Assembly (NCBI GenBank): GCA_035488835.1
Contig: DATHKX010000205.1
Span: 9,686 to 73,685 of the forward strand
DNA length: 64,000 nucleotides
Source of the DNA: Gemmatimonadales bacterium
GTDB lineage: Bacteria; Gemmatimonadota; Gemmatimonadetes; Gemmatimonadales; GWC2-71-9
Reading direction: 5' to 3'
Shown: positions 1-64,000 of the stretch, piece after piece
Numbering within the stretch: the first letter of the stretch is position 1
Layout of the letters: each line of letters opens with the position of its first letter
Notes under the pieces: model-generated
The model's input: only the letters and a program-made list of their open reading frames with translations
Database searches by the model: none
What the model was told of the DNA's origin: nothing
Program-made: the position numbers and the translations under genes

Positions 1-1559
1 TCGTCGTCGGAGCCGGCCCGACCGGGCTGATGCTCGCCAACCAGCTCGCTCGGCGCGGCGTGTGTGCGCGGATCATCGATCGACACGCCGGTCCGGCGCG
101 CGAGTCGAGGGCCCTGGGCGTACAGGCCCGCACCTTGGAGATCTACTCGCACTTGGGCCTTGCCGAGCGGGCGGTCGCGCTCGGCAAACGTGCGGACGGC
201 GCCGTGCTGTGGGCTCAGGGACGTCGGGCGGCGCGCGTGCCGTTGGGTGACATCGGTCGGGATATCAGCCCGTATCCCTATCTGCTGGTCTTGGGGCAAG
301 ACGACAACGAACGGTTGCTGGGCGACGCCCTCCGCAGCCGCGGCCTCGCCGTCGAGTGGGACACCGAGCTGGTCGGCCTCGCGCAGGATACCGATCACGT
401 CACGGCCACGCTCAAACACCCGGACGGCACGGTCGGCCAGGTCACGGTCCCGTGGCTCGCCGGGTGCGACGGCGCACGCAGCACCGTGCGCGAGCTCAGC
501 GGGATCGCGTTCGAGGGTGCGCCCTACCAGCACGTGTTCTTTGTCGCCGACGTGCAGATGACGGGATCGATGGTGCCCGACGTGCTCAACGTGTATCTGT
601 GGCGCAGCGGGTTTCACTTGGTCTTCCCAATGCGCGGGACCGATCATTGGCGGATCGTCGGCATCCTGCCCCCGCACCTGCGCGGGCGGGACGACCTGAC
701 GTTCGAGGAAACCATTCCCTCGTTACGCCACGAAGCGGGGACCGACCTGTCCTTCCAGGCGTGCAACTGGTACTCCACCTACCGCATCCATCACCGGCGC
801 GCGGCCCGGTTTCACGATCGCCGCTGTTTCCTCCTGGGGGACGCGGCGCATATCCACAGTCCGGTGGGGGGGCAAGGCATGAACACCGGTCTGCAGGATG
901 CATACAACCTGGCATGGAAGCTCGCACTCGTCGTGTCCGGACGCGCGGGGGCGGCCCTCCTCGACTCGTACGAGGACGAGCGCCTCCCGGTCGCCAACCA
1001 CCTCCTGAAGCGCACCGACCGGCTGTTTTCGGTCGTGGTCTCGGACAGTGTGCTCGCCGGGCTGCTCCGGACGCGGGTCATGCCGAGGATCATGGGGCTC
1101 GCCCTGCGCATCGCCGGCGTGCAACGGATCTTCTTTCGCACCATCTCACAGACTGGTATTCGCTACCGCACCAGTCCTCTATCGGAGGCACTGGCCGGTT
1201 TGCCCGAGGATGGCCCACGCGCCGGCGATCGTTTCCCGTGGCTGCGGCTCAAGTTCCAGACGAATGGTCCCATTGAGGATCTATTCGCAAAACTCGACGA
1301 TACGCGATTCACTCTGATCCTGATCGGCCAACCGTCGCCTGCGGGTGGGGTGCCGGAACTGGGCGACCTGTTGCGCATCCTCGATGTTCCACGCGACCCT
1401 GCCAACGATCGGGAGCTTGCACGCGTACACATCCCCCGGCCCTCTTTCTATTTGCTGCGTCCCGACGGCCATGTCGGGCTCGCGGGGACTCACCTGGACG
1501 CGGCTGCAGCGACCCGCTACATCGCCGAGCGTCTGCACCTTGGAGGGAACGGCGCGTGA
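1..1559 (+). CDS. FAD-dependent monooxygenase (aromatic-ring hydroxylase-like), 5' end cut by the window edge
   Basis: The frame of ORF 30..1559 stays open to position 3 and reads VVGAGPTGLMLANQL (GxGxxG FAD dinucleotide fold). Also has GCDGARSTVRE (DG motif) and GDAAHIHSPVGGQGMNTGLQDAYNLAWKLA (GD motif), typical of PF01494-type flavin monooxygenases. Confidence 0.85.
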   Translation, partial: VVGAGPTGLMLANQLARRGVCARIIDRHAGPARESRALGVQARTLEIYSHLGLAERAVALGKRADGAVLWAQGRRAARVPLGDIGRDISPYPYLLVLGQDDNERLLGDALRSRGLAVEWDTELVGLAQDTDHVTATLKHPDGTVGQVTVPWLAGCDGARSTVRELSGIAFEGAPYQHVFFVADVQMTGSMVPDVLNVYLWRSGFHLVFPMRGTDHWRIVGILPPHLRGRDDLTFEETIPSLRHEAGTDLSFQACNWYSTYRIHHRRAARFHDRRCFLLGDAAHIHSPVGGQGMNTGLQDAYNLAWKLALVVSGRAGAALLDSYEDERLPVANHLLKRTDRLFSVVVSDSVLAGLLRTRVMPRIMGLALRIAGVQRIFFRTISQTGIRYRTSPLSEALAGLPEDGPRAGDRFPWLRLKFQTNGPIEDLFAKLDDTRFTLILIGQPSPAGGVPELGDLLRILDVPRDPANDRELARVHIPRPSFYLLRPDGHVGLAGTHLDAAAATRYIAERLHLGGNGA

Positions 1560-1592
1560 GCTGCGGAGCAGGTTGACCGAGAGAGGGCGCCT

Positions 1593-2366
1593 GTGAGCCC
1601 GTCGGGACTCATCCAGGCGCTGCGCACTCCGCGCAGTGGTCCCGGCACGACCGGGGGACGGCGCGGCACGACGCTCCCGCCGGACCTGCTGCGCGAAGCG
1701 GGCCGTCGACTCGGCATCCTTGCGCGGCTCATCATTGCCCTGGCCGTCATCAACCTGACGCTCGGCCACACGCTGTTCCCGGCCCTGCTGGTCGCGTGGC
1801 CCTGGGTGTCGGACGTGGTTGTCTCGAGCGTCGCCTTGTTGTCGCTCGGCGTTTTCCTGTACACCCGGCGTCCTAACACCGATCCCGCGTCGTTCGTCAC
1901 ACTCGGCTTGGTCTACGAAGTCGTCGTCGCCGCCGCCGTGGCCGCGACTGCCGCGGACAAGATCATCGGGACGCCGGCATTCATGCCGCCCGAGATGGCC
2001 GCGGGCGATGCGGTGGACGGGCGCGCGGACCTCTACGGTGTGGGTTGTGTGGCGTACTGGCTTCTGACGGGGCGGCTGGTGTTCGATGGCGAGACGGCTT
2101 ACCAGGTGGTGGCGCAGCATCTGAACGCGGCACCGGAGCCGCCGTCCCATCGCAGTCCCCACCCGATCTCTGCGACGCTCGACGAGGTCATCCTCTCCTG
2201 CCTCGAGAAGGACCCCGCGCGGCGGCCGCAGGACGCCCTGGAACTGGCCCGCCGCCTGGCGGAGTGCGATGTCGAGGCGCCGTGGACCGAGGAGCAAGCT
2301 GGGCAGTGGTGGCAGGCGCGCCTTCCCCGCGGCGAAGCTCCCTCACTCTCTAGAGATCGTCGATGA
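1593..2366 (+). CDS. Membrane-anchored remnant of a Hanks-type Ser/Thr kinase (C-lobe only; likely pseudokinase or decayed gene)
   Basis: GTG start. The N-terminal ~125 aa are hydrophobic (LGILARLIIALAVINLTLG, VVSSVALLSLGVFLY, VVVAAAVAATAA). They are followed directly by GTPAFMPPE (the APE segment), DLYGVGCVAYWLLTG and CLEKDPARRP (subdomains IX-XI). No glycine loop, VAIK Lys, HRD or DFG is present. Confidence 0.5.
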   Translation: MSPSGLIQALRTPRSGPGTTGGRRGTTLPPDLLREAGRRLGILARLIIALAVINLTLGHTLFPALLVAWPWVSDVVVSSVALLSLGVFLYTRRPNTDPASFVTLGLVYEVVVAAAVAATAADKIIGTPAFMPPEMAAGDAVDGRADLYGVGCVAYWLLTGRLVFDGETAYQVVAQHLNAAPEPPSHRSPHPISATLDEVILSCLEKDPARRPQDALELARRLAECDVEAPWTEEQAGQWWQARLPRGEAPSLSRDRR

Positions 2367-4292
2367 GACCCTCCGCTCGACTTGCTCCGTCGCCTGTGTC
2401 CACCGCTCGAGCCCGGCATCGAGGTCGCGCTTGAGGATCTCGAGCTGTGCGCCGAGCTTGCGGGCCGTCGCGGCGCCTTCGGGACGCGTGTAGAGCGCCG
2501 GGTCTTCGAGCGCCGTCACCGCGCGCGCGACCTCGGCTTCCAGTGCCGCGACCGCGGCCTCCGCCTCCTCGACCTCGCGCTGCGCGCGACGCAGTTCTTT
2601 GCTCGGATCGCTCTTTGGGGACGGAGCGACCCGCTGGCGCTCGTGCAGCTGCCGCAACGCCTGCTCCTCGGCGGCGCTGACCGCGGCGGCGTGGGCCCGC
2701 TCCGTGCTCACGTCCTCCCACTCCGCGAAACCGCCCGCGAACTCGGTCATGTGCCGCTCGTGCAGGATCCAAATCCGCGTCGTCAGCGCGCGCAGCAAGG
2801 CCCGGTCGTGGCTCACGAGGATCACGGTTCCGTCGTACCCATCGACGGCGTCCTCGAGCGCCTCGATGGATTCGACGTCGAGATGGTTCGTCGGCTCATC
2901 CAGGATGAGCAGGTTGGCGCCCGACAGCATCAGAATCGCCAGCGCGACGCGCGCGCGCTCGCCGCCCGACAGCGAGTCGGCGCGGCGTAGTACCTCCTGG
3001 CCCGAAAACCCGAAGCGGCCGAGGTGCCCCTGGATCTGACCGCGCTCCCATTTCGGGCGCAGCCCGGCGATCACCTCGTAGAGCGTGCCATCGAGCGGCA
3101 CCTGTGAGAGATCCTGCCGGTAATAGCCGGTGGTGATGGACGCGCCGAGCCGGAGCTGGCCGCCCTGAAGCGGATGCTCGCCCAGGAGCGCGCGGAGCAG
3201 GGTGGACTTCCCCGCCCCGTTGCGTCCGATGATCCCCACGACGCCGGTTCGCTCCAGCGTGCCGCTGAATCGCTCCACCAGGGTACGCGCCCCGACCGCC
3301 ACGCTCACGTTCTGTGCGGTCACTACCTGATCGCCGCCCCGTTCGGTCGGCTCGAACCGCAGCGCGATCGTGCCGTCGGGTCCGATGACTGGGCTGAGCC
3401 GCGGCAGCCGCTCGAGCCGTTTGCGTCTGCCCTTAGCCTGCTTGCTGTTCTGTCCGGCGATGTTGCGCGCGATATAGTCCTGCTCGTGCGCGATGGTGCG
3501 TTGCTGCTGTTCGAACGCCCGTTGCTGTGCCAGCCGGCGCTCGGCGCGCTGGGCGACAAAGTCGGTGTAGCCGGCCGAGTACGGCGTGGCGGTGCCGCCT
3601 TCGAGGTGCAGCACGCGATCCACAGCGGCGGACAGGAACGCGCGGTCATGGCTTACGAGCAGCACGGTCCGCTCACTCGCGGCGAGGTATTGCTCGAGCC
3701 ACCGGGTCGTCTCGAGATCCAGGTGATTCGTTGGCTCGTCGAGCAGTAAGACGTGGGCGGTCGACATGAGCTGGCGGGCCAGGCCGAGCCGGCCGAGCTC
3801 GCCGCCGCTCAGCGCAGACAGTGGCGTGACGCGGGCCTGGGCGGGATCGAACTCGAGGCCGTGCAACACCGCGTCGATCCGCGCCGTGATGGCGTAGCCA
3901 CCCTCACGCTCGAAGCGTTCCAAGTCTTCGCCGTACTGGGTCAACGCGCGGGGCGACGAGTCGTGGGCGAGATTGGCAGCCTGTTCCACCAGGGACTGCT
4001 CCAGCGCCAGCAGCTCGGCGAGCTCGCCGGCGGCCGCCTCCCAAACCGTCGTCGCGGTGCCGTAGTCGCGGTGCTGCTCGAGCAGCGACACGCGGAGGCC
4101 GGGCGCGCGCGCGATGCTCCCGCGAGTGGGCTCGAGGTCGCCCGTCAGCAGCCGGAAAAGGGTTGTCTTCCCGGTGCCGTTCCGGCCCACGATGCCCCAG
4201 CGCTCCCCGGGCGCGACCGTGAAGGAGACGTCGGAGAACAGTTTCGTGTCGCCGAAGTCCACGCCGACACTGGCGAAAGCGATCTGAGACAT
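2343..4292 (-). CDS. ABC-F family ATPase (two ABC cassettes, no TMD, C-terminal coiled coil; Uup/EttA-like translation factor class)
   Basis: Two Walker A motifs (GRNGTGKTT, GRNGAGKST) and two ABC signatures (LSGGELGR, LSGGERAR). Walker B motifs LLLDEPTNHLD and LILDEPTNHLD. Charged, Ala/Glu-rich C-terminal tail. Confidence 0.9.
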   Translation of the reverse strand: MSQIAFASVGVDFGDTKLFSDVSFTVAPGERWGIVGRNGTGKTTLFRLLTGDLEPTRGSIARAPGLRVSLLEQHRDYGTATTVWEAAAGELAELLALEQSLVEQAANLAHDSSPRALTQYGEDLERFEREGGYAITARIDAVLHGLEFDPAQARVTPLSALSGGELGRLGLARQLMSTAHVLLLDEPTNHLDLETTRWLEQYLAASERTVLLVSHDRAFLSAAVDRVLHLEGGTATPYSAGYTDFVAQRAERRLAQQRAFEQQQRTIAHEQDYIARNIAGQNSKQAKGRRKRLERLPRLSPVIGPDGTIALRFEPTERGGDQVVTAQNVSVAVGARTLVERFSGTLERTGVVGIIGRNGAGKSTLLRALLGEHPLQGGQLRLGASITTGYYRQDLSQVPLDGTLYEVIAGLRPKWERGQIQGHLGRFGFSGQEVLRRADSLSGGERARVALAILMLSGANLLILDEPTNHLDVESIEALEDAVDGYDGTVILVSHDRALLRALTTRIWILHERHMTEFAGGFAEWEDVSTERAHAAAVSAAEEQALRQLHERQRVAPSPKSDPSKELRRAQREVEEAEAAVAALEAEVARAVTALEDPALYTRPEGAATARKLGAQLEILKRDLDAGLERWTQATEQVERRVSSTISRE

Positions 4293-4319
4293 CCAGCAAT
4301 GTAGCTAGCGGTCGGCACC

Positions 4320-6977
4320 CTACTCTTTGGGTGTCAGCAGCTCCTGGTACGCCGGGTAGTCACGCAGCGACCGGAGCGACGGGTAAAGGTGCATCACCCC
4401 GCCGCGTGGATACCCCTGGGCAAACGCCTCTTGCACCAGCGCGACGGCGGCGTCACGGTCGCCGAGGACGGCGTGGATCCGAGCCCGCCACATCGTGTGC
4501 CTGCCGTAGAGATACCGGGGGCTCATCGCCTGAAGCGTGCGCTCGAACCCCATCGCGTCAGCACGCCTCTCCTGGCGCGCCGCTAGCACTCCCAGAAAAC
4601 CCTGGACGGTCACCCGATCGGGCGAGTCGCCCGTGATGACCGCGATCCACCGCATAGTGGCGTAGTCCGGCACGCCCGCCGCCCGCTCCGACGCGAGACC
4701 CTCGAGCATGCGCCGCGCGTCGTCGACGCGGCCGTTCACGTAGTACGCGAGGGCGAGACGAAACCGGTTGGCCACCGAGCTCACCTCCGCGGGCGGCCGA
4801 CCTTCCAGCCAACGCACGGCCCACCCGCCGGCGGCGGGCGCGTCCGCTTGGTGATCGTGCGCCGCCAGCTCGAGCGCCGCGATCAGGGCGATGTCGGCGG
4901 GGGACCAGCCCGGCTGTGGCGGGAGACTGGGCGCATCGATCAACCGCTCGTTGATCTCGGCGGCCCGCCCCAGGGCGGCGAGCGCCCGGACCTCGGCCGC
5001 GAGCACGGCGAAGTCCGCGGGGTGGCGCCGCCGTCCTTCGCGCGCCTCCTGCAACTCGCGGCGGTGATCACCCACCAGGTGGTAGCCGAAGGTCAGGTAG
5101 AACCAATAGACCGACCAGCCGCGGAACAGGCCGCGATCGGGCCCGAGGGTGGTAAGGGCGGCGATCATTTCCCGCGGGCGATTGAGCGCCAGCGCACACT
5201 GCGCCACCAGCCACAGTACCTCGGAATTCGGCGCGATGGCGGCCATCTCGCGCGCCGTCTCGAGCGCTCGCTGCCGGTCGCCCCGGCTCTGGACGAGCAC
5301 CCACGCGAGGTAGTGCTGGTCGAGTGGAGAAAGGCGGCCGGGAGAGCGCTCCACCGCGTGCGCGATCGAGTCCGCCGTGGCGAATTCCCCCAAGTCCATG
5401 TGCTCGTGCGCTGCGAAGATCAGCGGCAGACGGAAGGTCGGGTCCTCCTGCGCGGCACGCCGGAAGTGGTCGATGGCGCCGCGTGAGTCGAACTGTACCA
5501 TCCGGTCTAGCCCCTGGATGAACTCCTGGTACGCCGCGAAGGTGGGCGGCTGGCCGGCGGCCTTGGCCCACAGGCTCAAGCGCGAGTCGAACAGCGTCGC
5601 GAGCGTGGCCATCACCCGCTGCCGGACGGCTTCCACGGCGACGAGCGGCTGCGAGATCGGTCCCGCCACCGGCTCGAGCGCGCGCAACACCGTGCCGTCC
5701 GTCGCCGCGGAGATTTGGACCTGGAACCGGATGCTGTCCGCCTGGCGATAGTAGGCCCCGGAGACCACCGTGCCCGCGCCCGTCTCGCGCCCCAGGGTCT
5801 GAATCCCGGCGGCGTCGAGATGGCCCGAGCTGTGCCCGCCCGGCGCGACCGACGCGGTCATCACCGACATCGACGACACCACTTCCACCAGGCCCGTCTG
5901 CGCGAGGCCCTGCGTCACCCAATCGGCCGCCATGTGGCCCACGTTGTCGAGCGAAGGGTCCCCAGTGTGGTTCTCGATCACGGCCACGACCACGCGATGC
6001 TGGTTGAGCTGCGATCCGCTACGACGCAGCACGTGAGCCGCGGTGCCGACGCCGAGCAGCGCGACCACAATCCCCAGGGCGAACGCGATTTTGCGTCCCC
6101 GCCGGCCGTCGAAAATGCCTCGCGTCGGCACGCTCGCGCGATAGGCCGGTGCTCCGAGCGCGGCCGCGAACTCGGTCACGGCGGGGAACCGGTCATCGGG
6201 CAGCGGGGCCAGAGCGCGAGAAATCGCGTGCTTGACGGCCCGCGCGACCGCCCCCGGGGCCCCCTGCAGGGCCCGGCTGGTCTCGAGCGCCGCCCAGTTG
6301 TGCACCCGGCGTTCCGTCATGCTCGCCACCGGCGGCTCCCCCGCCAGCATCTCGAACAGCACGCAGCCGAGGCTGTAGATATCGGTCCGTACGTCGAGGT
6401 CGCCGAGCCCCATCGCCTGCTCCGGGCTCATGTAGCCGGGCGAGCCGATCGGCTGGCCGGCCTGGGTGAGCGTCAGACTCCCGGCGGCGCTGATGGCGCG
6501 CGCGATCCCGAAGTCGGCCACGATCGCGTGCACGCCCGACAGCAGGATATTCTCCGGCTTGATGTCGCGGTGGATGATCCCCTGTGCATGGGCGAAGGCG
6601 AGCGCATCGGCGACGTCGCTGGCGATGTGCAGCGCGTCTTCGAGCGGCAGCTTCCGGTCCCGGAGCAGGCGATGCCGCAGCGATTCCCCCTCCACGTACG
6701 GCATGACGTAGTAAAACAACCCCCCCACTTCTCCGGCTGAAAAAATCGGCACGATATGGGGATGGCTGAGGTTCGAGGAGAGGTCCACTTCGCGAATGAA
6801 CCGCTCGCGCAAGAGGCGCGTGGACACTTCCGGGTCGAGCACCTTGATCGCGACCCGCCGGTGGGGATGCTGCTCCACCGCCAGGAACACCCGGGCCATG
6901 CCCCCGGCGCCGATTTCGCGCTCCACGTCGTAGCGGGGCGCCAGGCTCGCGCGCAAGGTCTCGAGCACGTCAACCAT
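4320..6977 (-). CDS. Ser/Thr protein kinase with one TM segment and a large TPR-like extracytoplasmic C-terminal domain
   Basis: GAGGMARVF glycine loop, VAIKVL, HRDIKPENILL, DFGIARA, GSPGYMSPE. Hydrophobic segment IAFALGIVVALLGVGTAA, then ~550 aa of helical repeat-like sequence. Confidence 0.9.
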   Translation of the reverse strand: MVDVLETLRASLAPRYDVEREIGAGGMARVFLAVEQHPHRRVAIKVLDPEVSTRLLRERFIREVDLSSNLSHPHIVPIFSAGEVGGLFYYVMPYVEGESLRHRLLRDRKLPLEDALHIASDVADALAFAHAQGIIHRDIKPENILLSGVHAIVADFGIARAISAAGSLTLTQAGQPIGSPGYMSPEQAMGLGDLDVRTDIYSLGCVLFEMLAGEPPVASMTERRVHNWAALETSRALQGAPGAVARAVKHAISRALAPLPDDRFPAVTEFAAALGAPAYRASVPTRGIFDGRRGRKIAFALGIVVALLGVGTAAHVLRRSGSQLNQHRVVVAVIENHTGDPSLDNVGHMAADWVTQGLAQTGLVEVVSSMSVMTASVAPGGHSSGHLDAAGIQTLGRETGAGTVVSGAYYRQADSIRFQVQISAATDGTVLRALEPVAGPISQPLVAVEAVRQRVMATLATLFDSRLSLWAKAAGQPPTFAAYQEFIQGLDRMVQFDSRGAIDHFRRAAQEDPTFRLPLIFAAHEHMDLGEFATADSIAHAVERSPGRLSPLDQHYLAWVLVQSRGDRQRALETAREMAAIAPNSEVLWLVAQCALALNRPREMIAALTTLGPDRGLFRGWSVYWFYLTFGYHLVGDHRRELQEAREGRRRHPADFAVLAAEVRALAALGRAAEINERLIDAPSLPPQPGWSPADIALIAALELAAHDHQADAPAAGGWAVRWLEGRPPAEVSSVANRFRLALAYYVNGRVDDARRMLEGLASERAAGVPDYATMRWIAVITGDSPDRVTVQGFLGVLAARQERRADAMGFERTLQAMSPRYLYGRHTMWRARIHAVLGDRDAAVALVQEAFAQGYPRGGVMHLYPSLRSLRDYPAYQELLTPKE

Positions 6978-7063
6978 GCGCGCAACTTAGCGGACCCTCG
7001 ACTGTGGGTCGAGCGGCACGACGGGCCCCTGGCCGATTTCGTCCCGCGAGCTAAAATGTCCCC

Positions 7064-8128
7064 GTGGACAGCAGAGGCTTGGCGCGATATTCCCCCTACG
7101 TGCGGCTGGCAGCGTACTACGTGCTGCTCGGCTTCGCGGTGTGGCTGCTGGTCAGGTTCGTGCCCAGCATCCCTCAGCTGTTGGAGCGGTTCCGAGAGGT
7201 CTCCCTCCTCGAAACGGTGGCCAGTCGCAACCGCCTGGTCGAGGAGGCGACGACGGCGGCGGCAAGCCTGTCTCAGGGCCAGTGGGCACTCGTCACCTTC
7301 CTGTCGATGCTCACGGCCCTGGTGCTCGTGCTGCCGGTCTCCTGGGTGTACATGCTGACCAAGCAGCGCTCGGGGTACGACCAGTCGGTGGTGCAGACCG
7401 TGATCATCCTGCCCATGACGGTGGCCGCGACGGTGATTTTGGTGCAGAACAGCCTGGCCCTCGCGTTCACGCTCGCCGCGATCGTCGCCGCGGTGCGGTT
7501 TCGCAATAACCTCAAGGACACGAAGGACGCGGTCTACATCTTCCTCGCGCTCGCGGTCGGCGTCGCCGCCGGCGTCTTCTCGCCCACCGTCGCGGCGGTG
7601 ATGTCCGTGATGTTCAACATCGTCGTGCTTGCCTTGTGGGAGCTCAACGTGGGCAACATCTACGCGGACCAGCGGAACCGGATGCCGGCCCTGCCTCCCG
7701 CTGAGGGGTTGCTGGGTCCGCGCCGACGGGCCTCCGCGGCGCTGGCCGTCGGCGATCCCGACTTGCTCGCGGCGCTCGCGCCCCACGAGCTCGAGGAGGT
7801 GGCGGACCGCGCCGCCCGCCTGCAGGCCTACGTCATGGCCCGCTCGGGCGACAAAAAAGAGGATCGGTTCAACGGCATGCTGCTCGTCCACACGACACAG
7901 CCGGAAGCGGCTCAGCGAGTCGCCGAGGAGCTCCTGCAGCTCCAGGCCCAGCGCTGGCGGCTGGCCGAAATCGTGCCGGCCGAGCAGGGTCGGTCGTCGC
8001 TCGAATACCTCATCCGGCTCCGCGACGAGTTCCTGCCCGCCACCCTCCTCGACGCCCTCAAGGGGCGTGGCAGTCCCCCCATCGACGCCGCCGAGTACCG
8101 TTCGCTTCGCGGCTTGAAGAAACGCTAG
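7064..8128 (+). CDS. DUF4956-like polytopic membrane protein with a soluble C-terminal domain
   Basis: GTG start. Several TM helices and the motif AIVAAVRFRNNLKDTKDAVYIFLALAVGVAAG, which I recognise as the DUF4956 core (xRFR..KD..D..Y.F). This family typically neighbours VTC/CYTH polyphosphate-domain genes. First gene of a tightly packed plus-strand operon. Confidence 0.6.
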   Translation: MDSRGLARYSPYVRLAAYYVLLGFAVWLLVRFVPSIPQLLERFREVSLLETVASRNRLVEEATTAAASLSQGQWALVTFLSMLTALVLVLPVSWVYMLTKQRSGYDQSVVQTVIILPMTVAATVILVQNSLALAFTLAAIVAAVRFRNNLKDTKDAVYIFLALAVGVAAGVFSPTVAAVMSVMFNIVVLALWELNVGNIYADQRNRMPALPPAEGLLGPRRRASAALAVGDPDLLAALAPHELEEVADRAARLQAYVMARSGDKKEDRFNGMLLVHTTQPEAAQRVAEELLQLQAQRWRLAEIVPAEQGRSSLEYLIRLRDEFLPATLLDALKGRGSPPIDAAEYRSLRGLKKR

Positions 8129-8134
8129 GGGACG

Positions 8135-9301
8135 GTGAGGCCTTCGGCGTGGCACCTTGCCGCCCTGGCGACGCTGTGCATCGGGCTGCCGGGATGCGGC
8201 CACGCGAGGGCGGTAAGTGCCGCTCCGGGCGCGGCGCCGCCGGCGCCTCCCGCGGAGATCGACGTTACCCTCTTTCTCATTGGGGACGCGGGCGCGCCGG
8301 CCGCGCCGCCCGACTCGGAGCCGGTGTTCATGGCGCTCCGGGCCGCCGCCACCTCCGCGCGGCACGCGGTCATCGTATTCCTGGGCGATAATGTCTACCC
8401 GAGCGGCATGCCGGACTCGGCGGCGCCCACCCGAGCCGCGGCCGAGCGCAGGCTCATGCAGGCGCTGCACGTCGTACGGGCGAGCGGCGCCCGCGGCTTC
8501 CTCGTGCCCGGCAATCACGACTGGGACAGCATGCAGCCGGGCGGCTGGGACGCGGTCCTGCGCCAGGAGCGGTTCATCGCCGCCGCGGGCGGCGGTCCCG
8601 CACTGCTGCCGGCGGGCGGCTGCCCGGGACCGGCCGTCGTGGACGTCGGAGCGGTCGTGCGGCTCGTGGCGCTCGACAGCCAGTGGTGGCTGCAGGACGG
8701 ACCGAAGCCCGCAGGCCCCACGTCGTCGTGCCCGGCCGCCACCGAGGGCGCCGTGATGGATTCCGTGCGAGCGGCACTGCGAGCAGCCGGCAATCGTGCC
8801 GTGGTCGTGGTGGCCCATCATCCGCCGGCGAGTGGTGGCGTACACGGCGGGCACTTCGGGTGGCAGGATCACATCTTCCCGCTGCGCAACATCAAGTCGT
8901 GGCTCTGGATTCCGCTCCCCATCATCGGCTCGCTGTATCCGATCGCGCGCGCCGAGGGAATCTCCAGCCAGGACATCCCCAGCCGCGCGTACACCCGCAT
9001 GCGCGTGGCACTCGACAGTGCGTTTGCGGGCGCTCCGGCTCCGCCGCTGATCTACGCGGCGGGCCACGAGCACACGCTGCAGGTGATCGCGGGCACGAGC
9101 ACGCGTTACGTGCTCGTGAGCGGCACCGGCACGTTCGGCCACTTCGACCGCGTCACGGCGCTCGACAGCACCCGGTTCGCGCGCAGCGCCAGCGGATTCA
9201 TGCGGGTCGAGTTCCTGCGCGACGGCCGCGCCCGGCTGGGCGTGATGATCGTCGATCGCGCCGGCACCGCGACGGAGGAGTTCGGACTATGGCTCAATTG
9301 A
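8135..9301 (+). CDS. Lipoprotein metallophosphoesterase (calcineurin-like)
   Basis: Signal plus lipobox (LCIGLPGC). Metallophosphoesterase motifs FLIGDAG, FLGDNVY, VPGNHDW, VVVVAHHP and AAGHEHT. Starts 6 nt after the upstream stop. Confidence 0.85.
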   Translation: MRPSAWHLAALATLCIGLPGCGHARAVSAAPGAAPPAPPAEIDVTLFLIGDAGAPAAPPDSEPVFMALRAAATSARHAVIVFLGDNVYPSGMPDSAAPTRAAAERRLMQALHVVRASGARGFLVPGNHDWDSMQPGGWDAVLRQERFIAAAGGGPALLPAGGCPGPAVVDVGAVVRLVALDSQWWLQDGPKPAGPTSSCPAATEGAVMDSVRAALRAAGNRAVVVVAHHPPASGGVHGGHFGWQDHIFPLRNIKSWLWIPLPIIGSLYPIARAEGISSQDIPSRAYTRMRVALDSAFAGAPAPPLIYAAGHEHTLQVIAGTSTRYVLVSGTGTFGHFDRVTALDSTRFARSASGFMRVEFLRDGRARLGVMIVDRAGTATEEFGLWLN

Positions 9302-11868
9302 ACAGGGCGCGAGGGCGCTGGATTGGGTTCGGACTCGCGGCAGCGCTCACCCCTGTGGCCCTCGCCGGGCAGGCGACGGCGCCGGCCCGCGCGCCAACCA
9401 AGCAGACCGTGGTCGCGGGAGACCACTACCGCGCGGGGTGGTTGCATCGCCTGTTCCTGGGCTCGCATTACCGCGACCTGTGGGCGACGCCCCTCGACGT
9501 CGAGGTGCTCGACTTGTCCCGCTTCGCCGGCGGGCTCACCCCCGCCGGCTGTGGCGGCCGGCGGCAAACGAAGGTGCTGCGCCTGCTGGGCAAGGATGGG
9601 CGGCAGTACGTGTTCCGCTCGGTGGACAAGGATCCCACGTTGGCGCTGCCGCCCGAGCTGCGGGCGACCTTCGCCAAGAAACTGGTGCAGGATCAGATCA
9701 GCTCGGCGCATCCCGGCGCGCCGCTGGTGGTCGCCCCGCTGCTCGATGCCGCCGGCGTCATGCACGTGGAGCCGCGGATCGCCCTCCTGCCCGACGACGC
9801 GCGCCTCAGCGGGTTCGATTGCGTCCCCCCTGGCTTCAAACTCGGTATGATCGAGGAGCGCCCCACGGAGCCTCCGGACAACGATGAGGGATTCGCCGGG
9901 GCGGTCGAGCTCGCCGGGACGAAGAAGCTGTTCGAGCATCTCGAGCACAGCTCTCGCAACCGCGTCGACTCGCGCGCCTATCTCGCCGCTCGACTGGTGG
10001 ACGTCTTCATCGGCGACTGGGACCGGCATCAGGACCAATGGCGCTGGGCGCGCTTCGATTCCGGCGGCGTCCATTGGTGGCGCCCCATCCCGCGCGATCG
10101 CGACCAGGCGTTCGCGCGCCTCGACGGCGTGCTCCTGTATCTCACCGGGTACTACTGGCCCCAGCTCATCGGCTTCGGCGACAAGTACCCGAGCATCTGG
10201 CGCCTCACCTTCACCGGGCAGGTCCCCGATCGGCGGCTCCTCGTGGATCTCGAGAAGCCGGTGTGGGACTCAATCGCGCGGACGATCCAGGTGCGGCTCA
10301 CCGATTCCGTAATCGACGCTGCCGTGCGGCGGCTGCCGCCCGAGTACTATCGCAAAAGCGGCGCCGCCCTCACCCGGGCGTTGCACCAGCGGCGCAATCA
10401 CTTGTTGCAGGCCAGCGACCGCTACTATGCGCTGCTCGCGGGCGTCGTGGAGGTCCATGGGACCGATGAGCGCGATGTCGCCGAGGTCGAGCGTCTCGGC
10501 GGTGGACGCGTCTCGGTGCGCCTGTCGGCTGCGGGCGCGACAGCACCGTACTACCGCCGGACGTTCGACGGCCGCGAGACGGAGGAGATCCGCGTCTACC
10601 TGCACGGCGGGGATGATCGACTCGTCGTGCGCGGCGCCGCCCGATCGGGACGCGGCCCGCTGCTGCGGGTGATCGGAGGGGGTGGGGATGACGAGCTGAC
10701 GGACTCCTCGCGCGCCGGGGGGACGAAGTTCTACGACGACCGTGGGAACAACCGGTTCGTGCGAGGACCAGGGACGTCCGTGAGTCGACGGCACTACGAC
10801 GAGCCGCCGCGCGACACGTCGACGCTCGGCCGGCCGCGTGATTGGGGGTCACGCTGGATGCCCCTCACGTGGGTCGGCTACTCTCCCGACGTCGGGCTGC
10901 TCGTCGGCGGTGGTGCCAGCGGGACTGGGTACGACTTCCGACGACTGCCGTACAACTCGCAGGTGAGAGTGCGGGCCGGATATGCGACGGCCGCCCAAAC
11001 CTACCGCGCCGAGTTCACGGGCGAATTCCGCGGCATCGTGCCTCCGGTCGTCGTGACGCTCCAGATGCGTGCGTCGGGGATCGACGTCCTCCGATTCTAC
11101 GGCTTCGGGAACGAGACCCCTGACACGGGCTCGCAGAACTTCTACAAGGTGAAGCAGCAGCAGTACCTCGTCGCGCCTGCCCTGGCATTCTCACTCTCGC
11201 CGGCCGCGACGCTCTCGATCGGCCCCGTGCTCAAGTTCTCCCATACCAACCTCGTGGGCGGCACGTTCATCAACGTCGCGCGGCCCTACGGCGTCGAAGA
11301 CCTGGGGCAGGTCGGCGCCGCAGCGGACTTTCAGGTCGACACTCGGGACCAGCCGCGTGCCGCGCGCCGCGGGATCGCCTTTGGTTTCGGCGGGAGCTAC
11401 TACCCAGCGGCGCTGGACGTGACGGCGCCGTTCGGCGAGGGCCATGCCGAGGCGAGCTCGTACCTCACGGCCCACATCCCGCTGCAGCCGACGCTCGCCC
11501 TCCGGGTCGCCGGGAAGAAGGTTTGGGGCAGCTATCCCTTCTATGAGGCGGCGTATATCGGCGGGGCAACGACGGTGCGCGGCTTCGTGGAGCATCGCTT
11601 CGCCGGCGACGCCGCCCTGTACGGGAACGCCGAGCTGCGGCTGTCCGTCGCCAAGTTCTACCTGCTGGTCCCGGGCCAGCTGGGCGTGTTCGGCCTCGGC
11701 GACGCGGGACGCGTCTACCTGTCGGGCGAGACATCGGACCGCTGGCACGCGGCTGCCGGGGGAGGCGTGTGGCTCTCGTTCCTGAGTCCCGCCAACACGC
11801 TGTCCGTGGCCGCGGCGCATAGCGTCGAGGGTACGCGCCTGTACGTGAAAGCCGGGCTGGCGTTCTAG
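9289..11868 (+). CDS. Omp85/BamA-TamA family outer-membrane beta-barrel with a ~450-aa N-terminal domain of unknown function (kinase-like motifs)
   Basis: ATG at 9289 lies in the frame of ORF 8683..11868 and gives a signal peptide (GFGLAAALTPVALAGQA). The C-terminal third shows Omp85 hallmarks (IGGATTVRGF, alternating hydrophobic strands, terminal ...YVKAGLAF). The start overlaps the metallophosphoesterase stop by 13 nt. Confidence 0.75.
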   Translation: MAQLNRARGRWIGFGLAAALTPVALAGQATAPARAPTKQTVVAGDHYRAGWLHRLFLGSHYRDLWATPLDVEVLDLSRFAGGLTPAGCGGRRQTKVLRLLGKDGRQYVFRSVDKDPTLALPPELRATFAKKLVQDQISSAHPGAPLVVAPLLDAAGVMHVEPRIALLPDDARLSGFDCVPPGFKLGMIEERPTEPPDNDEGFAGAVELAGTKKLFEHLEHSSRNRVDSRAYLAARLVDVFIGDWDRHQDQWRWARFDSGGVHWWRPIPRDRDQAFARLDGVLLYLTGYYWPQLIGFGDKYPSIWRLTFTGQVPDRRLLVDLEKPVWDSIARTIQVRLTDSVIDAAVRRLPPEYYRKSGAALTRALHQRRNHLLQASDRYYALLAGVVEVHGTDERDVAEVERLGGGRVSVRLSAAGATAPYYRRTFDGRETEEIRVYLHGGDDRLVVRGAARSGRGPLLRVIGGGGDDELTDSSRAGGTKFYDDRGNNRFVRGPGTSVSRRHYDEPPRDTSTLGRPRDWGSRWMPLTWVGYSPDVGLLVGGGASGTGYDFRRLPYNSQVRVRAGYATAAQTYRAEFTGEFRGIVPPVVVTLQMRASGIDVLRFYGFGNETPDTGSQNFYKVKQQQYLVAPALAFSLSPAATLSIGPVLKFSHTNLVGGTFINVARPYGVEDLGQVGAAADFQVDTRDQPRAARRGIAFGFGGSYYPAALDVTAPFGEGHAEASSYLTAHIPLQPTLALRVAGKKVWGSYPFYEAAYIGGATTVRGFVEHRFAGDAALYGNAELRLSVAKFYLLVPGQLGVFGLGDAGRVYLSGETSDRWHAAAGGGVWLSFLSPANTLSVAAAHSVEGTRLYVKAGLAF

Positions 11869-11870
11869 GC

Positions 11871-14800
11871 ATGACGCCTGAGTGGAAGGCAGAGGTCCCG
11901 AGCCTGGACCTGCTGAACCGCATGGTGACAGATCCACTTCCGGTGGGCCTCAGCTCCGGTCTGGTAGAGCCGTTCTTCCAACGCGACATCTACTTCGACT
12001 CCGCCGACTGGACGCTGCGTCGGCGCGGCGTGAGCTGCCGGTTCCGTATCCGGGTCGACGACCGGCGCATCCTCACGCTGCGCACCATCGGTCGGTGGGA
12101 GGGCGGCGTCCCGTTGGTGTTGCCGCAGACATTCGAAGCCGAGGTCGCCGAGCTCGAAGGCGAGCAGGCGCTCGCCGGCACGTCCGACCCGGCGCGACGC
12201 CTGCGCTCCCTCATCGACCCGGCCCTGCTGTTGCCCCGGATCCAGTTCGAAACCGAGCGGCGCGTGCGGCACACCGAGGCCGGGTGGTTCTCGCGGGGAC
12301 GCTACGACGTCGTGTACGACGTCGTGACGGTCCGGAGCCGTCAGATGGCGGTGGCGTTCGAGGAGCTGAAGGTCCGGGAGCTCGCGCGGGGCCGGCCGGG
12401 CCTCGACCGCCTGGCCCAGGCATTTCAGGAGCGGTATGGCCTGCGCCCGTCGCTGGTGGGGAAGGTAGACCGGGCCGCCAAGCTGTTGCGCGATCTGGAA
12501 AGCGGCGCCCTGGCGCAGGTCGCCCGCGCCGGCCGGGAGGTGGTCGTGGTCGCTGTCGAGGAGGGGTCCGTCGCCATGCTGACGGAATCGACCTCGCTCA
12601 CGTTGCCCGTGCGAGGCGGTAGCGGCGAGGAGACGTGCCGTGAGATCCTGCGCGCCTTTTTCGGGAGCGCGGACGGACAGGTACGGTTCCTCGGCACGGC
12701 CCCTGGGGGGTTGGCGGGCACGAGACCGGTGCTCGAGGTCTGGCTGGCGCGGCGCGTCGCCGGGGGCGCCGGTGTCGCGGGACGAGTGCAGTGGCTGCCG
12801 TTCGACGACCTGCTCGCCGCGGCCGGTTCGCCCGGGCTACGCGACCCCCGGACGCTCGCAGCGCTCACGGTGGCGGCGCGGTCGGACGTGCTCGCCGGCT
12901 GGACGCGGGGCCCTGAGCCGGTGCGGGGTGCGGCGCCGGGCCCGGCGGGCGAGCGCCGGGTGCGACTGTCCGAATACGCGCTGCGCTCCCCCATTCCCGA
13001 CATCGACCACCCAGGAGCCGAGCACTTCCTGAACGGCGATCTGAGCCTGATCGAGTTCAACGCCCGGGTACTGGAGCTGGCGGAGGACACGAGCGTCCCG
13101 CTGCTCGCCCGGGTCCGGTTTCTGTCCATCCTGAGCGCGAACTTGGACGAGTTCTTCATGGTGCGTGTCGGCGCCCTGAAGCGCGCGGCGGCAAAAGGGG
13201 GCCCGGTGGAGGTGGGTGAGGGCGGTCTCGCCGCGGACGAGCAGCTCAACGCCATCGGAATCCGGGTGCGGGCCCTGCTCGAGCGACAGTCGCGCTGTTT
13301 CACCGACGTGTGCGTGCCGGCGCTCGCCGCGCACGGCGTCCGGATCCTGCGCTGGACGGACCTGGCGGCGCCCCAACGAGAGTCGCTGCGCCGCTACTTC
13401 TCGGAGGAAGTGTTCCCCTTGATCACCCCGCAGGCCATGACGCGGGCCCCGGGGCACCCCTTCCCGCTCATTCCCACCATGCGCCTGTCCCTCGCCGTCG
13501 TGGTGCGCGACGCCCCGGGCGGACCGATGCACTTCGCCTACTTGAAGGCGCCGGAGACGCTGCCCCGCTTCGTGAAGCTCGCGGACGGGAGCGGGTTCGT
13601 CGCGGTGGAGGACGTCATCCGCGCGAACCTGAGCCAGGTGTACCCGGGCCGATTCGTGGAGGAGGCGTACGCGTTCCGCGTCACGCGCGGCGCCGACCTC
13701 GAGCTCGACGAGCATCATGCGGTGAGCTTGCTGCAGGTGATTGATGAGGAAACCAAACGGCGGCCTTACGGTGCCGCGGTACGGGTGGAGATCGCCGGCG
13801 AGATGCCGGAGGCGGTACGGGAGCTCTTGCTGCGCGAGCTGCAGTTCGAGGAAGCAGCGGCGAGCAGCCCCCCCGGCGCGGGGGATCTGTATGCGGCGGA
13901 CGGCCTCCTCGACCTCGGAGCGCTGCGCGAGCTCGCGCGCCTGCCGCTCCCCGAGCTGGACTACCCGCCGCACCGGGGCGGCGCGCCGATCGAGGAGGGC
14001 CGGTCTATCTTCGCGATCCTGGCGGAGCGGGACATCCTGGTGCACCACCCCTACGACGCGTTCGAGGCCACGGTACAGCGACTCGTAGCCGAAGCCGCGG
14101 ACGACCCGGATGTCGTGGCGATCAGACTGACGCTGTATCGCGCGGGCGGCCGCTCGGATATCGTCGAAGCGCTGCTGCGGGCCGCGGGACGCGGCAAGGA
14201 AGTGTTCGTCTTTGTCGAGCTGAAGGCCCGGTTCGACGAGGAGCGCAACATCGAGTGGGCCAAAAAGCTCGAGCAGGCGGGCATCCGGGTGGTGTACGGC
14301 CTGGTCGAGCTCAAGACCCACGCCAAGATCGCGCTCATCGTGCGCCGCGAGCGCGACGGGATCCGACGTTACGTGCACATCGGGACCGGGAACTACAACG
14401 CCGCGACGGCGGCGCTCTATACCGATGTGGGGCTCCTGTCGGCCGACCCCGAACTCGGGGCCGACTTGAACGACCTCTTCAATGAGCTCTCAGGCTCGTC
14501 GCGGCCGCCCCAGACCGCCTTTCGGCGGATCCTGGTCTCACCCACCTACCTGGCGAATCGCCTGGTCGAGCTGATCGATCGAGAATCACAGCACGCTCGG
14601 GCAGGCCGCGACGCTCGGATTCGCGCCAAGCTCAACGGGCTCACCGATCCGGAGATCATCACGGCTCTGTATCGCGCGTCGCAGGCGGGCGTCGAGGTCG
14701 CGCTCGTCGTGCGGGGCGTATGCACGCTTCGTCCCGGCGTGGTGGGGCTGTCGGAACGCATCCGTGTCGTCAGCGTCCTCGGCCGGTTTCTCGAGCACGC

Positions 14801-15080
14801 GCGCATCTACGCCTTCGCCAACGATGCCGACGCCGAGTACTACATCGGCTCCGCCGATTGGCGGGTGCGGAACTTACGGCGGCGGGTGGAGGTGGTGACG
14901 CCGGTGCGGGACGCGGTCGCCCGCGCGCGGCTCGACGCCATTCTCGACGCGGAGCTGGACGACCCCACCGCCTGGGACCTCGATCCCGACGGCGGCTATC
15001 ATCGCCGCGCGCCGGCGCCCGGCCGGGATCCCCGAAGCTCCCAGGAGCGGCTGCTCGGTCTGGCCAGTGCCATTGCCTGA
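11871..15080 (+). CDS. ppk: Polyphosphate kinase 1 with an N-terminal CYTH (triphosphate tunnel) domain and a Nudix-like linker domain
   Basis: The C-terminal ~700 aa are canonical PPK1 (LSLIEFNARVLELAED, RFLSILSANLDEFFMVRV, two PLD-like HxK regions: ELKTHAKIALIVRRE, RFLEHARIYAF). The N-terminal ~200 aa match the CYTH pattern (EWKAEV..., QRDIYFDSADWTLRRRGVSCRFRIR, FEAEVAE, AFEELKVRE). Starts 2 nt after the OMP stop. Confidence 0.9.
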   Translation: MTPEWKAEVPSLDLLNRMVTDPLPVGLSSGLVEPFFQRDIYFDSADWTLRRRGVSCRFRIRVDDRRILTLRTIGRWEGGVPLVLPQTFEAEVAELEGEQALAGTSDPARRLRSLIDPALLLPRIQFETERRVRHTEAGWFSRGRYDVVYDVVTVRSRQMAVAFEELKVRELARGRPGLDRLAQAFQERYGLRPSLVGKVDRAAKLLRDLESGALAQVARAGREVVVVAVEEGSVAMLTESTSLTLPVRGGSGEETCREILRAFFGSADGQVRFLGTAPGGLAGTRPVLEVWLARRVAGGAGVAGRVQWLPFDDLLAAAGSPGLRDPRTLAALTVAARSDVLAGWTRGPEPVRGAAPGPAGERRVRLSEYALRSPIPDIDHPGAEHFLNGDLSLIEFNARVLELAEDTSVPLLARVRFLSILSANLDEFFMVRVGALKRAAAKGGPVEVGEGGLAADEQLNAIGIRVRALLERQSRCFTDVCVPALAAHGVRILRWTDLAAPQRESLRRYFSEEVFPLITPQAMTRAPGHPFPLIPTMRLSLAVVVRDAPGGPMHFAYLKAPETLPRFVKLADGSGFVAVEDVIRANLSQVYPGRFVEEAYAFRVTRGADLELDEHHAVSLLQVIDEETKRRPYGAAVRVEIAGEMPEAVRELLLRELQFEEAAASSPPGAGDLYAADGLLDLGALRELARLPLPELDYPPHRGGAPIEEGRSIFAILAERDILVHHPYDAFEATVQRLVAEAADDPDVVAIRLTLYRAGGRSDIVEALLRAAGRGKEVFVFVELKARFDEERNIEWAKKLEQAGIRVVYGLVELKTHAKIALIVRRERDGIRRYVHIGTGNYNAATAALYTDVGLLSADPELGADLNDLFNELSGSSRPPQTAFRRILVSPTYLANRLVELIDRESQHARAGRDARIRAKLNGLTDPEIITALYRASQAGVEVALVVRGVCTLRPGVVGLSERIRVVSVLGRFLEHARIYAFANDADAEYYIGSADWRVRNLRRRVEVVTPVRDAVARARLDAILDAELDDPTAWDLDPDGGYHRRAPAPGRDPRSSQERLLGLASAIA

Positions 15081-15687
15081 GCCGGCCGCGGCCCTCGTCG
15101 CGCTCGGGCTCGCCGGCCTGATGGCCGGCGCGCCACTCGGGGCGCAAGCGTGCCGGGAACCTCACTATCGTTGGACGCAGAAGACGGACACGGCGCTCGC
15201 CGACCTCGCCCCGCAAGCGACGTCCGTCTCGGCGATCCTCGCCACCTGGGCGCCCCCCCACCTCGGGCCCCGCGACCGTTGCGCTCTCCGCTCGGGGCGC
15301 GAGCTTGGGGTTTACAACGTCACCGGCTGGGTGCGGCGGGCCGACAAGTTCAAGGACGACGGCGACTGGCACGTCGAGCTGACCGAGCGGGCCGACAGTC
15401 CTTCCGATTCTTGCATCGTGGTCGAGATCCCGGCACCGAAATACAGCGCGCGCTACGCCTCGGCCCGGGCAGCGCTCGACTCGCTGATCGGCGACAGGAA
15501 GGTCCGGAGGAGCGGGGTCCTCGCCCGGCCGGCTCTGGCGCGTATCACCGGGGCCGCATTCTTCGACGGGCAGCATCGCCGCGGCGGGCGGCGGAGCGAC
15601 AAGATCGACGGCGAGCACGGGCGCTGTAACTCATCGGTACGGGCGCTGTGGGAGATTCATCCGGTGTACCGCGTCACCTCGCCCTGA
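15067..15687 (+). CDS. Secreted protein of unknown function
   Basis: GTG start overlapping the ppk stop by 14 nt. Signal-like N-terminus (AAALVALGLAGLMAGAPLGAQA). GC3-rich coding frame, four Cys residues, no motif I recognise. Confidence 0.55.
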   Translation: MPLPEPAAALVALGLAGLMAGAPLGAQACREPHYRWTQKTDTALADLAPQATSVSAILATWAPPHLGPRDRCALRSGRELGVYNVTGWVRRADKFKDDGDWHVELTERADSPSDSCIVVEIPAPKYSARYASARAALDSLIGDRKVRRSGVLARPALARITGAAFFDGQHRRGGRRSDKIDGEHGRCNSSVRALWEIHPVYRVTSP

Positions 15688-17201
15688 GCTCGCTCCACGC
15701 GATTCCTTCCCGCCTGCTTCGCGGCGTACAGCGCTGCATCGGCGGCGCCCCGCAGGTTCGCCACGTCCCGCACCGTGTCCGGGTAGGCGGCCACGCCGCA
15801 CGAGATGGTCAGGCGGTACGCCTCCCCGGTCCACCGCCACGTCGTGGACTCGACGGTCGCGCGGATGCGCTCGGCGACCTCGAGTCCCGATATCATGGGC
15901 GTGTGGGGCATCCACACCGCGAACTCTTCGCCGCCGATCCGCGCCACCAGGTCCTTGTCGCGCACCGCCGCCTCGAGGATGCGTGCCACGTGGCGTAGCG
16001 CCGCGTCGCCGGCAGCGTGCCCCAGCGTGTCGTTCAGCTGCTTGAAGAGATCGAGGTCCGCGTAGATCAACGTCGCAATCGGGGGCGCTTTGCTCCCATG
16101 CTGCGTCAGCGCGCGCTCGAGCTCGCGTCGGTTGCGGAGACCCGTGAGCGGGTCGCTCACCGCCCGCTGCTCCGCCTCGTACACCGCGCGGGCAGCGGGA
16201 AGGCGGGACCCCAGCTCCGCGACGAGACGCTGCAGCTGGTCGGCGACGGGCGTGCCTGGTGGGAGCTGGGGGCCCATCACCACCAGGGCGCCGATCACGA
16301 AGTGGCCGTCGAACAGCGGATAGGCGGTGCCGGCGCGATCCTCGCGGCGGCGGTCGGGGAGCGCACTGCCGAAGACGTCTTCCCCGCCGCGCGAGACCAC
16401 CGGCACTCCGGACGTGATGGCCCGGACCGCCGGCGCGGCGGACGGCAGCACGAGGCCGTGGAGCCGGTTGTCCGCCGCCGTCGATACCGCCACGACCCGC
16501 AGCGTGCCGCTCGCGGGTCCGATGGCCTGCAGCACGATCACCGCGCCGCGCTGGGTGAACTGCTGGGCCAGCAACACTCCAGCCTTGGCGATCCCCTCGA
16601 GCGTCTGTGCGCTGCCCGCGATCGCGGCGAGCTGCTTCGAGACCAGTTGGGCGGGATGCTCGCCAGATTCGTGCGACCGCGCGAGCCGCATCCCCGCGAC
16701 GATACGACGCAGCTCTTGGGTGACGGCCGCCGCTTTCTCGGGTGTGGCGTCCGGTTGCGGAAGCAGCAGCCCGGCGCCGAAGGGGAAGTCACCCACGGCG
16801 ATGTAGCTGCCGGCCGGATCGCGTGCGACGTGGGCCCGCCCGTCCACCGAGGCGAGTTGCACGAGGGCGGAGCCGCGCTGGCGGGCCGCGCCGTCCACCT
16901 CTTCCCTCCCGAGGACTTCGACCTCGCTGTCGTCGAGCCCCACGGCCCAGCCGGCCCGCGCCCCGTGCGCCCGGCGCAGCAGGTCCAGGGTGTGCTGGAA
17001 GTCGGACGGCCGGGTGAGGGTCTCGTCCGCCAGCCACACCCGCACCAGCGGTCCCAGCGCCAGCCCGGTCGCCGCGACGAAGCCACCGAGTGCTGCGACC
17101 AGCGGCCAGCCGTTCCCGCTCAGGACGGCCGGGACCACGGCGGCCAGGCCGAGCACGGCGAGTCCGCGCCCGACCCAGACGCCGGCTCGGGGGCCCTTCA
17201 C
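15657..17201 (-). CDS. Diguanylate cyclase (GGDEF) with an N-terminal membrane/sensor region
   Basis: [39 protein letters not shown] (active GGEEF). RDKD lies five residues upstream of GGEEF (RxxD I-site). N-terminal TM helices. The GTG start overlaps the larB stop (GTGA). Confidence 0.85.
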
Positions 17202-17884
17202 GAATGATTGATGCGGCTCGCGGCGGCGGCGGCGCCGAACCCGTTGTCGATGTTGACCACGGTGACGCCCGCAGCGCAGGAGTTGAGCATGCCGAGCAGG
17301 GCCGCGACGCCGCCGAACGACGCGCCGTAGCCGACGCTTGTGGGCACGGCGATCACGGGCACGGTCACGAGCCCGCCGACGACGCTCGGGAGCGCACCTT
17401 CCATCCCGGCGACCACGACGATCACCGCGGCGCTGCGCAGCAGGTCCGTCTGCGTGAGAATGCGGTGGATGCCAGCGACCCCGACGTCGGTCAGGCGCGC
17501 GACGGTATTGCGGAACGCCCGCGCGGTCACGGCGGCTTCCTCGGCCACCGGGAGGTCACTCGTCCCCGCGGTCACGATGAGAATCGTCCCCCGCCCCGTC
17601 GGCTCGGGCTCAGGTGTCGGGGGCAGATAGACGATGCGCCCCGGCTCGTTCACCTCGGCACCCGGAAACCGCGCGGCGAGCGCGGCGCGATGCGCCACCT
17701 CGGCGCGCGTCGCCAGGAAACTCCCCGCTGCCGCTTCGAGCCGCTCCGCGATCGCGACCGCCTGCTCGGGCGTCTTGCCCTGACACAAGATCACCTCCTG
17801 ATGCCCCTGCGTCGCGGGCCGGAGGTGATCGATGGAGGCGAACGGGAGGCGCTCGATGAAGCGCCCCAGGTCCTCGATGTTCAC
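17198..17884 (-). CDS. larB: LarB-like (PurE-fold) nickel-pincer cofactor biosynthesis carboxylase/hydrolase
   Basis: [81 protein letters not shown] start at 17884, in the frame of ORF 17198..18877, overlaps the dus stop (GTGA). Confidence 0.8.
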
Positions 17885-18870
17885 GCCGCCTGCTCCACGG
17901 CGCTCCCGGCGAGATAGGCCGAGAAGATCGCTTCGGCGTGCTGCATCGACTCGATCTGGAAGAGCCGCTCGCGCAAGCCGGCCGCGCCCGCCACCCCCTT
18001 CGTGTACCACCCGAAGTGCTTGCGAAACTCGAGCGCTGTCTTGCGCGTGTCGCCCTGCAGCCGGAGCGCGAGACGTGCATGCTCGAGCGCCACGGCGATC
18101 CGCTCCTCGGGGCTCGGGTCCGGCCGCGCCGGCCGGCCGGCGATCAGGTCCCGGGCCCGCGTGAAGATCCAGGGATTGCCGAACGAGCCGCGGGCGATCA
18201 TCACCCCGGCGCAGTTGGTGTGCGCCCGCATGGCGACGACGTCTTCCGCGGTCGTGACGTCCCCGTTCCCGATGACCGGAATGTCGAGCGCCTCGACCAC
18301 GCGGGCGATCTCGTCCCAGTTCGCGCTCCCGGAGAACATCTGGGTGCGCGTGCGGGCGTGCAGGGTGAGGCCCTGGGCACCGGCCTCGCGGCAGCGCTGC
18401 GCGATGGCCACGGGATCGCGTTGGGCGTCGTCCCAGCCGCTCCGGATCTTCACGGTGACGGGGAGATGCGTTGCACTTCGCACCGCCCGGATGATGCGCC
18501 CGACCAGATCGAGATCCTTCAGACAGCCCGATCCGCCGTTGTTCTTGACGACTTTCTTCACCGGGCAGCCGAAATTGATGTCGATGAAGTCGGGCCGGCA
18601 GGCTTCGGTGACCATCTCGGCGGCGCGCGCCATGACCGTGGCGTCTGCGCCATAGAGCTGAATCCCGATGGGGCGCTCCGCCTGCTCGAACCGCATGTCG
18701 GCGAACAGGTGCTCGAGGCCCCGGGCCACGCCGACCGCCGAGATGAATTCCGACACGACGACGTCCGCCCCGAACCGCCGGCACAAGAGCCGGAAGGGGG
18801 ACTCGGACACCCCCGACATGGGGGCGAGGAACAGGGGGAACTCGTGCCCCGTGTGGTACGGGAAGTGCAT
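17881..18870 (-). CDS. dus: tRNA-dihydrouridine synthase
   Basis: [61 protein letters not shown] start the gene at the internal ATG (18870) because the 12 upstream codons translate a palindromic non-coding-looking element. Confidence 0.85.
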
Positions 18871-18877
18871 GAGACAC

Positions 18878-18920
18878 AACGTAATGACGCGTTGCGCGAG
18901 GAGCAACCAGTCATTACGTT
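18878..18920. promoter_or_regulatory. Interrupted 16-bp palindrome in the dus/ptsN divergent region (candidate operator or RNA hairpin)
   Basis: AACGTAATGAC-GC-GTTGC-GCGAGGA-GCAAC-CA-GTCATTACGTT. The 11-bp outer arms and 5-bp inner arms are perfect. The element is AT-richer than its surroundings and lies ~30 nt upstream of the ptsN GTG. Confidence 0.35.
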
Positions 18921-18950
18921 TCGCCGCCGTTTCGACCGGAGCGACGCGAC

Positions 18951-19403
18951 GTGCGCTTACGTGAGTTCTTTGCGGAAGACGCGATCAACCTGCAGCTGCA
19001 AAGTGCCACTAAAGACGATGTCTTGAAGGAGCTCGTGGGCCTGCTCCGGCTGGACGACAAGTCCGAGCAGACCCTGGTGAAGATGTTGAAGCGCCGCGAG
19101 ACCCTCGGGTCGACCGGGATCGGCCAGAACATCGCGATTCCGCACTGTCGCGCGCTGGCCGTGAACCGGCTGCGCGTGGCGTTCGGCCGGAAGCTCGATG
19201 GCATCGACTTCAATGCGATCGACGGCAAGCCGGTGCACTACTTCTTTCTGATCGTGGCTCCGCCGCTGGAGGTTTCCAACCAGTACCTGCCCGTCCTGGG
19301 CAAGATCGCGCAGTTCGCGAAGGAGCTGGATGTGCCGGGGAAGCTGGCGGTGGTCGCTACTCCGAAGGAATTCCTGAAGCTATTGGAAGACAAGAATATC
19401 TAG
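18951..19403 (+). CDS. ptsN: PTS EIIA(Ntr)-type nitrogen regulatory protein
   Basis: PTS EIIA type-2 pattern: KDDVLKELV, RETLGSTGIGQNIAIPHCR (phosphorylatable His), VHYFFLIVAP. About 150 aa. Confidence 0.8.
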   Translation: MRLREFFAEDAINLQLQSATKDDVLKELVGLLRLDDKSEQTLVKMLKRRETLGSTGIGQNIAIPHCRALAVNRLRVAFGRKLDGIDFNAIDGKPVHYFFLIVAPPLEVSNQYLPVLGKIAQFAKELDVPGKLAVVATPKEFLKLLEDKNI

Positions 19404-19417
19404 GAGGCGGGTAACGG

Positions 19418-20971
19418 CTATTCCCACTCGATCGTAGCTGGCGGCTTGGAACTTACGTCGTAAACGACCCGATTCACGCCACGCACCTCGTTGATGATCC
19501 GGCTGCTGATCTTCCCGAGCACATCCGCCGGAAACGGAAACCAATCCGCCGTCATGCCGTCGCGACTCGTCACCGCCCGCAATGCGACCACATGATCGTA
19601 GGTGCGGAAGTCTCCCATCACCCCGACTGACTTGATCGGGAGCAGCACCGCGAACGCCTGCCAGATCTGGTCGTACAGCCCCGCGGCCCGAATCTCCTCG
19701 ATGTAGATGGCGTCCACGCGGCGCAGCAGATCGAGCCGTTCCGCGGTAACGGGCCCGAGCACACGGATCGCGAGGCCCGGGCCCGGGAACGGATGCCGGC
19801 CCACGATCTCCTCGGGCAGGCCGAGCTCCCGGCCGACCTGACGCACCTCGTCCTTGAAGAGCTCGCGCAGTGGCTCGATCAGCTTCCACGGGAGATTCGG
19901 TCGCAGGCCCCCCACGTTGTGATGTGTCTTGATCGTGACCGAGGGGCCGCCGAACGGCGACGCGGACTCGATCACGTCGGGATACAGCGTTCCCTGCACC
20001 AGGAATCCGACGTCTCCCGGGACGTGCTCCGCTGCCTGCTCGAACACATCGATGAACGTGTGGCCGATGCGGCGCCGCTTCTCTTCCGGGTCTTCGATCC
20101 CGGCCAGCCCTTGAAGGAAGAGTGGGCTCCCGTCTACTACTCGCAGGTCGATCCCAAGGTGGGCCCGGAACGTTCGCTCGACCTGTTCCCGCTCGCTCAG
20201 GCGAAGCAGGCCATGATCTACGAAAATGCACGTCAGCCGGTCGCCGATCGCGCGGTGCACCAGCGCGGCCGCCACCGCCGAATCCACGCCGCCCGACAGC
20301 CCGCAGATCGCTCGTTTCGAGGAACCGACGAGCCCTTGGATTCGCCCCACCTCCTGCTCGATGAAGTGACCCGGTGTCCAATCGGGCGTGCAGCCGGCGA
20401 TCTCGAACAGGAAGTTGTGCAGCATCTCCCCGCCGCGCGGCGTGTGGGCGACCTCGGGATGAAACAGCACGCCGAAGATCGGCCGGGACTCGTGCTGAAA
20501 CCCCGCGACCGGCGCGTTCGGGCTCGATGCCGTCACGCGGAAGTGGGGCGGCGGCTGATCGATCCGGTCGCCGTGGCTGGCCCACACGGTGACGCACCCT
20601 TGGGGCTCGAACCCCGCGAACAGGCCGGTCGCGTCCCGGACCGTGATCTCGGCCCGGCCGTACTCGCGCTGTGCCGACGGCGTGACCTTACCGCCCGCCA
20701 GGTGAGCCACGAGCTGCATGCCGTAGCAGATGGCGAGGATCGGGGTGCCGAGCTCGAGGAGCTTCGGGTCGGCCGTCGGTGCACCTGGGTCGAACACCGA
20801 GTTGGGGCCGCCGGAAAGAATGATGCCCTTCGGGGCGAACTGCGTGATGAAGCCCAGGTCGGTGCCGCGCGCGGCGGGATGGATCTCGCAGTAGACGTGC
20901 GCCTCGCGCACCCGGCGCGCGATGAGCTGGGTGAACTGCGAGCCGTAGTCCAGGATCAAAATGCGGTTCAC
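19418..20971 (-). CDS. guaA: GMP synthase (glutamine-hydrolysing)
   Basis: [39 protein letters not shown] (PP-loop), C-terminal ...PPATIEWE. Confidence 0.95.
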
Positions 20972-22260
20972 GCGCGGTACCAGGTCGACGGCTCCAGCAC
21001 CTCGCCGCGCATCAGGTCCTCGAGCGGTTCGCGCTGGCGCGCGATATAGTAGCGGTCTCCGTCCACCAGCACCTCGGGCGGCCGGGGCCGCTGGTTGTAG
21101 GTCGAGCTCATCACGAAGCCGTACGCGCCCGTGCCGAGCACGGCCAGGTACTCGCCGGGCTCGACCGCGGGGAGCTTGCGGTCGAGCGCGAGGAAGTCCC
21201 CGGACTCACAGATCGGGCCCACGACGTTGACCAGCTCATCGGGCCGGCTGCCGTCCCTCAGCGGGACGATCTCGTGATGGGCGTTGTAGTGGCTGGGCCG
21301 CACGAAGTCCGTCATCCCGGCGTCCACCACGACGAAATCCTTGCCACCGGCATGTTTGCGGTACAGCACCTTGGTGACGAGGACACCCGCGTTCGCCACG
21401 AGGTAGCGCCCCGGCTCGCACAGCAGTGCGAGCCCGGCCTGGTTGATCGGCGGCGCCACCGCTGCGGCGAAGTCTCGCGGACTCGGCGCCTTTTCGTTGT
21501 GGTAGCGCACGCCCAGCCCGCCGCCCACATCGAGGGCTTCGATCGTGCCGATCCCCGAAGCGCGCAGCGCGGTCACCAGCTCGAGCAGCTTGACGGTGCC
21601 GCGGTGATACGGCTCGACGTCCGTGATCTGGGACCCGAGGTGCATCGCGAGCCCGCGCAGCGTGAACAGCGGCTCGGCCGCCACCCGCTGGGCCACGCTC
21701 ACGACCTCGTCGTACGGAACGCCGAACTTGGCGGTCTTTTCGCCGGTCTTCGTGTACGGATGCGTCTCGGTCGCGACGTCCGGATTGACGCGGATGCCGA
21801 GGCTCGCGCGCTTCCTGAGCTTTCGCGCGACCGCGATCACCGCCTCCAGCTCGGCGGAAGACTCGACGTTCAGGAATCCCACGCCGGCGCGGATCGCCTC
21901 TTCGAGCTCCGGGGCGGTCTTCCCTACGCCGGAGAACACGATAGCGCTCGCTTCAAAGCCGGCCGCGAGCGTGCGTCGCAGCTCCCCCACGGACACGATG
22001 TCGGCGCCCGCGCCGAGTGCCTTGAGGACCTTCAGGACCCCGATGTTGCCGTTGGCCTTCACCGAATAACAGATGCGGTGCGGCACGTCCTTCAGGGCGT
22101 CATGCAGCGCATGGTACTGGGCGCGGATCAGGTTGCCGCTGTAGACGTAGGTGGGGGTCCCGACCCGCTCCGCGATCGAGCGGAGCAGCGCGGGATCGAA
22201 CCCTAGTACGCCTGCGCCCACACCGCCTCCGCGACGCTGGGCTTCCCGCACCACATGCAC
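20968..22260 (-). CDS. lysA: Diaminopimelate decarboxylase
   Basis: [16 protein letters not shown] (PLP Lys), DVGGGLG, CESGD. The stop overlaps the guaA start by 4 nt. The true start is uncertain: an in-frame GTG at 22221 would reduce the overlap with proS. Confidence 0.9.
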
Positions 22261-23696
22261 GTCCTGGGCGCCTCAGCCGAGCGGAATTCCGGGTCGGGCA
22301 GCACCCGGACGGTCGCGCCGGTCTGCTGCTTGATCTCGGCTTCGCACGCGGGGGATCCGCAGAACCCACCATACGCGAACCCGCCGACGCCCTTCATGAA
22401 CTCGAGGAACTGCTGCTTGGTGACGCCGCGGATGGAATGGGCCTCGCGTCGATCCGTGGCTGCCTGAAACAGCGCGGCCTGAACCTCGTCGAGGGTCTTC
22501 CGGACTACTCCGCCCAGCCCGTCCAGCCTCGCGGGCGCCTTGCCGCCGGTGCGGCGGGCAGTCATCACCTGGCCGGCCGCCACGTCGCGTGGGCCGATCT
22601 CGAGCCGCAGCGGCACGCCCTTCGCCTCCCACTCGAAATACTTCGCGCCGGGCTTGAGGCTGTCGCGGGCATCGAGCTCCACGCGCACACCAGCTTTTGT
22701 GAGCTCGTCTTTAACCTGACCCCCAACCCCGAGTACCTGGCCCCTCTCTTCTTCCGACTTCCAGATGGGAACGATGACCACCTGCACCGGCGCGAGCTTG
22801 GGCGGGCAGACCAGCCCGTTGTCGTCCGAGTGCGTCATTACCAGCCCGCCGATCATGCGTGTGGTGACGCCCCACGAGGTGTTCCACACGTATTCGAGCC
22901 CGCCCGCCGCGGTCTGGTACTGCACGTTGAACGCCTTCGCGAAGTTCTGGCCGAGGTTATGCGACGTGCCGGCCTGCAGCGCTTTGTTGTCCTGCATGAG
23001 CGCTTCGAGGGCGTAGGTGCGCAGCGCGCCCGCGAATTTCTCGCTGTCGGTCTTCCGGCCTGTGATCACCGGCATGGCCATCCAGTCTTCCTGGAACTTG
23101 CGGTACACACCAAGCATCTGCCGCGCTTCGGCATCCGCTTCCGCCTCGGTGGCGTGCGCCGTATGCCCCTCCTGCCACAGGAATTCCGTGGTACGGAGGA
23201 ACAGCCGGGTCCGGAGCTCCCAGCGCACGATGTTGCACCACTGGTTCATCAAGAGGGGCAAGTCACGGTAGCTGTGGATCCACTTCGCGAACATCGCGTA
23301 GATGATGGTCTCGGACGTAGGCCGCACGACGAGCGGCTCCTCGAGCGCCGACTCGGGATCGGGCATCAGCGCCTGCGCGCCCGCCTTGCCGGTGGCCTTC
23401 AGCCGGGTGTGCGTCACCAGCGCGACTTCCTTGGCGAAGCCCTCTACATGCTCGGCTTCCTTGGCGAGAAAGCTCATCGGGATGAACAGCGGGAAGTAGG
23501 CATTCTGGTGGCCCGTGGCCTTGAACATGTCGTCCAGGGCGTGCTGCATCAGCTCCCAGATGCGATAGCCGTGGGGTCGGATGACCATGCAGCCGCGCAC
23601 CGGCGAGTGGTCTGCCAGCTCGGCCTGCATGACGACGTCGTTGTACCACTCGCTGAAGTCCTTGGCGCGTGGCGTGATCTTCTGCGCTTGGGCCAT
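22203..23696 (-). CDS. proS: Prolyl-tRNA synthetase, archaeal/eukaryote-like type
   Basis: MAQAQKITPRAKDFSEWYNDVV..., class II motifs (FRDE-like WELRTRLFLRTTEFLWQEGHT), C-terminal Zn-like CxxC...WAQAY. ATG at 23696 overlaps the hisS TAA by 1 nt (TAATG). The longer listed ORF (to 24110) would overlap hisS. Confidence 0.92.
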   Translation of the reverse strand: MAQAQKITPRAKDFSEWYNDVVMQAELADHSPVRGCMVIRPHGYRIWELMQHALDDMFKATGHQNAYFPLFIPMSFLAKEAEHVEGFAKEVALVTHTRLKATGKAGAQALMPDPESALEEPLVVRPTSETIIYAMFAKWIHSYRDLPLLMNQWCNIVRWELRTRLFLRTTEFLWQEGHTAHATEAEADAEARQMLGVYRKFQEDWMAMPVITGRKTDSEKFAGALRTYALEALMQDNKALQAGTSHNLGQNFAKAFNVQYQTAAGGLEYVWNTSWGVTTRMIGGLVMTHSDDNGLVCPPKLAPVQVVIVPIWKSEEERGQVLGVGGQVKDELTKAGVRVELDARDSLKPGAKYFEWEAKGVPLRLEIGPRDVAAGQVMTARRTGGKAPARLDGLGGVVRKTLDEVQAALFQAATDRREAHSIRGVTKQQFLEFMKGVGGFAYGGFCGSPACEAEIKQQTGATVRVLPDPEFRSAEAPRTCMWCGKPSVAEAVWAQAY

Positions 23697-24982
23697 TAGT
23701 GGAACGATCCTTGAACGAGCTTCGCGATGGGCACCCGCTCTTCGGTGCCGGCCTTCAAGTCCCGCACGACCACCTCGTCGGCCGCCCGCTCGTCGGGCCC
23801 GACGATAATGGCCCGCGGCGCTCCCCGCGCCGCGGCAAGCTCGAGCTGTTTGCGGATGGCGGCAGGCCGGAGGCCGTACTCCACCGCGACGCCCAGATCG
23901 CGCAGCTGGTGCGCGAGCTTCAGCACCGGCGCCACGTCTTCGCCGCTCACCGCTATCAAAAAGGCGTCGAGCTTCGTCGACGCCTGGTCGGCCGGAAGGC
24001 GCTCCTTCAAAAGCTCTCCGAGGACGACGTCTCCCATGCCGAACCCGAGGGCGGGGAGATCGGTGCCGCCGAGCGCCTTCAGCAGCCCGTCGTAGCGGCC
24101 GCCGCCGCACACGGCCCGCAGCGACTTACCGGTGTCGAACAGCTCGAAGACGATTCCGGTGTAGTAAGCGAGCCCACGGACGATCGTGAGATCGACCGCG
24201 ACGAAGTCCCCCAGTCCCATGGCCTCCAGGGCCCCGACGGCCTGGCTCAGCGGCTCACCCGCCTCCGCCCCGCCCTGCACCTTGCCAAGCGCGGTCAGGA
24301 CGGCGTCGAGCCCGCGCAGCGCCGCGATCTCGAACACCGCGTCCGTTTCCCGTTTCCCGACGCCCGACTCCCGCAGCTTGGCCGCAAGGACGTCCTTCGG
24401 GTCACGCTCACTCTTATCGATCGCGGCGAAGGCCGGGCCGAGCTGCCCCTCGCTCACCCCGCGCCCCAGCAGCAGGGTGCGCAGCACGCGCCGATCGGAC
24501 ATCCGGACCTGCACGTCGTGCGGCCCCAGCCCGAGGGCGCGCATGATGTCGATCGCGGCCGCGATGAGCTCCGCGTCGGCCAGCGGGCTCGCTTCCCCGA
24601 GGATGTCCATATTGAGCTGAAAGTGCTCGCGCAGCCGTCCCCGCTGCTGCCGCTCGTAGCGGAACAGCTGCGGGATGGAGAACCAGCGGATCGGTTTCTT
24701 GAGCGCCTGGGCGTGCGCCCCCACCATGCGGGCGAGGGTGGGAGTCATCTCGGGGCGCAACGCGACCTTGCGCCCGCCCTTGTCCTCGAACGCGTACAGC
24801 TGCTGCACGATCTCCTCACCGCTCTTGTCGGTGTACAGCTCCAGTGGCTCGAGCGGGGGGCCATCGTACTCCTGAAAGCCGTAGCGCCGCGCGACCTCGC
24901 GCCAGGTGGCGAAGATGTGGTTGCGGAGAGCCAGTTCGTCGGGGTAAAAGTCACGGAAGCCTGGTAGGGCTTGTCCTTGCAT
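23696..24982 (-). CDS. hisS: Histidyl-tRNA synthetase
   Basis: GFRDFYPDE, RYERPQ-like FRYERQQRGRLREHFQ, GGGRYDGL, C-terminal anticodon-binding domain. Confidence 0.93.
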   Translation of the reverse strand: MQGQALPGFRDFYPDELALRNHIFATWREVARRYGFQEYDGPPLEPLELYTDKSGEEIVQQLYAFEDKGGRKVALRPEMTPTLARMVGAHAQALKKPIRWFSIPQLFRYERQQRGRLREHFQLNMDILGEASPLADAELIAAAIDIMRALGLGPHDVQVRMSDRRVLRTLLLGRGVSEGQLGPAFAAIDKSERDPKDVLAAKLRESGVGKRETDAVFEIAALRGLDAVLTALGKVQGGAEAGEPLSQAVGALEAMGLGDFVAVDLTIVRGLAYYTGIVFELFDTGKSLRAVCGGGRYDGLLKALGGTDLPALGFGMGDVVLGELLKERLPADQASTKLDAFLIAVSGEDVAPVLKLAHQLRDLGVAVEYGLRPAAIRKQLELAAARGAPRAIIVGPDERAADEVVVRDLKAGTEERVPIAKLVQGSFH

Positions 24983-24991
24983 CGCAACAAT

Positions 24992-26203
24992 TTAGCCGAC
25001 TGGCGCGAACCCGGGCAAGCGGGCGAGCGCGTCGCCGACGGTGTGAAACGATCCGGTGACGATCACCGTCGCGGCGTCATCCTGCACCCGTTCCAACGCG
25101 CGCTCGAACTCCGGCTCGAACGCGTGCGCCACGGTGAGACGCCCGAGCTCCCGCTCCAATCGGCCGAGGTCCCAGCGCCGCCGTTCGGGAGCAGTGTCCG
25201 GCAGCGTGAACACGAAGCTGTCGACTTCCGGCGCGAGGCAGTCGATCATCCCGAGGTAGTCCTTGTCGCCCAGCACGCCCACCAGGGCGCGCCGCGGGTG
25301 CGGCGGATCGTGCTCCCGCAGCGTATCGGCGAGGACGCGGGCGCCGTCGGGGTTGTGCGCCACATCGAAAATCCACCGGCCGCGCACGTCGAATCGCCCG
25401 GGTATGTAGGCGTGCTCGAAGCTGTCCGGCCATTCGTCGCCGACGGGTCCGAAGGGGGGCCGCAGGGCGTTCAGCGCCGCCAGCGCGACCCAGGCGTTGG
25501 CGCGCTGGTGCCGCCCCTTCAAGCCCAGCGGTCCCGTGGGCGCGCGCCGTGGGTCCGCGAGAATCACCGGGTGGGCGCCGCGTCGCTCCGCCTCCGCCAC
25601 GAGCTCCCGGCGAACGGCGGGATCTGGCTCACCGGTCACGAACGGCACGCTGCGCTTCGCGATCCCAGCTTTCTCCCGGGCAATGGAGGCGAGGTCGGTG
25701 CCCAGGTAGTCGGTGTGCTCGCGGGCGATCTTGGTGACGACCGACACGAGCGGCGTGATGACGTTGGTCGAGTCGAGCCGCCCCCCCAATCCGACTTCGA
25801 TCACGGCCACATCCACGCCCCGCGCCGCGAGGTCGGCGAAGGCGATGGCGGTCGTGGCCTCGAAGAAGCTCGCGTCGAGCCGCTCGATGTCGGGTCGCAG
25901 GAACGTAGTCCACTCGGCGAACGCCTCCTCGCCGATGGGCACGCCGTCCACCTCCACGCGCTCCCGCACCGACACGAGATGTGGCGAGGTGTAGACTCCC
26001 ACCTTGAGGCCCCGGGCGCGCAGCTCGGTCGCTGTGAACGCGCAGGTCGAGCCCTTGCCGTTCGTGCCCGCGACATGGATCGCAGGAAAGTGCCGCTCCG
26101 GATGGCCCAGCACGTCCAAGAGCCCCTCGGTCGGCCCGAGGCTCCACTTTATACGGCTCCCTTGTCGCGCGAACAGAAAGCGGCAGGCGTCCTCGAAGGA
26201 CAA
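24992..26203 (-). CDS. folC: Folylpolyglutamate synthase / dihydrofolate synthase
   Basis: HVAGTNGKGST (Mur-ligase P-loop), YTSPHL, EVGLGGRLDSTNV. Confidence 0.85.
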   Translation of the reverse strand: MSFEDACRFLFARQGSRIKWSLGPTEGLLDVLGHPERHFPAIHVAGTNGKGSTCAFTATELRARGLKVGVYTSPHLVSVRERVEVDGVPIGEEAFAEWTTFLRPDIERLDASFFEATTAIAFADLAARGVDVAVIEVGLGGRLDSTNVITPLVSVVTKIAREHTDYLGTDLASIAREKAGIAKRSVPFVTGEPDPAVRRELVAEAERRGAHPVILADPRRAPTGPLGLKGRHQRANAWVALAALNALRPPFGPVGDEWPDSFEHAYIPGRFDVRGRWIFDVAHNPDGARVLADTLREHDPPHPRRALVGVLGDKDYLGMIDCLAPEVDSFVFTLPDTAPERRRWDLGRLERELGRLTVAHAFEPEFERALERVQDDAATVIVTGSFHTVGDALARLPGFAPVG

Positions 26204-26208
26204 CCGGG

Positions 26209-27075
26209 TCAGTCGGCAGCCTCCGCCGGTTGCCGGCCGGCCATGTGACGGAGCAGCTGGGCCGTGGTGTCCCGCAGCTCGCTGCGCGGCACCACCGCGT
26301 CGATCATGCCGTGCTCGAGCAGGAACTCGGCCGTCTGAAAGCCGGGCGGCAGATCCTGGCCGATCGTCTGCTTAATTACCCGCGGCCCGGCGAACCCGAC
26401 CACCGCCCCCGGCTCCGCCAGGATCACGTCCCCCTGCATGGCGTACGAGGCGGACACGCCCCCCGTGGTGGGGTTCGTGAGGATCGAGATGAACGGCACC
26501 CGGGCCGCCCGCAGCCGCGCGATCTCGACCGAGCTCTTGGCCATTTGCATCAGGGACAGCACCCCCTCCTGCATCCTCGCCCCGCCCGACGCCGACACGA
26601 TGACGAGCGGGACGTGCCGCTCGACCGACCGACGGGTCAGCCGGGCGATCTTCTCGCCCACGACCGACCCCATCGAGCCTCCCATGAAGTTGAAGTCCAT
26701 CACCGCGACATCGAGCGGCATGCCGTCCAATCGGCCATAGCCGGTGCGCACGGCTTCGAGGGGGCCCGCCTTCTGGATCGCCGTTTCGAGGCGCTGCGGG
26801 TAGTTCTCAAAGTGGAGGGGGTCGGTGGATCGGAGTCTTGCGTCGAGCTCGTGCCAGGAACCTTCGTCTACGAGGAGATCGATGTACTCCTGGGCCGAAA
26901 TGCGGCGATGGTGCCCGCAATTGGGGCACACGTTCAGCCCGCGGACGAACCGGTCCTTGATGTCGATATGCCCGCACTCGTCGCATTTCTCCCAGGCGTC
27001 GGCTGGAATCTCCAGCTTTACCCGTTCGGACGTGCGGGGCTTACGCTCTTTTTTGAACCAGGCCATTCGCGCCAC
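26209..27075 (-). CDS. accD: Acetyl-CoA carboxylase carboxyltransferase beta subunit
   Basis: MAWFKK..., Zn-ribbon CDECGH...CPNCGHH, GGSMGSVVGEK, SGGARMQEG. Confidence 0.92.
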   Translation of the reverse strand: MARMAWFKKERKPRTSERVKLEIPADAWEKCDECGHIDIKDRFVRGLNVCPNCGHHRRISAQEYIDLLVDEGSWHELDARLRSTDPLHFENYPQRLETAIQKAGPLEAVRTGYGRLDGMPLDVAVMDFNFMGGSMGSVVGEKIARLTRRSVERHVPLVIVSASGGARMQEGVLSLMQMAKSSVEIARLRAARVPFISILTNPTTGGVSASYAMQGDVILAEPGAVVGFAGPRVIKQTIGQDLPPGFQTAEFLLEHGMIDAVVPRSELRDTTAQLLRHMAGRQPAEAAD

Positions 27076-27147
27076 AGTGGGGAACTTGAAGGCGACAATT
27101 TGGGAGGGGCCTTCTCGCGGCGCCAGTCCCGACCGCGTAACTCGTTG

Positions 27148-28395
27148 TCAGAGCTCGGCGTAGCCCGATTGGCGGGACTCCCACGCAACCCGGAGCGAGA
27201 TCCCCACGGCGATGGAGCACGCGAGCAGGAACGAGCCGCCGTAGGAAAAGAACGGCAACGGGATTCCGGTGATGGGCAGCAGATTCACCGTCATCCCGAC
27301 GTTCTCGATGATGTGCGTGAACAGCAGCCCGGCGACCCCGAACACGCACAGGCTGGAGTAGGGATCCGTGGCGCGTCGCGCGATGCGGAGCAGGATGAGG
27401 ATCAGGGCGACGAGCAGCGCCAGCGCGACCAGCACGCCGACGAACCCCAGCTCCTCCCCCACCACCGAAAAGATGAAGTCGGTGAACTGGGCGGGCAGGA
27501 ACGCGAGCCGCTTCTGCGGGCCCTGCGTGAACCCCTGGCCGAGGAATCCGCCCGACCCGATGGCGATCTTGGACTGGATGACGTGCCAGCCTGTGGCCCG
27601 GGGATCCTGCTGCGGGTTCAGGAACGCGAGCAGACGGTTCTGCTGATAGGGCGCCAGGCGCTGCCAGAACGGGACCGCGACGACGCCCATGACCAGGTTC
27701 GCCAGCATGACGGCCAGGCCTTCCCACACGTACGGCCGCCACCACAGGAGCAACGCCAACAGGACGATGATCCAGGCGCCCCACGCGACGGTCGAGAAGG
27801 CGAGAGCCAGGCCGATGACCGGAGAGCCAAGCAGCACCAGCAGCGACGGCTTCGTGCCCGCCCAGTACAGCATCGCGAACAGGATCGTGATGAACACCAT
27901 CGCGCTCCCGAGGTCTGGCTGCTTGATGACCAGCAGCGTCGGGAGGCCGGCGATGACGCAGGGCCACAGCAGGTCGCGCAGCGTGGCCGGGGCCTCCCGC
28001 CGCTCGGCGAGCCAGCGCGCCAGCATCAGGATGACCGCCAGTTTGGCGAGCTCCGCCGGCTGGCCCAGCCGCAAGCCCCCGATCGTGATCCAGGACCGCT
28101 CGCTCGCCGCCGTGCCGGCGCCGGTGCCCATGAAAAGCGTGAACAGGAGGACCAACACGCTGATGCCAAAGGCGTACGGCGTCGCCCACTCGAGCAACCG
28201 GGGCGACGTCCGGAACATCAGCACGGCTGCCACCAGCCCCACGCCGAGCCAGATCAGCTGTTTGTGCCAGATCGTGGCGACGAACGTGGGCACGTCCGTC
28301 TGCCCCGCGGAGTAGAGCGTCGCGAGCCCGTACGCCGCGAGGGCGAGCACGACCGCGGCGAGCGGTCTATCGATCTCGCGGAGCGGCGGCCGCAT
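27148..28395 (-). CDS. rodA: Rod shape-determining SEDS protein RodA
   Basis: FtsW/RodA/SpoVE polytopic pattern (QPAELAKL, TDFIFSVVGEELGF, GIPLPFFSYGGS). ATG at 28395 chosen within ORF 27148..28473. Follows mrdA. Confidence 0.88.
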   Translation of the reverse strand: MRPPLREIDRPLAAVVLALAAYGLATLYSAGQTDVPTFVATIWHKQLIWLGVGLVAAVLMFRTSPRLLEWATPYAFGISVLVLLFTLFMGTGAGTAASERSWITIGGLRLGQPAELAKLAVILMLARWLAERREAPATLRDLLWPCVIAGLPTLLVIKQPDLGSAMVFITILFAMLYWAGTKPSLLVLLGSPVIGLALAFSTVAWGAWIIVLLALLLWWRPYVWEGLAVMLANLVMGVVAVPFWQRLAPYQQNRLLAFLNPQQDPRATGWHVIQSKIAIGSGGFLGQGFTQGPQKRLAFLPAQFTDFIFSVVGEELGFVGVLVALALLVALILILLRIARRATDPYSSLCVFGVAGLLFTHIIENVGMTVNLLPITGIPLPFFSYGGSFLLACSIAVGISLRVAWESRQSGYAEL

Positions 28396-30316
28396 CGGGG
28401 GGTGGGCTGGCGTCGGGTGGTGGCGGAGGGGCGCTGTCCGGGGGGATGGTGGTCCCGGTATCGAGCGGCGCAACCGTCGTGTCCTCCCCGGGGGCGCCGG
28501 GCAGGATCTGCACCGGGTGTGGCGCGGTGTCGGTCGGGAGCACGATCCGCACCTTCGACGCGAGGGTCGTGTCCACCCCGAGATAATGGCCGATCACGCG
28601 GGTCACGAGCGGTGCCACGTAGGGGCCCTCCCGTGCGAACTCCACGATGGCGCCCACGACGATCTCCGGTTTCTCGGCAGGTGCAAATCCAATGAACCAG
28701 CCGTGCGCCGGCCCGTGCGGGTTCTGCGCCGTACCGGTCTTGCCGGCGATCGAGATGCTGCCGCCGAACCGCCCCGCGCCTCGCGCCGTGCCACGCTCCA
28801 CCACGCTGATCATCGCCTGTCGCAGTCCCGAGAGCTGTTCGGGCGCGAGGGAGAGGCTGACGGTCGAGCCGGCGGAGGGATGGACGAGATAGGGAGGCCG
28901 CGCGCGGCCGTCGCTCGCGAGCATCTGGTAGAAGCGGACCATGTTCACGAGGGTCTGGGCATTTTCTCCTTGCCCGATGGCCAGGTTCAGCGTCACCGCC
29001 GACGTCCAGCGGCGCGGGCCGTACACGCGGTCGTAATAGTCGGTCCCACCAGGAAATTCCGAGGTGATCTCACCGGGGAGGTCGATGCCGGTGCGCGCGT
29101 GGAAACCCAACCCGGTGGCGTCCTCGAGCAACGACGTGAGGCCGAGCTTCAGGCCCAGCTGGTAGAAGTACACATCGCAGCTCTGGGCGATCGCGTCGGC
29201 GAGGGCCAGGTCGCCGTGCCCTTTGGCCGACCAGCAGCGGAAGAAGCGGTTGCCGTACTGCAACCCGCCGCGACAGGGGATGGGCATCCGCGACCGGAGC
29301 GTGACGATGCCCCGTTTCAGCGCCATCGCGGCCAGGGCCAGCTTCCAGGTGGATCCCGGCGGATAGCGTGCCTGGATGGTGCGATCGAACAGCGGGTGCG
29401 CCTCGCTCACGTTGAGGCGACGCCAGTAGTCCGGATCAACGCCGCCCACAAAGGCGTTGGGATCGAAGCCCGGCGCGCTGTACAGGGCGAGGATCTCGCC
29501 CGAATTGGGGTTCAGCGCGAGCACCGCGCCGCGTTGTCCCGCCGGAAAGATTTGCGCGATGTAGCGCTGCAGCTCGAGATCGATGGTCGTATGGAGGGCC
29601 CGCCCGGGGATCGGCGACAGCCGCGAGCCGCTGCCTGCCTCCCGCACGACCTGCCCCAACGCGCTCACCTCCACGAACCGCACGCCGTCCGCGCCGCGGA
29701 GCGTGTCGTCGTACTGGCGCTCGAGCCCGCCCTTTCCCAGGAGGCCCCCGAGCCGTACCGCCGCGAAGCGCCGCTGGGCCCGCTCCGTCTCGGTGAGCTC
29801 CCCGACGTAGCCCACCAGATGGGCCACCAGCGAACTGTCCGGGTAGTGCCGCTTCGGCTCCGGCTGGATGAGCAGCCCCGGAAAGATCAGCCGCCGCTCC
29901 TCGAGCGCCGACACGACCTCGAACGTCGCGTTCGGGAGCACGCTGACCGGCAGGTACGGCGTCCGGCGGTACCGGATCAGGACCCGCTCGATGCCGAGGC
30001 TGTCGAGCTTCACGATCGACGCGATGCGGCGCAGCGTGGCCCGGAGCGAGTCCTCGTCCGCCGCCGGCAGCAGCGACACGGTATAGCCGGTCACGTTCTC
30101 CGCGAGGATCTTGCCGTTGCGGTCGGTGATGATGCCGCGGGGCGCGGGCAGCGGGATGGGTCGCAGCCGGTTCGTCTCGGACTGCAGCTGATATTTCGAG
30201 TGCTCGAGGATCTGCGTCCGGAAGAACACGAGGACCAGCGCGATCCCCGCCCCCCACACCACCGCCCGCGTGAGACGGAGCCGCCGCTCGAGCAGGTGCG
30301 GGTGGAACGCGCTCAC
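28367..30316 (-). CDS. mrdA: Penicillin-binding protein 2 (elongasome transpeptidase)
   Basis: PBP dimerisation plus transpeptidase domains: PPGSTWK (SxxK), SCD (SxN-like), KTGTA (KTG). GTG at 30316 overlaps the mreD stop (GTGA). The listed ORF's N-terminal 55 aa overlap mreD. Confidence 0.9.
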   Translation of the reverse strand: MSAFHPHLLERRLRLTRAVVWGAGIALVLVFFRTQILEHSKYQLQSETNRLRPIPLPAPRGIITDRNGKILAENVTGYTVSLLPAADEDSLRATLRRIASIVKLDSLGIERVLIRYRRTPYLPVSVLPNATFEVVSALEERRLIFPGLLIQPEPKRHYPDSSLVAHLVGYVGELTETERAQRRFAAVRLGGLLGKGGLERQYDDTLRGADGVRFVEVSALGQVVREAGSGSRLSPIPGRALHTTIDLELQRYIAQIFPAGQRGAVLALNPNSGEILALYSAPGFDPNAFVGGVDPDYWRRLNVSEAHPLFDRTIQARYPPGSTWKLALAAMALKRGIVTLRSRMPIPCRGGLQYGNRFFRCWSAKGHGDLALADAIAQSCDVYFYQLGLKLGLTSLLEDATGLGFHARTGIDLPGEITSEFPGGTDYYDRVYGPRRWTSAVTLNLAIGQGENAQTLVNMVRFYQMLASDGRARPPYLVHPSAGSTVSLSLAPEQLSGLRQAMISVVERGTARGAGRFGGSISIAGKTGTAQNPHGPAHGWFIGFAPAEKPEIVVGAIVEFAREGPYVAPLVTRVIGHYLGVDTTLASKVRIVLPTDTAPHPVQILPGAPGEDTTVAPLDTGTTIPPDSAPPPPPDASPPPDAAAAPRDR

Positions 30317-30810
30317 GCGTCGCTCAGGCGGATCGCGAGGTGGCGCCCGAACAGCCACAGCACGATGACGCCCGCCACCGCCGTCGTCAGGCTCTGGATG
30401 GGAGACCACACGAGCAGCTCCCAGCCGAGCATCCCGCCCTTGAGTTTCCCGGAGGCGAGCGCCACCGCGAGGTTGCGGCACCAGGTGCCGGCAAAGAACA
30501 GACAGCCGTTCACGAACAGGTTCTCCGCGAAAAACACCGCCTTGCTCCAGGAGGAGAGATACCCCACGAGCGTGTGCGCGAGCGCCCCCGCGCCGAATGA
30601 CGCCGGCGTGAGCGCGTCTCGTAGCAGGCCGACCAGGAACCCCGCGCCGGCGCTCGGGCCCGGCCGGGCACGGATGGTGTAGATGAGGAGGGCCAGCAGC
30701 AGGAAATCGGGCGCCACCCGGTCACCCCCCAGCCGTCCGCGCACGGAGAACTGCAGCACCACGAGGGCCGCCAGAATCACGTAAAAGCGGTACTTGTCGG
30801 TGCGTCTCAC
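30313..30810 (-). CDS. mreD: Rod shape-determining protein MreD
   Basis: Small polytopic membrane protein located between mreC and mrdA. GTG at 30810 overlaps the mreC stop (GTGA). Confidence 0.75.
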   Translation of the reverse strand: MRRTDKYRFYVILAALVVLQFSVRGRLGGDRVAPDFLLLALLIYTIRARPGPSAGAGFLVGLLRDALTPASFGAGALAHTLVGYLSSWSKAVFFAENLFVNGCLFFAGTWCRNLAVALASGKLKGGMLGWELLVWSPIQSLTTAVAGVIVLWLFGRHLAIRLSDA

Positions 30811-31658
30811 GGCGTCTCTCCGCTCGATTCGAACAGCGCGCGCAGGTCCCCGCGGATCGGCGGCCCGGTGAGGATCATCACGTGCGTCACGGCGCCGGGA
30901 TGGACGGCCGGCCGGATGAGGTAGGTGCGCTCCCATCCTTCCGCTTGCCCCGCGACGCTCACCACCGTGCCGATCGGAATGCCGCGCGGCAGCACGCCCC
31001 CCAGACCGGAGGTGAGGATCATCGTGCCCGTGGGCACGAGCTGCCGGTAGGCCACGCCCTGCAGCTCGAGTAGCCAGATGTGCGGCCCGTCACTGCCGTG
31101 CGGCGCGACGATGCCGTAGACGCTCCCGTCGGCCGCCATGGCGCTGGCGCGGAATTCGGGGTGCGCCCAGCTCACGACCACGCTCGTCTTCGCGTCCACC
31201 GCGCTCACGATCCCCACGAGGCCGTCCGGGCTCACCACGGCGGACAAAAGCTTCACCCCCTGCTTTTTTCCCGCCGACACGATGAACGTGAGCGCGCCCG
31301 TGGGTTCGGGCTCGCGTAACACCTCGGCCGGGACGTAGCCGCTCGACAGGCGCTGGCCCAGGCCGAGCAGGCTGCGGAGCCGGGTGTTCTCGCCCCGCAG
31401 CTCGGGAAGGAACGTGGCGGCGAGGGCGGCGGAGTCGCGTTGCGCGACCACCGCGTCGTAGCGCGCCAGCGAGGCGGAGAGGAGCTCGGTTTGCTGCTGC
31501 AGGGCGAGGAACGGGGCGAGCACGGTCTGACGCAGCCCCCGCGCGAGCGGATCGCGGATCCGCTCGGGCAGGCTCATGGCGGCAACGGAAAGCAGGACGC
31601 AGCCGAGGAACGCCAAGGTGTCGCCCCGCGAGGCGTAGCGGTCGGCTCCGAGCGCCAT
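30807..31658 (-). CDS. mreC: Rod shape-determining protein MreC
   Basis: N-terminal anchor, a coiled-coil-like region, then a beta-rich domain (GLVGIV, ILTSGLGGVLPRGIPIGTV). Starts immediately after mreB. Confidence 0.85.
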   Translation of the reverse strand: MALGADRYASRGDTLAFLGCVLLSVAAMSLPERIRDPLARGLRQTVLAPFLALQQQTELLSASLARYDAVVAQRDSAALAATFLPELRGENTRLRSLLGLGQRLSSGYVPAEVLREPEPTGALTFIVSAGKKQGVKLLSAVVSPDGLVGIVSAVDAKTSVVVSWAHPEFRASAMAADGSVYGIVAPHGSDGPHIWLLELQGVAYRQLVPTGTMILTSGLGGVLPRGIPIGTVVSVAGQAEGWERTYLIRPAVHPGAVTHVMILTGPPIRGDLRALFESSGETP

Positions 31659-31662
31659 CGCC

Positions 31663-32706
31663 CTAGGTCGTCAGGACGTTGCGGTATTTCTCCGGGTCGT
31701 CGAGGATCCGCCCCGTCCCCCGCACGACGCAGGTCATCGGGTCCTCGTCGAGGTGGATCGGCAGGCCCGTCTCCTGCTGCAGCAGCACGTCGAGGCCGCG
31801 AATCAGCGCGCCCCCGCCGGTCATCACGATCCCTCGATCGACGATGTCCGACGCCAGCTCCGGCGGGGTGATCTCCAGGGCCCGCCGCACCGCGTCCACG
31901 ATCTGCTGGATCGGCTCCTGCACCGCCTCCCGGATCTCGCTCGAGTGCACCCGCACGATCTTCGGAATCCCGGAGACGAGGTCGCGGCCCTTCACTTCCA
32001 TTTCCCGCTCTTCTCCGACGGGTGCGGCCGATCCGATCTGGATCTTGATCAGCTCGGCCGTGGGCTCGCCGATCAGGAGGTTGTAGTTCTTTCGCATGAA
32101 CTGCACGATCGCCTGGTCCAGCTCGTCGCCGCCGGTACGGATCGACGTGTCCGATACGATCCCCGAGAGAGCGATCACCGCGATCTCCGTGGTGCCGCCC
32201 CCGATGTCGATCACCATGTTCCCGGTAGGCGTCTCGACGGGCAGCCCCACGCCGATGGCCGCCGCCATCGGCTCGGCGACCATGTAGACCTCCTTCGCCC
32301 CGGCCGACTGCGCCGAGTCCCGCACGGCGCGCTTTTCGACCTCGGTGATGCCCGACGGCACGCACACGATCACCTTGGGCTTCACGCGGAACAGATGACG
32401 GTCGATGATGGTCTTCAGGAAGAACCGCAGCATCTTCTCGGTGACGTCGAAGTCGGCGATCACGCCGTCCTTGAGCGGCCGCACGGCCAGAATGCCGTCC
32501 GGCGTGCGGCCCAGCATCCGCTTCGCCTCGAGCCCGATGCCTTTGATTTTCCCGGTCGACTTTTCGATCGCGACGACGGAGGGCTCGTTGAGCACGATGC
32601 CCTCCCCCTTCACGTAGATCAACGTGTTGGCGGTGCCCAGATCGACGGCGATTTCATTCGCCGGACTCCAGGCACCGAGCGTCCACTTCGGCCAGCGTAT
32701 GGGCAC
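31663..32706 (-). CDS. mreB: Actin-like rod shape-determining protein MreB
   Basis: [56 protein letters not shown]. Confidence 0.95.
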
Positions 32707-32786
32707 GAGGTCGTCGGGTGAAAGTCGTTAGGGGGGCGCGTGCGAGCGCATCAAGCTAATGAAAAGCGTAACTCCAAGCAAGGCTG

Positions 32787-33029
32787 ATGCTTGACGCCTC
32801 CGATCACCACGGCTACCGTTCGCGCATGCGGCCCGCCCCGGCCTTCCCCGAGATTGCCGTAGTGGATCTCCAGGTATGCGACCGTTGCGGTCTGTGCCTT
32901 CCCCTCTGCCCCCCTGAAGCGATTCACCTCGAGCTCACCGACCTGGTCGTGGACCAGAGCACGTGCACCGGCTGCCGCAAATGCATCGCCCCCTGCCCCG
33001 TCGGCGCGCTCACGATGGTCCCCGCGTGA
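32787..33029 (+). CDS. 2x[4Fe-4S] ferredoxin
   Basis: CDRCGLCLPLCP and CTGCRKCIAPCP cluster motifs in an 80-aa protein. Confidence 0.8.
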   Translation: MLDASDHHGYRSRMRPAPAFPEIAVVDLQVCDRCGLCLPLCPPEAIHLELTDLVVDQSTCTGCRKCIAPCPVGALTMVPA

Positions 33030-34204
33030 CGCACGACACCGATGTGTTGGTCATTGGTGCGGGCCCGGCGGGCGCGGTGGCGGCGTGGGAGGCGAAGCGG
33101 GCCGCGCCCGAGCTCGACGTTGTGTTGCTCGAGCGCGACGCGCGAGTGGGCACGCCGGTCCGCTGCGCCGAAGGGGTCGGGAACGCGGGGCTGCGCGAGT
33201 TCGCGGACCCCGACGGCGCTCCCTGGGCCGCCCGCAAGATCACGCGCGTCGTGTTCGTCGCGCCGGACGACACCGAGGTGAAGGTCGCCGAGCGCGACGT
33301 CGGCTGGATTCTCGATCGCTCGCAATTCGACGCGTTTCTCGCCGAGCGGGCCGTGGCCCTGGGGGCCGAGCTGCTCGTGAGCACCGAGGCGGCCGGTATG
33401 ATGTGCGAGCCCGACGGCCGCTGGCGGGTCCGGCTGCGCGGCGCCGGGGGCGAAGCGATATGCCGGGCGCGGGTCGTGATCGGGACGGATGGCGTCGAGG
33501 CGATGGTCGGCCGCTGGGCGGGTCTCGAGACTCGGGTCCCCGCGCGTGACATGGAGTCGTGCGCGCAGTATGTCGTCGAAGGGATCGACTTCGATCCCGA
33601 CGCTATCTATCTGCAGTTCGGCGCCGGCATCGCGCCGGGTGGGTACGCCTGGCTCTTCCCCAAGAGCCCGGGCGTGGCGAACGTGGGCCTCGGCCTCGTG
33701 GCGCTGAAGGCCGACGCCCGCAACGCCCGACAATATCTCGACGCCTGGATCGCCCGCCGCTATCCTCGGGGTGCCAAGCGGACCTGCACGGTGGGCGGCG
33801 TCATCGCGCACACGACCATCCGGCAGACCTATACCGACGGCGTCCTGGTGGCGGGCGACGCGGCCCACATGATCAACCCACTGTCCGGGGGCGGCATCGT
33901 GAATGCCATGAAGGCGGGCCGGCTCGCCGGCCGCGTCGCGACGGCGGCGATCCGCGCGGGAGACACGAGTGCCAGTCGGCTGTCGGCCTACCACGCCGAG
34001 TGGATGGCGCAGCTCGGGGACGATCACCTCAAGTATTACCGGCTCAAGCGGGCGCTCGAGGACCTGGATGACCAGTTCTTCAACTCCCTGGCGCGCGCTG
34101 CGAACACAATCCCCGCAGGGAAGCGAACGCTGGGTCGGATCTTTGCTCACGCACTCGTCCGGCACCCGCAGCTGATTCCGGTGGCCGCGCGATTCTTCAT
34201 CTAA
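33026..34204 (+). CDS. Geranylgeranyl reductase family flavoprotein
   Basis: GTG overlaps the ferredoxin stop (GTGA). [18 protein letters not shown] fold, [34 protein letters not shown]. Confidence 0.85.
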
Positions 34205-34214
34205 TGGGAGTTCA

Positions 34215-35117
34215 ATGCTAGCGATCGATCTCCGGGGCAAGCGGGCGTTGGTAGCGGGTGTGGCCGACGATGGCGGCTACGGCTTCGCCATCGCCAAGGC
34301 ACTGGCCGAAGCCGGCGCGACGGTGTGCGCCGGCACATGGCCCCCGGCGCTGAACATCTTCCTCAACCTGCTCGAGCGCGGCAAGATCGACGCAGCGCGC
34401 CGCATGCCGGACGGCTCGCTCCTCCAGTTCGAGAAGATCTATCCCCTCGATGCCGTGTTCGACACGCTCGCGGAGGCTCCGGAAGACATTCGCGGCAATA
34501 AACGCTACAAGGACGTGGGCGATTTCTCGATCGCCGGCCTCGCGCAGCGCCTGGTGCAGGACTTCGGCGACCGGCCGCTCGACATCGTCGTCCACTCGCT
34601 CGCCAATGGTCCCGAGGTCAAGAAACCCCTGCTCGAGACGAGCCGGGCAGGCTACCTCGCCGCGGTGAGCGCGAGCGCCTTTTCCCTCGTGTCGCTCGTC
34701 GCCCGGCTCGGACCACTCACGCGCCCGGGTGGCTCGTTCCTGTCGCTCACGTACATGGCGAGCGAGCGCGTGGTGCCCGGGTACGGGGGCGGCATGTCGT
34801 CCGCCAAGGCGGCGCTCGAGAGCGACACGCGCACCCTCGCCTTCGAGGCCGGCCGGAAATACGGGCTGCGGGTGAACACGATCTCCGCGGGGCCGCTCGC
34901 GTCACGCGCCGCGAGCGCCATCGGGAAGATCGAGCAGATGGTCGAGTACTACGCCGCCAACGCGCCGCTCACCGAGCCCCTCACCGCCCGGGAAGTCGGC
35001 ACGACGGCGGCGTTCCTCGCGAGCCCGCTGGGGAGCGGGATCACGGGGACGACCATCTATGTGGACAAGGGCTACCACGCGATGGGGGCCGCGGTGCATG
35101 CGGGGAATCTGCTGTGA
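34215..35117 (+). CDS. fabI: Enoyl-ACP reductase (NADH), FabI
   Basis: [50 protein letters not shown] (Y-x6-K), NTISAGPL. Confidence 0.9.
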
Positions 35118-35128
35118 GGCGGTGAGTG

Positions 35129-35163
35129 GTGAGCCGTGAGCGCTGCCACCGCTCACCCCTCAC
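35129..35163. terminator. Interrupted GC hairpin between convergent fabI and the deacetylase gene (candidate bidirectional terminator)
   Basis: GTGAG-CC-GTGAGCG-CTGCCAC-CGCTCAC-CC-CTCAC: 7-bp plus 5-bp helices. No clear U-run. Overlaps the deacetylase stop codon. Confidence 0.35.
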
Positions 35164-35981
35164 GGCTTGCCGCTCACTGTCAGCATCACGCTCGTCCCGA
35201 CCGCGCACCGGTTAGCGGCGTGTGCAACGGCTCTACCCAACCAGCCAAGCCGGTCCTCCCGCAATCCGAACGGCACCTTCCCCACGTCCCACACGTAGAC
35301 CGGTAGGCGCGTCAGGGCGAACGGTGAACCGTTGCCGCGCACACCCCCAAACCCCAACCCGTATCCGGCGGCGCACGCCAGCCGCTCGATCCGCTCGTCG
35401 CGCGCGCCGAACGGATAGGCGACGGCGCGTGCCGCCTGAGGTCCCAGGCGGTGTCGCAGCGTTTCGCGGGACCGCTCGAGCTCGGCGGCAGCCTGGCCGT
35501 CCGACAGCCACGTGAGCCGCGAGTGCGACGCGGTATGCGAGGCGAAGTCGAAGCCCCGCTCCTGCCAGCGCCCGATGGTGTCCCAATCGAGATGGGCGAG
35601 CCGGCGCCACGTGTACCGCACGTCCCACGTGTTCAGTCGCCCGACGTAGTCCGTGATGACGAACGTGGTGGCGGTGAACCCCACATCGACGAGTAAGGGA
35701 TAGACGTGCTCGGCGAGGGACGCGTAGCCGTCGTCAAACGTCAAGACAAATTCGGAATGTGGAATGCGGAATGCGGAATGGCCGGGCCGGAGTCGCTCGG
35801 CGAACTGCTCCAACGTGAGGGTCTGCCAGCCCGCCCGTGCCAAAGAGGTCATCTGTCGTTCGAAGACCAGCCTCGGGACCCGGGTGACTCCGAGCTCGAG
35901 GGGCCCACCCACGCGATGGTAGCACAGCACCGGCGGAAGCGCTGCGGCCGGGACCTGGCCCATCAAATCCGCATTCCGCAC
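35160..35981 (-). CDS. Polysaccharide deacetylase (NodB homology) family protein
   Basis: LTFDDGYASL, FTATTFVITDYVG, ASHTASH. The start may be the second ATG (35963), because the first codons translate a heptamer repeat. Confidence 0.8.
   Translation of the reverse strand: MRNADLMGQVPAAALPPVLCYHRVGGPLELGVTRVPRLVFERQMTSLARAGWQTLTLEQFAERLRPGHSAFRIPHSEFVLTFDDGYASLAEHVYPLLVDVGFTATTFVITDYVGRLNTWDVRYTWRRLAHLDWDTIGRWQERGFDFASHTASHSRLTWLSDGQAAAELERSRETLRHRLGPQAARAVAYPFGARDERIERLACAAGYGLGFGGVRGNGSPFALTRLPVYVWDVGKVPFGLREDRLGWLGRAVAHAANRCAVGTSVMLTVSGKP
35754..35781. repeat. Tandem heptamer array GGAATGT-GGAATGC-GGAATGC-GGAATGG (left arm of an inverted pair)
   Basis: Read directly. Lies inside the deacetylase coding frame (encodes ...HSAFRIPHSEF...). 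Confidence 0.6.
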
Positions 35982-35996
35982 TCCGCACTCCGCATT
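35969..35996. repeat. Tandem heptamer array CCGCATT-CCGCACT-CCGCACT-CCGCATT (right arm; reverse complement of the AATGCGG array)
   Basis: Read directly. Occupies the short spacer between the kinase stop (36000) and the deacetylase start. Confidence 0.6.
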
Positions 35997-35999
35997 GCT

Positions 36000-36845
36000 T
36001 CAGGCTCCCGTCCCCGGCCAGCTACCGCTCGCCAACGCGGACCCTGCATCCGCCCACCGCGTGCTCGGCTCGGCGGCGCGACAGCGGCGCTCGAGCTCGG
36101 CGAGCCAGGCCGGCACCGAGCGGACCTCTTCGAGCGGCTCAGGGTTGCCGGCGGGTGGCCGCCCCGTCAGCATCTCGTGCACGAGGACCCCCACGGCGAA
36201 CATGTCGTCCCGCGTGCCCGGCGCGGCCTGGCCGGCCCGGCGCTCGGGCGCCAGGTAGTCGGTCGCGCACAGCGCCGCCGTCGCCGCCCCGCCGCCGTCG
36301 CCGGTGAGGGCCTGTGCCAACGCACCCACAATCCCCGTGTCGGCGACCAGGGCCTGCCCGTCGCCGAGCAGCACGTTCTCGGGCTTCAAATCGCCGTGCG
36401 CGACGCCGTCGGCATGAGCGTGGGCCAACGCCGCGAGCACGTCCCGCAGCACCTCCACGGCCCGCCGGAGCGGCAGCTCTCCATGGCGCGCCAGCCAGGC
36501 CCGCAACGTGGTGCCCTCGACGAACGTTCGGGTATGGTAAACGAAGGGTCCCGCCCTACCGGCGCCGCGCGGAGCCACGAGGCCCGGATGCTGGAGCCGA
36601 CGGCCCAGCCGCGCCATGTCCTGCTCGAATCGGGTGGAATCGACGGCGAGCGACAGCGGGCCGGGCAGCACCTTCACCAGGAGGCCGCTGCCGGCAGACC
36701 GTTCGAGGGCCACGAACATGCGGCAGTTGCCGACGGGTCGCACCTCGCGCTCCACCCGGTACGCGGGCTCGAGCGCGTGCCCCAATGCCGCGCGGAGATC
36801 AGCCATGAATGTGCGAATATGGTGGCGGGCTGCCGTTGCCCGCAA
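36000..36845 (-). CDS. Atypical stand-alone Ser/Thr kinase-like protein (non-RD, DTG)
   Basis: LLVKVL (Lys present), HGDLKPENVLL (HGD instead of HRD), ADTGIVGAL (DTG instead of DFG), DYLAPE. The glycine loop is degenerate (VRPVGNCRMF). Confidence 0.7.
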   Translation of the reverse strand: MRATAARHHIRTFMADLRAALGHALEPAYRVEREVRPVGNCRMFVALERSAGSGLLVKVLPGPLSLAVDSTRFEQDMARLGRRLQHPGLVAPRGAGRAGPFVYHTRTFVEGTTLRAWLARHGELPLRRAVEVLRDVLAALAHAHADGVAHGDLKPENVLLGDGQALVADTGIVGALAQALTGDGGGAATAALCATDYLAPERRAGQAAPGTRDDMFAVGVLVHEMLTGRPPAGNPEPLEEVRSVPAWLAELERRCRAAEPSTRWADAGSALASGSWPGTGA

Positions 36846-36943
36846 CCGTCCGGGATGGGCAGCAGGCCGTCGCGAATCCCTGACGCGACTATTCGCGGAC
36901 CCGTGACATCGTAGAAGGTAGTTCCCTACCGGAGGAATCGACG

Positions 36944-37552
36944 ATGCAGATCCGCCGTGGTACGATCGGGTGGATCGCGGCGATGCTCGCTGCGCTCATC
37001 GGGGTCGTCGCGTGGCGCGGGGTGGCGCGCAGTCAGCAGCAGGATCCACCGGAGGATCAGCTGCCGCGATTTGCGCAGCGCGACCAGCTCCTGAAACCCG
37101 TGGGTTGGGAGGCCTGGGTGATGGTCGGCGCCTCCACCGGGCTGTCGTACGCCGCCGCGCCCCTGCCGGCGGCAGGCGCCGCGCCCGGGATGTTTCACAA
37201 CGTCTACGTGCAGCCCTGGGCCTATCGCGAGTTCGTCCGGACGGGCGCGTTCCCCGAGCGCACGATGTTCGTGCTCTCGTTCTACGAGGCGTCGCGCAAG
37301 TCCACGCCGGCGCGGGCCGGCTTCTACGAAGGGGATCGGGTGCCGGCGATCGAGGTGCACCTGAAGCAGGCGGGCATCGACAAGACCGGCTGGGGGTTCT
37401 TCGGGTTCGGGGACAGCGCGGCGACCGCCGCGATGATCCCGGGGGCGGCCTCGTGCTACTCCTGCCACGCCACCGAGGCCGCCCACGACCAAGTGTTCAC
37501 CCAGTTCTATCCGCCGCTGCGGGAGCGGCTGACGCGGGCGGGCGGGCACTAG
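36944..37552 (+). CDS. Cytochrome P460-family haem protein (membrane-anchored or secreted)
   Basis: N-terminal hydrophobic anchor and a single C-terminal CYSCH (CxxCH) haem motif. About 200 aa with FHNVYV / WGFFGF segments consistent with the P460 fold. Confidence 0.7.
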   Translation: MQIRRGTIGWIAAMLAALIGVVAWRGVARSQQQDPPEDQLPRFAQRDQLLKPVGWEAWVMVGASTGLSYAAAPLPAAGAAPGMFHNVYVQPWAYREFVRTGAFPERTMFVLSFYEASRKSTPARAGFYEGDRVPAIEVHLKQAGIDKTGWGFFGFGDSAATAAMIPGAASCYSCHATEAAHDQVFTQFYPPLRERLTRAGGH

Positions 37553-37581
37553 CCGGATCAACCTCCGTCGGTCGGCGCAAT

Positions 37582-38166
37582 CTAGCGCCGCGGTGTCAGG
37601 CCGGTCGCCGTCGTCCAGAACCAATCGTCGACCCGCCCCACCTTCTGGTCCCCGCGAATCTCGGTCGGGTAGTCGAGGTATCGGTCGTAGCGCACCGCCA
37701 GGACATCCGCCGAGCGCGCGGCCTGCTCGATGAAGTCGAACATCCCCTCCACGGTGTTCGGCGCCCACGGCTCGACCAGCGACCCAGCGGCCCGCCCGGT
37801 CGTGTCGAGCAGCGCAACCGCCCGTCCTCCCCGTACCTCGAGCACGCGCGGCGCCGACGGCCACGGACAGAAGCAGCCGACCGCGACGCGGATGCGATAG
37901 TCCGTGATGCCGCGCGCCCGCCAGGCGGCGCGGCGGGTACGAGCCTCGGCGAGTATGGCGTCGCGCTCGGCGACGCTCAGGGTGTCACCGCCCCGCCGGG
38001 AGGGAGGCGCGGGCGGGGGCAGCGTGTCGCGCGCGATGTCGGACCGCTGTGGCGGGGACTCGAGCTGTGGGCGCGCCGGCGGCGCGTGATGACACGCGAG
38101 GCCGAGCGCGCCGAACAACGCGAGCGCCCAGTACAGCGCAGCCCGCCGGGGACGCCTCGGCGCCAC
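37582..38166 (-). CDS. Lipoprotein of unknown function (DUF6174-like)
   Basis: Signal plus lipobox-like LGLAC. YRIRVAVGCFCPWP ... YDRYLDYPTEIRGD resembles the DUF6174 pattern as I remember it. Confidence 0.5.
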   Translation of the reverse strand: MAPRRPRRAALYWALALFGALGLACHHAPPARPQLESPPQRSDIARDTLPPPAPPSRRGGDTLSVAERDAILAEARTRRAAWRARGITDYRIRVAVGCFCPWPSAPRVLEVRGGRAVALLDTTGRAAGSLVEPWAPNTVEGMFDFIEQAARSADVLAVRYDRYLDYPTEIRGDQKVGRVDDWFWTTATGLTPRR

Positions 38167-38600
38167 TACCGGGGCCAGAGGACCGCCAGCGCGTAGCTCC
38201 CGAGGCCGAGCAACGCGAGCGCCAGGACAACCAGGGTCCAGCCGATGATGACGTAGCCCCGGCCCGGATACACGGCTCGCGCGCCGGTCATCCGTCGCAC
38301 GTCATGCAGCAGTGTCACGCCGGGCGGCGGAAACTCCTGCAACGCGATGGTGCGTCGGCCCAGGCCGGTGATCCGGCGCCCCGACATGATGGTCGCGAGC
38401 GCTACCGCGATGATCACGCCGAGGAAGCTGATGCAGATCGTGCGTTGCATGCCCGGCTGGCGCGGCCGCGCCAACTCGAGCCAGGGGAGGCCCCACTGAA
38501 TGGCCGCCGCGCCGACCAGAGCCGCGCCCAGCACGATCGCCACGGCGCGCTTGCGCATGAGCGGATCCGCCCGCACCACCTCGTTGTTCATCGGCGTCAC
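38166..38600 (-). CDS. Hypothetical membrane protein
   Basis: Three or four hydrophobic helices and a GC3-rich frame. The stop overlaps the downstream gene's start by 1 nt. Confidence 0.5.
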   Translation of the reverse strand: MTPMNNEVVRADPLMRKRAVAIVLGAALVGAAAIQWGLPWLELARPRQPGMQRTICISFLGVIIAVALATIMSGRRITGLGRRTIALQEFPPPGVTLLHDVRRMTGARAVYPGRGYVIIGWTLVVLALALLGLGSYALAVLWPR

Positions 38601-38664
38601 TGTGGCAGAGTGCTTACATATGAGGCAGTCGAGGCCGGACGGTCAAGCACGGCTTGCCGGTAAT

Positions 38665-38678
38665 GTGACCGCGGTCAC
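38665..38678. promoter_or_regulatory. Perfect 14-bp palindrome GTGACCGCGGTCAC in the 180-nt intergenic region
   Basis: Read directly. A half-site-like GTGACCGAGTG follows 11 nt downstream. About 100 nt upstream of the sigma-like ORF. Confidence 0.25.
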
Positions 38679-38780
38679 AGGCGGCGTCGTGACCGAGTGC
38701 TGGGCGGCGTGCTCTTTAATACAGAGATGCGCGCGGCCTCAACGCACTCCGATCGTGCCAACTGATCATCAGGAGAGCGG

Positions 38781-39137
38781 ATGGTAACCGGTTCCGGGGC
38801 CCTCACTACCTCGACACCCGTATTGTCCGATGCTGTCCTGGTCGAGCGGATCGCCGCGCTGGGCGACCGCGCGGCACTGGCGGAGCTCGATGCCCGCTAC
38901 GGGATGACGCTATACGCGATCGCCTATACGGTGCTGTTGAATCCCGACGCGGCGGATGTCACGGTCGCTGCCACGCTGCGTGAAGCGTGGCGGCGCGCAG
39001 CGTCGTTCAACGCACGGGAGCAGACCGCGGGACGCTGGCTGGCCGAGCTCGCGCGCAAGGCCGCACGAGATCAGTTACGACGTTCTGCGATGCCTGCAGG
39101 CGGGCCGCCGACTCGGCGGCGCTCGGCCTGCGCCTGA
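38781..39137 (+). CDS. ECF sigma-factor region-2-only protein (truncated; no region 4)
   Basis: LVERIAALGDRAALAELDARYGMTLYAIAY...DAADVTVATLREAW...WLAELARKAARDQLRR matches sigma-70 region 2. The ORF ends ~20 aa later with no HTH region 4 in any frame downstream. Confidence 0.55.
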   Translation: MVTGSGALTTSTPVLSDAVLVERIAALGDRAALAELDARYGMTLYAIAYTVLLNPDAADVTVAATLREAWRRAASFNAREQTAGRWLAELARKAARDQLRRSAMPAGGPPTRRRSACA

Positions 39138-39149
39138 TCCTTCGGTCCC

Positions 39150-39355
39150 CTTCTATCCACACGTAGTCGCGCCCGTCCCAGACGACCCAGCCACTGGGTG
39201 CGTCAGGCTGGCTGATGTAGAGGAGATCGCGGTCGAAGCGGGCATGTCCGCAGCCCGCCGGCGTCCTTGATCTGGACGGCGACGTCCAGCAGGCCGTCGC
39301 GATCGAAGTCTCCGAATGATGGCCGCTGGCGCAAGGAGGCGAAGTAAGCCACCAT
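39150..39355 (-). pseudogene. Frameshifted FG-GAP/VCBS repeat fragment
   Basis: The minus strand reads MVAYFASLRQRPSFGDFDRDGLLDVAVQIKDAGG. A shifted frame then reads GHARFDRDLLYISQPDAPSGWVVWDGRDYVW. GDFDxDGxxD is the FG-GAP Ca-binding motif. No full-length gene exists. Confidence 0.3.
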
Positions 39356-39399
39356 AATGAGGGCCGAGCCTTCGCCACCTCATACGACATGGAGGCGCC

Positions 39400-40752
39400 G
39401 TGAAGAAGAACAATTGGTCGCGTCGCGAATTCCTGGGCACGAGTGCGGCTGCCGCCGGTGCGTCGCTCGCCGCGCACGCGCTTGTGCCGATGCCGCACAG
39501 TCTGACGCCGGCTCCGGCGGCCATGGCCGCCAGTGACCGGGTCCGCTTCGGCATGATCGGCGTCGGCATGCAGGGGAACTGGCTCCTGTCCGAGTCCATC
39601 AAGCTGCCGGGCGTCGAATGTGCCGCCGCCTGCGACCTCTATGACGGTCGACACACGCTGGCCCGCGAGATCGTGCGAGCGGATCTGCCGGTCACGCGCC
39701 GCTATCAGGTGCTGCTGGACGACAAGAACATCGACTGCATCGTGGCGGCCGTTCCCGATCACTGGCACAAGCAGGTGGTCGTGGACGCGGTGAGCGCGGG
39801 CAAGGACATCTACTGCGAGAAGCCGATGTCGCACAGCGCGGCCGACGGCGTGGCCATGGTCGATGCCGCGAAGAAGACCGGACGCATCGTGCAAATCGGC
39901 TCGCAGCGCGTCAGCTCCCAGATCTGTGCCAAGGCCAAAGAGCTGATTTCCCAGGGGGCGGTCGGCGACCTGATGCTGGTCGAAGGATGGCTCGGACGAA
40001 ACGACCCCACAGGCGCGTGGCAGTATCCGCCGCCGCCGGATCTGTCACCGCGGAATCTGGACTGGGATACCTGGCAGGGCACGGTCCCCAAGCGCGCCTT
40101 CGATCCCAACATCTTCGCCCGCTGGCGCTGCTGGAAGGAATACGGCACCGGGGTCGCCGGTGACCTCCTGGTCCACCTGATCAGCGGCATGATGTTCATG
40201 CTGGGGATCAATGAGGCGCCGAAGCAGGCTACGGCGGTGGGTGGCATCCGGCGCTGGAAGGACGGTCGCAACATGCCGGACGTTCACGCCGTCGTCTACT
40301 ACTTCGGCGAGCTACCGGTGTACATGCGGCTGAATCTGGGGACGTCGATGCCCGAGACCTATCGCATCCAGGGCTCGAAGGGCGTGCTGGAGGTGACCGG
40401 ATCCAGCTTGAGCCTCGCGCCGCAAACCGGCAAGGACGACTACCCCAGCTACTACACCGGCAGCTACCCCCGTGCGATGCGGGAGGCGTATCTCGAGAAA
40501 TGGCATCAGGAGAACGATCTCAAGCTGGGTCAAGCGGCTGCGATGCCCGAGACCATGTCGTTCACCGGCCCTGACTTCGACGACGTCCGGCCGCACCTGT
40601 GGAACTACTTCGAGGCGGTGCGCACGCGGAAACCGGTGATCGAGGATGCGGTGTTCGGTCACCACGCGGCACTGGCCTGCCACATGGCGAACGAGTCGTA
40701 CTTCCGGAAGACCTCCGTGTCCTGGGACGAGGCGTCGAAGACTATTCGGTAA
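39400..40752 (+). CDS. Tat-exported Gfo/Idh/MocA family oxidoreductase
   Basis: Twin-arginine signal SRREFLGTSAAAAGASLA. RFGMIGVGMQG Rossmann start, EKPM motif (YCEKPMS). Confidence 0.85.
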   Translation: MKKNNWSRREFLGTSAAAAGASLAAHALVPMPHSLTPAPAAMAASDRVRFGMIGVGMQGNWLLSESIKLPGVECAAACDLYDGRHTLAREIVRADLPVTRRYQVLLDDKNIDCIVAAVPDHWHKQVVVDAVSAGKDIYCEKPMSHSAADGVAMVDAAKKTGRIVQIGSQRVSSQICAKAKELISQGAVGDLMLVEGWLGRNDPTGAWQYPPPPDLSPRNLDWDTWQGTVPKRAFDPNIFARWRCWKEYGTGVAGDLLVHLISGMMFMLGINEAPKQATAVGGIRRWKDGRNMPDVHAVVYYFGELPVYMRLNLGTSMPETYRIQGSKGVLEVTGSSLSLAPQTGKDDYPSYYTGSYPRAMREAYLEKWHQENDLKLGQAAAMPETMSFTGPDFDDVRPHLWNYFEAVRTRKPVIEDAVFGHHAALACHMANESYFRKTSVSWDEASKTIR

Positions 40753-42718
40753 GGTAGCGCGCCAGCCACGCGACCCAGCGACGGTCGACGTCGCGCTGGC
40801 GTACCGGGTCGGCCGGCGCGTGGCCGCGACCCGGGTAGGCCACGAACCGCACCGGCACGCCGTTGTCGCGCAGCGCGCGATACAGCATGTAGGAGCCCGT
40901 GACCGCGACGCGCGCATCGCCCGTGTTCGCCAGGATCAACGTGGGCGCGCGGATCTTCCACGCGTGCGTGAGCGGCGACTCGGCCAGCCACGCCGCAACC
41001 CGGTCGCCCACCCACGGCGATGCCGTGATCGCGTGGCGCCGCATCACGTTCAGGTCCGACAGGTTGTACATGTCGAGCAGCGACAGCGGGGCGGCGCCGG
41101 CCACGCCCGCGCGCCAGGCGGCGGGATAACGGCCAAGCAGCCATGCGGTGAGAAAGCCGCCGTAGGACCAGCCCGATACCGCCAGCCGCGTCGTGTCCAC
41201 GATTCCGCGCCGCACCAGAGCGGCCACACCGGCCATGACGTCCCGCCCGGGTCCCTCGGCTGCGCTCGTCGCGATGGCGCGCTGGAACGCGTTACCCAGA
41301 TTGTCGCTGCCCCGATAGTTCGGCTGGAACACGAGCCACCCTTGCCCCGCGAGCAGCTGCGCGCGGGCCCAGAACGCCTCGGTCGAGCTGGCCGTGGGTC
41401 CCCCGTGGATCAGGAGCACCAGCGGGTAGCGCCGTCCGGGAGAGAAGTCGGGCGGCAGCGTGAGCACGCCGTTCGCCCGCAGGCCCTCGGGCCCGGTCCA
41501 CTCCACCGCCTCGGTCCGACCGATCGCCCGGGCCGCCATCTGGTGGTGGAAGTCGGTCAGGCGCCGGGGCGTCGCCGCCAGGGAGGCGAGGTAATAGATC
41601 TCCTGGGGCCGGGCGCCCTCCGTGCCGACCAGTGCGATCGCGCCGCGCCGATCCACAGTGAGCCCCGACACCTCCGCGACGTCCCCCAGACGCACGCTCC
41701 GCGCCGCACCCTCGAGCGGCTGCACCCACAGCGCCGACCGCGTCCCGTCGGTCCCGAGCACGAGCAGAGTGCGCCCCTCGCCGAGCCAGGTGAACGCGGT
41801 GACGTGCCGATCGAGCGCTCTGGTGACGACTCGCCCCTCTCCACCGCTCGCCGGAGCGACGTGCACTTCGTCCAGGTTCGCGGGGTCGCCGTCCCGCGGG
41901 TAGGTGTAGGCGACGAGTGCGCCGTCCGGGGAGAGGAGCGGCGACCCCTCGCGAGCCGTCCGGCCGGTGAGGCCCCGCGCGGCGCCGGTGGCTGCGTCCA
42001 CGAGCCAGACCGCGCTCTGGTCCGTGTCGCCCGAGTGCGGCGTCGCGAACCGCACGAACGCGATCGTCCGCCCGTCGGCGGACCAGGACAGGGGCGAGGT
42101 CGCGAGGCTTGTCGCGACGCTCCAGTCGCCCCGCGTCAGGCGCGACGCCTCGCCCGTGGGCAGCGACACGAGCCACAGGTGCGCGGGAGCGGGCGCCGCG
42201 GTGGTGAGGTAATCGTCGTTTCCCACCTCGAACGCGTCGTTATGGCGCTCGGTGGGCGCGCTCGCCGTGTCCGGAGCGATGTAGGCGATCGCGCCTCCGT
42301 CCGGCCGCCAGGCGTAGTCCTCCACGCCGGCGGGTGCGCGCGTTACGACCCGCGGCTCGCCGCCCGCGAGCGGGAGCACGAGGACTTGCGGGCGCCCCTC
42401 GACCGTGGCCAGGAACGCGATCGCGTCGCCCCGCGGCGCCCAATGCGGGCTGCCGAGCCCCGGCCGCCGGGCGACCAGCACGCGCTGTTCTCCGGTGGCG
42501 ATGTCCAGCAGGATGAGCTCGGTGTCGTAGCGGTCGGCCTCGTAGTTCGGGCGCGCCGCGAGGAACGCGATCGCCCGGCCGTCGGGCGAGATCTCCGGGT
42601 CGGAGAGCCGGACGAGTGTCGCCACGTCGTCCAACACGAAGGGCCGGGTCTGAGCGGCCGCGGGGAGGGGCGCAGCGAGCGCGAGAAGCGCGAGACCACG
42701 AGCGAAAGCGACCCTCAC
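40742..42718 (-). CDS. S9 family serine peptidase (beta-propeller plus alpha/beta hydrolase)
   Basis: Signal peptide. Repeated SPDG propeller motifs (ISPDGRAIAF, WSADGRTIAF, LSPDGALVAY). Catalytic GWSYGGF, later GDARV (Asp) and GRGHA (His). Confidence 0.88.
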   Translation of the reverse strand: MRVAFARGLALLALAAPLPAAAQTRPFVLDDVATLVRLSDPEISPDGRAIAFLAARPNYEADRYDTELILLDIATGEQRVLVARRPGLGSPHWAPRGDAIAFLATVEGRPQVLVLPLAGGEPRVVTRAPAGVEDYAWRPDGGAIAYIAPDTASAPTERHNDAFEVGNDDYLTTAAPAPAHLWLVSLPTGEASRLTRGDWSVATSLATSPLSWSADGRTIAFVRFATPHSGDTDQSAVWLVDAATGAARGLTGRTAREGSPLLSPDGALVAYTYPRDGDPANLDEVHVAPASGGEGRVVTRALDRHVTAFTWLGEGRTLLVLGTDGTRSALWVQPLEGAARSVRLGDVAEVSGLTVDRRGAIALVGTEGARPQEIYYLASLAATPRRLTDFHHQMAARAIGRTEAVEWTGPEGLRANGVLTLPPDFSPGRRYPLVLLIHGGPTASSTEAFWARAQLLAGQGWLVFQPNYRGSDNLGNAFQRAIATSAAEGPGRDVMAGVAALVRRGIVDTTRLAVSGWSYGGFLTAWLLGRYPAAWRAGVAGAAPLSLLDMYNLSDLNVMRRHAITASPWVGDRVAAWLAESPLTHAWKIRAPTLILANTGDARVAVTGSYMLYRALRDNGVPVRFVAYPGRGHAPADPVRQRDVDRRWVAWLARYLTE

Positions 42719-42737
42719 CGCACCCGTTCCAGCAGCG

Positions 42738-43844
42738 TCAGACCACCACCTTGGCGCGGTCCGGTGCCTTCCAGAGGTCGATCGGCTTGGCGATGCCTTT
42801 GGGGCGGAAGGGCAGCATGACCTTGCGGCCTAGTCCGGCCGACGCGTACGCTGCATAGAGGACCTCCTGCACCACGCGTCCGGTATCGCCATCGGAGATC
42901 GGCGTCTCCTTGCCGCGCACGCAGCGCGCGAAGTGCCGCATCTCCTGGGGGAAGCCGTAGTTCCACTGCTCCTCGAACACGGGATACGTCCAGCCTCGGG
43001 TGGTCGCCGCTTTTTCGACGGCGTAGCCGAATCCCACCTCGGAATACGTCGGGAGCGCGTTCCCCATGAGCATGTCGGCGTACGTTTGCCCCTTGTCGCC
43101 GAACACCTCGATACTGTCGTCCATCCCGCCGGGCCGGTTCCAGCTGCTCTCGACCATCCCGATGGCGCCCGTCTCGAATTCGATGATCGTGACCGCTTCG
43201 TCCTCGCCCCGCGTGCGCTCGTGGTGCACCTGGGTCGCCATTTGCGAGTAGACGCTTTTGACTTTCGGCTTGCCGAGAAACCACCAGCAGAAGGCGATCC
43301 CGTGGCACCCCAGGTCCATGACCGCGCCGCCGCCCGACTGCTCCACGTCCCAAAACCACTCCGAGTGCGGACCCGAGTGCTTCTCGCCCTGCTTCACCAG
43401 GTGCACGCGACCGAATGCCCCTTCGTCTGCCAGCTGCTTCGCCTTTACGTATTTAGGCGCGAAGAACAGCTCTTCGGCGTAGAGCAGCAGCACGCCGGCC
43501 TTGCGGCAGGCGTCGATCATCGCGTCGGCTTCCTCGATCGTCAGGCACAGGGGTTTCTCGCACACCACGTGTTTGCCGGCCTTGGCGGCGTCGATCGTGA
43601 TCTGCGCGTGCATGCGATTGGGCGCCGTGATCGAGATCATCTCGATTTCCGGATCGCGTAGTAGCTCGCGGTAGTCGCTATACGCGCGCGGAATGCCGTG
43701 CCGCTGCGCGAAGGCTGCCGCGTGTCCCTTGGTCGGCGAGGCCACGGCCACGACTTCGCCCTCCTCCGGCATGGCTTTGACGGCCCCGGCGATGCAATCC
43801 GCCTGGAACCGCGAGCCGAGGATCCCGATTCTCACTTTCGACAT
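42738..43844 (-). CDS. Gfo/Idh/MocA family oxidoreductase (cytoplasmic)
   Basis: MSKVRIGILGSRF..., VCEKPL, typical C-terminal dimerisation domain. ATG at 43844 chosen within ORF 42738..44039. Confidence 0.85.
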   Translation of the reverse strand: MSKVRIGILGSRFQADCIAGAVKAMPEEGEVVAVASPTKGHAAAFAQRHGIPRAYSDYRELLRDPEIEMISITAPNRMHAQITIDAAKAGKHVVCEKPLCLTIEEADAMIDACRKAGVLLLYAEELFFAPKYVKAKQLADEGAFGRVHLVKQGEKHSGPHSEWFWDVEQSGGGAVMDLGCHGIAFCWWFLGKPKVKSVYSQMATQVHHERTRGEDEAVTIIEFETGAIGMVESSWNRPGGMDDSIEVFGDKGQTYADMLMGNALPTYSEVGFGYAVEKAATTRGWTYPVFEEQWNYGFPQEMRHFARCVRGKETPISDGDTGRVVQEVLYAAYASAGLGRKVMLPFRPKGIAKPIDLWKAPDRAKVVV

Positions 43845-43852
43845 GATGCCAT

Positions 43853-44938
43853 TCAATCGCGGTGCGGAGTGTCGTGGACATGCTCGCGCAACAGATCCTC
43901 TCCAAAGTCGCCATTGAAATCGCGCCAGACCGAGTGAATGTGGTTCGCGTCGTTCTGCGTATTGTCGTACTCGATCAGGAAAGTCGGTCCCTGTACCCGG
44001 TAGTAGTGTTTCTGTCCCCGCTCCAGCCTCCCGGCCCACGCGAACGCGACCTTATCCCATCCCGCCTTGTCGATCCGCGCCAGACGATCGGCCGCGATGT
44101 CGTCTGCCATGTAGCCGGCATAAACGTCGACCAGCTGTTGCAGTAGCGCTCGCTGGCCGACGGTGAGCGCGGCGGCCGGAATGCCCACCGGTGACAGCGG
44201 GTCGATCTTCACGCTCGCCACCGTGACGATGTCGTTCGGGGCGGTGGTGTTGATGATCGCCGTCGAGCGCTGGGAGGCGTCGAGCGACTCGAGCAGCGAG
44301 CGCGCCGCATCTTCTTCAAGGCCGAGTACCCGGGTGCCCCTCTTGGGACCGTCGCGAACCTCCGCCGGATTGGACCCGAGGAATGTCGGCGCCCCTGCTA
44401 CGAGCGTCCCGTTGACCACGGTGAAGTGCAGCGACAGGTGATGCCCTTCGACACGCCAGCCCCACGTGTTCCGCGTCGATGGCGTACCGAAGATGGAGAA
44501 GAAGTAGCGCTCGGGATCGCGCACGAATCGATTGCCTTGTGGCGGCTGCGCGGCGGCGGCGGCCTGTGCGGCCTCGAGGGTCGCGAGGACGCTCTCGAGC
44601 TCCATGACCTGCGTGGCCGTCATGTAGCCGCGCTGGCTCAGACCAGCTTTCAGGAGCTCGCGCGCGAGCGCTTGCTGCGACGGGTTCATCTGTTTGAGGG
44701 TCAGGCCGTGCCGTGCAAAGATTTCCGTCGGAACGACGTGCCAATGAGTTCGCTCATCGGCGTCGAAGGAGAAGGTCGCCTGCTGGCGCTGCTCTGGGGT
44801 GAGACTCTTCAGAAACTCTGTGGCGGCCGTCGCCATCCGGGCCGGCGACGGTCCGGCGTCGACCGTCACGCCCAATGTCGACGCGGTGAGGATCGCGGCA
44901 GCGATCCATCGCCTCGTCATTCGACGCTTCATTGTCAT
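43853..44938 (-). CDS. Secreted DUF3500 family protein
   Basis: Signal peptide (RWIAAAILTASTLG). FSFDADERTHWHVVP ... WGWRVEGHHLSLHFTVV ... NDANHIHSVWRD matches my memory of DUF3500. The start overlaps the upstream stop (ATGA). Confidence 0.7.
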   Translation of the reverse strand: MTMKRRMTRRWIAAAILTASTLGVTVDAGPSPARMATAATEFLKSLTPEQRQQATFSFDADERTHWHVVPTEIFARHGLTLKQMNPSQQALARELLKAGLSQRGYMTATQVMELESVLATLEAAQAAAAAQPPQGNRFVRDPERYFFSIFGTPSTRNTWGWRVEGHHLSLHFTVVNGTLVAGAPTFLGSNPAEVRDGPKRGTRVLGLEEDAARSLLESLDASQRSTAIINTTAPNDIVTVASVKIDPLSPVGIPAAALTVGQRALLQQLVDVYAGYMADDIAADRLARIDKAGWDKVAFAWAGRLERGQKHYYRVQGPTFLIEYDNTQNDANHIHSVWRDFNGDFGEDLLREHVHDTPHRD

Positions 44939-45303
44939 CCTTTGACGTAGGACAGCTTCTCGGCCACCCGCCCGTCCCGCACGCGAAACACGTCGACGCC
45001 CCGGACATGGCCGCGCTTCCCTTCCCTGACCCAGGAGTACACCCAACGCAGGACGCAGCGATCGCCGGCGGCGAATATCTCCTCGGTGTCGAAGTGCGCT
45101 TGCGATGAGCGGGCAAAGAACTGCTCCCAGAACGCCCTGATCCGATCGTGGTCCTCCAAGCGTTCACCGTCCGGGGCCGGCCGGGTATTCTCAAACCTGC
45201 AGTCACTGGTCATGAGCGCCATGACGGCGGCGACGTCATGACGGTTGAAGGCGTCGTTGAAGTGCTGCACCACCTCGAGGGTGTCGCTGGTCTGGGGGTT
45301 CAT
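44935..45303 (-). CDS. SnoaL/NTF2-like small protein
   Basis: 122 aa. VVQHFNDAFNRHDVAAVMALMTSDCRFEN ... VDVFRVRDGRVAEKLSYVKG is the classic SnoaL-like polyketide cyclase/NTF2 pattern. It is the C-terminal part of composite ORF 44935..46827. Confidence 0.7.
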   Translation of the reverse strand: MNPQTSDTLEVVQHFNDAFNRHDVAAVMALMTSDCRFENTRPAPDGERLEDHDRIRAFWEQFFARSSQAHFDTEEIFAAGDRCVLRWVYSWVREGKRGHVRGVDVFRVRDGRVAEKLSYVKG

Positions 45304-45356
45304 CGCGCCTAAGCTGCGGGCGCCATGCGCGGCGGCGCAAGGGTGGAGCCGCGCTC

Positions 45357-46733
45357 CTACAACGGTCGCGCCTCGAACGGCCAGGTTCGTCCTTTCCACG
45401 ACCACGCTCCGAAACACACGGCACCCAGCAGCAGCGCGCCCAGTCCAAACGCGATCACTTTGGGCGGCGTCGTGGCAAAGATGAAGATCCATCCCAGCAG
45501 CGCGACGAGGCTCGGCACCGGATAGAGCCACATCCGATACGGCCGCGGCATGTCCGGCGCCTGGCGCCGCAGTAACGTCACCGCGCCGATCTGCCCGATG
45601 AACTGCACGAGAATCCGCGTCGTGATCAACGCATCGATGACCATACCCAGCGACACAAATCCCGCGAGGATCGAGAGGACGCCCAGCACGACGAGCGAGA
45701 CATAGGGGAATCCCCCGGACGGATGGAGGCGCGCGAACACCTTGAAGAAGTAGCCGTCCTTCGCCGCCGCATACGGCACGCGCGAGTACCCCAGCAGGAG
45801 GGCGAAGACCGAGCCGAAGGCGGTCCAGAGGATCATCGCCGTGAAGATCGTCGCGACACCCGGACCGTAGATCCGTTCCATGAAGATCGAGACGATGAAG
45901 TTGGACTGCGGGTGTGACGCGGCCGGCACGAAGTCCCGCCAGGGGACGACCCCGATAATCGAGAGATTGATCGCGAGGTAGATCAGCGCGACCAGCACGG
46001 TGCTGATGAGAATCGACCGTGGGATCACGCGGCCAGGGTTCTTGACTTCGTCGCCGATATAGCAGACATCGTAATAGCCGAGGTAGTCGTAGACGCCGAT
46101 TCGCGACGCGGCGCCCAGGCCAAGGAGAAAGCCCAGGGAGAAGTTGAACGCCCCCGGCGGGAAGTCGAAGGCCACCCTGGGGTCGAAGTGCAGCGCGCCG
46201 GTCAGGATGACCACGATGGCCGTGACGATCGTTCCGATCCAGAGCGTGAGGGTGATCGTCGCGATCGAGGTGATCCGCCGGTAGAGGAGCGCCAGGTTTG
46301 CCAGCCCGATGATCGTAACGACGAGCATCGTCTGGCCCGGAGTGATCCCCTTCCATATGTAGCCGAGGTACTGCGAGAAGCCGATGTACCCGGACGCAAT
46401 CTCCAGGGGGCCACTGAGCACAAACTGCCACACGAAGAGAAAGCCCATGAGGCGGCCGACCTTCTCCGCGCCGTAGCCGTGGCGCAGATACCCGAACGAG
46501 CCGCCGGATCCCGGCAGCGCCGCCCCCAGCTCGCTCCACACCATGCCGTCGCATATGACGATCACCAGGGCCACGACCCAGCCAAGCATCGCTTGCGGAC
46601 CGCCCAGCGCGGACATGAGGAGCGGGATCGTGATGAACGGTCCGATCCCGATCATGTTCGTCATGTTGAGCGCCGTGGCGTGAATCAGGCCGAAGCGGCG
46701 GACCATCGGGGACGACGCGACCGGTTGTGTCAC
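45357..46733 (-). CDS. APC-superfamily amino acid permease
   Basis: About 12 TM segments. N-terminal TALNMTNMIGIGPFITIP and WSELGAALPGSGGSFGYL motifs. Confidence 0.85.
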   Translation of the reverse strand: MTQPVASSPMVRRFGLIHATALNMTNMIGIGPFITIPLLMSALGGPQAMLGWVVALVIVICDGMVWSELGAALPGSGGSFGYLRHGYGAEKVGRLMGFLFVWQFVLSGPLEIASGYIGFSQYLGYIWKGITPGQTMLVVTIIGLANLALLYRRITSIATITLTLWIGTIVTAIVVILTGALHFDPRVAFDFPPGAFNFSLGFLLGLGAASRIGVYDYLGYYDVCYIGDEVKNPGRVIPRSILISTVLVALIYLAINLSIIGVVPWRDFVPAASHPQSNFIVSIFMERIYGPGVATIFTAMILWTAFGSVFALLLGYSRVPYAAAKDGYFFKVFARLHPSGGFPYVSLVVLGVLSILAGFVSLGMVIDALITTRILVQFIGQIGAVTLLRRQAPDMPRPYRMWLYPVPSLVALLGWIFIFATTPPKVIAFGLGALLLGAVCFGAWSWKGRTWPFEARPL

Positions 46734-46739
46734 CGTGGG

Positions 46740-47273
46740 TCACTCCATTGGGTCGGGCCCGCGTTCCCACCGCCACACCGGCCCATCCTCGGGATCGACG
46801 ACTGGGCCGATGTAACGGAAGCCGCACTTCTGAAGGACACGGGTGGACGGGTTCGACAGCGGCAAGGTATGCGCCCGAACCAGTCGAACGTGCTCACTGG
46901 CGAAGGCGAACCGGACGAGGGCGCCCGCCGCCTCGGTCGCATAGCCGCGCCCCTCTCGGCTTGGGACGATCCCGTAGGCGATCTCGACCATGCCGGTGTC
47001 GTCCGGCGGCCCCTTGAATCCCGCACTGCCGATCACCCAGCCGCTCTCGCGGTCGACCACGAAGAACCCGTGGCGCCACACGTCCGGGCCATGAGAATTC
47101 CGCAGGGCCGCGAGCCAGTCGGGGGAGACCTCATCCGATACGTAAAACGGCCGCAGGTCGTCGGCTCCACGCAGACCCAGCAAGTTCTCGATGCGCTCCG
47201 GGTGATCGATCAGCGCAAGCAGGTGCTCCGGTGAGCACGGGAGCAACGTGAGGCGGAGGGTCTCGAGCGACAT
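46740..47273 (-). CDS. GNAT family N-acetyltransferase (RimJ/RimL-like)
   Basis: [29 protein letters not shown] (acetyl-CoA binding Q/RxxGxG/A region). Stop is 6 nt upstream of the permease start. Confidence 0.75.
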
Positions 47274-47406
47274 TTCACCTCAACGGAGTGGCTTCGCGAT
47301 CTCCCAAGGTGCCCGAAGTGACGCAGAATCTCTACCGGGAAACGCGGCAAAGCAATTCGCTCTAGAGCAGGTTATGCTCCAGACTTCCCGAACGCGGAGC
47401 CTTCCG

Positions 47407-47847
47407 ATGGATGAGACGCTCGAAGCCGGTGTGGTGCTGGTGCGTGGGAGCGCAGCCGGGTTTGCGCAGAAGATCGCAGCCGGTCGCCATCGTTTTGTGG
47501 GGGACGAGCCGGTTGCCGACGGCGGCACCGATACCGGCCCCGGTCCGTACGACCTCCTCCTCGGTGCCCTCGGCGCCTGAACGTCGATGACCATCGCGCT
47601 GTACGCGCGACGGAAGCAGTGGCCTCTCGACGACGTAGAGGTCCGTTTGCGGCATTCGAGGGTGCATGCGCAGGATTGTCGTGATTGCGACACGAAGGAG
47701 GGAATGCTTGACGTGATAGAGTGCGAGATCGCACTGAACGGCGAGCTTTCCGCGGAGCAACGGAACCGCTTACGCGAGATCGCGGAACGGTGTCCGGTGC
47801 ACCGCACGCTCACCTCAGAGATCAAGATCCGGACGCGACTGATCTGA
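47407..47847 (+). CDS. OsmC/Ohr-family peroxiredoxin-like protein interrupted by one in-frame TGA (47578-47580) at the conserved Cys position (Sec candidate or pseudogene)
   Basis: ORFs 47248..47580 and 47587..47847 are in the same frame. Joined, they read ...[14 protein letters not shown][TGA][12 protein letters not shown]...[11 protein letters not shown]. The family consensus at this point is ALxxC followed by a second Cys in a CPV context. ATG at 47407 gives a ~146-aa product, typical for OsmC. Confidence 0.6.
47594..47610 (+). other. Small GC hairpin 13 nt downstream of the in-frame TGA (candidate bacterial SECIS core)
   Basis: TCGCGC-TGTAC-GCGCGA: 6-bp stem, 5-nt loop containing GU. The loop starts 19 nt after the UGA. 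An outer CGTCGA/TCGACG pairing (47582-47587 with 47627-47632) is possible. Confidence 0.3.
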
Positions 47848-47876
47848 CCGCCCCCTAGATCAAGTTCTCTCCGTCT

Positions 47877-48089
47877 TCAGTCGCCTTCGTACTTGAAGGA
47901 AACCTTGATCTTCGCGCGATAGCTCTCGACCTTGCCGTCTTTCAGCTGCATGTCGAGTTGCGAGATCTCCGCCACCCGTAGGTCGCGCAGCGTCTTCGCC
48001 GCTAGCTTGACCGCCGCGGCAGCGGCCTTCTCCCAGGACTCGGTGCTGGTCCCGACCAGCTCGATGACTTTATAAACGCTCTCCGCCAT
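47877..48089 (-). CDS. Dodecin family flavin-binding protein
   Basis: 70 aa. SVYKVIELVGTSTESWEKAA ... LRVAEISQLDMQLKDGKVESYRAKIKVSFKYE is the dodecin signature. GGAG RBS 8 nt upstream of the ATG. Confidence 0.8.
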   Translation of the reverse strand: MAESVYKVIELVGTSTESWEKAAAAAVKLAAKTLRDLRVAEISQLDMQLKDGKVESYRAKIKVSFKYEGD

Positions 48090-48162
48090 GTAAGACTCCT
48101 TTCGTCGGTAAACTGCGGGCGCAGTGGCCGCGGGCGCAAGGAGACGGAGCGGCGGCCGCCGG

Positions 48163-48867
48163 TCAGGCGCCCGGCGGCTCGGGGACCACGGGCCACCGCA
48201 CGAGCGCGACGCCGAGAATGATCATGAACGCCGGGAGCAGGTAGTTATTCACAGCCGCGATCGGAGCCACGGCGCCCGTGACGTTGCGGAACATGCCGAG
48301 GAGGCCTAGAACCGCCGTGCCCACGCCGACCGAACCGATCCATTTGTGCGAGCGTGGTGACTCGAGCCAGACAATCGACGTCAGCAGGAAAAATGCGCTG
48401 AAGGAGAGCTCACCCAGAAACTCGCCGATGTAGTTGCCAAGGTATGCATTGAGGCCGTCGAAAACGGCGGCCAGGACCCCCTGCTCCGGCGGGGGCGCGT
48501 GCTCGAATGCCAGGGCGAGGTGCCAATGAACACTGGGCCAGCGCATCAGGCCCAGCATCATGGCGAGCGCGGCGACCCCCGCGAACAGCAAGGCCAGCCG
48601 CATTGGCCCGCGCCGCACGGGAGCCAAGGCCTCATAGGCGGCGACGCCGGCAGGAAGCCATATCAGCGGCAGGAGCGCGTAGACGGCCCAAGCGAGGCGG
48701 CCCTGCTGGCCGGTTGCGAGGAGGCTGGGCAACACCGTGGCCGCCGGGCCATCGAGGACAGCGGGATAGTTGAAGCGGGCCGCGAGGTAGGTGAAGACGC
48801 CAAGGAACGCGATGGCTCCACCGGCGAGACACAGGCCCCCAAATCTGATGACGGCGCGAGTAGTCAC
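48163..48867 (-). CDS. Hypothetical polytopic membrane protein (DUF4386-like)
   Basis: Six or seven hydrophobic helices and a GC3-rich frame. 16 nt downstream of the cysteine synthase stop. Confidence 0.5.
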   Translation of the reverse strand: MTTRAVIRFGGLCLAGGAIAFLGVFTYLAARFNYPAVLDGPAATVLPSLLATGQQGRLAWAVYALLPLIWLPAGVAAYEALAPVRRGPMRLALLFAGVAALAMMLGLMRWPSVHWHLALAFEHAPPPEQGVLAAVFDGLNAYLGNYIGEFLGELSFSAFFLLTSIVWLESPRSHKWIGSVGVGTAVLGLLGMFRNVTGAVAPIAAVNNYLLPAFMIILGVALVRWPVVPEPPGA

Positions 48868-48882
48868 GGTGTCCTTCGCAGT

Positions 48883-49812
48883 CTAGGTCCGAAACACGTC
48901 GGTGCTGAGGTAGCGCAGCCCCGAATCTACCAGGATGGTCGCCACCGTCGCGTCCGGGCCGAGACGGCGGCCAAGCCGAATGGCGGCCACCACGTTCGCG
49001 CCCGATGACGCGCCCGCGAGCAATCCTTCCTCCCGAGCAAGTCGGCGCGTCATGGCCTTGGCGTCCGCGGTCGTGACGGCAATGATCTCGTCGACTTCGT
49101 CAGGCTCCCAGAGCGGTGGGACAAAGCCGATTCCGATGCCCTCGATCTTGTGCGATCCGCTCGGCTGCCCGGACAGGACAGCCGACTCCGCCGGTTCGAC
49201 GGCCGCGACGCGCACGGTGGGCTTGTGCGCACGCAGGCCGCGCGCGACGCCCAGGATGGAGTGGCCGGTACTGACCGAGTGGACGAAAGCGTCAACCTGG
49301 CCGCCGGTCTGATCCCAGATCTCCTCCCCCATCGGGAGGTAGCCGTTGATCGCGTCACGGTTGTTCAGCTGATCGCACCACCAGTAGCTCGGCTGCGCGG
49401 CGAGCTCGTGCGCTCTCGCAAGCATGGCCTTCACGAGCGCCTCCGTAATGAGCCCATGGTCGCTTGGTACATCCTCGACCGTCGCACCGAAGGCCCGCAT
49501 GGTCCGCCGTTTCTCGTCGCTGAAGGCATCGGAGAACACGATGTGCAGACCATAGCCCTTGGCAGCGCAAACCAGCGCCAGGGAAATGCCCGTTGTACCC
49601 ATGGTGGCCTCCACCACGGTTCCACCCGGCGGCAGCCGCCCGTCGCGCTCGGCCGCCTCAATCGCCGCACGGGCCATCCGGTCCTTCATGCTCCCGGTCG
49701 GATTGCCCCACTCCAGCTTCGCCACGATGCGAGCGCAGCCAGGCGGAGTAATCTTGCGCAGCTCCGCGATTGGCGTGTTGCCGATGGCGTCCAAGACGGT
49801 CCCCATGTTCAC
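48883..49812 (-). CDS. PLP-dependent cysteine synthase family protein (CysK/CysM/CBS-like)
   Basis: GNTPIAEL, NPTGSMKDRMA (PLP Lys), GTTGISLA, SVSTGHSILG. Confidence 0.85.
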   Translation of the reverse strand: MNMGTVLDAIGNTPIAELRKITPPGCARIVAKLEWGNPTGSMKDRMARAAIEAAERDGRLPPGGTVVEATMGTTGISLALVCAAKGYGLHIVFSDAFSDEKRRTMRAFGATVEDVPSDHGLITEALVKAMLARAHELAAQPSYWWCDQLNNRDAINGYLPMGEEIWDQTGGQVDAFVHSVSTGHSILGVARGLRAHKPTVRVAAVEPAESAVLSGQPSGSHKIEGIGIGFVPPLWEPDEVDEIIAVTTADAKAMTRRLAREEGLLAGASSGANVVAAIRLGRRLGPDATVATILVDSGLRYLSTDVFRT

Positions 49813-49815
49813 CGC

Positions 49816-50688
49816 CTAGAGCGCCTTTTCAAACCAGTGATGTGCGTATGGCTCGTCGTTGAACGCCGGAACTTCGCGGAAGCCGTTGCGCCGATAGAGC
49901 GATTGGGCCTCTGTAAGGGCCTTGTTGGTTTCGAGCCGCAGCAGCGGCAGCCGCCGTTTCCGCGCGAGCTCTTCGAGACGGAGCAGGATCCGGGTCCCGA
50001 GGCCGAGCCCACGGGCGGAGGTTGCGACCCACATGCGCTTGATCTCGCCATAGGCCGCATGACACTTCAAGGCGCCGCACCCGACTGGCGCTTCGTTCAG
50101 GGTGGCCAGCAGGAAGTAGCCCCGCGGCGGCGTGAGCTCCGCCGGCGCGGCGGATATGCCCCGCGTGGGATCATAGCCGGTCTCGAAGCGGGCCGTCAGT
50201 TCCTCGAAGTAGCGCTCGAGACAATACCGGGCGGCCGGACTCTCGGGAGCCTCCACGGAGAGGCGCACGGCGCTGCTGCGCAGCAGGCGCTCGATGGTCC
50301 CCATGGCAGCGAGCAGGGCCGCGCGTTGTGTTTCCGGAAGGGGGTCGAGGAGCGATGCGGCGGCCTCGTCCGACAGGCGATTCAACACGGCCAGTTCCCT
50401 GCGGCCGGCGGCGGTGAGCGTCACGAACCGCACGCGCGTGTCGCTGGGCGATCGAGTGGTGCGGATGAGTCCTTCTGCCTCGAGATGGCGAAGCAGGCGG
50501 CTGGTGTAGCCTGAGTCCAAGGCGAGGCGGGCACGCAGCTGCCGAATTTCGATGCCATCGGCGCCGATCTCAAAGAGGACGCGGCACGCGCCGAGGGAGC
50601 GAGTGCGGCCGAGAAAGTCCCCCGCCAGCGCCCCGATCTGCTGGGTCACCACGCGATTGAAGGTTCGGACCTGCGCGATACCGTCCAT
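49816..50688 (-). CDS. MarR-type HTH regulator fused to a GNAT acetyltransferase
   Basis: N-terminal winged helix (LGACRVLFEIGADGIEIRQLRARLALDSGYTSRLLRHLEAEGLI). C-terminal GNAT (IKRMWVATSARGLGLGTRILLRLEELA). ATG at 50688 chosen within ORF 49816..50781. Confidence 0.75.
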   Translation of the reverse strand: MDGIAQVRTFNRVVTQQIGALAGDFLGRTRSLGACRVLFEIGADGIEIRQLRARLALDSGYTSRLLRHLEAEGLIRTTRSPSDTRVRFVTLTAAGRRELAVLNRLSDEAAASLLDPLPETQRAALLAAMGTIERLLRSSAVRLSVEAPESPAARYCLERYFEELTARFETGYDPTRGISAAPAELTPPRGYFLLATLNEAPVGCGALKCHAAYGEIKRMWVATSARGLGLGTRILLRLEELARKRRLPLLRLETNKALTEAQSLYRRNGFREVPAFNDEPYAHHWFEKAL

Positions 50689-50817
50689 ATGTCTGACATT
50701 AGTCAGAGAACTGGGCGCAAGCAACTGGGCACTCGGCGTTGGTTCCGCGCCCGTTAGTCCGTAGGCCCGCCACCAGCGCACTGGTTGCAGTCACATCGAG
50801 GAACTGCCGCCGGTCCA

Positions 50818-51228
50818 TCAGTGCCACACGCTCACGATGATCGGTATCACCAGCATCTTGACGAGCCAGTCACCCGCATGGATCGCGGCCACTTTCCACG
50901 GGATGTTCTCCCACAGGACCGATCCCGTGAGAATGATCACGGGGAACCCGATCCACAGGAGGAAGCCGAAGTGCACCGCGCCCATCCAACTGCTGACGCC
51001 GAGTAGCGCCACGAAGCGCGCGATCATGTACGCCAGGACGAGGCACCGCACCAACTCGATGAGGAGCTTCCCCCCGGGAATCTTCGCCCCGGCCATCGCG
51101 GCGACGGGATCCATCCCGCGCAGCCGCATCCACGGCTTGAAGAACAACAGGGGGCTGTACCAGAGCCAGCCCAGCACGAACACCGCGACGGCCGCCACGA
51201 GGACGGCCAGATAGTTCACGTGCACCAT
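50818..51228 (-). CDS. DUF1761 family membrane protein
   Basis: 136 aa, 4 TM. NYLAVLVAAVAVFVLGWLWYSPLLF start, typical of DUF1761. Confidence 0.65.
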   Translation of the reverse strand: MVHVNYLAVLVAAVAVFVLGWLWYSPLLFFKPWMRLRGMDPVAAMAGAKIPGGKLLIELVRCLVLAYMIARFVALLGVSSWMGAVHFGFLLWIGFPVIILTGSVLWENIPWKVAAIHAGDWLVKMLVIPIIVSVWH

Positions 51229-51276
51229 CGCCCACCCCCTCCTTTCACTGTTGCTAGGGCAGCCTGAGAACTCACT

Positions 51277-51726
51277 CTAGAGATCCTTCCGGAAGCACCG
51301 CACGAGGCCAACCTCGGCAAAACCAAGCGCGCGGTGAGCGGCGCCGCTGACCTCGTTGTCTGCCTGCGAGTCCGACGCAAACTCACGACAACCCCGGGAG
51401 CGCCCCCACTGCTCCGCCGCCGCGATCAGCGCACGGCCAACACCGCGACCCCGAGCCTTCGGCGCGACGAACCATCCCTCGAGGTACGCCACGCGGTCGC
51501 CGCGGCAGCCCTCGGCGTGCGGGCGAATCGACAGCTCGGCGAAACCGATCGGGCCCCCTGCTCCGTTCTCGGCGAGGAGGACGGCGAGCGGTTCCCGCGC
51601 GTCGCCGCCGAAGAACCGATCGATCTCCTCGCGGTGCTCAGTCTCGGAACCATCGGGCCAGAGGGCGTGACGTAGCCGAAGCCAGGCCGCGGCGTCGCTG
51701 GGCTTCGCAGGTCGAATTGTGATCAT
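51277..51726 (-). CDS. AAC(6')-I-like aminoglycoside N-acetyltransferase (GNAT)
   Basis: MITIRPAKPSDAAAWLRLRHALWPDGS...H..EI, IGFAELSIRP, AYLEGWFVAPKARGRGVGRALI, CREFASDS...N..S...H.ALGF. These track the AAC(6')-Iy/Iz type pattern as I remember it. Confidence 0.7.
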   Translation of the reverse strand: MITIRPAKPSDAAAWLRLRHALWPDGSETEHREEIDRFFGGDAREPLAVLLAENGAGGPIGFAELSIRPHAEGCRGDRVAYLEGWFVAPKARGRGVGRALIAAAEQWGRSRGCREFASDSQADNEVSGAAHRALGFAEVGLVRCFRKDL

Positions 51727-51774
51727 TGGAGTGAGGTCAGCTCGACGCGTTTCGGATCTAGGGGCAGTCACTTA

Positions 51775-52293
51775 CTAGTACCGTGCGCCCCCCGGGGATC
51801 CCGGCTGCCACACGAACGAATCCCGGGCGTTATACAAGATCTCTCCGCTCTGAGCGCGAACCGTCACGACCGCAGAGACGACCGGCCTATCCAGCAGGTC
51901 TGTCGCCAATCGGGTGAGGAACCTACCCTCGATCGTGACGATGCCCACCTGAGGGTATTCACAGCGAAGATGGATGCTGACCGCACTGATGCGAGCCTCT
52001 AGGCAGGCCGCCACGTCCTCCGTACCGGAAGTGGCTTGGGCGAATGTGACGAGTGCCTCCGGACGAAGGCTGAAGCCGGTGAATCGGAACCGACCGACCG
52101 AAAAGCGATAGCCTGGGACGTATTGCCCTTCGGCGTCTGCCTGAAGCGCTGGTTTGGGCCGCTCCACGGCCGGTGGTGGGAGCGGTTGCTCCGGAGTGGT
52201 AGGCGTGGGCGTGAGGTATAGTACCGCGAGGAAGCCACCCGCGAGACCGACCGCGAGGAGCAGGACGAGTAGAAGGCGACGCTTGCCGGACAT
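51775..52293 (-). CDS. Hypothetical single-pass membrane or secreted protein
   Basis: N-terminal anchor LLLVLLLAVGLAGGFLAVL, a Pro-rich linker, then a beta-rich domain. No recognised motif. Confidence 0.4.
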   Translation of the reverse strand: MSGKRRLLLVLLLAVGLAGGFLAVLYLTPTPTTPEQPLPPPAVERPKPALQADAEGQYVPGYRFSVGRFRFTGFSLRPEALVTFAQATSGTEDVAACLEARISAVSIHLRCEYPQVGIVTIEGRFLTRLATDLLDRPVVSAVVTVRAQSGEILYNARDSFVWQPGSPGGARY

Positions 52294-52320
52294 GAGCCTG
52301 TGGTTACCTAGTCGAGGTTA

Positions 52321-52650
52321 TCACAACGTTTCCCTTTTTGCGGCCCGTGTCGACATAGGCGTGGGCATCGACGATCGGCGATGCCTAATGCGGCGGAACA
52401 GCTTGGCCGCCACAACCAACAGGCCGAGCAACAGCAGGGTCCACACGAGAGCCGATACGGTGACCATGGTGATGACGTACCCCACTCCACCCAAGGCTCG
52501 GTGAGCTTCGAAGAGCCACGCCTGCACCAGATAGCCAGGCACTATCAGAAGGAGCGCTATGGGCTGGTCCGTGTGGTTCAGCGCTCGTGAGCACACGAAT
52601 GCAGCGACCGCGAAGAGCACTGGAGCCGCGACACGGAGTCGGACCGGCAT
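52321..52650 (-). CDS. Hypothetical small membrane protein
   Basis: Three hydrophobic helices. Internal ATG (52650) chosen to avoid overlap with the upstream gene. Weak evidence. Confidence 0.35.
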   Translation of the reverse strand: MPVRLRVAAPVLFAVAAFVCSRALNHTDQPIALLLIVPGYLVQAWLFEAHRALGGVGYVITMVTVSALVWTLLLLGLLVVAAKLFRRIRHRRSSMPTPMSTRAAKRETL

Positions 52651-52655
52651 CGATG

Positions 52656-53093
52656 CTAGTAGGCCGCTCCCTTCCCGCTCCGAATCAGGCGACACAACTC
52701 CTCGGGCTCATCCGTCCCAACTCGCAGTCGCCGACCATCCCCCAGCGTCAGCTGCACCGCCCCCCCGCTCGCCACATTGTAGAGCCAGCCGTCGGGAGTC
52801 CAGTGGATCCCGCTGCCATACCACCAGGGGCTCGTTACGGGCGTGCATGACAGAATCTGGGAAAGGGCGAAGGAACGCCGCATCACGCCCGGCCCGAACC
52901 AAAACGTAAAGCGCTGTTCATCTACCTGGGTGGTCAGGGAACCAAAGAGGAAGGCTGCCGTGAGCAAGGCCACGAGCACGATGCCGAGAACGAGGACGGG
53001 GCCCGTTCTCGCGACTAGGAGCCCGGCGGCGACTGCCCCAGTGCCAAGCAGGATGCCGATGGTGCGATGGCCAACTTGGGTGTGCTTGTACAT
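52656..53093 (-). CDS. Hypothetical membrane protein (two TM segments plus a small beta domain)
   Basis: TIGILLGTGAVAAGLLVA and VLVLGIVLVALLTAAFLF helices, followed by a ~80-aa soluble domain. Confidence 0.45.
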   Translation of the reverse strand: MYKHTQVGHRTIGILLGTGAVAAGLLVARTGPVLVLGIVLVALLTAAFLFGSLTTQVDEQRFTFWFGPGVMRRSFALSQILSCTPVTSPWWYGSGIHWTPDGWLYNVASGGAVQLTLGDGRRLRVGTDEPEELCRLIRSGKGAAY

Positions 53094-53158
53094 GACGTAG
53101 GGAGCGCGAATTGCCTCTGGTCGCTACCGCCGAGCTGAACGATCTCGCGATGACGTCA

Positions 53159-54691
53159 TTAGGGCACCCGCCGTAGATCCGTATTGCTGACGAACGCCAG
53201 GCGCCGGCTGTCGGGCGACCAGGACGGCACGTTGATCGTCCCCTGACCGCCGTACACATAGCCGATGACGCGCGCGCTGCCTCCACCCTCTCGAGTGGAC
53301 ATCACGCGCAGATACACGTGCTTGTAGAACGGGTGGTCACCGGGCGCGACGTCCTTCATGAATGACAGGAAGGCGATCCACTGACCGTCGGGGGACATAT
53401 GCGGAAACCAATTATTGTACCGGTCGCTCGTGACCTGCTCCTGGGCGCTCCCATCCGCTCGCATCCGCCAGATTTGCATGGTCCCGCTCCTGACGGAGTT
53501 GAAGTAGATGTACTTCCCGTCAGGCGAGTATTCCGGCCCGTCGTCCAACCCCGGCGTATTCGTGAGACGCGTCTCGTCCCCTCCATCCGCCGAGATGCGG
53601 TACACGTCGAACTCGTCGTTCCGCTCACCGGTGTAGACCAGGAACCGCCCGTCGGGCGACCAGCCATGCAGGTACGACGGGCCCAGCGCGGTGATCCGTC
53701 GTGGCGTCCCGCCCTCGACCGGTACCGTGTACACGATCGACGCGTCGTGATCGTCCGCGCTGTGGTGGCTGATCGCGATGGTCCGCCCGTCGAACGAAAG
53801 GACGTGATCGTTGTTATTGCTGGTGGCAAAACCGGTATTCACGACCACTGGTCGCCGATCTGTGAGGTCGAAGCGATACAACAGGCCTCGACTGTTGTAA
53901 ATCAGCGCCTTGCCGTCCTTGGTCCAGTTAGGCGCCTGGAGCGACTCGGGCGAGCGGTACACGGTCGTACGGTCCCCGCTCGCGACATCGAGGACCTCCA
54001 GGTCGCTCCCGATGTAGTCCTGGTACGGCACGAACCCGTCGCGCGCTGGTGCGGTGATTCGTACGTCGCGGAAGGTGGCGCGCTCGACCACGGTGTCGTT
54101 ATGCGCGCACACAAACAGCCCGACATAGGGTTGGTCGCCGAGCTCCAGGTCGGGGACCCGTACCGCCACCAGGGTGTCGCCGAAGCGGGCCGCCGATAGG
54201 ACGTAGCTGTTCCCCACTCGCTCGAGTTGAATGACGTCCGGTGCGCTCACGGGCGAGCGGATCTCTTCGGTCGCACCGCGGGGAGTGCGGCGGAACTGCA
54301 GCGCCACGAGCCCATCTCCATGGACCGCCGCCGTCACGTGCGGCGAGCCGCTTCCGAGGCTGGAGCGTACCGTCCAGCCGAACTTGCGATGCGGCTCCAC
54401 GCCCGGCCCTTCGAACTGTGCCCGCGCGGTCAGGATGACATTTCCCTCGATACGCCTCCAGAGGAAATGGAAGGCGTCGCGGTCGGACCACATGTTCGCG
54501 CCTGACCCCGCGATCGTGTAGCGCCCCCGCCCGGCGTCGTAGGTGACTGAGCCCCGCCTGGTCACCTGGCCCACGTCGCCATGACCCTGGAAATCACCCA
54601 AAGCTGACTGTTGAGCAGGCGCCCGGGCGGGCGCAACCGCGAGACACCCGGCGACCATCGACCATCCGAGCAGGCTCGAGGCGCGCATCAT
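53159..54691 (-). CDS. Secreted TolB-like WD40 beta-propeller protein with an N-terminal beta-sandwich domain
   Basis: Signal peptide. PD40 repeats (WSPDGRFLVYTG, YSPDGKYIYFNS, MSPDGQWIAFLS, WSPDSRRLAFVS). The ATG overlaps the dut stop (ATGA). Confidence 0.8.
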   Translation of the reverse strand: MMRASSLLGWSMVAGCLAVAPARAPAQQSALGDFQGHGDVGQVTRRGSVTYDAGRGRYTIAGSGANMWSDRDAFHFLWRRIEGNVILTARAQFEGPGVEPHRKFGWTVRSSLGSGSPHVTAAVHGDGLVALQFRRTPRGATEEIRSPVSAPDVIQLERVGNSYVLSAARFGDTLVAVRVPDLELGDQPYVGLFVCAHNDTVVERATFRDVRITAPARDGFVPYQDYIGSDLEVLDVASGDRTTVYRSPESLQAPNWTKDGKALIYNSRGLLYRFDLTDRRPVVVNTGFATSNNNDHVLSFDGRTIAISHHSADDHDASIVYTVPVEGGTPRRITALGPSYLHGWSPDGRFLVYTGERNDEFDVYRISADGGDETRLTNTPGLDDGPEYSPDGKYIYFNSVRSGTMQIWRMRADGSAQEQVTSDRYNNWFPHMSPDGQWIAFLSFMKDVAPGDHPFYKHVYLRVMSTREGGGSARVIGYVYGGQGTINVPSWSPDSRRLAFVSNTDLRRVP

Positions 54692-55137
54692 AAGCCCGTG
54701 CTCCCAAACCCTCCCCCACCCCGCTCGCTCGGCGGCAGCTCCGCCACCTCCTCGAGCTGCACCAGCTGCACCCGCTGAAACACGAGCTGCGCGATGCGCG
54801 TGCCGCGCGTCACCACCACCGGCTCGGTGCCGAGGTTGATCATCGGGATCATCAGCTCGCCGCGATAGTCGGAATCGATGGTGGCGGGTGCATTGGGAAG
54901 GGTGAGGCCGTGCTTCAACGCGAGCCCCGAGCGGGGCCGCACCTGGGCTTCGTAGCCGTCCGGGATCGCGAGCGCCAGCCCGGTCCGCACCAACCGGCGC
55001 TCGAGCGGCGAAAGGGTAAAGTCCGCCTCGGCACTGTGCACGTCGTATCCGGCGGAGCCGGCTGTCTGTCGCGTCGGCAACGGGAGCCCGTCGTGGTGCG
55101 GTAGCCGGCGCACCTGTACCACCGGCACCCGCGTCAC
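54688..55137 (-). CDS. dut: dUTP diphosphatase
   Basis: SAGYDV, RSGLALKHG, IDSDYRGEL, GGFGSTG. GTG at 55137 overlaps the pfp stop (GTGA). Confidence 0.92.
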   Translation of the reverse strand: MTRVPVVQVRRLPHHDGLPLPTRQTAGSAGYDVHSAEADFTLSPLERRLVRTGLALAIPDGYEAQVRPRSGLALKHGLTLPNAPATIDSDYRGELMIPMINLGTEPVVVTRGTRIAQLVFQRVQLVQLEEVAELPPSERGGGGFGSTGL

Positions 55138-56441
55138 GCGCGGGCCCCGGGATCGCGCGCCACCACCGAGTCGAGCACCAGCGGCGGCGGCTCCTCCTCT
55201 ATCAGGTACGTGAACTGCCGGCGGAACTCCTCCACCGATACGTGGGCGGTCGCGGCGAAGCGCGCCAGCTCGTGCGGATCGTCGAAGTCGTCGCGCCGCA
55301 GCCGGATCATGTAACGGCGCGCGATGGCGTAACGCGTGGACGTGATATCCACCCGCCGCGTGCGCGCCCGGCCCGTCTCGGGATCGATCATCTCCGCAAA
55401 CGGGATGGGCACGAACCGCCCCGCCTGCAGCGAAATCATGGCGGCGTTGCCGCCCCCCAAGACATACTTGGCGGCGCAGTAGCCCAAATCGCGCGTGTAC
55501 TCCATGTCCATCGGGATCGGGTCCGCGCAGCGCAGCTCGTAGCCGATGTTCTTCGCCGCGATCGTCGCCTTCAGCCCGAACTCCTTGAGCCGCTTCTGCA
55601 CCGCCGACTTGAGGATCTCGCCGATGTTCACCTCGGCGATGCGCACGTTCCCGTGCGTGTCCCGCTCGACTTCCTCGACGCCCGCGAGGTCCGCGGGCTC
55701 GATACCCAGCGTCAGCCCCTCGGCCACCACGGCGACGCCGTCGAGCCGGCCGTAGGACAGCCGTTTGATGATCGCGCACACCAGCGTGTCTACGACCGAT
55801 TTGAGCCGGATGCGCCGACCGGGAAACTCCTCCGGAATGAGCGTAAGCGTGGCGCCCGCCGCTTTGCCGATGCCTACCGCCAGATGCCCGGCCCCGCGGC
55901 CCATCGTGATGACGAGGTACCAGCGCGACGTGGTCTTGGCGTCCACCATCAGGTTCTTGACGATCTCCACGCCGTAGTGACGCGCCGTCTGGAAGCCGAA
56001 GGTGTCCACGGAAGGCGGCAAATCGAGATCGTTATCGATGGTCTTCGGCACGTGCACCACCTGGAGCCGCCCCGCGGCCTTCTCCTCCAGCTTCATCGCC
56101 GAATAGGCCGTGTCGTCGCCGCCGATGGTGATGAGCTGTGAGACGTTGAGGCGCAACAGCGCCAGCACGGCGTTGTCGAGATGCGCCGGGTCTTTGGTGG
56201 GGTTCGCGCGCGAGATCCCGATGTAGGACCCGCCGCGAAAGTGGATCCGGCTCACCTCGCCGATGTCGAGTGGGGTGACGTGGTCGATGTCGCCCTGCAT
56301 GATCCACTCGAACCCGTCGCGCACCCCGAGCACGTCGACCGCCTCCAACCGGGCCCGGATCGTGGCCGCCCCGATCACACTGTTGATCCCCGGCGCCGGC
56401 CCGCCGCCCACCAGGATCGCCAGTGTTTTCCGCTCGGTCAT
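55134..56441 (-). CDS. pfp: 6-phosphofructokinase, predicted pyrophosphate-dependent (PPi-PFK)
   Basis: LVGGGPAPGINS, ITIGGDDTAYSA (Asp where ATP-PFKs have Gly), VPKTIDNDL (Lys where ATP-PFKs have Gly). ATG at 56441 within ORF 55134..56693. Confidence 0.85.
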   Translation of the reverse strand: MTERKTLAILVGGGPAPGINSVIGAATIRARLEAVDVLGVRDGFEWIMQGDIDHVTPLDIGEVSRIHFRGGSYIGISRANPTKDPAHLDNAVLALLRLNVSQLITIGGDDTAYSAMKLEEKAAGRLQVVHVPKTIDNDLDLPPSVDTFGFQTARHYGVEIVKNLMVDAKTTSRWYLVITMGRGAGHLAVGIGKAAGATLTLIPEEFPGRRIRLKSVVDTLVCAIIKRLSYGRLDGVAVVAEGLTLGIEPADLAGVEEVERDTHGNVRIAEVNIGEILKSAVQKRLKEFGLKATIAAKNIGYELRCADPIPMDMEYTRDLGYCAAKYVLGGGNAAMISLQAGRFVPIPFAEMIDPETGRARTRRVDITSTRYAIARRYMIRLRRDDFDDPHELARFAATAHVSVEEFRRQFTYLIEEEPPPLVLDSVVARDPGARA

Positions 56442-56451
56442 CGCCGTCCCT

Positions 56452-57564
56452 TCACACGAGGGTCCTGGGATCGGCCGACGGGAGACCGAACGTCTCGGCG
56501 ACCGCGGGATACACCACCTTGCCTTCGACCACGTTGAGGCCGAGGAACAAGGCCGGATCGTCCCGGCAGGCCTTTTTCCAGCCGTTCCGCGCCAGCCGCT
56601 TGGCGTAGGGGAAGGTTGCGTTCGTGAGCCCGAGCGTCGAGGTGCGCGGCACGCCCCCCGGCATGTTGGCGACCGCGTAGTGAACGATCCCATCCACTAC
56701 GTAGACGGGATTTTCATGCGTTGTCGGCTTGATCGTCTCGATGCACCCACCTTGATCCACCGCCACGTCCACGATGACCGAGCCCGGCCTCATGAGCTTC
56801 AGGTCGTCGCGCCGTACCAGCTTCGGGGCCTTGGCCCCCGGCAACAGCACGGCGCCGATGACGAGATCGGCCCGACGCAGCTGCTCGAGCAGGTTGTAGC
56901 GGTTGGAGTAGAGCAGATCGACATTCGAGGGGAGCACGTCGGCGAGGTACCGCAGGCGATCGAGCGACAGGTCGAGCAGCGTCACCCGGGCGCCCAGGCC
57001 CGCCGCCATCTTCGCCGCGTTGGCACCGACCACGCCCCCGCCGATGATCAGGACTTCCGCCGGCAGTACCCCCGGCACTCCGCCGAGCAGTATCCCGCTC
57101 CCGCCATACACCTTTTCCAGGTACTTCGCCCCCTCTTGCACGGCCATCCGTCCCGCCACCTCGCTCATCGGCGTGAGCAAGGGGAGGTCCCCCGAGGGCA
57201 GCTGCACCGTCTCGTACGCGATTGCGATGATCCCCGACTTGATCACGGCACGCGTGAGCGGCTCCGACGCGGCGAAGTGGAAGTAGGTAAAGACCACCTG
57301 ACCCTGGCGCATGCACGGCCACTCGGGCTCGATCGGCTCCTTCACCTTGATCACCATCTCGGCCTTGGCCCACACGTCCGCGGCCTTGGGCACGAGCGTC
57401 CCGCCCGCCGCGCGATACGCCTCGTCCGCGAACCCCGAGCCGAGCCCCGCGCCTTGCTCCACGAGCACGCTGTGTCCGTCGCCCACCAGCGACTCGACTC
57501 CCGCCGGCACCAGCGCTACCCGATGCTCGGCTGTCTTGATCTCCTTCGGGACGCCAACGATCAT
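56452..57564 (-). CDS. ald: Alanine dehydrogenase
   Basis: MIVGVPKEIKTAEHRVALVP, VIGGGVVGANAAKMAAGLGA (NAD fold), VDVAVDQGG. ATG at 57564 within ORF 56452..57669. Confidence 0.92.
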   Translation of the reverse strand: MIVGVPKEIKTAEHRVALVPAGVESLVGDGHSVLVEQGAGLGSGFADEAYRAAGGTLVPKAADVWAKAEMVIKVKEPIEPEWPCMRQGQVVFTYFHFAASEPLTRAVIKSGIIAIAYETVQLPSGDLPLLTPMSEVAGRMAVQEGAKYLEKVYGGSGILLGGVPGVLPAEVLIIGGGVVGANAAKMAAGLGARVTLLDLSLDRLRYLADVLPSNVDLLYSNRYNLLEQLRRADLVIGAVLLPGAKAPKLVRRDDLKLMRPGSVIVDVAVDQGGCIETIKPTTHENPVYVVDGIVHYAVANMPGGVPRTSTLGLTNATFPYAKRLARNGWKKACRDDPALFLGLNVVEGKVVYPAVAETFGLPSADPRTLV

Positions 57565-57568
57565 GCTC

Positions 57569-57629
57569 CGCGCACGCCTTTCCGTGACGTTTTTCCGCGA
57601 CGTTTTTTCGTGACGCCTTTCAGTTTTTG
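57569..57629 (-). repeat. Phased 13-nt tandem repeat array filling the M16-peptidase/ald intergenic leader
   Basis: The minus strand reads GAAAGGCGTCACG / AAAAAACGTCGCG / GAAAAACGTCACG / GAAAGGCGTGCGCG, then GAGC-ATG (ald). A further A-rich partial unit lies upstream and overlaps the peptidase stop codon. Confidence 0.6.
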
Positions 57630-58891
57630 TCTGGGCCCAGCCAAACCACCGTCTGCCGCTCAGGAGCAAAGAATTCCGCCGCCACGCTCGCCATCTCCTC
57701 GTCCGTGAGCCCGGCGACCGCCGCCAGCACCTGGTCGAGGCTCTGGTATGGCTCGCCGTGGACCGGAAAACCGGCCAAACGATACATCCGTGCCGACGGA
57801 CTCTCCAGAGACAGCATCAGCTGGCCCTGGGTCTGCTGCTTCGCTTCGGCGAGCGCCTCTCCCGAGAGCCCGGCACGGGCCAGCTTGGCGTACTCTTCGC
57901 GGATCGCCGCCTCGGCTTGGACCGCGGTCTTGGGCTGGGTGCCGACGTACACGCCGGTGACGCCCACCTGCCGGTAGAAGCTCGTGAAGGCGTAGATCGC
58001 GTAGGCCAGCCCTAGCTCCTCCCGGATGCGCTGGAACAGGCGGCTCGACATCCCGCCGCCGAACACGTTCGCGAGCACCAACAGCGCGTACTTGCGCCGG
58101 TCGGCGTAGGCGACCGAGTCCGTGGCGAACACGATATGGGTCTGGGCGGTGTCCTTGGTGTGACGGGCCTCGGTGCCGCGGACGGCGGCTGGAACCGGAA
58201 TCGCCGCCGGCACTTCCCGTTTCCCTTTTCCCGTTTCCCGATCGTCAAACCACCCCTGCTGGCCCAACAGCTCCAGCAGCCGCTCATGCGTGACGTTGCC
58301 AGCGGCGGCGATCACGCAATTGGCCGGGAAGTACGCCCTCCCGTGCAGCTGCTTCAGGTCGTCGGTCGAGAGGGCGCTGACGGTGTCGCGGGTGCCGAGG
58401 ATCGAGTAGCCGTAGGAGTGCTTGGGCCAGAGGGTCTGATACGCGAGCTCGAACACCTGATCGTCGGGCGTGTCCTCGACGGTGTTGATCTCTTCGAGAA
58501 CGACGTTGCGCTCGAGCTCCAGGTCGCTCGGGCGCAGCACCGGATTCCGCACCAGGTCGGTCAGCACGTCCAGGGCCTGCGGCAGGTCCGAGTCCAGCAC
58601 GCGGGCCTGGAACGCGGTGGTGTCGCGGGAGGTGTAGGCGTCGAGCGAGCCGCCGCGAGACTCGAGCGCCAGCGCGATCTGCTGCGCCGTGCGCCGCTCG
58701 GTGCCCTTGAACACCATGTGCTCGAGCAGATGGGACACGCCCATCTTGGGGCGGGGCTCGTGGGCGCTGGCGCTCCGCACCCAGATCCCCACTGCCACCG
58801 AGCGGACGCTCGGCACCCGCTCGGACAACACCACCACCCCGCCTGGCACGGTGGTCTGGGAGATCTCCCGGTCGAGCGGGACGGTCTGCAT
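57620..58891 (-). CDS. M16 family zinc peptidase (insulinase-like)
   Basis: GVSHLLEHMVFKGT (HxxEH) and a downstream Glu-containing region. The ATG overlaps the pnp TAA by 1 nt (TAATG). Confidence 0.88.
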   Translation of the reverse strand: MQTVPLDREISQTTVPGGVVVLSERVPSVRSVAVGIWVRSASAHEPRPKMGVSHLLEHMVFKGTERRTAQQIALALESRGGSLDAYTSRDTTAFQARVLDSDLPQALDVLTDLVRNPVLRPSDLELERNVVLEEINTVEDTPDDQVFELAYQTLWPKHSYGYSILGTRDTVSALSTDDLKQLHGRAYFPANCVIAAAGNVTHERLLELLGQQGWFDDRETGKGKREVPAAIPVPAAVRGTEARHTKDTAQTHIVFATDSVAYADRRKYALLVLANVFGGGMSSRLFQRIREELGLAYAIYAFTSFYRQVGVTGVYVGTQPKTAVQAEAAIREEYAKLARAGLSGEALAEAKQQTQGQLMLSLESPSARMYRLAGFPVHGEPYQSLDQVLAAVAGLTDEEMASVAAEFFAPERQTVVWLGPDKN

Positions 58892-61005
58892 TACCGCGCG
58901 CGGGCTACGGCTCCCGCATCACCGTCCCCCTTGTCGAGCAGCGCCTTGCGGGACAACCGCATGCGGCCGCGCTCGTCCACCTCGAGCAGCTTCACCCGCA
59001 CGTGGTCGCCCTTCTTCACCACGTCCTCCGTGCGCTCGGTCCGGCCATGCTGCAGCTCGGAGATGTGGAGCAGTCCCTCGACGCCCGGCAGGATCTCGAT
59101 GAACGCGCCGAACGCCGTGGTGCTCTTCACGACGCCCTCGTAGATCTTGCCCACCTCGGGCTCCTGGATCAGGGCCTGCACCATGTCGCGCGCCCGCTCG
59201 CCGCCTTCGCCCACCGCCGAAATGGTGACCAGCCCGGTGTCGTCGACGTTGATCTCGGCGCCGGTCTGCTCCTGGATGCCCCGGATGGTCTTGCCCTTGG
59301 GGCCGATCAGGTCGCCGATCTTGTCCGGCCGGATCTGGATCGTGATGATGCGCGGCGCGTACTTGGACAGCTCCGAGCGCGGCTTCGGCATGACCTGATC
59401 CATGATGTCCAGGATGTGAAGCCGCGCTTGCTTCGCCTTGTCGAGCGCCTCGGCCATGATCTTGAAGTCGAGGCCCATGATCTTGATGTCCATCTGGATC
59501 GACGTCACGCCCTGGCGCGTGCCCGCGACCTTGAAGTCCATGTCGCCCAGGGCGTCCTCGGTTCCCAGGATGTCGGTGAGCACCGCCACCCGATCGGCCT
59601 CCTTGATGAGCCCCATCGCGACGCCCGCGCATGCGGCGGTCATCGGTACGCCGGCATCGAACAGCGCCAGCGAGCCGCCGCACACCGTGGCCATGGACGA
59701 CGAGCCGTTCGACTCGAGGATGTCGGACACGATGCGGAGGGTATAGGGAAACTGGTCGTACGGCGGGAGCAGCGCCTGCAGCGCCCGCTCGGCGAGCGCC
59801 CCGTGTCCCACCTCGCGGCGTGAGGTCCCGCGAATCGGCTTCACTTCACCAGTCGAGAATGGCGGAAAGTTGTAGTGCAGCATGAACGACTTCGTCGTCT
59901 CCTGCGCCACGTCGATCGAGTCGATGCGTTGCTCGTCCCGCGTCGTGCCGAGGGTCACCGACACCAGCGCCTGAGTCTGGCCGCGCGTGAACAGCGCGGA
60001 GCCGTGCGTGCGAGGCAGCGTCCCGACCTCGCAGCTGATCGGCCGTACGGTGTCCAGATCGCGCCCGTCCACCCGCTCGCTGTGGGTGAGGACCTGGTTG
60101 CGCATCGTGTGATACTCGATTTCCTCGAGCACGCTACCGACGTCCTTCAGGTTGTCGGGGAACTCAGGCCCCAGCTCTTCCTGGATCGTGGCCTTCAGGG
60201 CCGCGAGCGCCTGTGCCCGCTCGGACTTCTCCGGCAGGTTGAGCGCCTCGGACACCCGGGCCTCCGCGAGCTGCTTCACCCGCGCCACCAGCTCCGCCGG
60301 CGGCTCGACCTTGGTCCATTCCATCTTGGGCTGCCGCATCTCGGCGACGAGCTCGTTAGCTGCGTCCAACAGCTCCCGGACGCCCTTGTGCGCGACCTCG
60401 AGCCCCTTCACGATCTCGGGCTCCGTGAGCTCGAGCGCGCCTCCCTCCACCATGACGATCGAATCCTTCGAGCCGGACACCACCATGTCCACGTCGGAGA
60501 ATTCGAGCTGCTGGAAGGTGGGGTTGAGGATCCACGCGCCCTCCACGCGCCCCACGCGGACGGCGGCGATCGGGCCGTTCCATGGCACCCTGGAGATGGT
60601 CAGCGCCGCCGAGGCCGCCGTCAGCCCCAGGACGTCGGCGTCGTTCTCCTGATCCGCCGAGAGCACGTACACGAACACCTGCACCTCGTTCTTGAACCCT
60701 TCCGGGAACAACGGCCGCACCGAGCGGTCGATCACCCGGGCCGCGAGGATCTCGTCGTCCGAAGGCCGGCCTTCCCGCTTCAAGAAGCCACCGGGGATCT
60801 TGCCGGCGGCGTAGGCTTTCTCGCGGTATTCGACGGTCAGGGGAAAGAACGGGAGGGTCGAGACGTTCTCCGACACGGTCACTGCGGCGAGCACGACCGT
60901 CTCCCCGAACTGCAGGAGGCAGGACCCCGCGGCCTGTTTGGCCAGGCGGCCCGCCTCGAGCTTGAGAGCGCGGCCCGCGAAGTTGCGTTCTACGTGTTTC
61001 ACCAT
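58891..61005 (-). CDS. pnp: Polynucleotide phosphorylase
   Basis: Two RNase PH domains, KH (IGPKGKTIRGIQ) and S1 (GKIYEGVVKSTTAFGAFIEILPGVEGLLHISEL) domains. 704 aa. Confidence 0.96.
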   Translation of the reverse strand: MVKHVERNFAGRALKLEAGRLAKQAAGSCLLQFGETVVLAAVTVSENVSTLPFFPLTVEYREKAYAAGKIPGGFLKREGRPSDDEILAARVIDRSVRPLFPEGFKNEVQVFVYVLSADQENDADVLGLTAASAALTISRVPWNGPIAAVRVGRVEGAWILNPTFQQLEFSDVDMVVSGSKDSIVMVEGGALELTEPEIVKGLEVAHKGVRELLDAANELVAEMRQPKMEWTKVEPPAELVARVKQLAEARVSEALNLPEKSERAQALAALKATIQEELGPEFPDNLKDVGSVLEEIEYHTMRNQVLTHSERVDGRDLDTVRPISCEVGTLPRTHGSALFTRGQTQALVSVTLGTTRDEQRIDSIDVAQETTKSFMLHYNFPPFSTGEVKPIRGTSRREVGHGALAERALQALLPPYDQFPYTLRIVSDILESNGSSSMATVCGGSLALFDAGVPMTAACAGVAMGLIKEADRVAVLTDILGTEDALGDMDFKVAGTRQGVTSIQMDIKIMGLDFKIMAEALDKAKQARLHILDIMDQVMPKPRSELSKYAPRIITIQIRPDKIGDLIGPKGKTIRGIQEQTGAEINVDDTGLVTISAVGEGGERARDMVQALIQEPEVGKIYEGVVKSTTAFGAFIEILPGVEGLLHISELQHGRTERTEDVVKKGDHVRVKLLEVDERGRMRLSRKALLDKGDGDAGAVARAR

Positions 61006-61037
61006 ATTGCCTGTCTAGAGCACAAAGAAATGCGCGA

Positions 61038-61066
61038 GGGCGCCCCGGTGCTCTTCCGGGGTGCCC
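61038..61066 (-). terminator. rpsO terminator/attenuator hairpin in the pnp leader
   Basis: The minus strand reads GGGCACCCCGG-AAGAGCA-CCGGGGCGCCC (10 of 11 bp paired), followed by a U-containing stretch (CAUUUCUUUGUG). It lies between the rpsO stop and the pnp start. Confidence 0.5.
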
Positions 61067-61084
61067 AACGCGACGCCAGCGGTG

Positions 61085-61342
61085 TTAATGGCGGAGACCC
61101 AGCTCTTCGATGAGCTGCCGATACCGCTCCAGGTTGGCGCGCTTCAGGTACTCGAGCAGGCGGCGGCGCTGCGACACCATCCTGAGGAGGCCGCGCTGCC
61201 CGTGAAAGTCCTTGGCGTGCACCCGGAAGTGATCGGTGAGGCTGTTGATCCGCTCGGTGAGCAGCGCGATCTGGACCGGGGTGGACCCCGTGTCTCCCTC
61301 GTGCAGCCCGTACTTCCTGACCGGCGTCGTCTTGTCGTACAT
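61085..61342 (-). CDS. rpsO: 30S ribosomal protein S15
   Basis: [54 protein letters not shown] is canonical S15. Start taken at the internal ATG (MYDKT...). Confidence 0.9.
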
Positions 61343-61376
61343 CTGATCCCTGTTCCCTAATTGTTGAGAGCGCAGT

Positions 61377-61404
61377 AACTTAGACCGCTGACCCGGGTTT
61401 GTAA
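61377..61404 (-). promoter_or_regulatory. Candidate sigma-70-type promoter for rpsO
   Basis: The minus strand reads TTACAA-16 nt-TAAGTT about 35 nt upstream of the rpsO ATG, in the divergent spacer shared with the kinase gene. Confidence 0.3.
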
Positions 61405-61411
61405 AGCCCTC

Positions 61412-62299
61412 GTGACCCATACTCCTCCCCCGCCCACCGACCTACTCGGCCGCACGGTCGGCCCCTACGACCTCGAGCGTCTGCTCGGCCAGGGCGGCTT
61501 CGCCTGGGTGTTCGCGGGTCGGGAGCTGGACGGGACCGCCGTCGCCGTCAAGATCCTGATGCCGCGCTACGCCGGCGACCCCCAGTTCGAGAGCCGGTTC
61601 CGCAACGAAGCCGAAACCGCCCAGAAGCTCCAGCACCCGAACATCATCCGCATCCGATTCGTGGCGCGCTCCGGGAGTTACGTCTACTTCGCGATGGACC
61701 TGTGCCCGGACTCGCTCGCCGCGCGGCTCGAGCGCGAGGGCCCGCTCCCCGAGGCCGACATCGTGCGCGTCGCGGGCGACGTGGCCCGCGCGCTCCAGTT
61801 CGCGCACGCCCAGGGGGTAATCCACCGCGACCTGAAGCCCGACAACATCCTGCTCCACTCGGACGGGCGCGCCGTCCTCTCGGACTTCGGCATCGCGCGG
61901 GCCGTCTCGGGCTACGTGGCCTCCACCGGCGTGAACATGACGATCGGAACGCCGCAATACCTGTCGCCCGAGCAGGCCCAGGGGCGACCCCTCGACGCGC
62001 GCCTCGATTTCTACGCCCTGGGGGTCACGCTCTTCAAGGCGGCGATCGGCGAGGTCCCCTTCGCCTCCACCGATTGGTTCGAGCTGGCGCGAATGCACGT
62101 AGAGGCCGCTCCACCCTCGCTGCGGAAGAGGCGGCCGCAGCTGTCCAAGCGGTTCGAGCGCGTGGTGATGAAATGCCTCGCGAAGCATCCCGACGATCGC
62201 TACCGCGATGCTGCCGCGCTGCTCGCCGATCTCGCGGCGGTGGACGGAACGGCCCCGGCGGGGTTGCTGGCGCGCTGGCGGGACTGGTGGTCAGGCTGA
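61412..62299 (+). CDS. Ser/Thr protein kinase (catalytic domain only)
   Basis: [45 protein letters not shown] start. Confidence 0.85.
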
Positions 62300-62698
62300 C
62301 GGGCTGAACATGCGGCGCACGGCGGCCACGAGGCGCGCTACGAGCCCACGCGGTGTCGGTTCCCCTTCCCCGGCCGTACCACCGGCCTCTGCCCGGGACT
62401 CTTCCCGGCCCAACACAGCCTCCGCCGCCCGCCGCAGCTCGGCTTCGTATTGCCTGGGAAACGGTCGCTCCGCGAGACTGATCGCGAAGCCCGAGCCGCC
62501 CTGAGCCGTCCCGAGCTCGACGATCCCCGGCGACGCGCGATCGATCACGTCGATCAAGGGCTGTAACGATTCCCGCTGACCGTTTCTCGCGTCCCCGTAG
62601 TATGCTGCGGATACAGCGATCACGAGCCGCTCCGCCCTCACGCGGCCGGCGACGTAGCTCTCGAGCGCGTCCTTAACGGGGGAGGATGCGGAGGGCAT
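62291..62698 (-). CDS. Hypothetical protein downstream of rseP
   Basis: GC3-rich 135-aa frame with no recognised motif. Its 3' end overlaps the convergent kinase by 9 nt and its 5' end overlaps the rseP stop region by 26 nt. Confidence 0.4.
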   Translation of the reverse strand: MPSASSPVKDALESYVAGRVRAERLVIAVSAAYYGDARNGQRESLQPLIDVIDRASPGIVELGTAQGGSGFAISLAERPFPRQYEAELRRAAEAVLGREESRAEAGGTAGEGEPTPRGLVARLVAAVRRMFSPSA

Positions 62699-64000
62699 CG
62701 TTGGTGAGCGCGAGAATCATGAGCGCGACCAGCAGGAAGAACCCCACATTGCTGAGCCGAGTCCGCAGCTCGCGCGACAACGGCTTGCCTCGCACCGCCT
62801 CGGCGATGAGGAACACGAGCTGCCCGCCGTCCAGGATCGGAATGGGCAGCAGATTCAGAATCGCCAGGTTGATCGAAAAGAACGCCACAAATGTGAGGAA
62901 CCAGTCGAGGCCCAGCCGCGCGACCTGCCCCGAGATCTGACCGACCGTGATGATGCCTCCGACCTCGCGGAACGAGGTCTGGCGCAGCACGAGGCCTTGC
63001 AGGAACCCGAGCACCACCTTGCCGCGGCCCCACGTCTCCTGGAAGCCCGAGACCAGGGCGCGCCCGAGCGGCTCGCGCACGTGGATGGTGGGCGGATTCG
63101 GCGCGGCCCCGATGGCACCGTACACGTGCGGGCGGGGGGACGCGCTGTCCGTCTCGATCTTGCTCTCGGGAACCACGGTCACCTGGACGATGTGTCCGTC
63201 GCGCAGCACGTCGAAGCGCACCGACTTGCCGGGGCTGTTCCACACGATGTGCAACACCTCGCTCCAGGACCGCAGCGTATCGCCGTTGGCCCGCACGAGC
63301 AGATCTCCCCCACTGAGGCCCGCTCGGATCGCCGGCCGACCCGGCTCGACGATGCCGAGCCGTGGCGGGTCGAGGCGGGTCAGCGCCTGGGCCAGCGCCT
63401 GCCGCGTGGCGAGCCCGCCATCGGGCAGCTGCACGACGATGGGCTCGGGCCGGCCGGCGACTTCGAACCGCAGCGTGGTCGGCCCCGCCAGGATGTGGTC
63501 GAGGAGCGCGTTCCACGAACGGATCGTGTCGCCGTTCACACGCACGATCCGATCGCCGAACTTGAGGCTCGCGAGTGCCTCCGTGCCGGGGGGCAGCGCG
63601 TGGGCCGCGACCGAGTCGATTTCCGTGCTCGCGAGCTCCGGCGTGCCCGCCGTCGCCGCAAGACCGGCGTAGATGAAGAACGCGAACACCGCGTTCATGG
63701 TGACGCCGGCGAGGATCACGATCGTCCGCTTCCATACCGGCTGGCGGTCGAACGCCCGCGCCGGGTCGACCGGGACGTCGGACTTTCCGCCCTCGACGCC
63801 TCCGGCCACCCCCTCGTCTTCGAGCCCCGCCATCTTCACGTAGCCGCCGAGTGGCAGCCAGGAGAGCCAGTACTCGGTCTCACCGCGCCGCCAGCTGAAA
63901 ATGGGACGCCCGAAGCCGATCGAGAATCGCAGGACCTGAATCCCCACGGCCTTGGCCGCGAGAAAGTGGCCCATTTCGTGAACGAAGATCAGCGGGCCGA
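62673..64000 (-). CDS. rseP: RIP metalloprotease RseP (M50 site-2 protease), 5' end beyond the window
   Basis: The frame stays open to the window edge and reads ...GPLIFVHEMGHFLAAK (HExxH). PDZ-like central region. C-terminal NLLPIPILDGG motif. Confidence 0.88.
   Translation of the reverse strand, partial: GPLIFVHEMGHFLAAKAVGIQVLRFSIGFGRPIFSWRRGETEYWLSWLPLGGYVKMAGLEDEGVAGGVEGGKSDVPVDPARAFDRQPVWKRTIVILAGVTMNAVFAFFIYAGLAATAGTPELASTEIDSVAAHALPPGTEALASLKFGDRIVRVNGDTIRSWNALLDHILAGPTTLRFEVAGRPEPIVVQLPDGGLATRQALAQALTRLDPPRLGIVEPGRPAIRAGLSGGDLLVRANGDTLRSWSEVLHIVWNSPGKSVRFDVLRDGHIVQVTVVPESKIETDSASPRPHVYGAIGAAPNPPTIHVREPLGRALVSGFQETWGRGKVVLGFLQGLVLRQTSFREVGGIITVGQISGQVARLGLDWFLTFVAFFSINLAILNLLPIPILDGGQLVFLIAEAVRGKPLSRELRTRLSNVGFFLLVALMILALTNDALRILPR

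Follow-up and report, generated by a model that had tools for sequence, protein, structure and literature searches.

A conserved set of secreted CotH proteins, polyphosphate (polyP) polymerase-like proteins and DUF4956 proteins has been described in the literature. When the genes of this triad were deleted in Streptococcus intermedius, no clear phenotype was seen. A DUF4956 protein has been described as carrying four transmembrane (TM) segments plus an ACT domain, and DUF4956 was placed by others in the MgtC family; MgtC is a regulator and not a channel. The association of DUF4956 with CYTH or VTC proteins, invoked by the initial annotation of the present locus, was found in the literature and at one of the loci collected here (L073). 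In Larkinella, a bona fide CotH-VTC-DUF4956-DUF2490 cluster was located 1.5 kb from a gene in which metallophosphoesterase, kinase-like domain and Omp85 barrel are fused. Literature searches for a described system with the composition reported below returned no paper, in agreement with the initial annotation.

The window comprises the whole 64,000-nt stretch of Gemmatimonadales DNA that was analysed. Positions 7064-15687 hold five plus-strand genes (g1 to g5), spaced by +6, -13, +2 and -14 nt. Within the called frames of the five ORFs, GC3 was 0.855-0.90, and a scan of the plus strand inside the cluster found no intrinsic-terminator-like site. The earlier calls of all five genes, and their close spacing of the translational-coupling type, were borne out by the ORF coordinates and Pfam, as were the domain assignments: DUF4956, metallophosphoesterase, Omp85 barrel, CYTH-PPK1 and a secreted fifth product to which no family was assigned. 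Because of an in-frame TAA at 7052-7054, g1 can start no earlier than GTG 7064. The 86-bp divergent intergenic region (6978-7063) is the presumed promoter region of the operon and of the neighbouring kinase gene; a sigma-70 consensus scan of it gave no match, such a scan being uninformative for this phylum.

The first gene, g1 (7064-8128, plus strand, 354 aa), encodes an inner-membrane protein that was assigned, as before, to DUF4956 (PF16316, 44.8 bits; gathering cutoff 30.6). Five to six hydrophobic segments were counted, including an extra N-terminal TM segment. The DUF4956 core (residues ~75-204) bears an invariant (V)RFRN..KDTKD motif in the family alignment, and this motif was aligned by hhalign with the canonical DUF4956 protein of L073 (E 3.4e-5). 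At the C-terminus lies a conserved soluble module (about 150 aa); its final ~90 residues would follow a beta-alpha-beta-beta-alpha pattern and may be ACT-like. Divergent from the operon, a Hanks-type Ser/Thr kinase with TPR repeats is encoded on the minus strand (4320-6977; Pfam Pkinase, 154.7 bits). Hydropathy analysis indicated one TM segment (residues ~296-318), followed by a large extracytoplasmic C-terminal part that contains the TPR repeats. A homologous kinase adjoins DUF4956 or the cluster at further loci (L001, L003-L005, L009, L011, L015, L021, L028, L031, L057, L084-L088), and the kinase is likely a regulator of the cluster.

The product of g2 (8135-9301, plus strand, 388 aa) had been called a lipoprotein metallophosphoesterase. 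This call held, with a Pfam Metallophos score of 22.4 bits (gathering cutoff 21.5) and an LPGC lipobox, of which 'AC' is kept in homologues and the Cys is conserved. The more specific assignment had been missed: judged from its sequence, the protein is a purple-acid-phosphatase (PAP)-type enzyme. Its profile matched human and pig purple acid phosphatase/TRAP (E 2e-10 to 1e-9), and the motifs GDxG (50-53), GDxxY (84-88), GNHD (126-129), HH (228-229) and GHxH (310-313) are invariant. At eight loci, a PAP-type enzyme is fused in frame to the g3 family, which was confirmed by Pfam for L073; phosphatase-kinase-Omp85 fusions occur in Cytophagales, Sphingobacteriales and Rhodothermales. Since otherwise identical operons (L087/L088) are devoid of the phosphoesterase, it was considered accessory.

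The third gene, g3, was called at 9289-11868 (plus strand) with an ATG start, the mechanical ORF beginning at 8683. Three things support this start: a GGAGG that precedes it by about 10 nt, the size of the homologues (850-866 aa) and the gene calls in related contigs. The signal-like N-terminus and leader, MAQLNRARGRWIGFGLAAALTPVALAGQATAPA, span residues 1 to ~37 (9289-9399), and homologues start at the same place. Residues ~38-384 (9400-10440) were modelled with AF2 at high confidence (model m51ed1a68cad0; pLDDT 94.7, pTM 0.93). In a Foldseek search of this model against the PDB, essentially all of the top 40 matches were kinase-fold proteins, the best being CotH (5jda/5jd9, E 3e-5), CtkA (3akk), HipT and PI4KIIalpha, with Fam20C also among them. 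As modelled, the N-terminal ~350 residues of g3 thus have an atypical protein-kinase-like fold that was previously unrecognised. The domain contains a Gly-rich loop (G81-G90), the invariant residues R110 and K114, a catalytic-loop-like stretch (G242-D243-W-D245-R246-H247-x-D-Q250-W251) and a DFG-like stretch (P-R-D270-R-D272-Q-A-F); the catalytic-type residues are invariant or nearly so in 131 sequences of 38-89% identity. Homology to CotH was not detectable at the sequence level (hhalign E 0.16; Pfam CotH in 1 of 28 members, E 0.16). The domain family is large, with 3211 clusters when grouped at 50% identity, and its members are spread over the FCB group and Acidobacteriota.

An all-beta linker domain (residues ~385-524; 10441-10860), whose topology in the AF2 model is not that of POTRA, connects the kinase-like domain to an Omp85-type beta-barrel (residues ~525-859; 10861-11868). 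Pfam Omp85 matched residues 556-841 only, with 27.5 bits (cutoff 24); ShlB gave 21.5 bits, and NCBIfam Omp85_fam gave 67.7 bits, under its cutoff. Foldseek matched the full-length model, which is of low confidence (pLDDT 61.6), to the barrels of BamA, Sam50, TamA and FhaC (E 1e-7 to 1e-5). An L6-type T-V-R764-G765-F766 motif is present, with R764 and G765 nearly invariant. A search of 28 family members at E values up to 5 matched no POTRA family. The initial annotation had described an Omp85-type barrel with a large novel N-terminal domain; the barrel was confirmed, whereas the kinase-like nature of the domain had gone unrecognised. With POTRA absent and an N-terminal domain of kinase fold, g3 is no ordinary BamA/TamA paralogue, an assignment that the initial annotation had named as one that would refute it.

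The fourth gene, g4 (plus strand), encodes a cytoplasmic, complete PPK1 with an N-terminal CYTH domain. The CYTH (triphosphate-tunnel) domain (residues 1 to ~205; 11871-12485) scored 28.6 bits in Pfam (gathering cutoff 23.2), and its profile aligned with the TTM domain of E. coli YgiF (5a60, E 0.012). Charged tunnel-lining residues are conserved in an alignment of 14 homologues; the first strand reads E-x-K/R-x-E/D where catalytic CYTH enzymes canonically have ExExK. A middle domain (residues ~206-385; 12486-13025) with the invariant residues L245, P246, G250, G252, E253, R257, L288-E-V-W291 and W308 had no match in PDB and Pfam. The PPK1 part (13026-15080) has all four domains (N, middle, C1 and C2), each of which exceeded its Pfam gathering cutoff (PP_kinase_N 104, PP_kinase 151, C_1 235 and C 201 bits), and scored 734 bits against TIGR03705 (cutoff 466) and 823 bits against NF003921. 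A second, CYTH-less PPK1 lies near the cluster in L004, so the fused CYTH-PPK1 looks specialised.

The last gene, g5 (15067-15687, plus strand, 206 aa), encodes a small secreted or periplasmic protein of an unnamed family with a signal-like N-terminus. Searches against Pfam, NCBIfam, PADLOC and PDB matched no family or structure, and none of its 447 homologues carries a Pfam domain or a name. C29, C72, C116, C187, H102, H170, H184, H198 and E196 are invariant, and invariant Asp also occurs. Where present, g5 is always the gene after CYTH-PPK1, also at 57-66% identity (L084-L088) and in L005 and L006. Because some operons (L001, L004) lack it, g5 was regarded as accessory.

The adjacency of these genes is far beyond chance; the cluster recurs, intact or rearranged, in many Gemmatimonadales contigs. 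Synteny well beyond the source lineage, which the initial annotation had named as its own test, was found: the order varies and the linkage is kept. In Gemmatimonadales, the kinase-Omp85 gene (family G3) keeps DUF4956, CYTH-PPK1 and a receptor Ser/Thr kinase in its vicinity despite reordering, e.g. DUF4956, Ser/Thr kinase, CYTH-PPK1, G3 in L009/L011 and metallophosphoesterase, G3, DUF4956, CYTH-PPK1 in L021. Among 84 G3 loci, DUF4956 was present in 24, a PAP-type enzyme in 30 (8 fused) and PPK1 in 21; for many G3 paralogues, the surrounding 10 kb held no gene for a polyP enzyme. PPK1 was located beside G3 in Ignavibacteria (L061, L062, L070), Cytophagales (L072, L078), Longimicrobiales (L054) and other Gemmatimonadota (L041, L048), so that the pairing appears in seven or more separate clades of the G3 tree. 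The PPK1 genes of Ignavibacteria and Cytophagales converge on G3 and are not co-transcribed with it; at an acidobacterial G3 locus, a PPK2 gene lies 39 bp downstream. The chance expectation was 0.66 PPK1 genes in the 1.33 Mb examined, and the Poisson probability of the PPK1 adjacency stays at <=6e-6 if the count is reduced to seven independent clades. Other recurrent neighbours were enzymes of phosphoester or phosphoanhydride chemistry (PAP2, a second metallophosphoesterase, a phytase-like propeller, His_Phos_1) and signalling genes (Ser/Thr kinases, GGDEF, class III cyclases, histidine kinases).

With slightly less than even confidence, the cluster is read as one functionally linked, envelope-spanning phosphotransfer module tied to polyP synthesis, a diderm counterpart of the triad. 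CYTH-PPK1 would synthesise polyP on the cytoplasmic side of the inner membrane, with the CYTH tunnel domain docking the chain or the chain end onto DUF4956, which might hand polyP, or derived phosphoryl or energy equivalents, to the periplasm. In that compartment, the kinase domain held by the barrel would phosphorylate a protein, lipid or glycan of the envelope, and the PAP-type phosphatase would undo this modification or trim polyP. The barrel would tether the catalytic domain to the outer membrane and might let substrate or product through as well, while the divergent transmembrane Ser/Thr kinase would sense the periplasm and regulate the module. We infer the passage of polyP over the inner membrane, the phosphoryl donor and the identity of the substrate. 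Against the transfer step stand the only five to six TM helices of DUF4956, which has no demonstrated transport activity, and its relative MgtC being a regulator. To our knowledge, all characterised protein-kinase-like enzymes use nucleotides and polyP as donor is without precedent; the g3 domain, too, keeps the Gly-rich loop typical of nucleotide binding. The altered ExExK motif, the lack of detectable CotH homology in sequence, the many G3 paralogues remote from polyP enzymes, the dispensability of phosphatase and g5 in close relatives, the convergent PPK1-G3 pairs and the lack of a clear phenotype in S. intermedius also argue against the phosphotransfer module.

Three other readings were each judged unlikely. 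The first, essentially the initial model and purely conjectural, is polyP export or trimming across the envelope: PPK1 would make polyP, DUF4956 would move it over the inner membrane for export or surface deposition, the barrel would be the outer-membrane pore, the kinase-like domain would bind or ratchet the anionic chain instead of phosphorylating a substrate, and the PAP-type enzyme would set the chain length. One component per envelope layer, the linkage to a polyP synthase and the invariant Arg residues flanking the catalytic-type Asp (R110, R235, R246, R269, R271, R368, R369) are consistent with it, as is the release of polyP by unknown routes that is reported for some bacteria. However, the invariant set of Gly-rich loop, Lys/Arg, D-x-D-R-H..Q and D-R-D points to catalysis and not to binding alone, and Omp85 barrels with the L6 VRGF motif are, as far as we know, associated with polypeptide or insertase roles and not with polyanion export. 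With the kinase-like fold recognised, the picture shifts from a polyP pipe to a kinase and a phosphatase that act outside the cytoplasm in one module with a polyP synthase, in parallel with the CotH-VTC-DUF4956 triad.

Equally doubtful is phosphate scavenging and storage, in which extracytoplasmic phosphatases (the PAP-type enzyme and, in relatives, a phytase-like propeller and PAP2) would free phosphate from organic or condensed phosphates at the outer membrane, PPK1 would store it as polyP, the kinase-like domain and the receptor Ser/Thr kinase would sense or regulate, and nothing would be exported. The recurrent PAP-type, PAP2, phytase-like and second metallophosphoesterase neighbours are classic scavenging classes, and PPK1 and PPK2 are enzymes of storage and mobilisation; yet genes for Pst, PhoU, PhoB/R and porins did not recur among the conserved G3 neighbour clusters, and this reading gives no role to DUF4956 or the PPK1-fused CYTH and leaves the CotH-VTC-DUF4956 parallel unexplained. 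Similarly improbable is a nucleotide-dependent envelope kinase/phosphatase switch only regulated by polyP, with periplasmic ATP or GTP arriving by another route and PPK1/CYTH and DUF4956, in the cytoplasm and inner membrane, co-expressed with the envelope module as an MgtC-like regulator of stress or energy state. Use of a nucleotide is suggested by the kinase-type motifs and the Gly-rich loop, and the MgtC assignment and recurrent signalling genes fit a regulator, but we know of no source of periplasmic nucleotide triphosphate, and the linkage of G3 to CYTH-PPK1, plain PPK1 and PPK2 across phyla is tighter than a loose regulatory tie would lead one to expect. Chance adjacency of a BamA/TamA paralogue and a housekeeping PPK1, suggested by the public annotation of g3 homologues as 'BamA/TamA family outer membrane protein', is scarcely credible in view of the missing POTRA, the kinase-fold domain and the apparently specialised PPK1 (L004), and is effectively refuted by synteny that persists through rearrangements and fusions over several phyla.

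The phosphotransfer module tied to polyP synthesis remains the preferred reading, and a conserved cluster of this kind in soil Gemmatimonadales suggests extracytoplasmic phosphate chemistry tied to polyphosphate made inside the cell. The uncharacterised triad of monoderm bacteria and Bacteroidota consists of a CotH kinase, a VTC-like polyP polymerase and DUF4956, whereas the Gemmatimonadales cluster combines a kinase-like Omp85 protein, CYTH-PPK1 and DUF4956 with a PAP-type lipoprotein; the reading we favour makes it the equivalent of the CotH/VTC/DUF4956 triad in diderm cells.

Five plus-strand open reading frames were resolved at window positions 7064-8128 (g1), 8135-9301 (g2), 9289-11868 (g3), 11871-15080 (g4) and 15067-15687 (g5), spaced at +6, -13, +2 and -14 nt, the GC3 values being 0.855-0.90; the G+C content of the window is 65-73%. 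Close homologues of the window proteins belong to Gemmatimonadales metagenome bins. The mechanical ORF of g3 begins at 8683, and the real start was placed at the ATG at 9289 because it is preceded at about 10 nt by GGAGG, homologues have lengths of 850-866 aa, and the gene calls of related contigs begin at the equivalent codon with the same overlap with the preceding gene. Coordinates, GC3 and the start evidence for g3 thus confirmed the five genes at the spacings given in the initial annotation, whose domain calls were all backed by Pfam matches above gathering score, g5 belonging to no family, as had been noted there. An antisense ORF of 889 aa (6473-9142, minus strand) spans g1 and g2 and was rejected as a high-GC artefact able to mislead longest-ORF gene calling. 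Comparable antisense ORFs of relatives group together in an all-against-all BLAST; greedy longest-ORF tiling of high-GC loci chose some of them, and the resulting neighbour cluster 5 was discarded as spurious. No terminator-like hairpin was found by the terminator scan on the plus strand inside the five-gene cluster, the sigma-70 promoter and terminator scans of the cluster being uninformative, and the window yielded nothing relevant in scans for tRNA genes, Rfam families and tandem repeats.

The operon is adjoined by a divergent gene for a Hanks-type receptor Ser/Thr kinase (4320-6977, minus strand) with a single transmembrane segment at about residue 300 and a large extracytoplasmic domain. 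Two further Hanks-type kinase domains occur in the window at 61466-62203 (plus strand) and 36144-36806 (minus strand), with 41% and 36% identity, respectively, to the operon-adjacent kinase. At the other end, a GGDEF diguanylate cyclase gene (15657-17201, minus strand) is convergent with the operon, the overlap between its 3' end and the end of g5 amounting to 31 nt.

The N-terminal 530 residues of g3 matched no Pfam family and no PDB sequence, and a sequence-profile search of g3 against PDB sequences gave nothing below an E-value of 0.3. A full-length AF2 model based on 33 close homologues (pLDDT 61.6, kinase core below 50), for which Foldseek returned barrels only, was set aside and superseded by a model of the N-terminal domain from an alignment of 131 sequences with 38-89% identity (pLDDT 94.7, pTM 0.93). 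Foldseek comparison of this model with the PDB placed the Bacillus cereus CotH kinase (5jda/5jd9) first, with an E-value of 3e-5 and a probability of 1.0, the TM-scores being only 0.27-0.37. It was followed in order by Helicobacter pylori CtkA, a bacterial Ser/Thr kinase, PI4KIIalpha and HipT, with weaker matches to Fam20C, Rio2, COQ8 and antibiotic kinases. In effect, only protein-kinase-like folds were matched, and the domain is predicted from the model to have an atypical protein-kinase-like fold. The initial annotation had called it large and novel; it does lie outside known sequence families, while its fold, unrecognised then, is kinase-like according to AF2 and Foldseek.

Roles were proposed for g3 residues from conservation rather than from residue-level structural superposition. 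Candidate catalytic residues that are invariant or nearly so comprise a Gly-rich loop (G81-G90) and R110/K114, a candidate catalytic-loop motif (G-D243-W-D245-R-H-x-D-Q250-W) and a candidate metal-binding motif (P-R-D270-R-D272-Q-A-F). As a lead only, the patterns D-R-x-x-D-Q-W and D-x-x-x-A-F resemble PI4KII motifs, which we take to be DRxxDNW and IDNGxAF. The CotH HMM (PF08757) matched one of 28 members of the kinase-Omp85 family to which g3 belongs (here termed G3) at an E-value of 0.16, and alignment of the 131-sequence profile with bona fide CotH by hhalign likewise gave a non-significant E-value of 0.16; the relationship to CotH is therefore claimed at fold level only.

Downstream of the kinase-like domain, the model contains an all-beta linker. 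POTRA families were matched in none of the 28 G3 members at E-values up to 5, and the model is also without POTRA domains. The Omp85 profile of Pfam matched g3 at residues 556-841 only (27.5 bits, cutoff 24) and 21 of the 28 members (best E-value 5e-16), while the BamA equivalog TIGR03303 scored 13 bits against a cutoff of 297. Foldseek matches of the barrel to BamA, TamA, Sam50 and FhaC (E-values of about 1e-7) were obtained on the low-confidence full-length model. An L6-type motif, T-V-R764-G765-F766, is present, with R764 and G765 at least 90% conserved. The barrel is therefore a member of the Omp85 superfamily without POTRA domains. The possibility that g3 is an ordinary POTRA-bearing BamA/TamA paralogue, which had been named as a point to check, was excluded by the missing POTRA domains and by the kinase-like N-terminal domain. 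The N-termini of g3 and g5 are signal-type.

Homologues of the g3 N-terminal domain formed 3211 clusters at 50% identity with E-values of 1e-3 or lower, 1487 of them at 1e-30 or lower. The 150 best-scoring members are nearly all 820-910 aa long and therefore share the same architecture. Public annotation of the family reads 'BamA/TamA family outer membrane protein' or 'hypothetical', and no paper linking CotH-type kinases to Omp85 proteins or describing the G3 family was found in the literature. The predicted arrangement, in which an Omp85 barrel carries a kinase-like domain and in some members a purple-acid-type phosphatase in front of it, is a protein architecture that had not been recognised before.

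The assignment of g1 to DUF4956 (PF16316) in the initial annotation was borne out with 44.8 bits against a gathering score of 30.6, residues 87-204 covering profile positions 4-119 of 169. The core of g1 also aligned by hhalign to the canonical DUF4956 member of locus L073 (E-value 3.4e-5), a homologous locus which carries a canonical VTC-DUF4956 pair. Five to six hydrophobic or transmembrane segments are present, and a conserved C-terminal module with a beta-alpha-beta-beta-alpha sequence pattern, which may be ACT-like, lies outside the Pfam match. To our knowledge, no transport activity has been ascribed to DUF4956. The association of DUF4956 with triphosphate-tunnel domains recurs here, CYTH-PPK1 being encoded in the same operon as g1, and the two are linked together in 10 loci.

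The C-terminal 690 residues of g4 were firmly identified as PPK1 by NCBIfam (TIGR03705, 734 bits, cutoff 466) and by four Pfam domains at 104-235 bits. The CYTH domain scored 28.6 bits against 23.2 in Pfam; its profile aligns to the TTM domain of E. coli YgiF with an E-value of 0.012, and most of the charged residues lining the tunnel are kept. The ExExK signature is absent from this domain, the first strand being E4-W-K6-A-E8 in the window, with E-x-R-x-D/E at this place in 13 homologues, and the domain may bind tri- or polyphosphate rather than hydrolyse it. Between CYTH and PPK1 lies a conserved domain of about 170 residues (12486-13025, plus strand; residues ~206-385) with invariant LP..G.GE...R and LEVW motifs, which matched no Pfam or PDB entry. 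A search with CYTH plus linker gave 69 matches, essentially from Gemmatimonadota plus one Thermoanaerobaculia fragment, so that the CYTH extension on PPK1 is narrow in distribution; most of the matches are fragmentary and thus poor material for architecture. In a close relative, a second PPK1 without CYTH is located 1.6 kb downstream of the CYTH-PPK1 gene (L004:17364-19544, minus strand), which suggests that the fused form is a specialised paralogue. In L086, CYTH (5803-6345, 180 aa) and PPK1 (6342-8990, 882 aa) were called as separate overlapping genes, reflecting either a real split or an assembly frameshift.

The match of g2 to Pfam Metallophos was marginal (22.4 bits, just above the cutoff of 21.5). 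The five purple acid phosphatase (PAP) motifs GDXG / GDXXY / GNH(D/E) / VXXH / GHXH correspond in g2 to GDAG 50-53, GDNVY 84-88, GNHD 126-129, AHH 227-229 and GHEH 310-313. The ligand residues in GDxG, GDxxY, GNHD, HH and GHxH are invariant in 22 sequences, and the cysteine of the g2 lipobox is conserved among 22 homologues. The g2-family profile retrieved human and pig purple acid phosphatases (TRAP/ACP5; 1war, 2bq8, 1qfc, 1ute) with E-values of 2e-10 to 1e-9, and g2 is classified by sequence as a metallophosphoesterase of the purple-acid-phosphatase type. A Riemerella metallophosphoesterase, followed as a literature lead, was set aside; described as a T9SS effector, it has no evident link.

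To examine conservation of the neighbourhood, GTDB genomes, one for each species, were scanned with the kinase motif as pattern. At least 581 loci were confirmed, and the best 80 were taken, representing Gemmatimonadota, Ignavibacteria, Chlorobi-like bins, Calditrichota, Rhodothermales, Cytophagales, Sphingobacteriales, Chitinophagaceae, Eisenbacteria and Acidobacteriota. Neighbours were sought by tblastn and by iterated HMMs built from the window proteins. A PAP-type phosphoesterase was found near G3 in 30 of 84 loci, DUF4956 in 24, and PPK1 in 21, 14 of these with the CYTH extension. SdiA-regulated or phytase-like propellers (23/84), PycTM-type 2TM proteins, mostly with an HD domain (18/84), PAP2 (9/84) and His_Phos_1 (8/84) were also recorded.

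Among Gemmatimonadales the gene order differs while linkage is kept: two loci (L009, L011) have the order DUF4956, Ser/Thr kinase, CYTH-PPK1, G3, and another (L021) has phosphoesterase, G3, DUF4956, CYTH-PPK1. Outside this order, PPK1 adjoins G3 in Longimicrobiales (L054), other Gemmatimonadota (L041, L048), Ignavibacteria (L061, L062, L070) and Cytophagales (L072, L078). PPK2 (332 bits in Pfam) is a third type of polyphosphate (polyP) enzyme linked to the family, starting 39 bp after G3 on an acidobacterial contig (L081:3974-4849, plus strand) and 2 kb after G3 on a Gemmatimonadales contig (L038:14610-15500, plus strand). A single ORF of about 1250 aa encodes phosphoesterase and G3 as a fusion in Cytophagales, Sphingobacteriales and Rhodothermales; in the L073 fusion, Pfam placed Metallophos at residues 91-265 and Omp85 at 994-1222. 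In a 1335-aa library representative the kinase-like domain aligns at 474-1023, leaving space for a comparable N-terminal extension. The linkage reported for the operon is thus kept in related genomes, with rearrangements and fusions across phyla. In the 1.33 Mb examined, 0.66 PPK1 genes would be expected by chance under the generous assumption of two PPK1 per 4 Mb. The Poisson probability of the observed adjacency is 6e-23 for 20 loci and 6e-6 when only seven independent events are counted, PPK1-linked G3 genes occupying at least seven separate clades in a rough neighbour-joining tree of the kinase domains. Chance adjacency of the operon genes was excluded by the conserved synteny and these PPK1 statistics.

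Several additional gene types were observed next to G3. A beta-propeller gene of the SdiA-regulated or phytase-like type (about 290 aa) lies immediately upstream of G3 in the 23 loci carrying it, in Gemmatimonadota and other phyla (plus strand in L026:8991-9899, L070:9058-9927, L061:8624-9823, L073:8007-8861 and others); it is absent from the window. PycTM-type proteins, which resemble Pycsar/CBASS effectors, adjoin G3 in Ignavibacteria, Bacteroidota, Rhodothermales and one Gemmatimonadota bin (L072:7137-8405, minus; L073:6740-7990, plus; L070:15159-16400, minus; L034:12679-13323, plus; and 14 further loci). These proteins, most of them fused to an HD domain, often have class III nucleotide cyclases (L073:12523-13851, L036:8899-9963) or DUF2652 (L072:5874-7037) close by, and could serve as another inner-membrane partner or as a level of control through cyclic nucleotides. 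In Ignavibacteria and Cytophagales, a small SixA-like His_Phos_1 gene is located directly upstream of PPK1 on the same strand (minus strand in L070:14629-15129, L061:15542-16102, L072:15931-16470 and L078:15891-16562), the pair being convergent with G3. Tandem G3 duplicates are common (L006, L029, L035, L042, L050, L063, L065, L084, L086), with two copies each in L084 and L086, and some genomes carry several G3 paralogues (for example L007 and L022 from one bin).

The g5 family comprises 447 detected members, unnamed and without a Pfam domain; Pfam and PDB profile searches with g5 gave no credible match and no fold. Four invariant cysteines and several invariant His, Glu and Asp residues would fit a periplasmic protein that has disulfide bonds and a metal site or a catalytic site. 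At 57-66% identity, g5 still directly follows CYTH-PPK1 in operons without the phosphoesterase (L084-L088); two of these (L087, L088) have flanks like those of the window, with the Ser/Thr kinase and the same GGDEF and AIRC genes, and lack g2. Conversely, g2 is present and g5 absent in L001 and L004. Because g2 and g5 are independently absent in relatives, the core consists of DUF4956, G3 and CYTH-PPK1 with the divergent receptor kinase, and g2 and g5 are modular additions. The operon described in the initial annotation is real, and the description was incomplete with respect to the kinase-like domain of g3, the purple-acid type of g2 and the linkage across phyla.

The data directly support the inventory of parts, the compartments that follow from signal sequences and transmembrane segments, the conservation of candidate kinase-like and of PAP-like active-site residues, and the genomic linkage. 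In a mechanism that is hypothetical as a whole, CYTH-PPK1 would make polyP at the membrane and DUF4956 would link this synthesis to the periplasm. The barrel-anchored kinase-like domain would modify an envelope substrate, the PAP-type phosphatase would undo the modification or trim the polymer, and the receptor Ser/Thr kinase would act as regulator. The phosphoryl donor is the weakest step; we know of no protein-kinase-like enzyme that uses polyP. Possible, if rather unlikely, is a general role of polyP as a trans-envelope phosphoryl currency: the tunnel domain and a DUF4956 conduit, analogous to VTC, would supply cytoplasmic polyP to extracytoplasmic kinases (CotH in monoderms, Omp85-anchored in diderms), which would use it instead of ATP on envelope or matrix components, with the purple-acid-type phosphatase as eraser.

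Three other explanations were weighed. Export of polyP with the barrel as pore appears rather improbable beside the conserved kinase-like motifs. Phosphate scavenging combined with storage is viewed with similar doubt. Equally little credence is given to a link of regulation alone, in which polyP metabolism would be tied to an envelope kinase that depends on nucleotides. A defence-system reading of the core genes was unsupported, PADLOC giving no matches for g1, g2, g3 and g5; only generic models matched the PLD-like portion of PPK1 and the Ser/Thr kinase.

The phosphoryl source of bacterial kinases that work beyond the cytoplasm, and hence away from any ATP pool, would become testable. The same applies to the route by which polyP, made only in the cytoplasm, reaches the envelope or medium in bacteria reported to release it. 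The cluster physically joins PPK1 to a membrane protein and an outer-membrane kinase/phosphatase pair, and the same logic recurs in distant phyla with parts exchanged: VTC for CYTH, CotH for the new kinase family, PPK2 for PPK1. Interest is considered high because the tie between polyP synthesis and phosphoryl chemistry outside the cytoplasm is concrete and testable. A large unannotated family of more than 3000 clusters at 50% identity has been defined by its kinase-like domain on an Omp85 barrel, and experiments are feasible because the fused form occurs in cultured bacteria (Larkinella humicola, Nibribacter koreensis, Rufibacter psychrotolerans). Gemmatimonadota are polyphosphate accumulators of interest in phosphorus removal.

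The operon was compared with known systems. CotH, CtkA, Fam20C and PI4KIIalpha share fold matches with the g3 domain, and the first three also a signal peptide and action outside the cytoplasm, as predicted for g3. In contrast to all four, the g3 domain belongs to none of these families by sequence profile and is covalently joined to an outer-membrane barrel. Type Vd autotransporters such as PlpD, which consist of a patatin passenger, a POTRA domain and a 16-stranded Omp85-like barrel, likewise carry an enzyme domain N-terminal to an Omp85-type barrel in one polypeptide; g3 differs in having no POTRA domain and a kinase-like passenger, preceded in some phyla by a phosphatase. Mammalian tartrate-resistant acid phosphatase (ACP5), an extracytoplasmic phosphatase opposing a secreted kinase on the same substrates, has the five metal-ligand motifs in common with g2 (profile E-value 2e-10), whereas g2 is a bacterial lipoprotein or fusion domain and about 80 residues longer, with conserved insertions.

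The eukaryotic VTC complex, composed of the Vtc4 TTM polymerase and a transmembrane channel, resembles the operon in combining a tunnel domain, a polytopic membrane protein and polyP synthesis, which in VTC is coupled to membrane translocation. Yeast vacuoles also contain a metallophosphoesterase polyphosphatase, Ppn2. Unlike VTC, the operon uses PPK1 as polymerase, its coupling is hypothetical, and DUF4956 is unrelated to the VTC/DUF202-type transmembrane domain; Pfam searches of g1 and g4 matched no VTC (PF09359), SPX or VTC-type transmembrane channel domain. The resemblance is regarded as a functional analogy only.

The closest parallel is the triad of CotH kinase, VTC-like polyP polymerase and DUF4956, known from pel-associated genes of Streptococcus, Clostridium and Bifidobacterium, from NELoc-2 of C. 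perfringens and from Bacteroidota; deletion mutants gave no clear phenotype. In Larkinella humicola, a cluster of CotH (209 bits), VTC (97), DUF4956 (171) and DUF2490 starts 1.5 kb downstream of the fused phosphoesterase-G3 gene. Triad and operon alike bring together, in a conserved cluster, a DUF4956 membrane protein, a triphosphate-tunnel domain in the cytoplasm and, outside it, an atypical kinase, which in the operon is a predicted kinase-like domain. In the operon, however, the kinase-like domain falls outside Pfam CotH and is continuous with an Omp85 barrel, and the place of VTC is taken by CYTH (PF01928), which is fused to a full PPK1. Further additions are a PAP-type phosphatase, a receptor Ser/Thr kinase and g5, and the host is diderm. 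The operon presents the three functional elements of the triad in diderm form, with the kinase-like domain outside, the tunnel domain inside and DUF4956 between them. It is a new and widespread form of a gene association that had already been noticed but not explained.

Follow-up and report, generated by a model that had tools for sequence, protein, structure and literature searches.

The 64,000-nt stretch of Gemmatimonadales DNA analysed here (the window, to which all positions refer) encodes an Omp85 barrel protein, of which an earlier note claimed that a domain with lipid-kinase-like motifs replaces the POTRA repeats. This raises the question of what stands in front of the barrel, and what it does there.

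Architecture of the barrel protein

The gene at positions 9289–11868 (+) translates to a protein of 859 aa, and the same gene call is present in a public collection. The protein consists of a signal peptide, an N-terminal domain of ~265 aa, a helical bundle, an all-beta stalk and a 16-stranded Omp85 barrel (Table 1). Residues 1–32 were disordered in the AF2 model; homologues carry either a similar N-terminal start or lipoprotein signal peptides. The barrel was recognized by both sequence and structure: PF01103 matched residues 556–841 with 27.5 bits against a Pfam cutoff of 24, and NCBIfam NF047779 matched at E 1.3e-18 with 67.7 bits, which is under the curated NCBI cutoff of 200. The full-length AF2 model (pLDDT 88.9) showed 16 long strands from residue 521 to 856, with Foldseek matches to TamA (4c00, E 3.1e-11) and also to BamA. 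The loop-6 VRGF motif is located at residues 763–766 (nt 11575–11586), with conservation of at least 97% at R764 and 90–97% at G765.

A Pfam search detected neither POTRA nor any other match in the first ~550 residues, and the full-length AF2 model contained no beta-alpha-alpha-beta-beta unit N-terminal to the barrel, in agreement with the claimed lack of POTRA repeats. According to the model, the stalk takes the place of POTRA without having its fold. It carries repeated GGDD motifs at residues 439–443 and 463–468, with at least 97% conservation of T431, R435 and D443 and 90–97% conservation of G466 and D468 in a 237-sequence alignment, and is joined to the barrel in the model by a linker of only ~20 residues. 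The span originally proposed for the kinase-like region (9289–10650) ended at residue 454, inside the stalk, and was too long; the kinase-like core within it stood, with the limits given in Table 1.

Table 1. Positions of the barrel protein's features and of the neighbouring genes in the window
Feature	Residues or size	Position	Strand	Basis
DUF4956 inner-membrane protein, first operon gene	354 aa	7064..8128	+	PF16316, E 1.5e-11
Metallophosphoesterase (MPE) lipoprotein, lipobox LPGC	388 aa	8135..9301	+	Pfam PF00149
Signal peptide MAQLNRARGRWIGFGLAAALTPVALA/GQ	1–27	9289..9369	+	Read from sequence
Protein-kinase-like (PKL) catalytic domain	~36–300	9394..10188	+	AF2 and Foldseek
Gly-rich loop-like GG(R/G)xQTK (89–95), then beta3-like strand QYVFRS and K114		9553..9633	+	
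alphaC-like helix segment QDQISS with invariant D135		9688..9705	+	Helix 128–139 in model
Catalytic-loop motif VDVFIGDWDRHQDQWRW	237–253	9997..10047	+	Conservation; CtkA and PI4KII-alpha alignments
DFG-equivalent PIPRDRDQAFA	266–276	10084..10116	+	Conservation and place in fold
Helical bundle	~303–384	10195..10440	+	AF2 helices 303–384, pLDDT >90
All-beta stalk	~386–499	10444..10785	+	Strands alone in AF2 model
16-stranded Omp85 barrel	521–859	10849..11868	+	Pfam PF01103, AF2 strands, Foldseek
CYTH-fused polyphosphate kinase 1 (PPK1)	1069 aa	11871..15080	+	Pfam
ORF	206 aa	15067..15687	+	14-nt overlap with PPK1 stop

Fold and catalytic motifs of the N-terminal domain

The N-terminal domain gave no match in Pfam, NCBIfam or PDB sequence (HMM) searches, and its fold was therefore judged from an AF2 model of residues 28–480 (pLDDT 93, pTM 0.92). 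All 22 Foldseek matches of this model at E<=1.5e-3 were PKL kinases, namely, CtkA, PI4KII-alpha, PI4KII-beta, CotH, HipA/HipT and 7wcf/7vkc. CtkA (Helicobacter pylori JHP0940; 3akl, E 1.3e-5, TM-score 0.53 on the target structure) came first, with PI4KII-alpha (4hne, 3.9e-5) and CotH (5jda, 6.4e-5) among the top matches; the TM-scores were modest, at 0.35 on the query and 0.44–0.53 on the targets. These results place the N-terminal domain in the PKL fold, in the structural neighbourhood of CtkA/HipA, type II PI4K and CotH. The proposal of a lipid-kinase-like domain was thus borne out as to ‘kinase-like’, but ‘lipid’ is not specifically supported, because the nearest relatives are as much CtkA/HipA-type protein kinases and CotH; the suggested ATP-grasp-like alternative finds no support. 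At the sequence level, CtkA was the sole kinase recovered by the profile of the protein: in a search of PDB with the trimmed core profile it was the best match, at a non-significant E of 0.45 and with the catalytic loop as the aligned part. Likewise, hhalign against PI4KII-alpha gave non-significant E values of 0.09–0.22, spanning the catalytic loop only.

Residues were mapped to functions by the order of secondary structures and motif analogy, and their conservation was analysed in an alignment of 237 homologues from at least eight phyla (Gemmatimonadota, Ignavibacteria, Bacteroidota, Chlorobi, Latescibacterota, KSB1, Poribacteria and Acidobacteriota). All three motifs of the earlier note were found exactly as described, and the residues of D-R-H-x-x-Q-W and D-R-D-x-A-F proved to be invariant or near-invariant. 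The Gly-rich loop region is conserved to at least 97% at G90 and 90–97% at G89 and Q93. It precedes YVFRSVDKD (residues 107–115, nt 9607–9633), in which R110 lies inside strand 106–111 of the model and K114 just past it; the assignment of a nucleotide-binding Lys is therefore uncertain, as the motif is present but the in-strand beta3 residue is the invariant Arg. We infer D135 to be a candidate counterpart of the alphaC Glu. The motif VDVFIGDWDRHQDQWRW comes after an alphaE-like helix (228–241) and aligns to the loops GNFDRHNGNW of CtkA and NTDRGNDNW of PI4KII-alpha, with D245 as the candidate catalytic base and Q250 as the candidate replacement for the metal-binding Asn, while PIPRDRDQAFA directly follows a beta hairpin (251–268). 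Conservation was at least 97% for R110, K114, D135, R235, D238, D243, D245, R246, W253, D270, R271 and D272, reaching 100% for D270 and D272, 99–100% for D245 and 97% for R271; H247 was conserved in 93%. Position 250 was Gln in 95% of the homologues and Asn in all the remaining ones. Two canonical positions are thus unusual, with Arg for Lys in beta3 and Gln for Asn in the catalytic loop, which could mean a different donor, a different chemistry or no catalysis. With R110 or K114 as the basic beta3 residue, D135 as the alphaC acid, D245 as the base, Q250 as the amide and D270 as the DFG Asp, each canonical kinase position would have a conserved counterpart, which argues for an active phosphotransferase as the most likely state; we consider the domain to be probably catalytically active.

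The catalytic loops of the protein and CtkA have G-D/N-x-D-R-H-x-x-N/Q-W in common, with a conserved Asp ~20 residues further on. CtkA reportedly is secreted and thus found outside the cytoplasm of the producing cell, and the protein is likewise predicted to be extracytoplasmic. It differs from CtkA/HipA in having Gln for Asn, Arg in beta3 and a fusion to the bundle, stalk and Omp85 barrel; sequence similarity to them is not significant, and Pfam gave no HipA_C match. Unlike HipA/HipT-type kinases, the protein lies outside any toxin–antitoxin pair. Compared with PI4KII-alpha (4hne), DWDRHQDQW corresponds to NTDRGNDNW and RDRDQAF to IDNGLAF, and the beta3 context is YVFR against AVFK of PI4KII. 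Unlike PI4KII, the barrel protein comes from a bacterium and is exported and tethered to a barrel; it has no PF00454 match and no palmitoylation or membrane-insertion elements, and would have a lipid substrate only putatively. SEAE1, a newly described PI3K-like PKL family from Segetibacter, is abundant in Bacteroidota and has lipid kinases as its closest structures (bioRxiv 10.64898/2026.09.18.752743). Compared by description only, its D216, N221, D241 and D243 have spacing identical to that of D245, Q250, D270 and D272, whereas its Lys and catalytic Asp are 76 residues apart, compared with 131–135 in the barrel protein, and Asn stands in place of Gln; SEAE1 is described as intracellular, with other gene neighbours and no mention of Omp85 or MPE.

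The metallophosphoesterase partner and the polyphosphate genes

The MPE upstream matched PF00149 with 22.4 bits (cutoff 21.5), and a purple-acid-phosphatase-type set of metal ligands could be read from its sequence (GDAG50, GDNVY84, GNHD126, AHHP227 and GHEH310). Its stop (9301) lies beyond the start of the barrel protein gene (9289), giving a 13-nt overlap. Among 80 related loci, MPE immediately preceded the PKL gene in 19, six of which had an in-frame fusion (Daejeonella, two in Larkinella, Rhodothermales, Pedobacter and Sphingobacteriales); the fusion that had been envisaged for other phyla therefore exists in Bacteroidota and Rhodothermales. Homologue P0152, for example, combines Metallophos, PKL and Omp85 in one chain. 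At another locus (L009), PKL, MPE and barrel are three adjacent genes, both enzymes being lipoproteins and the adjoining stand-alone barrel having no N-terminal domain.

A ‘Metallo’ class of Omp85 proteins, with PF00149 and an Omp85 barrel but no recognizable POTRA, appears in the excerpted text of Heinz & Lithgow 2014 (PMC4104836). The fused Bacteroidota homologues have exactly this architecture, and the window encodes a split version with MPE as a separate lipoprotein. The same excerpt named PF00149 a ‘metalloprotease’ and contains no mention of the ~450-residue kinase-like/helical/beta region between phosphoesterase and barrel. The type Vd autotransporters PlpD/FplA likewise join an N-terminal enzyme to a 16-stranded Omp85-type barrel at the C-terminus. 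The passenger of PlpD is a patatin-like lipase, and one POTRA is present, in contrast to the PKL domain without POTRA.

The remaining genes of the operon are closely packed (DUF4956 stop 8128, MPE start 8135; barrel protein stop 11868, PPK1 start 11871). The DUF4956 protein shows hydrophobic segments at 12–38, 72–100, 107–144 and 153–197 by hydropathy and a conserved C-terminal extension of ~150 aa. PPK1 matched the PP_kinase N, middle, C1 and C2 families at E 1e-30 to 1e-70, and CYTH at residues 29–166 (E 1.5e-6). The 206-aa ORF, for which Pfam gave no match, is kept 3' of PPK1 in two related loci (L002 and L003), and possibly closes the operon. In a range of 8 kb on either side of the PKL gene, PPK1 was found in 17 of the 80 loci (8 of them with CYTH), DUF4956 in 22 and either of the two in 32, including loci of Gemmatimonadota, Ignavibacteria, KSB1, Latescibacterota, Poribacteria and Acidobacteriota, while over half had neither. 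These counts are not independent, since related Gemmatimonadales contribute many of the loci; by our estimate, fewer than one locus with PPK1 is expected by chance. The gene-neighbourhood link between the PKL module and polyphosphate genes is real and conserved.

A cassette of CotH kinase, polyphosphate polymerase and DUF4956 is kept in streptococci, clostridia and bifidobacteria (PMC7112168). The locus parallels this cassette in its atypical PKL, CYTH-superfamily/polyphosphate-synthesising enzyme and DUF4956 protein. It differs in having CYTH-PPK1 in place of the VTC-like polymerase, and in its diderm outer membrane, Omp85 barrel and MPE partner; the family had no PF08757 match, with one of 62 members at E 0.13.

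Proposed role and competing explanations

Overall, we lean towards an outer-membrane-tethered, extracytoplasmic PKL phosphotransferase working in a two-enzyme module with the phosphatase and linked to polyphosphate. The protein would be the kinase-like and barrel half of this conserved outer-membrane module, and MPE the other half, encoded by the overlapping upstream gene here and in the same chain in the ‘Metallo’ proteins of Bacteroidota and Rhodothermales. The PKL domain, helical bundle and beta stalk stand before the barrel in POTRA's stead, and default topology would place the PKL domain and phosphatase on the periplasmic side of the outer membrane, a location that for the PKL domain seems somewhat more probable than the surface. 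Recurrence beside DUF4956 and (CYTH-)PPK1 suggests a functional tie of the module to polyphosphate, which might be its phosphoryl donor, or its substrate or product. A role as donor is speculation, and that the connection is mechanistic at all seems to us rather doubtful. The periplasm is not known to provide ATP.

Alternatively, the barrel could export the PKL domain and fused phosphatase as passengers, in the manner of a type V translocator (Vd-like or two-partner-like); the enzymes, exposed on the surface or released from it, could then have extracellular or host/prey substrates, or serve in phosphate scavenging. CtkA, the nearest structural match, is itself said to be a secreted kinase, and the coexistence of fused, split and three-gene forms is reminiscent of autotransporters and two-partner systems; the L009 pair of lipoprotein enzymes beside a bare barrel would fit this reading too. 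The order of signal peptide, enzyme and C-terminal Omp85 barrel is also that of PlpD-type Vd autotransporters in the excerpt of PMC4104836. However, the protein lacks the POTRA of type Vd and TpsB transporters, the short stalk–barrel linker and the periplasmic N-terminus of Omp85 by default topology argue against passage to the surface, and the protein showed neither a cleavage site nor a surface-export signal, so that we regard surface display as unlikely.

The kinase fold might also have been kept for ligand binding or scaffolding, with the domain binding polyphosphate, a nucleotide or a phospholipid head group, or positioning the phosphatase, and serving the barrel, in place of POTRA, as its periplasmic element for partner binding. 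In pseudokinases, both the catalytic and the DFG Asp are usually lost. Here, the near-complete conservation of D245, D270 and D272 over at least eight phyla, together with the restriction of position 250 to Gln or Asn, points to metal or phosphate chemistry being under selection, and makes a non-catalytic module improbable despite the changes of beta3 Lys to Arg and metal-binding Asn to Gln, a periplasm with no obvious ATP source and the co-option of PKL scaffolds elsewhere, such as SrfA-N (bioRxiv 10.64898/2026.09.18.752743). The invariance of the substitutions at R110 and Q250, and neighbours in phosphate metabolism (PAP-type MPE and PPK1 here; the phosphatase-like genes of related loci listed below), would fit another chemistry than ATP-dependent phosphorylation, such as AMPylation (SelO), glutamylation (SidJ), polyphosphate-dependent transfer or hydrolysis of phosphoesters or phosphoanhydrides on envelope lipids, LPS or polyphosphate. 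The geometry of the D-x4-Q/N ... D motif is, however, that of classical phosphotransferases, and we hold such a departure to be very improbable.

The family to which the proposed phosphotransferase belongs counts 4188 representatives after clustering at 50% identity (E<=1e-3). The majority of these are full-length at ~860 aa, and the public names of family members are only ‘BamA/TamA family’, ‘metallophosphoesterase’ or ‘hypothetical’. Related loci also hold genes for PAP2, HD phosphohydrolase, SixA-like and SdiA-regulated/phytase-like propeller proteins.

Fold of the N-terminal domain and the barrel

The N-terminal domain of the 859-aa barrel protein was modelled and compared with known structures. 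A search with residues 28–480 returned 548 homologues, of which 62 formed the alignment A1, and the AlphaFold2 (AF2) model built from A1 reached a pLDDT of 93 and a pTM of 0.92. Foldseek comparison of this model with the PDB gave 17 matches at E ≤ 1e-3, every one a kinase of the protein-kinase-like (PKL) fold, with a top probability of 1.00. The best matches were CtkA of H. pylori (1.3e-5), PI4KII-alpha (3.9e-5) and CotH (6.4e-5), and further matches included PI4KII-beta, the bacterial Ser/Thr kinases 7wcf/7vkc and HipA/HipT. The TM-scores were modest (query 0.35, target ~0.5), the query including a helical bundle and a beta stalk absent from kinases. The earlier note had proposed a kinase fold on the basis of three motifs; these are present at residues 107–115, 237–253 and 266–276, and the fold comparison bore the proposal out. 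Its ATP-grasp-like alternative was rejected, as ATP-grasp structures were absent from the Foldseek matches.

Sequence searches with the same domain were negative or fell below significance. Pfam was empty over the first ~550 residues of the protein, the N-terminal domains of the 62 alignment members gave no significant Pfam match even at E ≤ 10, NCBIfam matches were confined to the C-terminal Omp85-type region, and phmmer and profile searches of the PDB were negative or non-significant. Regarding the likeness to PI4-kinases suggested previously, the structural part held in the Foldseek comparison and the sequence part did not: PF00454 (PI3_PI4_kinase) matched none of the 62 members at E ≤ 10, and hhalign against PI4KII-alpha (sequence checked against 4hnd) gave a non-significant E of 0.09–0.22, aligning only DWDRHQDQW with NTDRGNDNW. 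No HipA_C or CtkA-like Pfam match was obtained. CtkA was the best match of the trimmed-core profile A3 among 177,635 PDB sequences, at a non-significant E of 0.45, in an alignment pairing the catalytic loops GDWDRHedQW and GNFDRHNGNW. CotH (PF08757) matched one of the 62 members at E 0.13 and none significantly, and its likeness is thus structural only. Weak matches to cytokinin dehydrogenase, an aldolase and a designed Ig protein were regarded as chance. Although non-significant, the sequence methods point in the same direction as the fold comparison.

The full-length AF2 model (pLDDT 88.9, pTM 0.83) resolved the remainder of the protein into the segments listed in the table. PF01103 matched residues 556–841 at 27.5 bits against a cutoff of 24 bits, with a weaker match to ShlB, and Foldseek aligned the barrel with TamA and BamA at E ~1e-11. 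The loop-6 motif VRGF lies at residues 763–766, with R764 conserved in at least 97% and G765 in 90–97% of sequences. As the earlier note had claimed, POTRA repeats are missing: POTRA profiles matched neither this protein nor a single one of its 62 aligned homologues with the cutoff relaxed to E ≤ 10, and no beta-alpha-alpha-beta-beta unit was present upstream of the barrel in the AF2 model. The 16 strands, the TamA and BamA matches and the VRGF motif, together with the lack of POTRA, indicate a true Omp85 barrel in which other domains have taken the place of the periplasmic POTRA array. The two conserved GGDD-type motifs of the stalk are reminiscent of Ca-binding beta-roll repeats, and a very weak Pfam match to an RTX repeat (E 3.6) was obtained with one homologue.

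Coordinates of features in the window, in the 859-aa protein and in related loci
Feature	Position	Strand	Remark
Ser/Thr protein kinase, C-terminal TPR region	4320–6977	−	upstream of operon, divergent
DUF4956 membrane protein, 354 aa	7064–8128	+	gene 1 of 5; Pfam DUF4956 spans residues 87–204 only
Metallophosphoesterase (MPE), lipobox LPGC	8135–9301	+	gene 2 of 5; 13-nt overlap with gene 3
PKL-barrel protein, 859 aa	9289–11868	+	gene 3 of 5
CYTH-domain-fused PPK1, 1069 aa	11871–15080	+	gene 4 of 5; N-terminal CYTH (triphosphate-tunnel) domain plus ~200 additional residues
206-aa ORF	15067–15687	+	gene 5 of 5; 14-nt overlap with PPK1 stop
GGDEF diguanylate cyclase, long N-terminal membrane/sensor region	15657–17201	−	convergent to operon end; ~30 nt shared with 3' end of 206-aa ORF
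Helical bundle	residues 303–384		AF2
All-beta stalk, two GGDD motifs	residues 386–499		AF2
HGGDD and GGGGDD motifs	10603–10692 (residues 439–468)	+
Linker, ~20 residues	residues 500–520		AF2
16 long strands	residues 521–856		AF2
Separate PKL, MPE and barrel genes	L009 7839–11813		Bacteroidota MAG
SdiA-regulated propeller (PF06977), examples	L046 6775–7683; L006 5845–6891; L039 11767–12672		weakly phytase-like, signal peptide
HD + PycTM (Pycsar effector TM), DUF2652 or membrane cyclase neighbours, examples	L078 4550–5743; L062 4728–5978; L052 3786–4436

Catalytic-site conservation and relation to known families

Conservation was assessed in 237 sequences, comprising the window protein, 146 cluster representatives and 90 ORFs of genomic loci. 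Residues R110, K114, D135, R235, D238, D243, D245, R246, W253, D270, R271, D272 and G280 were conserved in at least 97%, D245 reaching 99% and D270 100%, while H247 was found in 93%. Position 250 was occupied only by Gln (95%) or by Asn, the canonical kinase residue (the remaining 5%). The expectation that the candidate catalytic residues would be kept among homologues was therefore correct. In the AF2 secondary structure, the order is a Gly-rich GGxxQTK, a beta3-like strand QYVFR(110)S, K114, an alphaC-like helix (128–139) with D135, an alphaE-like helix (228–241), the loop D245-R-H-x-x-Q250, a hairpin (251–268) and D270-R-D272-x-A-F. Given this canonical kinase order and the conserved residues, every catalytic position has a conserved counterpart: the catalytic Asp, the metal-binding residue five positions further and the DFG-type Asp of PKL kinases are all present, with Gln for Asn as the deviation. 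Two oddities are systematic, namely the Arg in the beta3 strand and the Gln at the metal-binding Asn position. The invariant R110 lies inside strand 106–111, the invariant K114 just past it and the invariant D135 in helix 128–139; R110 or K114 is the candidate beta3 basic residue, and D135 its putative ion-pair partner as alphaC acid.

The domain is folded, and would work, like CtkA/HipA, PI4KII and CotH kinases, but it fails sequence-family membership for each of them. The recently described SEAE1 family, a PI3K-like bacterial PKL family (September 2026 preprint, bioRxiv 10.64898/2026.09.18.752743), has the same catalytic Asp/Asn/Asp spacing; compared by description only, it differs in N-lobe spacing, predicted localization and gene context. 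No paper or database name that we found recognizes a kinase-like domain in the present family, and among the matches listed in a literature search on Omp85 and MPE, none pairs Omp85 with 'kinase-like'. Since the membership tests for known families failed and no earlier recognition was found in papers or databases, we rate this as a new PKL family, whose Omp85 architecture and compartment are unprecedented.

On the side of the barrel, the BamA, TamA, TpsB and PlpD types of Omp85 protein carry at least one N-terminal POTRA, unlike the window protein. The 'Metallo' Omp85 class combines PF00149 and a barrel in one polypeptide, whereas the MPE of the window is a separate gene; because it is split here and fused in homologues, the window protein is regarded as a split-gene relative of this class. 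In the accessible part of the description of the class (Heinz & Lithgow 2014, PMC4104836), PF00149 is called a metalloprotease and the intervening region is unmentioned. The MPE of Riemerella anatipestifer, with the literature on OMP76, was also considered and set aside; this MPE is secreted by the T9SS and has an unrelated architecture.

Gene neighbourhood and distribution

In the window (G+C ~68–72%), five genes on the forward strand are tightly packed, with 2–14 nt between or shared by neighbours. Of the species-representative genomes searched, the nearest is a Gemmatimonadetes MAG (L001), which shares the gene order and has 78% identity in the N-terminal domain. The PKL-barrel protein opens with a Sec-type signal peptide. 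A gene-calling artefact and a longer 1061-aa ORF from 8683 were both considered and rejected: the signal peptide that the ATG at 9289 yields is common to homologues, and public collections hold the identical 859-aa call, where it goes by no other names than 'hypothetical protein' and 'surface antigen Omp85-like protein'. The 206-aa ORF gave no Pfam match and is probably the fifth operon gene, since its homologues come after PPK1 in two related loci (L002 and L003). The ~150-aa C-terminal extension of the DUF4956 protein is kept in Gemmatimonadota, KSB1 and Poribacteria (tblastn, query residues 1–353).

The MPE of the window carries the motifs GDAG, GDNVY, GNHD, (V)AHH and GHEH, which together make up the seven-ligand signature that marks purple acid phosphatases; this motif set and the lipobox indicate an envelope phosphatase. 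In the ±8 kb around the PKL gene of 80 loci, which are phylogenetically non-independent, we found MPE in 23, DUF4956 in 22 and PPK1 in 17 (eight as CYTH fusions), with at least one of the three in 45. DUF4956 or PPK1 neighbours occurred across several phyla. With one to two ppk1 copies per 4–6 Mb genome, chance co-occurrence of PPK1 is estimated at fewer than one in 80 loci. Unbiased clustering of the remaining neighbours in these loci identified an SdiA-regulated/phytase-like beta-propeller as the most frequent (29/80, usually between DUF4956 and MPE), followed by Ser/Thr kinase-TPR proteins resembling that of the window (18/80; a kind of kinase that abounds in these phyla), HD + PycTM proteins (16/80), PAP2 phosphatases and nucleotide cyclases (8/80 each), DUF2652 (6/80) and SixA-like phosphatases (5/80). 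The common theme of the neighbours is phosphate chemistry at the envelope. Propeller, HD-PycTM and PAP2 genes were sought as neighbours in the window and not found.

An exhaustive profile search retrieved 4188 cluster representatives (50% identity) at E ≤ 1e-3, of which 2178 passed the stricter cutoff of E ≤ 1e-30; among the matches listed, the majority were full-length (~860 aa). In species-representative genomes, the family occurred in Gemmatimonadota, Ignavibacteria/Melioribacteraceae, Chlorobi, Rhodothermales, Calditrichaceae, Latescibacterota, KSB1, Poribacteria, Acidobacteriota and, among the Bacteroidota, Larkinella, Pedobacter, Daejeonella and Chitinophagaceae. Three arrangements were observed. 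In the window type, an MPE gene precedes the PKL-barrel gene, immediately so in 19 of the 80 loci. Homologues fused to MPE, for which the earlier note had proposed to look, also exist: six Bacteroidota/Rhodothermales loci (L052, L062, L064, L072, L078 and L079) and the protein P0152 combine MPE, PKL and barrel in one ORF of ~1210–1250 aa, named 'BamA/TamA family outer membrane protein' or 'Metallophosphoesterase' in RefSeq/UniProt. In the third arrangement (L009), three adjacent genes encode a PKL lipoprotein (537 aa), an MPE that is probably a lipoprotein and an Omp85 barrel without N-terminal domain (383 aa). Barrel-less lipoprotein homologues of ~535 aa are many. Tandem PKL-barrel paralogues are common (L003, L014, L017, L032, L033, L043 and L050), and two further loci (L029 and L040) contain two copies that are non-adjacent or on opposite strands. 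The fused genes of Bacteroidota/Ignavibacteria are adjoined by HD-PycTM, DUF2652 and membrane adenylate/guanylate cyclases, and these neighbours may form a cyclic-nucleotide module.

Proposed function

Judged from its predicted active site, the PKL domain is probably an active phosphotransferase. A non-catalytic binding role appears improbable, as D245, D270 and D272 are invariant. For the location of this putative enzyme we lean slightly towards the periplasmic side, because Omp85 barrels begin strand 1 there and only a short linker separates the stalk from the barrel. The main rival is display of the domain at the cell surface in type Vd fashion. PlpD, the model for such display, exposes a patatin-like passenger and has one POTRA, whereas the window protein contains neither a patatin domain nor a POTRA; we consider surface display unlikely. 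To our knowledge, the periplasm is generally held to be free of ATP and of kinases.

The partnership of the PKL-barrel with a purple-acid-phosphatase-type enzyme is conserved and the link to polyphosphate genes is recurrent, and the hypothesis of the earlier note that polyphosphate acts as phosphodonor is now better motivated. That polyphosphate from CYTH-PPK1, perhaps via DUF4956, is the donor or substrate is possible, though doubtful. The literature on DUF4956 is scant, with five papers that mention it, and a search joining it with polyphosphate gave no match. A cassette of CotH kinase, polyphosphate polymerase and DUF4956 (+ DUF4832) is reported to be conserved among streptococci, clostridia and bifidobacteria (PMC7112168); given this parallel and CotH as a top structural match, the PKL/CYTH-PPK1/DUF4956 set of the window looks like its diderm counterpart. 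In its fullest form, which we consider quite unlikely, the operon would encode an envelope-spanning polyphosphate pathway: CYTH-PPK1 would synthesize polyphosphate at the inner membrane, its transfer to the periplasm would fall to the DUF4956 protein, and the outer-membrane-tethered PKL domain would phosphorylate envelope or extracellular substrates with polyphosphate instead of ATP. The invariant Arg110 and Gln250 would then be adaptations to this donor, and the phosphatase partner the opposing eraser. If true, the operon would provide the first case of a kinase/phosphatase pair that acts outside the bacterial cytoplasm and independently of ATP, and the Gram-positive CotH cassette would be the monoderm counterpart.

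An exported kinase fold whose catalytic residues are conserved throughout, joined to an Omp85 barrel, characterizes a large family. Its clusters number at least 4188 (50% identity) and come from the FCB group, from Gemmatimonadota and Acidobacteriota and from other lineages; carrying no kinase annotation in public records, the family represents a new branch of the kinase-like superfamily. It accounts for a large unassigned stretch of the 'Metallo' class and shows that Omp85 barrels are able to bear enzymes where POTRA would be. The MPE pairing and the DUF4956/PPK1 link, in parallel with the unexplained CotH cassette, offer a testable entry to DUF4956 function and to extracytoplasmic polyphosphate as an energy or phosphoryl source. 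Larkinella and Pedobacter are cultured hosts, making such experiments feasible.

Follow-up and report, generated by a model that had tools for sequence, protein, structure and literature searches.

A predicted selenocysteine codon, accompanied by a conserved downstream hairpin, in place of the catalytic cysteine codon in an OsmC-like gene from Gemmatimonadales

Introduction

OsmC-like selenoproteins have been known since 2005, when Zhang, Fomenko and Gladyshev described three Sargasso Sea sequences of COG1765 that carry a UxxT motif (PMC1088965). In the GOS data analysed in 2008, the OsmC-like family comprised 5 selenocysteine (Sec)-containing versus 161 cysteine (Cys)-containing sequences, and few selenoproteins were found in non-aquatic metagenomes (PMC2398784). 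The OsmC-like selenoproteins have since been listed in reviews (PMC9312934, PMC13188914). A preliminary description of the locus studied here, made from the DNA letters alone, had stated that such proteins were reported in metagenomic surveys, and the surveys of 2005 and 2008 bear this out.

The present work deals with an OsmC-like gene located in a stretch of 64,000 nucleotides of DNA from a Gemmatimonadales bacterium, the whole of which is referred to below as the window. The window is a housekeeping segment of the chromosome, encoding PNPase, ProRS, HisRS, MreBC, PBP2, RodA, GuaA and PPK. Selenoprotein genes are typically recognized by a TGA that stands where homologues from other sources encode a redox Cys, and a G-U dinucleotide in the loop is typical of bacterial SECIS elements. 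Here we describe how the gene in the window and its relatives compare with this signature.

Results

From ATG 47407 to its terminal TGA, the OsmC-like gene runs in one frame that contains a single internal in-frame TGA, and Cys homologues of 146 aa are collinear with it from the same MDETLE start (Table 1). With Cys put at the TGA, the 146-aa read-through product scores 62.4 bits against the Pfam family OsmC (PF02566; cutoff, 27.5) over residues 40–143. The layout proposed in the preliminary description (the ATG, the lone TGA, the end and the read-through product) was thus correct in every part, as was its assignment of the protein to the OsmC family. Elsewhere in the window, TGA is an ordinary stop that terminates most of the genes, as it does the OsmC-like gene itself, and a genome-wide reassignment of this codon is therefore excluded.

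Table 1. Features of the OsmC-like gene (window coordinates).
Feature	Coordinates	Strand	Remarks
Predicted OsmC-like selenoprotein gene, complete	47407–47847	+	146 codons including Sec58; stop TGA at 47845–47847
GGAG, putative Shine-Dalgarno-like sequence	47396–47399	+	7 nt 5' of the ATG; read from the letters
UGA predicted to be read as selenocysteine, residue 58	47578–47580	+	Peroxidatic Cys position of OsmC proteins
Candidate SECIS hairpin core	47594–47610	+	Stem UCGCGC (47594–47599) and GCGCGA (47605–47610); loop UGUAC (47600–47604)
H83-x3-H87-x3-C91-x2-C94, subfamily-specific motif	47653–47688	+	Loop between two long beta hairpins
Cys129 codon, CPVH motif, presumed resolving Cys	47791–47793	+	Invariant in alignments A1 and A2

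The neighbourhood of the gene varies from clade to clade, for which reason the gene was treated as monocistronic; a functional operon with neighbouring genes was considered and dropped because the context is not constant across clades. Within the clade that includes the window and loci L001–L010, the order AA-permease, GNAT, OsmC, dodecin, DUF4386, PALP and MarR-GNAT is kept, the GNAT gene near OsmC being strain-variable and found in some strains only. The 70-aa dodecin gene (47877–48089, minus strand) converges on the OsmC-like gene, with 29 nt between the two stop codons. Farther away in the window are Ser/Thr protein kinase genes, at 1560–2366 and 61379–62299 on the plus strand and at 4320–6986 and 36000–36995 on the minus strand; two of these ORFs cover just a portion of the kinase domain profile (152–253 and 52–202) and may be fragments or have mis-delimited starts. 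The polyphosphate kinase ORF (11823–15080, plus strand, taken from stop to stop) has ~400 residues in front of its kinase domains, with a match to the CYTH domain, and this stretch may be either truly fused to the kinase or a separate gene lying in frame ahead of it.

The TGA falls at the N-terminal conserved redox Cys of the family, as had been supposed from the letters alone. In the subfamily profile, the Sec/Cys column aligns with the Cys of Thermotoga maritima OsmC (1vla, GCTGM), and residues 43–69 of Escherichia coli OsmC (1qwi) are aligned with residues 42–68 of the query, an offset that puts residue 58 opposite Cys59, the peroxidatic Cys of the family. The second redox Cys is likewise retained in its CPV context: Cys129, in an invariant CPVH motif, is matched in the alignment by the CPV motifs of both 2pn2 and 9wo1. 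Both redox positions of OsmC/Ohr proteins are accordingly present, one in the helix (predicted Sec58) and the other in the CPV motif (Cys129). An AlphaFold2 model of P0001, a Cys form 86% identical to the window protein, was obtained with a pLDDT of 81.8 and has residue 58 within the long central helix formed by residues 47–69. When this model was submitted to Foldseek, the top 50 PDB matches were all OsmC/Ohr proteins (probability 1.0, TM ~0.55), and the protein as modelled has the OsmC/Ohr fold.

The window protein also carries an HxxxHxxxCxxC motif, in which H83, C91 and C94 are invariant and H87 is nearly so, and which lies between strands 74–87 and 100–112 in a loop of lower model confidence. 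Classical OsmC/Ohr proteins lack this motif, and PDB 9wo1 has it in its C-terminal domain; the motif may bind a metal or act as a second redox pair. The best NCBIfam match of the window protein is NF041052, 'OsmC-related (seleno)protein', with a score of 57.2 bits that lies below the cutoff of 95, and relatives of both kinds, three Sec and three Cys forms, score 50–66 bits and also lie below it. The model for OsmC family peroxiredoxins, TIGR03562, gave no match to the window protein at E <= 0.01 and only 17–18 bits, versus a cutoff of 85.8, with two relatives. In place of UxxT, the window protein has the motif U-T-S-M-T, in which Met occupies +3 and Thr occupies +4; the Sec column is homologous nonetheless.

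In the protein database, the 34 closest full-length homologues (67–85% identity, alignment A1) all have Cys at the TGA column, in the context ALGA-C-TSMT. Only Cys forms appear there because gene callers split the Sec forms into a 57-aa and an 86-aa ORF; the Sec forms being invisible among intact ORFs, we searched the DNA directly. An index of public assemblies lists the exact 86-aa downstream ORF on 34 blocks, and at least 22 independent contigs carry the split gene. In 10 out of 10 contigs inspected, from ENA, NCBI and JGI samples, the 57-aa and 86-aa split and the TGA were present, and the DNA of the gene differed from that of the window at 2–33 nt (up to 7.5%), with no frameshifts and no extra stops.

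A TGA-specific DNA pattern, L-G-[AST]-TGA-T-S-M-T-x-[AG]-x-Y-A, gave at least 120 matches in the metagenome collection, and nearly all of the matches listed are complete OsmC-like genes with TGA at the Sec58 codon. Among the matches listed, 111 copies are fully covered and 105 of these are intact over 50 codons upstream and 86 codons downstream; the intact copies represent 102 unique DNA sequences, with pairwise protein identity down to 50% (median, 71%). The patterns used in this work accepted TGA, or else TGH (TGA, TGC or TGT), at the Sec codon, TAA and TAG lying outside both. Combined, the TGA-specific and the Cys/Sec-neutral DNA scans yield at least 133 different genes with TGA, whose proteins are as little as 50% identical. 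By the Nei-Gojobori method, the Sec forms have a dN/dS of 0.23–0.25 upstream of the TGA (codons -50 to -7) and of 0.21 downstream of it (codons +13 to +86), values that are equal to or lower than those of the Cys forms (0.24–0.33). Judging by these ratios, the region 3' of the TGA is translated and under purifying selection like the region 5' of it.

Some TGA-form copies depart from this general picture. Copies L013, L035, L039, L084, L114, L124 and L128 are frameshifted or truncated, which may reflect assembly errors or real decay, and 6 of the 111 fully covered metagenome copies among the matches listed are not intact. The 1.8-kb contig L020 (WNGH01181371.1) carries tandem Sec-form OsmC-like genes (807–844 and 1704–1741) situated 897 nt apart, and in the Methylomirabilota MAG DASZOL01 the Sec form occurs twice, on different contigs (L190 and L209). 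The 2.6-kb contig L134 (CAZOOE010000791.1), from a MAG labelled 'Clostridia', encodes a Sec-form protein nearly identical to those of Acidobacteriota loci L207 and L223, and its label is probably a binning error.

The Cys/Sec-neutral pattern (TGH) was run on one genome per GTDB species and gave at least 120 matches. Among the 120 matches listed, TGA was found in 36, TGC in 72 and TGT in 12 species-representative genomes, so that the Sec form accounts for ~30% of the sampled species (36/120). The preliminary description had suggested aligning orthologues at this codon, with TGC throughout the close relatives as an argument against Sec; such uniformity is indeed what the protein database displays, but it does not extend to the DNA, in which the TGA form recurs. 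By the database labels of the matching genomes, and again among the matches listed, the Sec form was found in 15 Gemmatimonadota genomes and the Cys form in none, with 14 Sec and 1 Cys in Methylomirabilota/Rokubacteria, 5 and 31 in Acidobacteriota, and 1 and 4 in Planctomycetota; Cys forms alone were seen in Verrucomicrobiota (36), Myxococcota (5) and Alphaproteobacteria (3).

In a UPGMA ordering, the window protein groups with the Gemmatimonadales MAG proteins L176 and L249. Its closest Cys forms, P0001 (TGC, L252:1277–1717) and P0005 (TGT, L251:6001–6441), are nested within the Gemmatimonadota Sec cluster; they keep the entire hairpin ATCGCGCTGTATGCGCGA, with the rare CGA codon included, and their gene neighbourhoods are unlike that of the window. 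To judge from these sequences, P0001 and P0005 seem to have reverted recently from Sec to Cys, with the SECIS left as a fossil. In the same crude ordering, the Sec forms fall into two clusters with one common hairpin sequence, which suggests a single origin of the Sec form and its transfer between phyla, rather than repeated invention.

The hairpin begins 13 nt after the TGA and its loop begins 19 nt after it, and in the window two further C-G pairs lengthen the stem to 47591–47613. The hairpin of the preliminary description was found where it had been placed, at 47594–47610, with the offset of 13 nt, the 6 bp and the 5-nt loop; the stem is not purely GC as was stated there, its first pair being U-A, followed by five G-C/C-G pairs. 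Folded from the window sequence alone, a 30-nt segment of this 68% GC DNA gives -12.9 kcal/mol (z = -2.07), with 9 of 200 shuffles folding as well, and an 81-nt segment gives z = -1.4. Judged in this way the hairpin is only marginally better than chance, and since these single-sequence statistics are weak, its significance was taken from the relatives. The motif is unique within the 64-kb window.

Among the matches listed, the six stem pairs of UCGCGC[UGUAY]GCGCGA are formed in 36/36 TGA genomes versus 0/84 TGY genomes, and the minimum free energy of the segment from +10 to +40 is -13.1 ± 0.9 kcal/mol in the former versus -6.1 ± 2.8 kcal/mol in the latter (Mann-Whitney p = 1e-16). Both forms were ascertained alike, with a pattern that left third codon positions free. 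Codons +6 to +10 read GCG CTG TAY GCG CGA in all 36 TGA genes of the matches listed, and in the unique Sec genes (at least 133) the four hairpin codons are GCG in 133/133, CTG in 131/132, GCG in 133/133 and the otherwise rare CGA in 132/133, corresponding to a synonymous-codon entropy of ~0. The other four- and six-fold degenerate codons of the same Sec genes (n = 64) have an average entropy of 1.52 bits (minimum, 1.00), and the Cys forms have 1.7–1.9 bits at hairpin codons +6, +9 and +10; the comparison of Sec and Cys forms leaves aside codon +7, where the majority residue of the Cys forms is Met. With a median pairwise dS of ~1.1 in the Sec genes, synonymous sites elsewhere in these genes are heavily diverged, and conservation of the hairpin is therefore attributed to selection on the RNA and not to shared ancestry. 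The stem is nearly invariant, the lone change seen being a closing U-A to U-G in L216, and as it hardly varies, classical covariation is nearly absent and the argument rests on the frozen synonymous sites. As to the question raised in the preliminary description, whether the hairpin co-varies in orthologues, the hairpin is present with TGA and absent with TGY among the matches listed, and its stem hardly changes. These findings agree with the description of bacterial SECIS elements (PMC1088965): the hairpin follows the UGA closely, its apical loop is small and includes G, and among the matches listed its conservation is specific to UGA forms.

No selA, selB, selD or tRNA-Sec was detected in the 64-kb window by Pfam annotation of the ORFs, neighbourhood tables, ARAGORN or tblastn, and a scan of the window with Rfam at gathering thresholds and with ARAGORN gave no matches. 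ARAGORN identified ordinary tRNAs and no tRNA-Sec in 250 loci, and tblastn with E. coli SelA, SelB and SelD probes, applied to the window together with 1.6 Mb from related loci, returned only one weak GTPase match, in L177. In the literature, we found no statement of Sec use in Gemmatimonadota, Rokubacteria or Methylomirabilota/Methylomirabilis. When the 64-kb window was scanned for further in-frame TGAs flanked on each side by coding signal, only an ordinary gene end at 2345 emerged, and three same-frame ORF pairs split by TGA that were considered as selenoprotein candidates proved to be simply adjacent genes.

Discussion

We consider it highly probable (roughly 0.88) that the TGA described here is a Sec codon at the catalytic Cys of an OsmC-like, thiol peroxidase-like protein, as was first suggested from the letters alone. 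Several observations support this interpretation: the recurrence of the TGA, the existence of Cys homologues, the hairpin specific to TGA forms, the alignment with the helix Cys and the literature precedent. As expected of a selenoprotein gene, the in-frame UGA is aligned with the Cys of homologues and has conserved sequence on both sides. Incorporation of selenium, dependence on SelB, peroxidase chemistry and any role of the HxxxHxxxCxxC (His2Cys2) motif are inferred. By analogy with E. coli fdhF, SelB would bind the mRNA hairpin UCGCGC[UGUAC]GCGCGA and then deliver Sec-tRNA(Sec), by which the UGA would be decoded. As in the OsmC/Ohr family, Sec58 would reduce a hydroperoxide and be converted to the selenenic acid, which Cys129 of the CPVH motif would resolve to a selenenylsulfide, and a thiol or lipoyl-type reductant would then recycle the latter.

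The preliminary description had offered two alternatives, a sequencing error and a recent nonsense mutation, neither of which withstands the finding of the TGA on at least 22 independent contigs and the breadth of its conservation. A sequencing or assembly error that hides a true TGC has in its favour only the general prior chance of error at any one base of an assembly, and it is made vanishingly improbable by the occurrence of the same TGA in different samples and with different assemblers, in strains up to 7.5% apart in the gene, and in 36 species-representative genomes among the matches listed. In a pseudogene, a TGC/TGT-to-TGA nonsense mutation would have inactivated the gene and left its downstream part untranslated; a single base turns TGC into TGA, a few TGA copies are frameshifted as well, and the nearest homologues in the protein database are all Cys forms. 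Yet the TGA genes number at least 133, with identity down to 50%, 105 of the 111 fully covered metagenome copies are intact, dN/dS downstream of the TGA is 0.21, and frozen synonymous sites preserve a hairpin that is specific to TGA forms. In L007, 20 of 20 downstream substitutions are synonymous, although this locus was chosen by its protein identity. Loss of the gene by mutation is extremely unlikely and can be regarded as effectively refuted.

Purifying selection on both halves would also fit a split gene, in which translation stops at the UGA and restarts at ATG 47587 (Met61), 6 nt past the TGA, and the 57-aa and 86-aa pieces, which are exactly the ORFs that gene callers predict, form an OsmC-like fold devoid of its catalytic residue. 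However, Met61 is invariant among the Cys forms as well, so that this ATG is no peculiarity of the TGA forms, and it lacks a Shine-Dalgarno motif in front of it; the break coincides exactly with the codon of the catalytic Cys, within a long helix, and the invariant hairpin that accompanies TGA and only TGA is left unexplained, all of which renders the split gene very unlikely. The UGA might also be recoded in some way that does not involve Sec, whether through hairpin-stimulated read-through that inserts Cys or Trp, or through a Sec machinery that inserts Cys when selenium is scarce. This would agree with the outcome of the searches for Sec machinery in the window and related loci; a downstream structure could in principle slow termination, and Cys at this site would yield an active enzyme, as in the Cys forms. 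Nevertheless, the position of the hairpin, its small G-U apical loop and its invariance fit a SECIS of the SelB type (PMC1088965) and not a generic read-through stimulator, OsmC-like selenoproteins are already documented, and replacement of a redox Cys by TGA, with Cys homologues elsewhere, follows the usual pattern of selenoprotein genes. We therefore leave only a small chance to recoding of this kind, and decoding of the UGA as Sec is preferred over all these alternatives.

If the Sec reading is right, these genes may constitute a distinct, previously unrecognized selenoprotein subfamily, a proposal that we put forward tentatively and at slightly less than even odds. It would comprise an OsmC-like clade with the U-T-S-M-T motif, the HxxxHxxxCxxC loop and an invariant SECIS, in which, among the matches listed, Sec is the usual state in two abundant soil phyla, Gemmatimonadota (15/15) and Methylomirabilota (14/15), and occurs sporadically in Acidobacteriota and in Planctomycetota. 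Current models do not appear to capture this subfamily, its frozen SECIS or its predominance in the two phyla, and because the NCBI selenoprotein model misses it, its members in soil metagenomes are wrongly annotated as pairs of short ORFs. All public assemblies inspected call the gene as the 57-aa and 86-aa ORFs; at least 133 genes are mis-called in this way, and the real number must be larger. These observations point to Sec use in Gemmatimonadota and Methylomirabilota, two major and little-studied soil phyla. They would imply that Sec is used routinely in largely aerobic soil lineages, and that an ongoing Sec-to-Cys reversion leaves behind fossil SECIS hairpins such as those of P0001 and P0005. 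The pairing of TGA with an invariant hairpin, together with the Cys revertants that still bear it, offers a clean system for studies of Sec/Cys exchange, and the hairpin may be used as a search handle for further selenoprotein genes in these two phyla.

E. coli OsmC and bacterial Ohr proteins (1qwi/1nye, 1zb9 and 6eb4 among others), which reduce organic hydroperoxides by means of Cys, share with the window protein the fold (Foldseek probability 1.0), the catalytic residue in a helix and the CPV-type Cys; unlike the window protein, to which they are just 14–22% identical, they have Cys in place of the predicted Sec and no additional His/Cys loop. Among solved structures, the nearest relative is a C-terminal domain (E = 1.5e-34, residues 259–392) in PDB 9wo1, a protein of 400 aa named 'Osmotically inducible protein C' on which no paper was found in the literature. 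This domain has the helix motif GACT-MT, the DCxDCE loop and CPVH, but contains Cys instead of Sec and is fused to an N-terminal domain of ~255 residues that is missing from the window protein. On the RNA side, the hairpin resembles the SECIS of E. coli fdhF in lying directly 3' of the UGA inside the coding sequence and in having a small G-U apical loop. In both cases the element constrains the peptide, Ala64-Leu65 being fixed in the Sec forms of the window subfamily and variable in its Cys forms. It differs from the fdhF element in its sequence and stem, with no bulged U in the 6-bp core, and binding of SelB to it is putative.

The marine OsmC-like selenoproteins are similar to the window protein in several respects: the OsmC fold (PF02566), Sec in place of the helix Cys in the same column, widespread Cys homologues, and, shortly after the Sec codon, a SECIS hairpin whose small apical loop contains G. 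The Thr of their UxxT motif aligns with Met61 of the window protein (compare SCMLT in 2pn2 and GCVMT in 3cje). They are distinguished from it by the motif, U-T-S-M-T in the window subfamily, by its extra HxxxHxxxCxxC and by the scores of 50–66 bits versus the cutoff of 95 in NF041052; on account of the score, the motif and the loop, we regard the window subfamily as a variant and not as a member of NF041052. Finally, whereas the marine family is rare, with three and five sequences in the two surveys, members of the window subfamily come from Gemmatimonadota, Methylomirabilota and Acidobacteriota of apparent soil origin.
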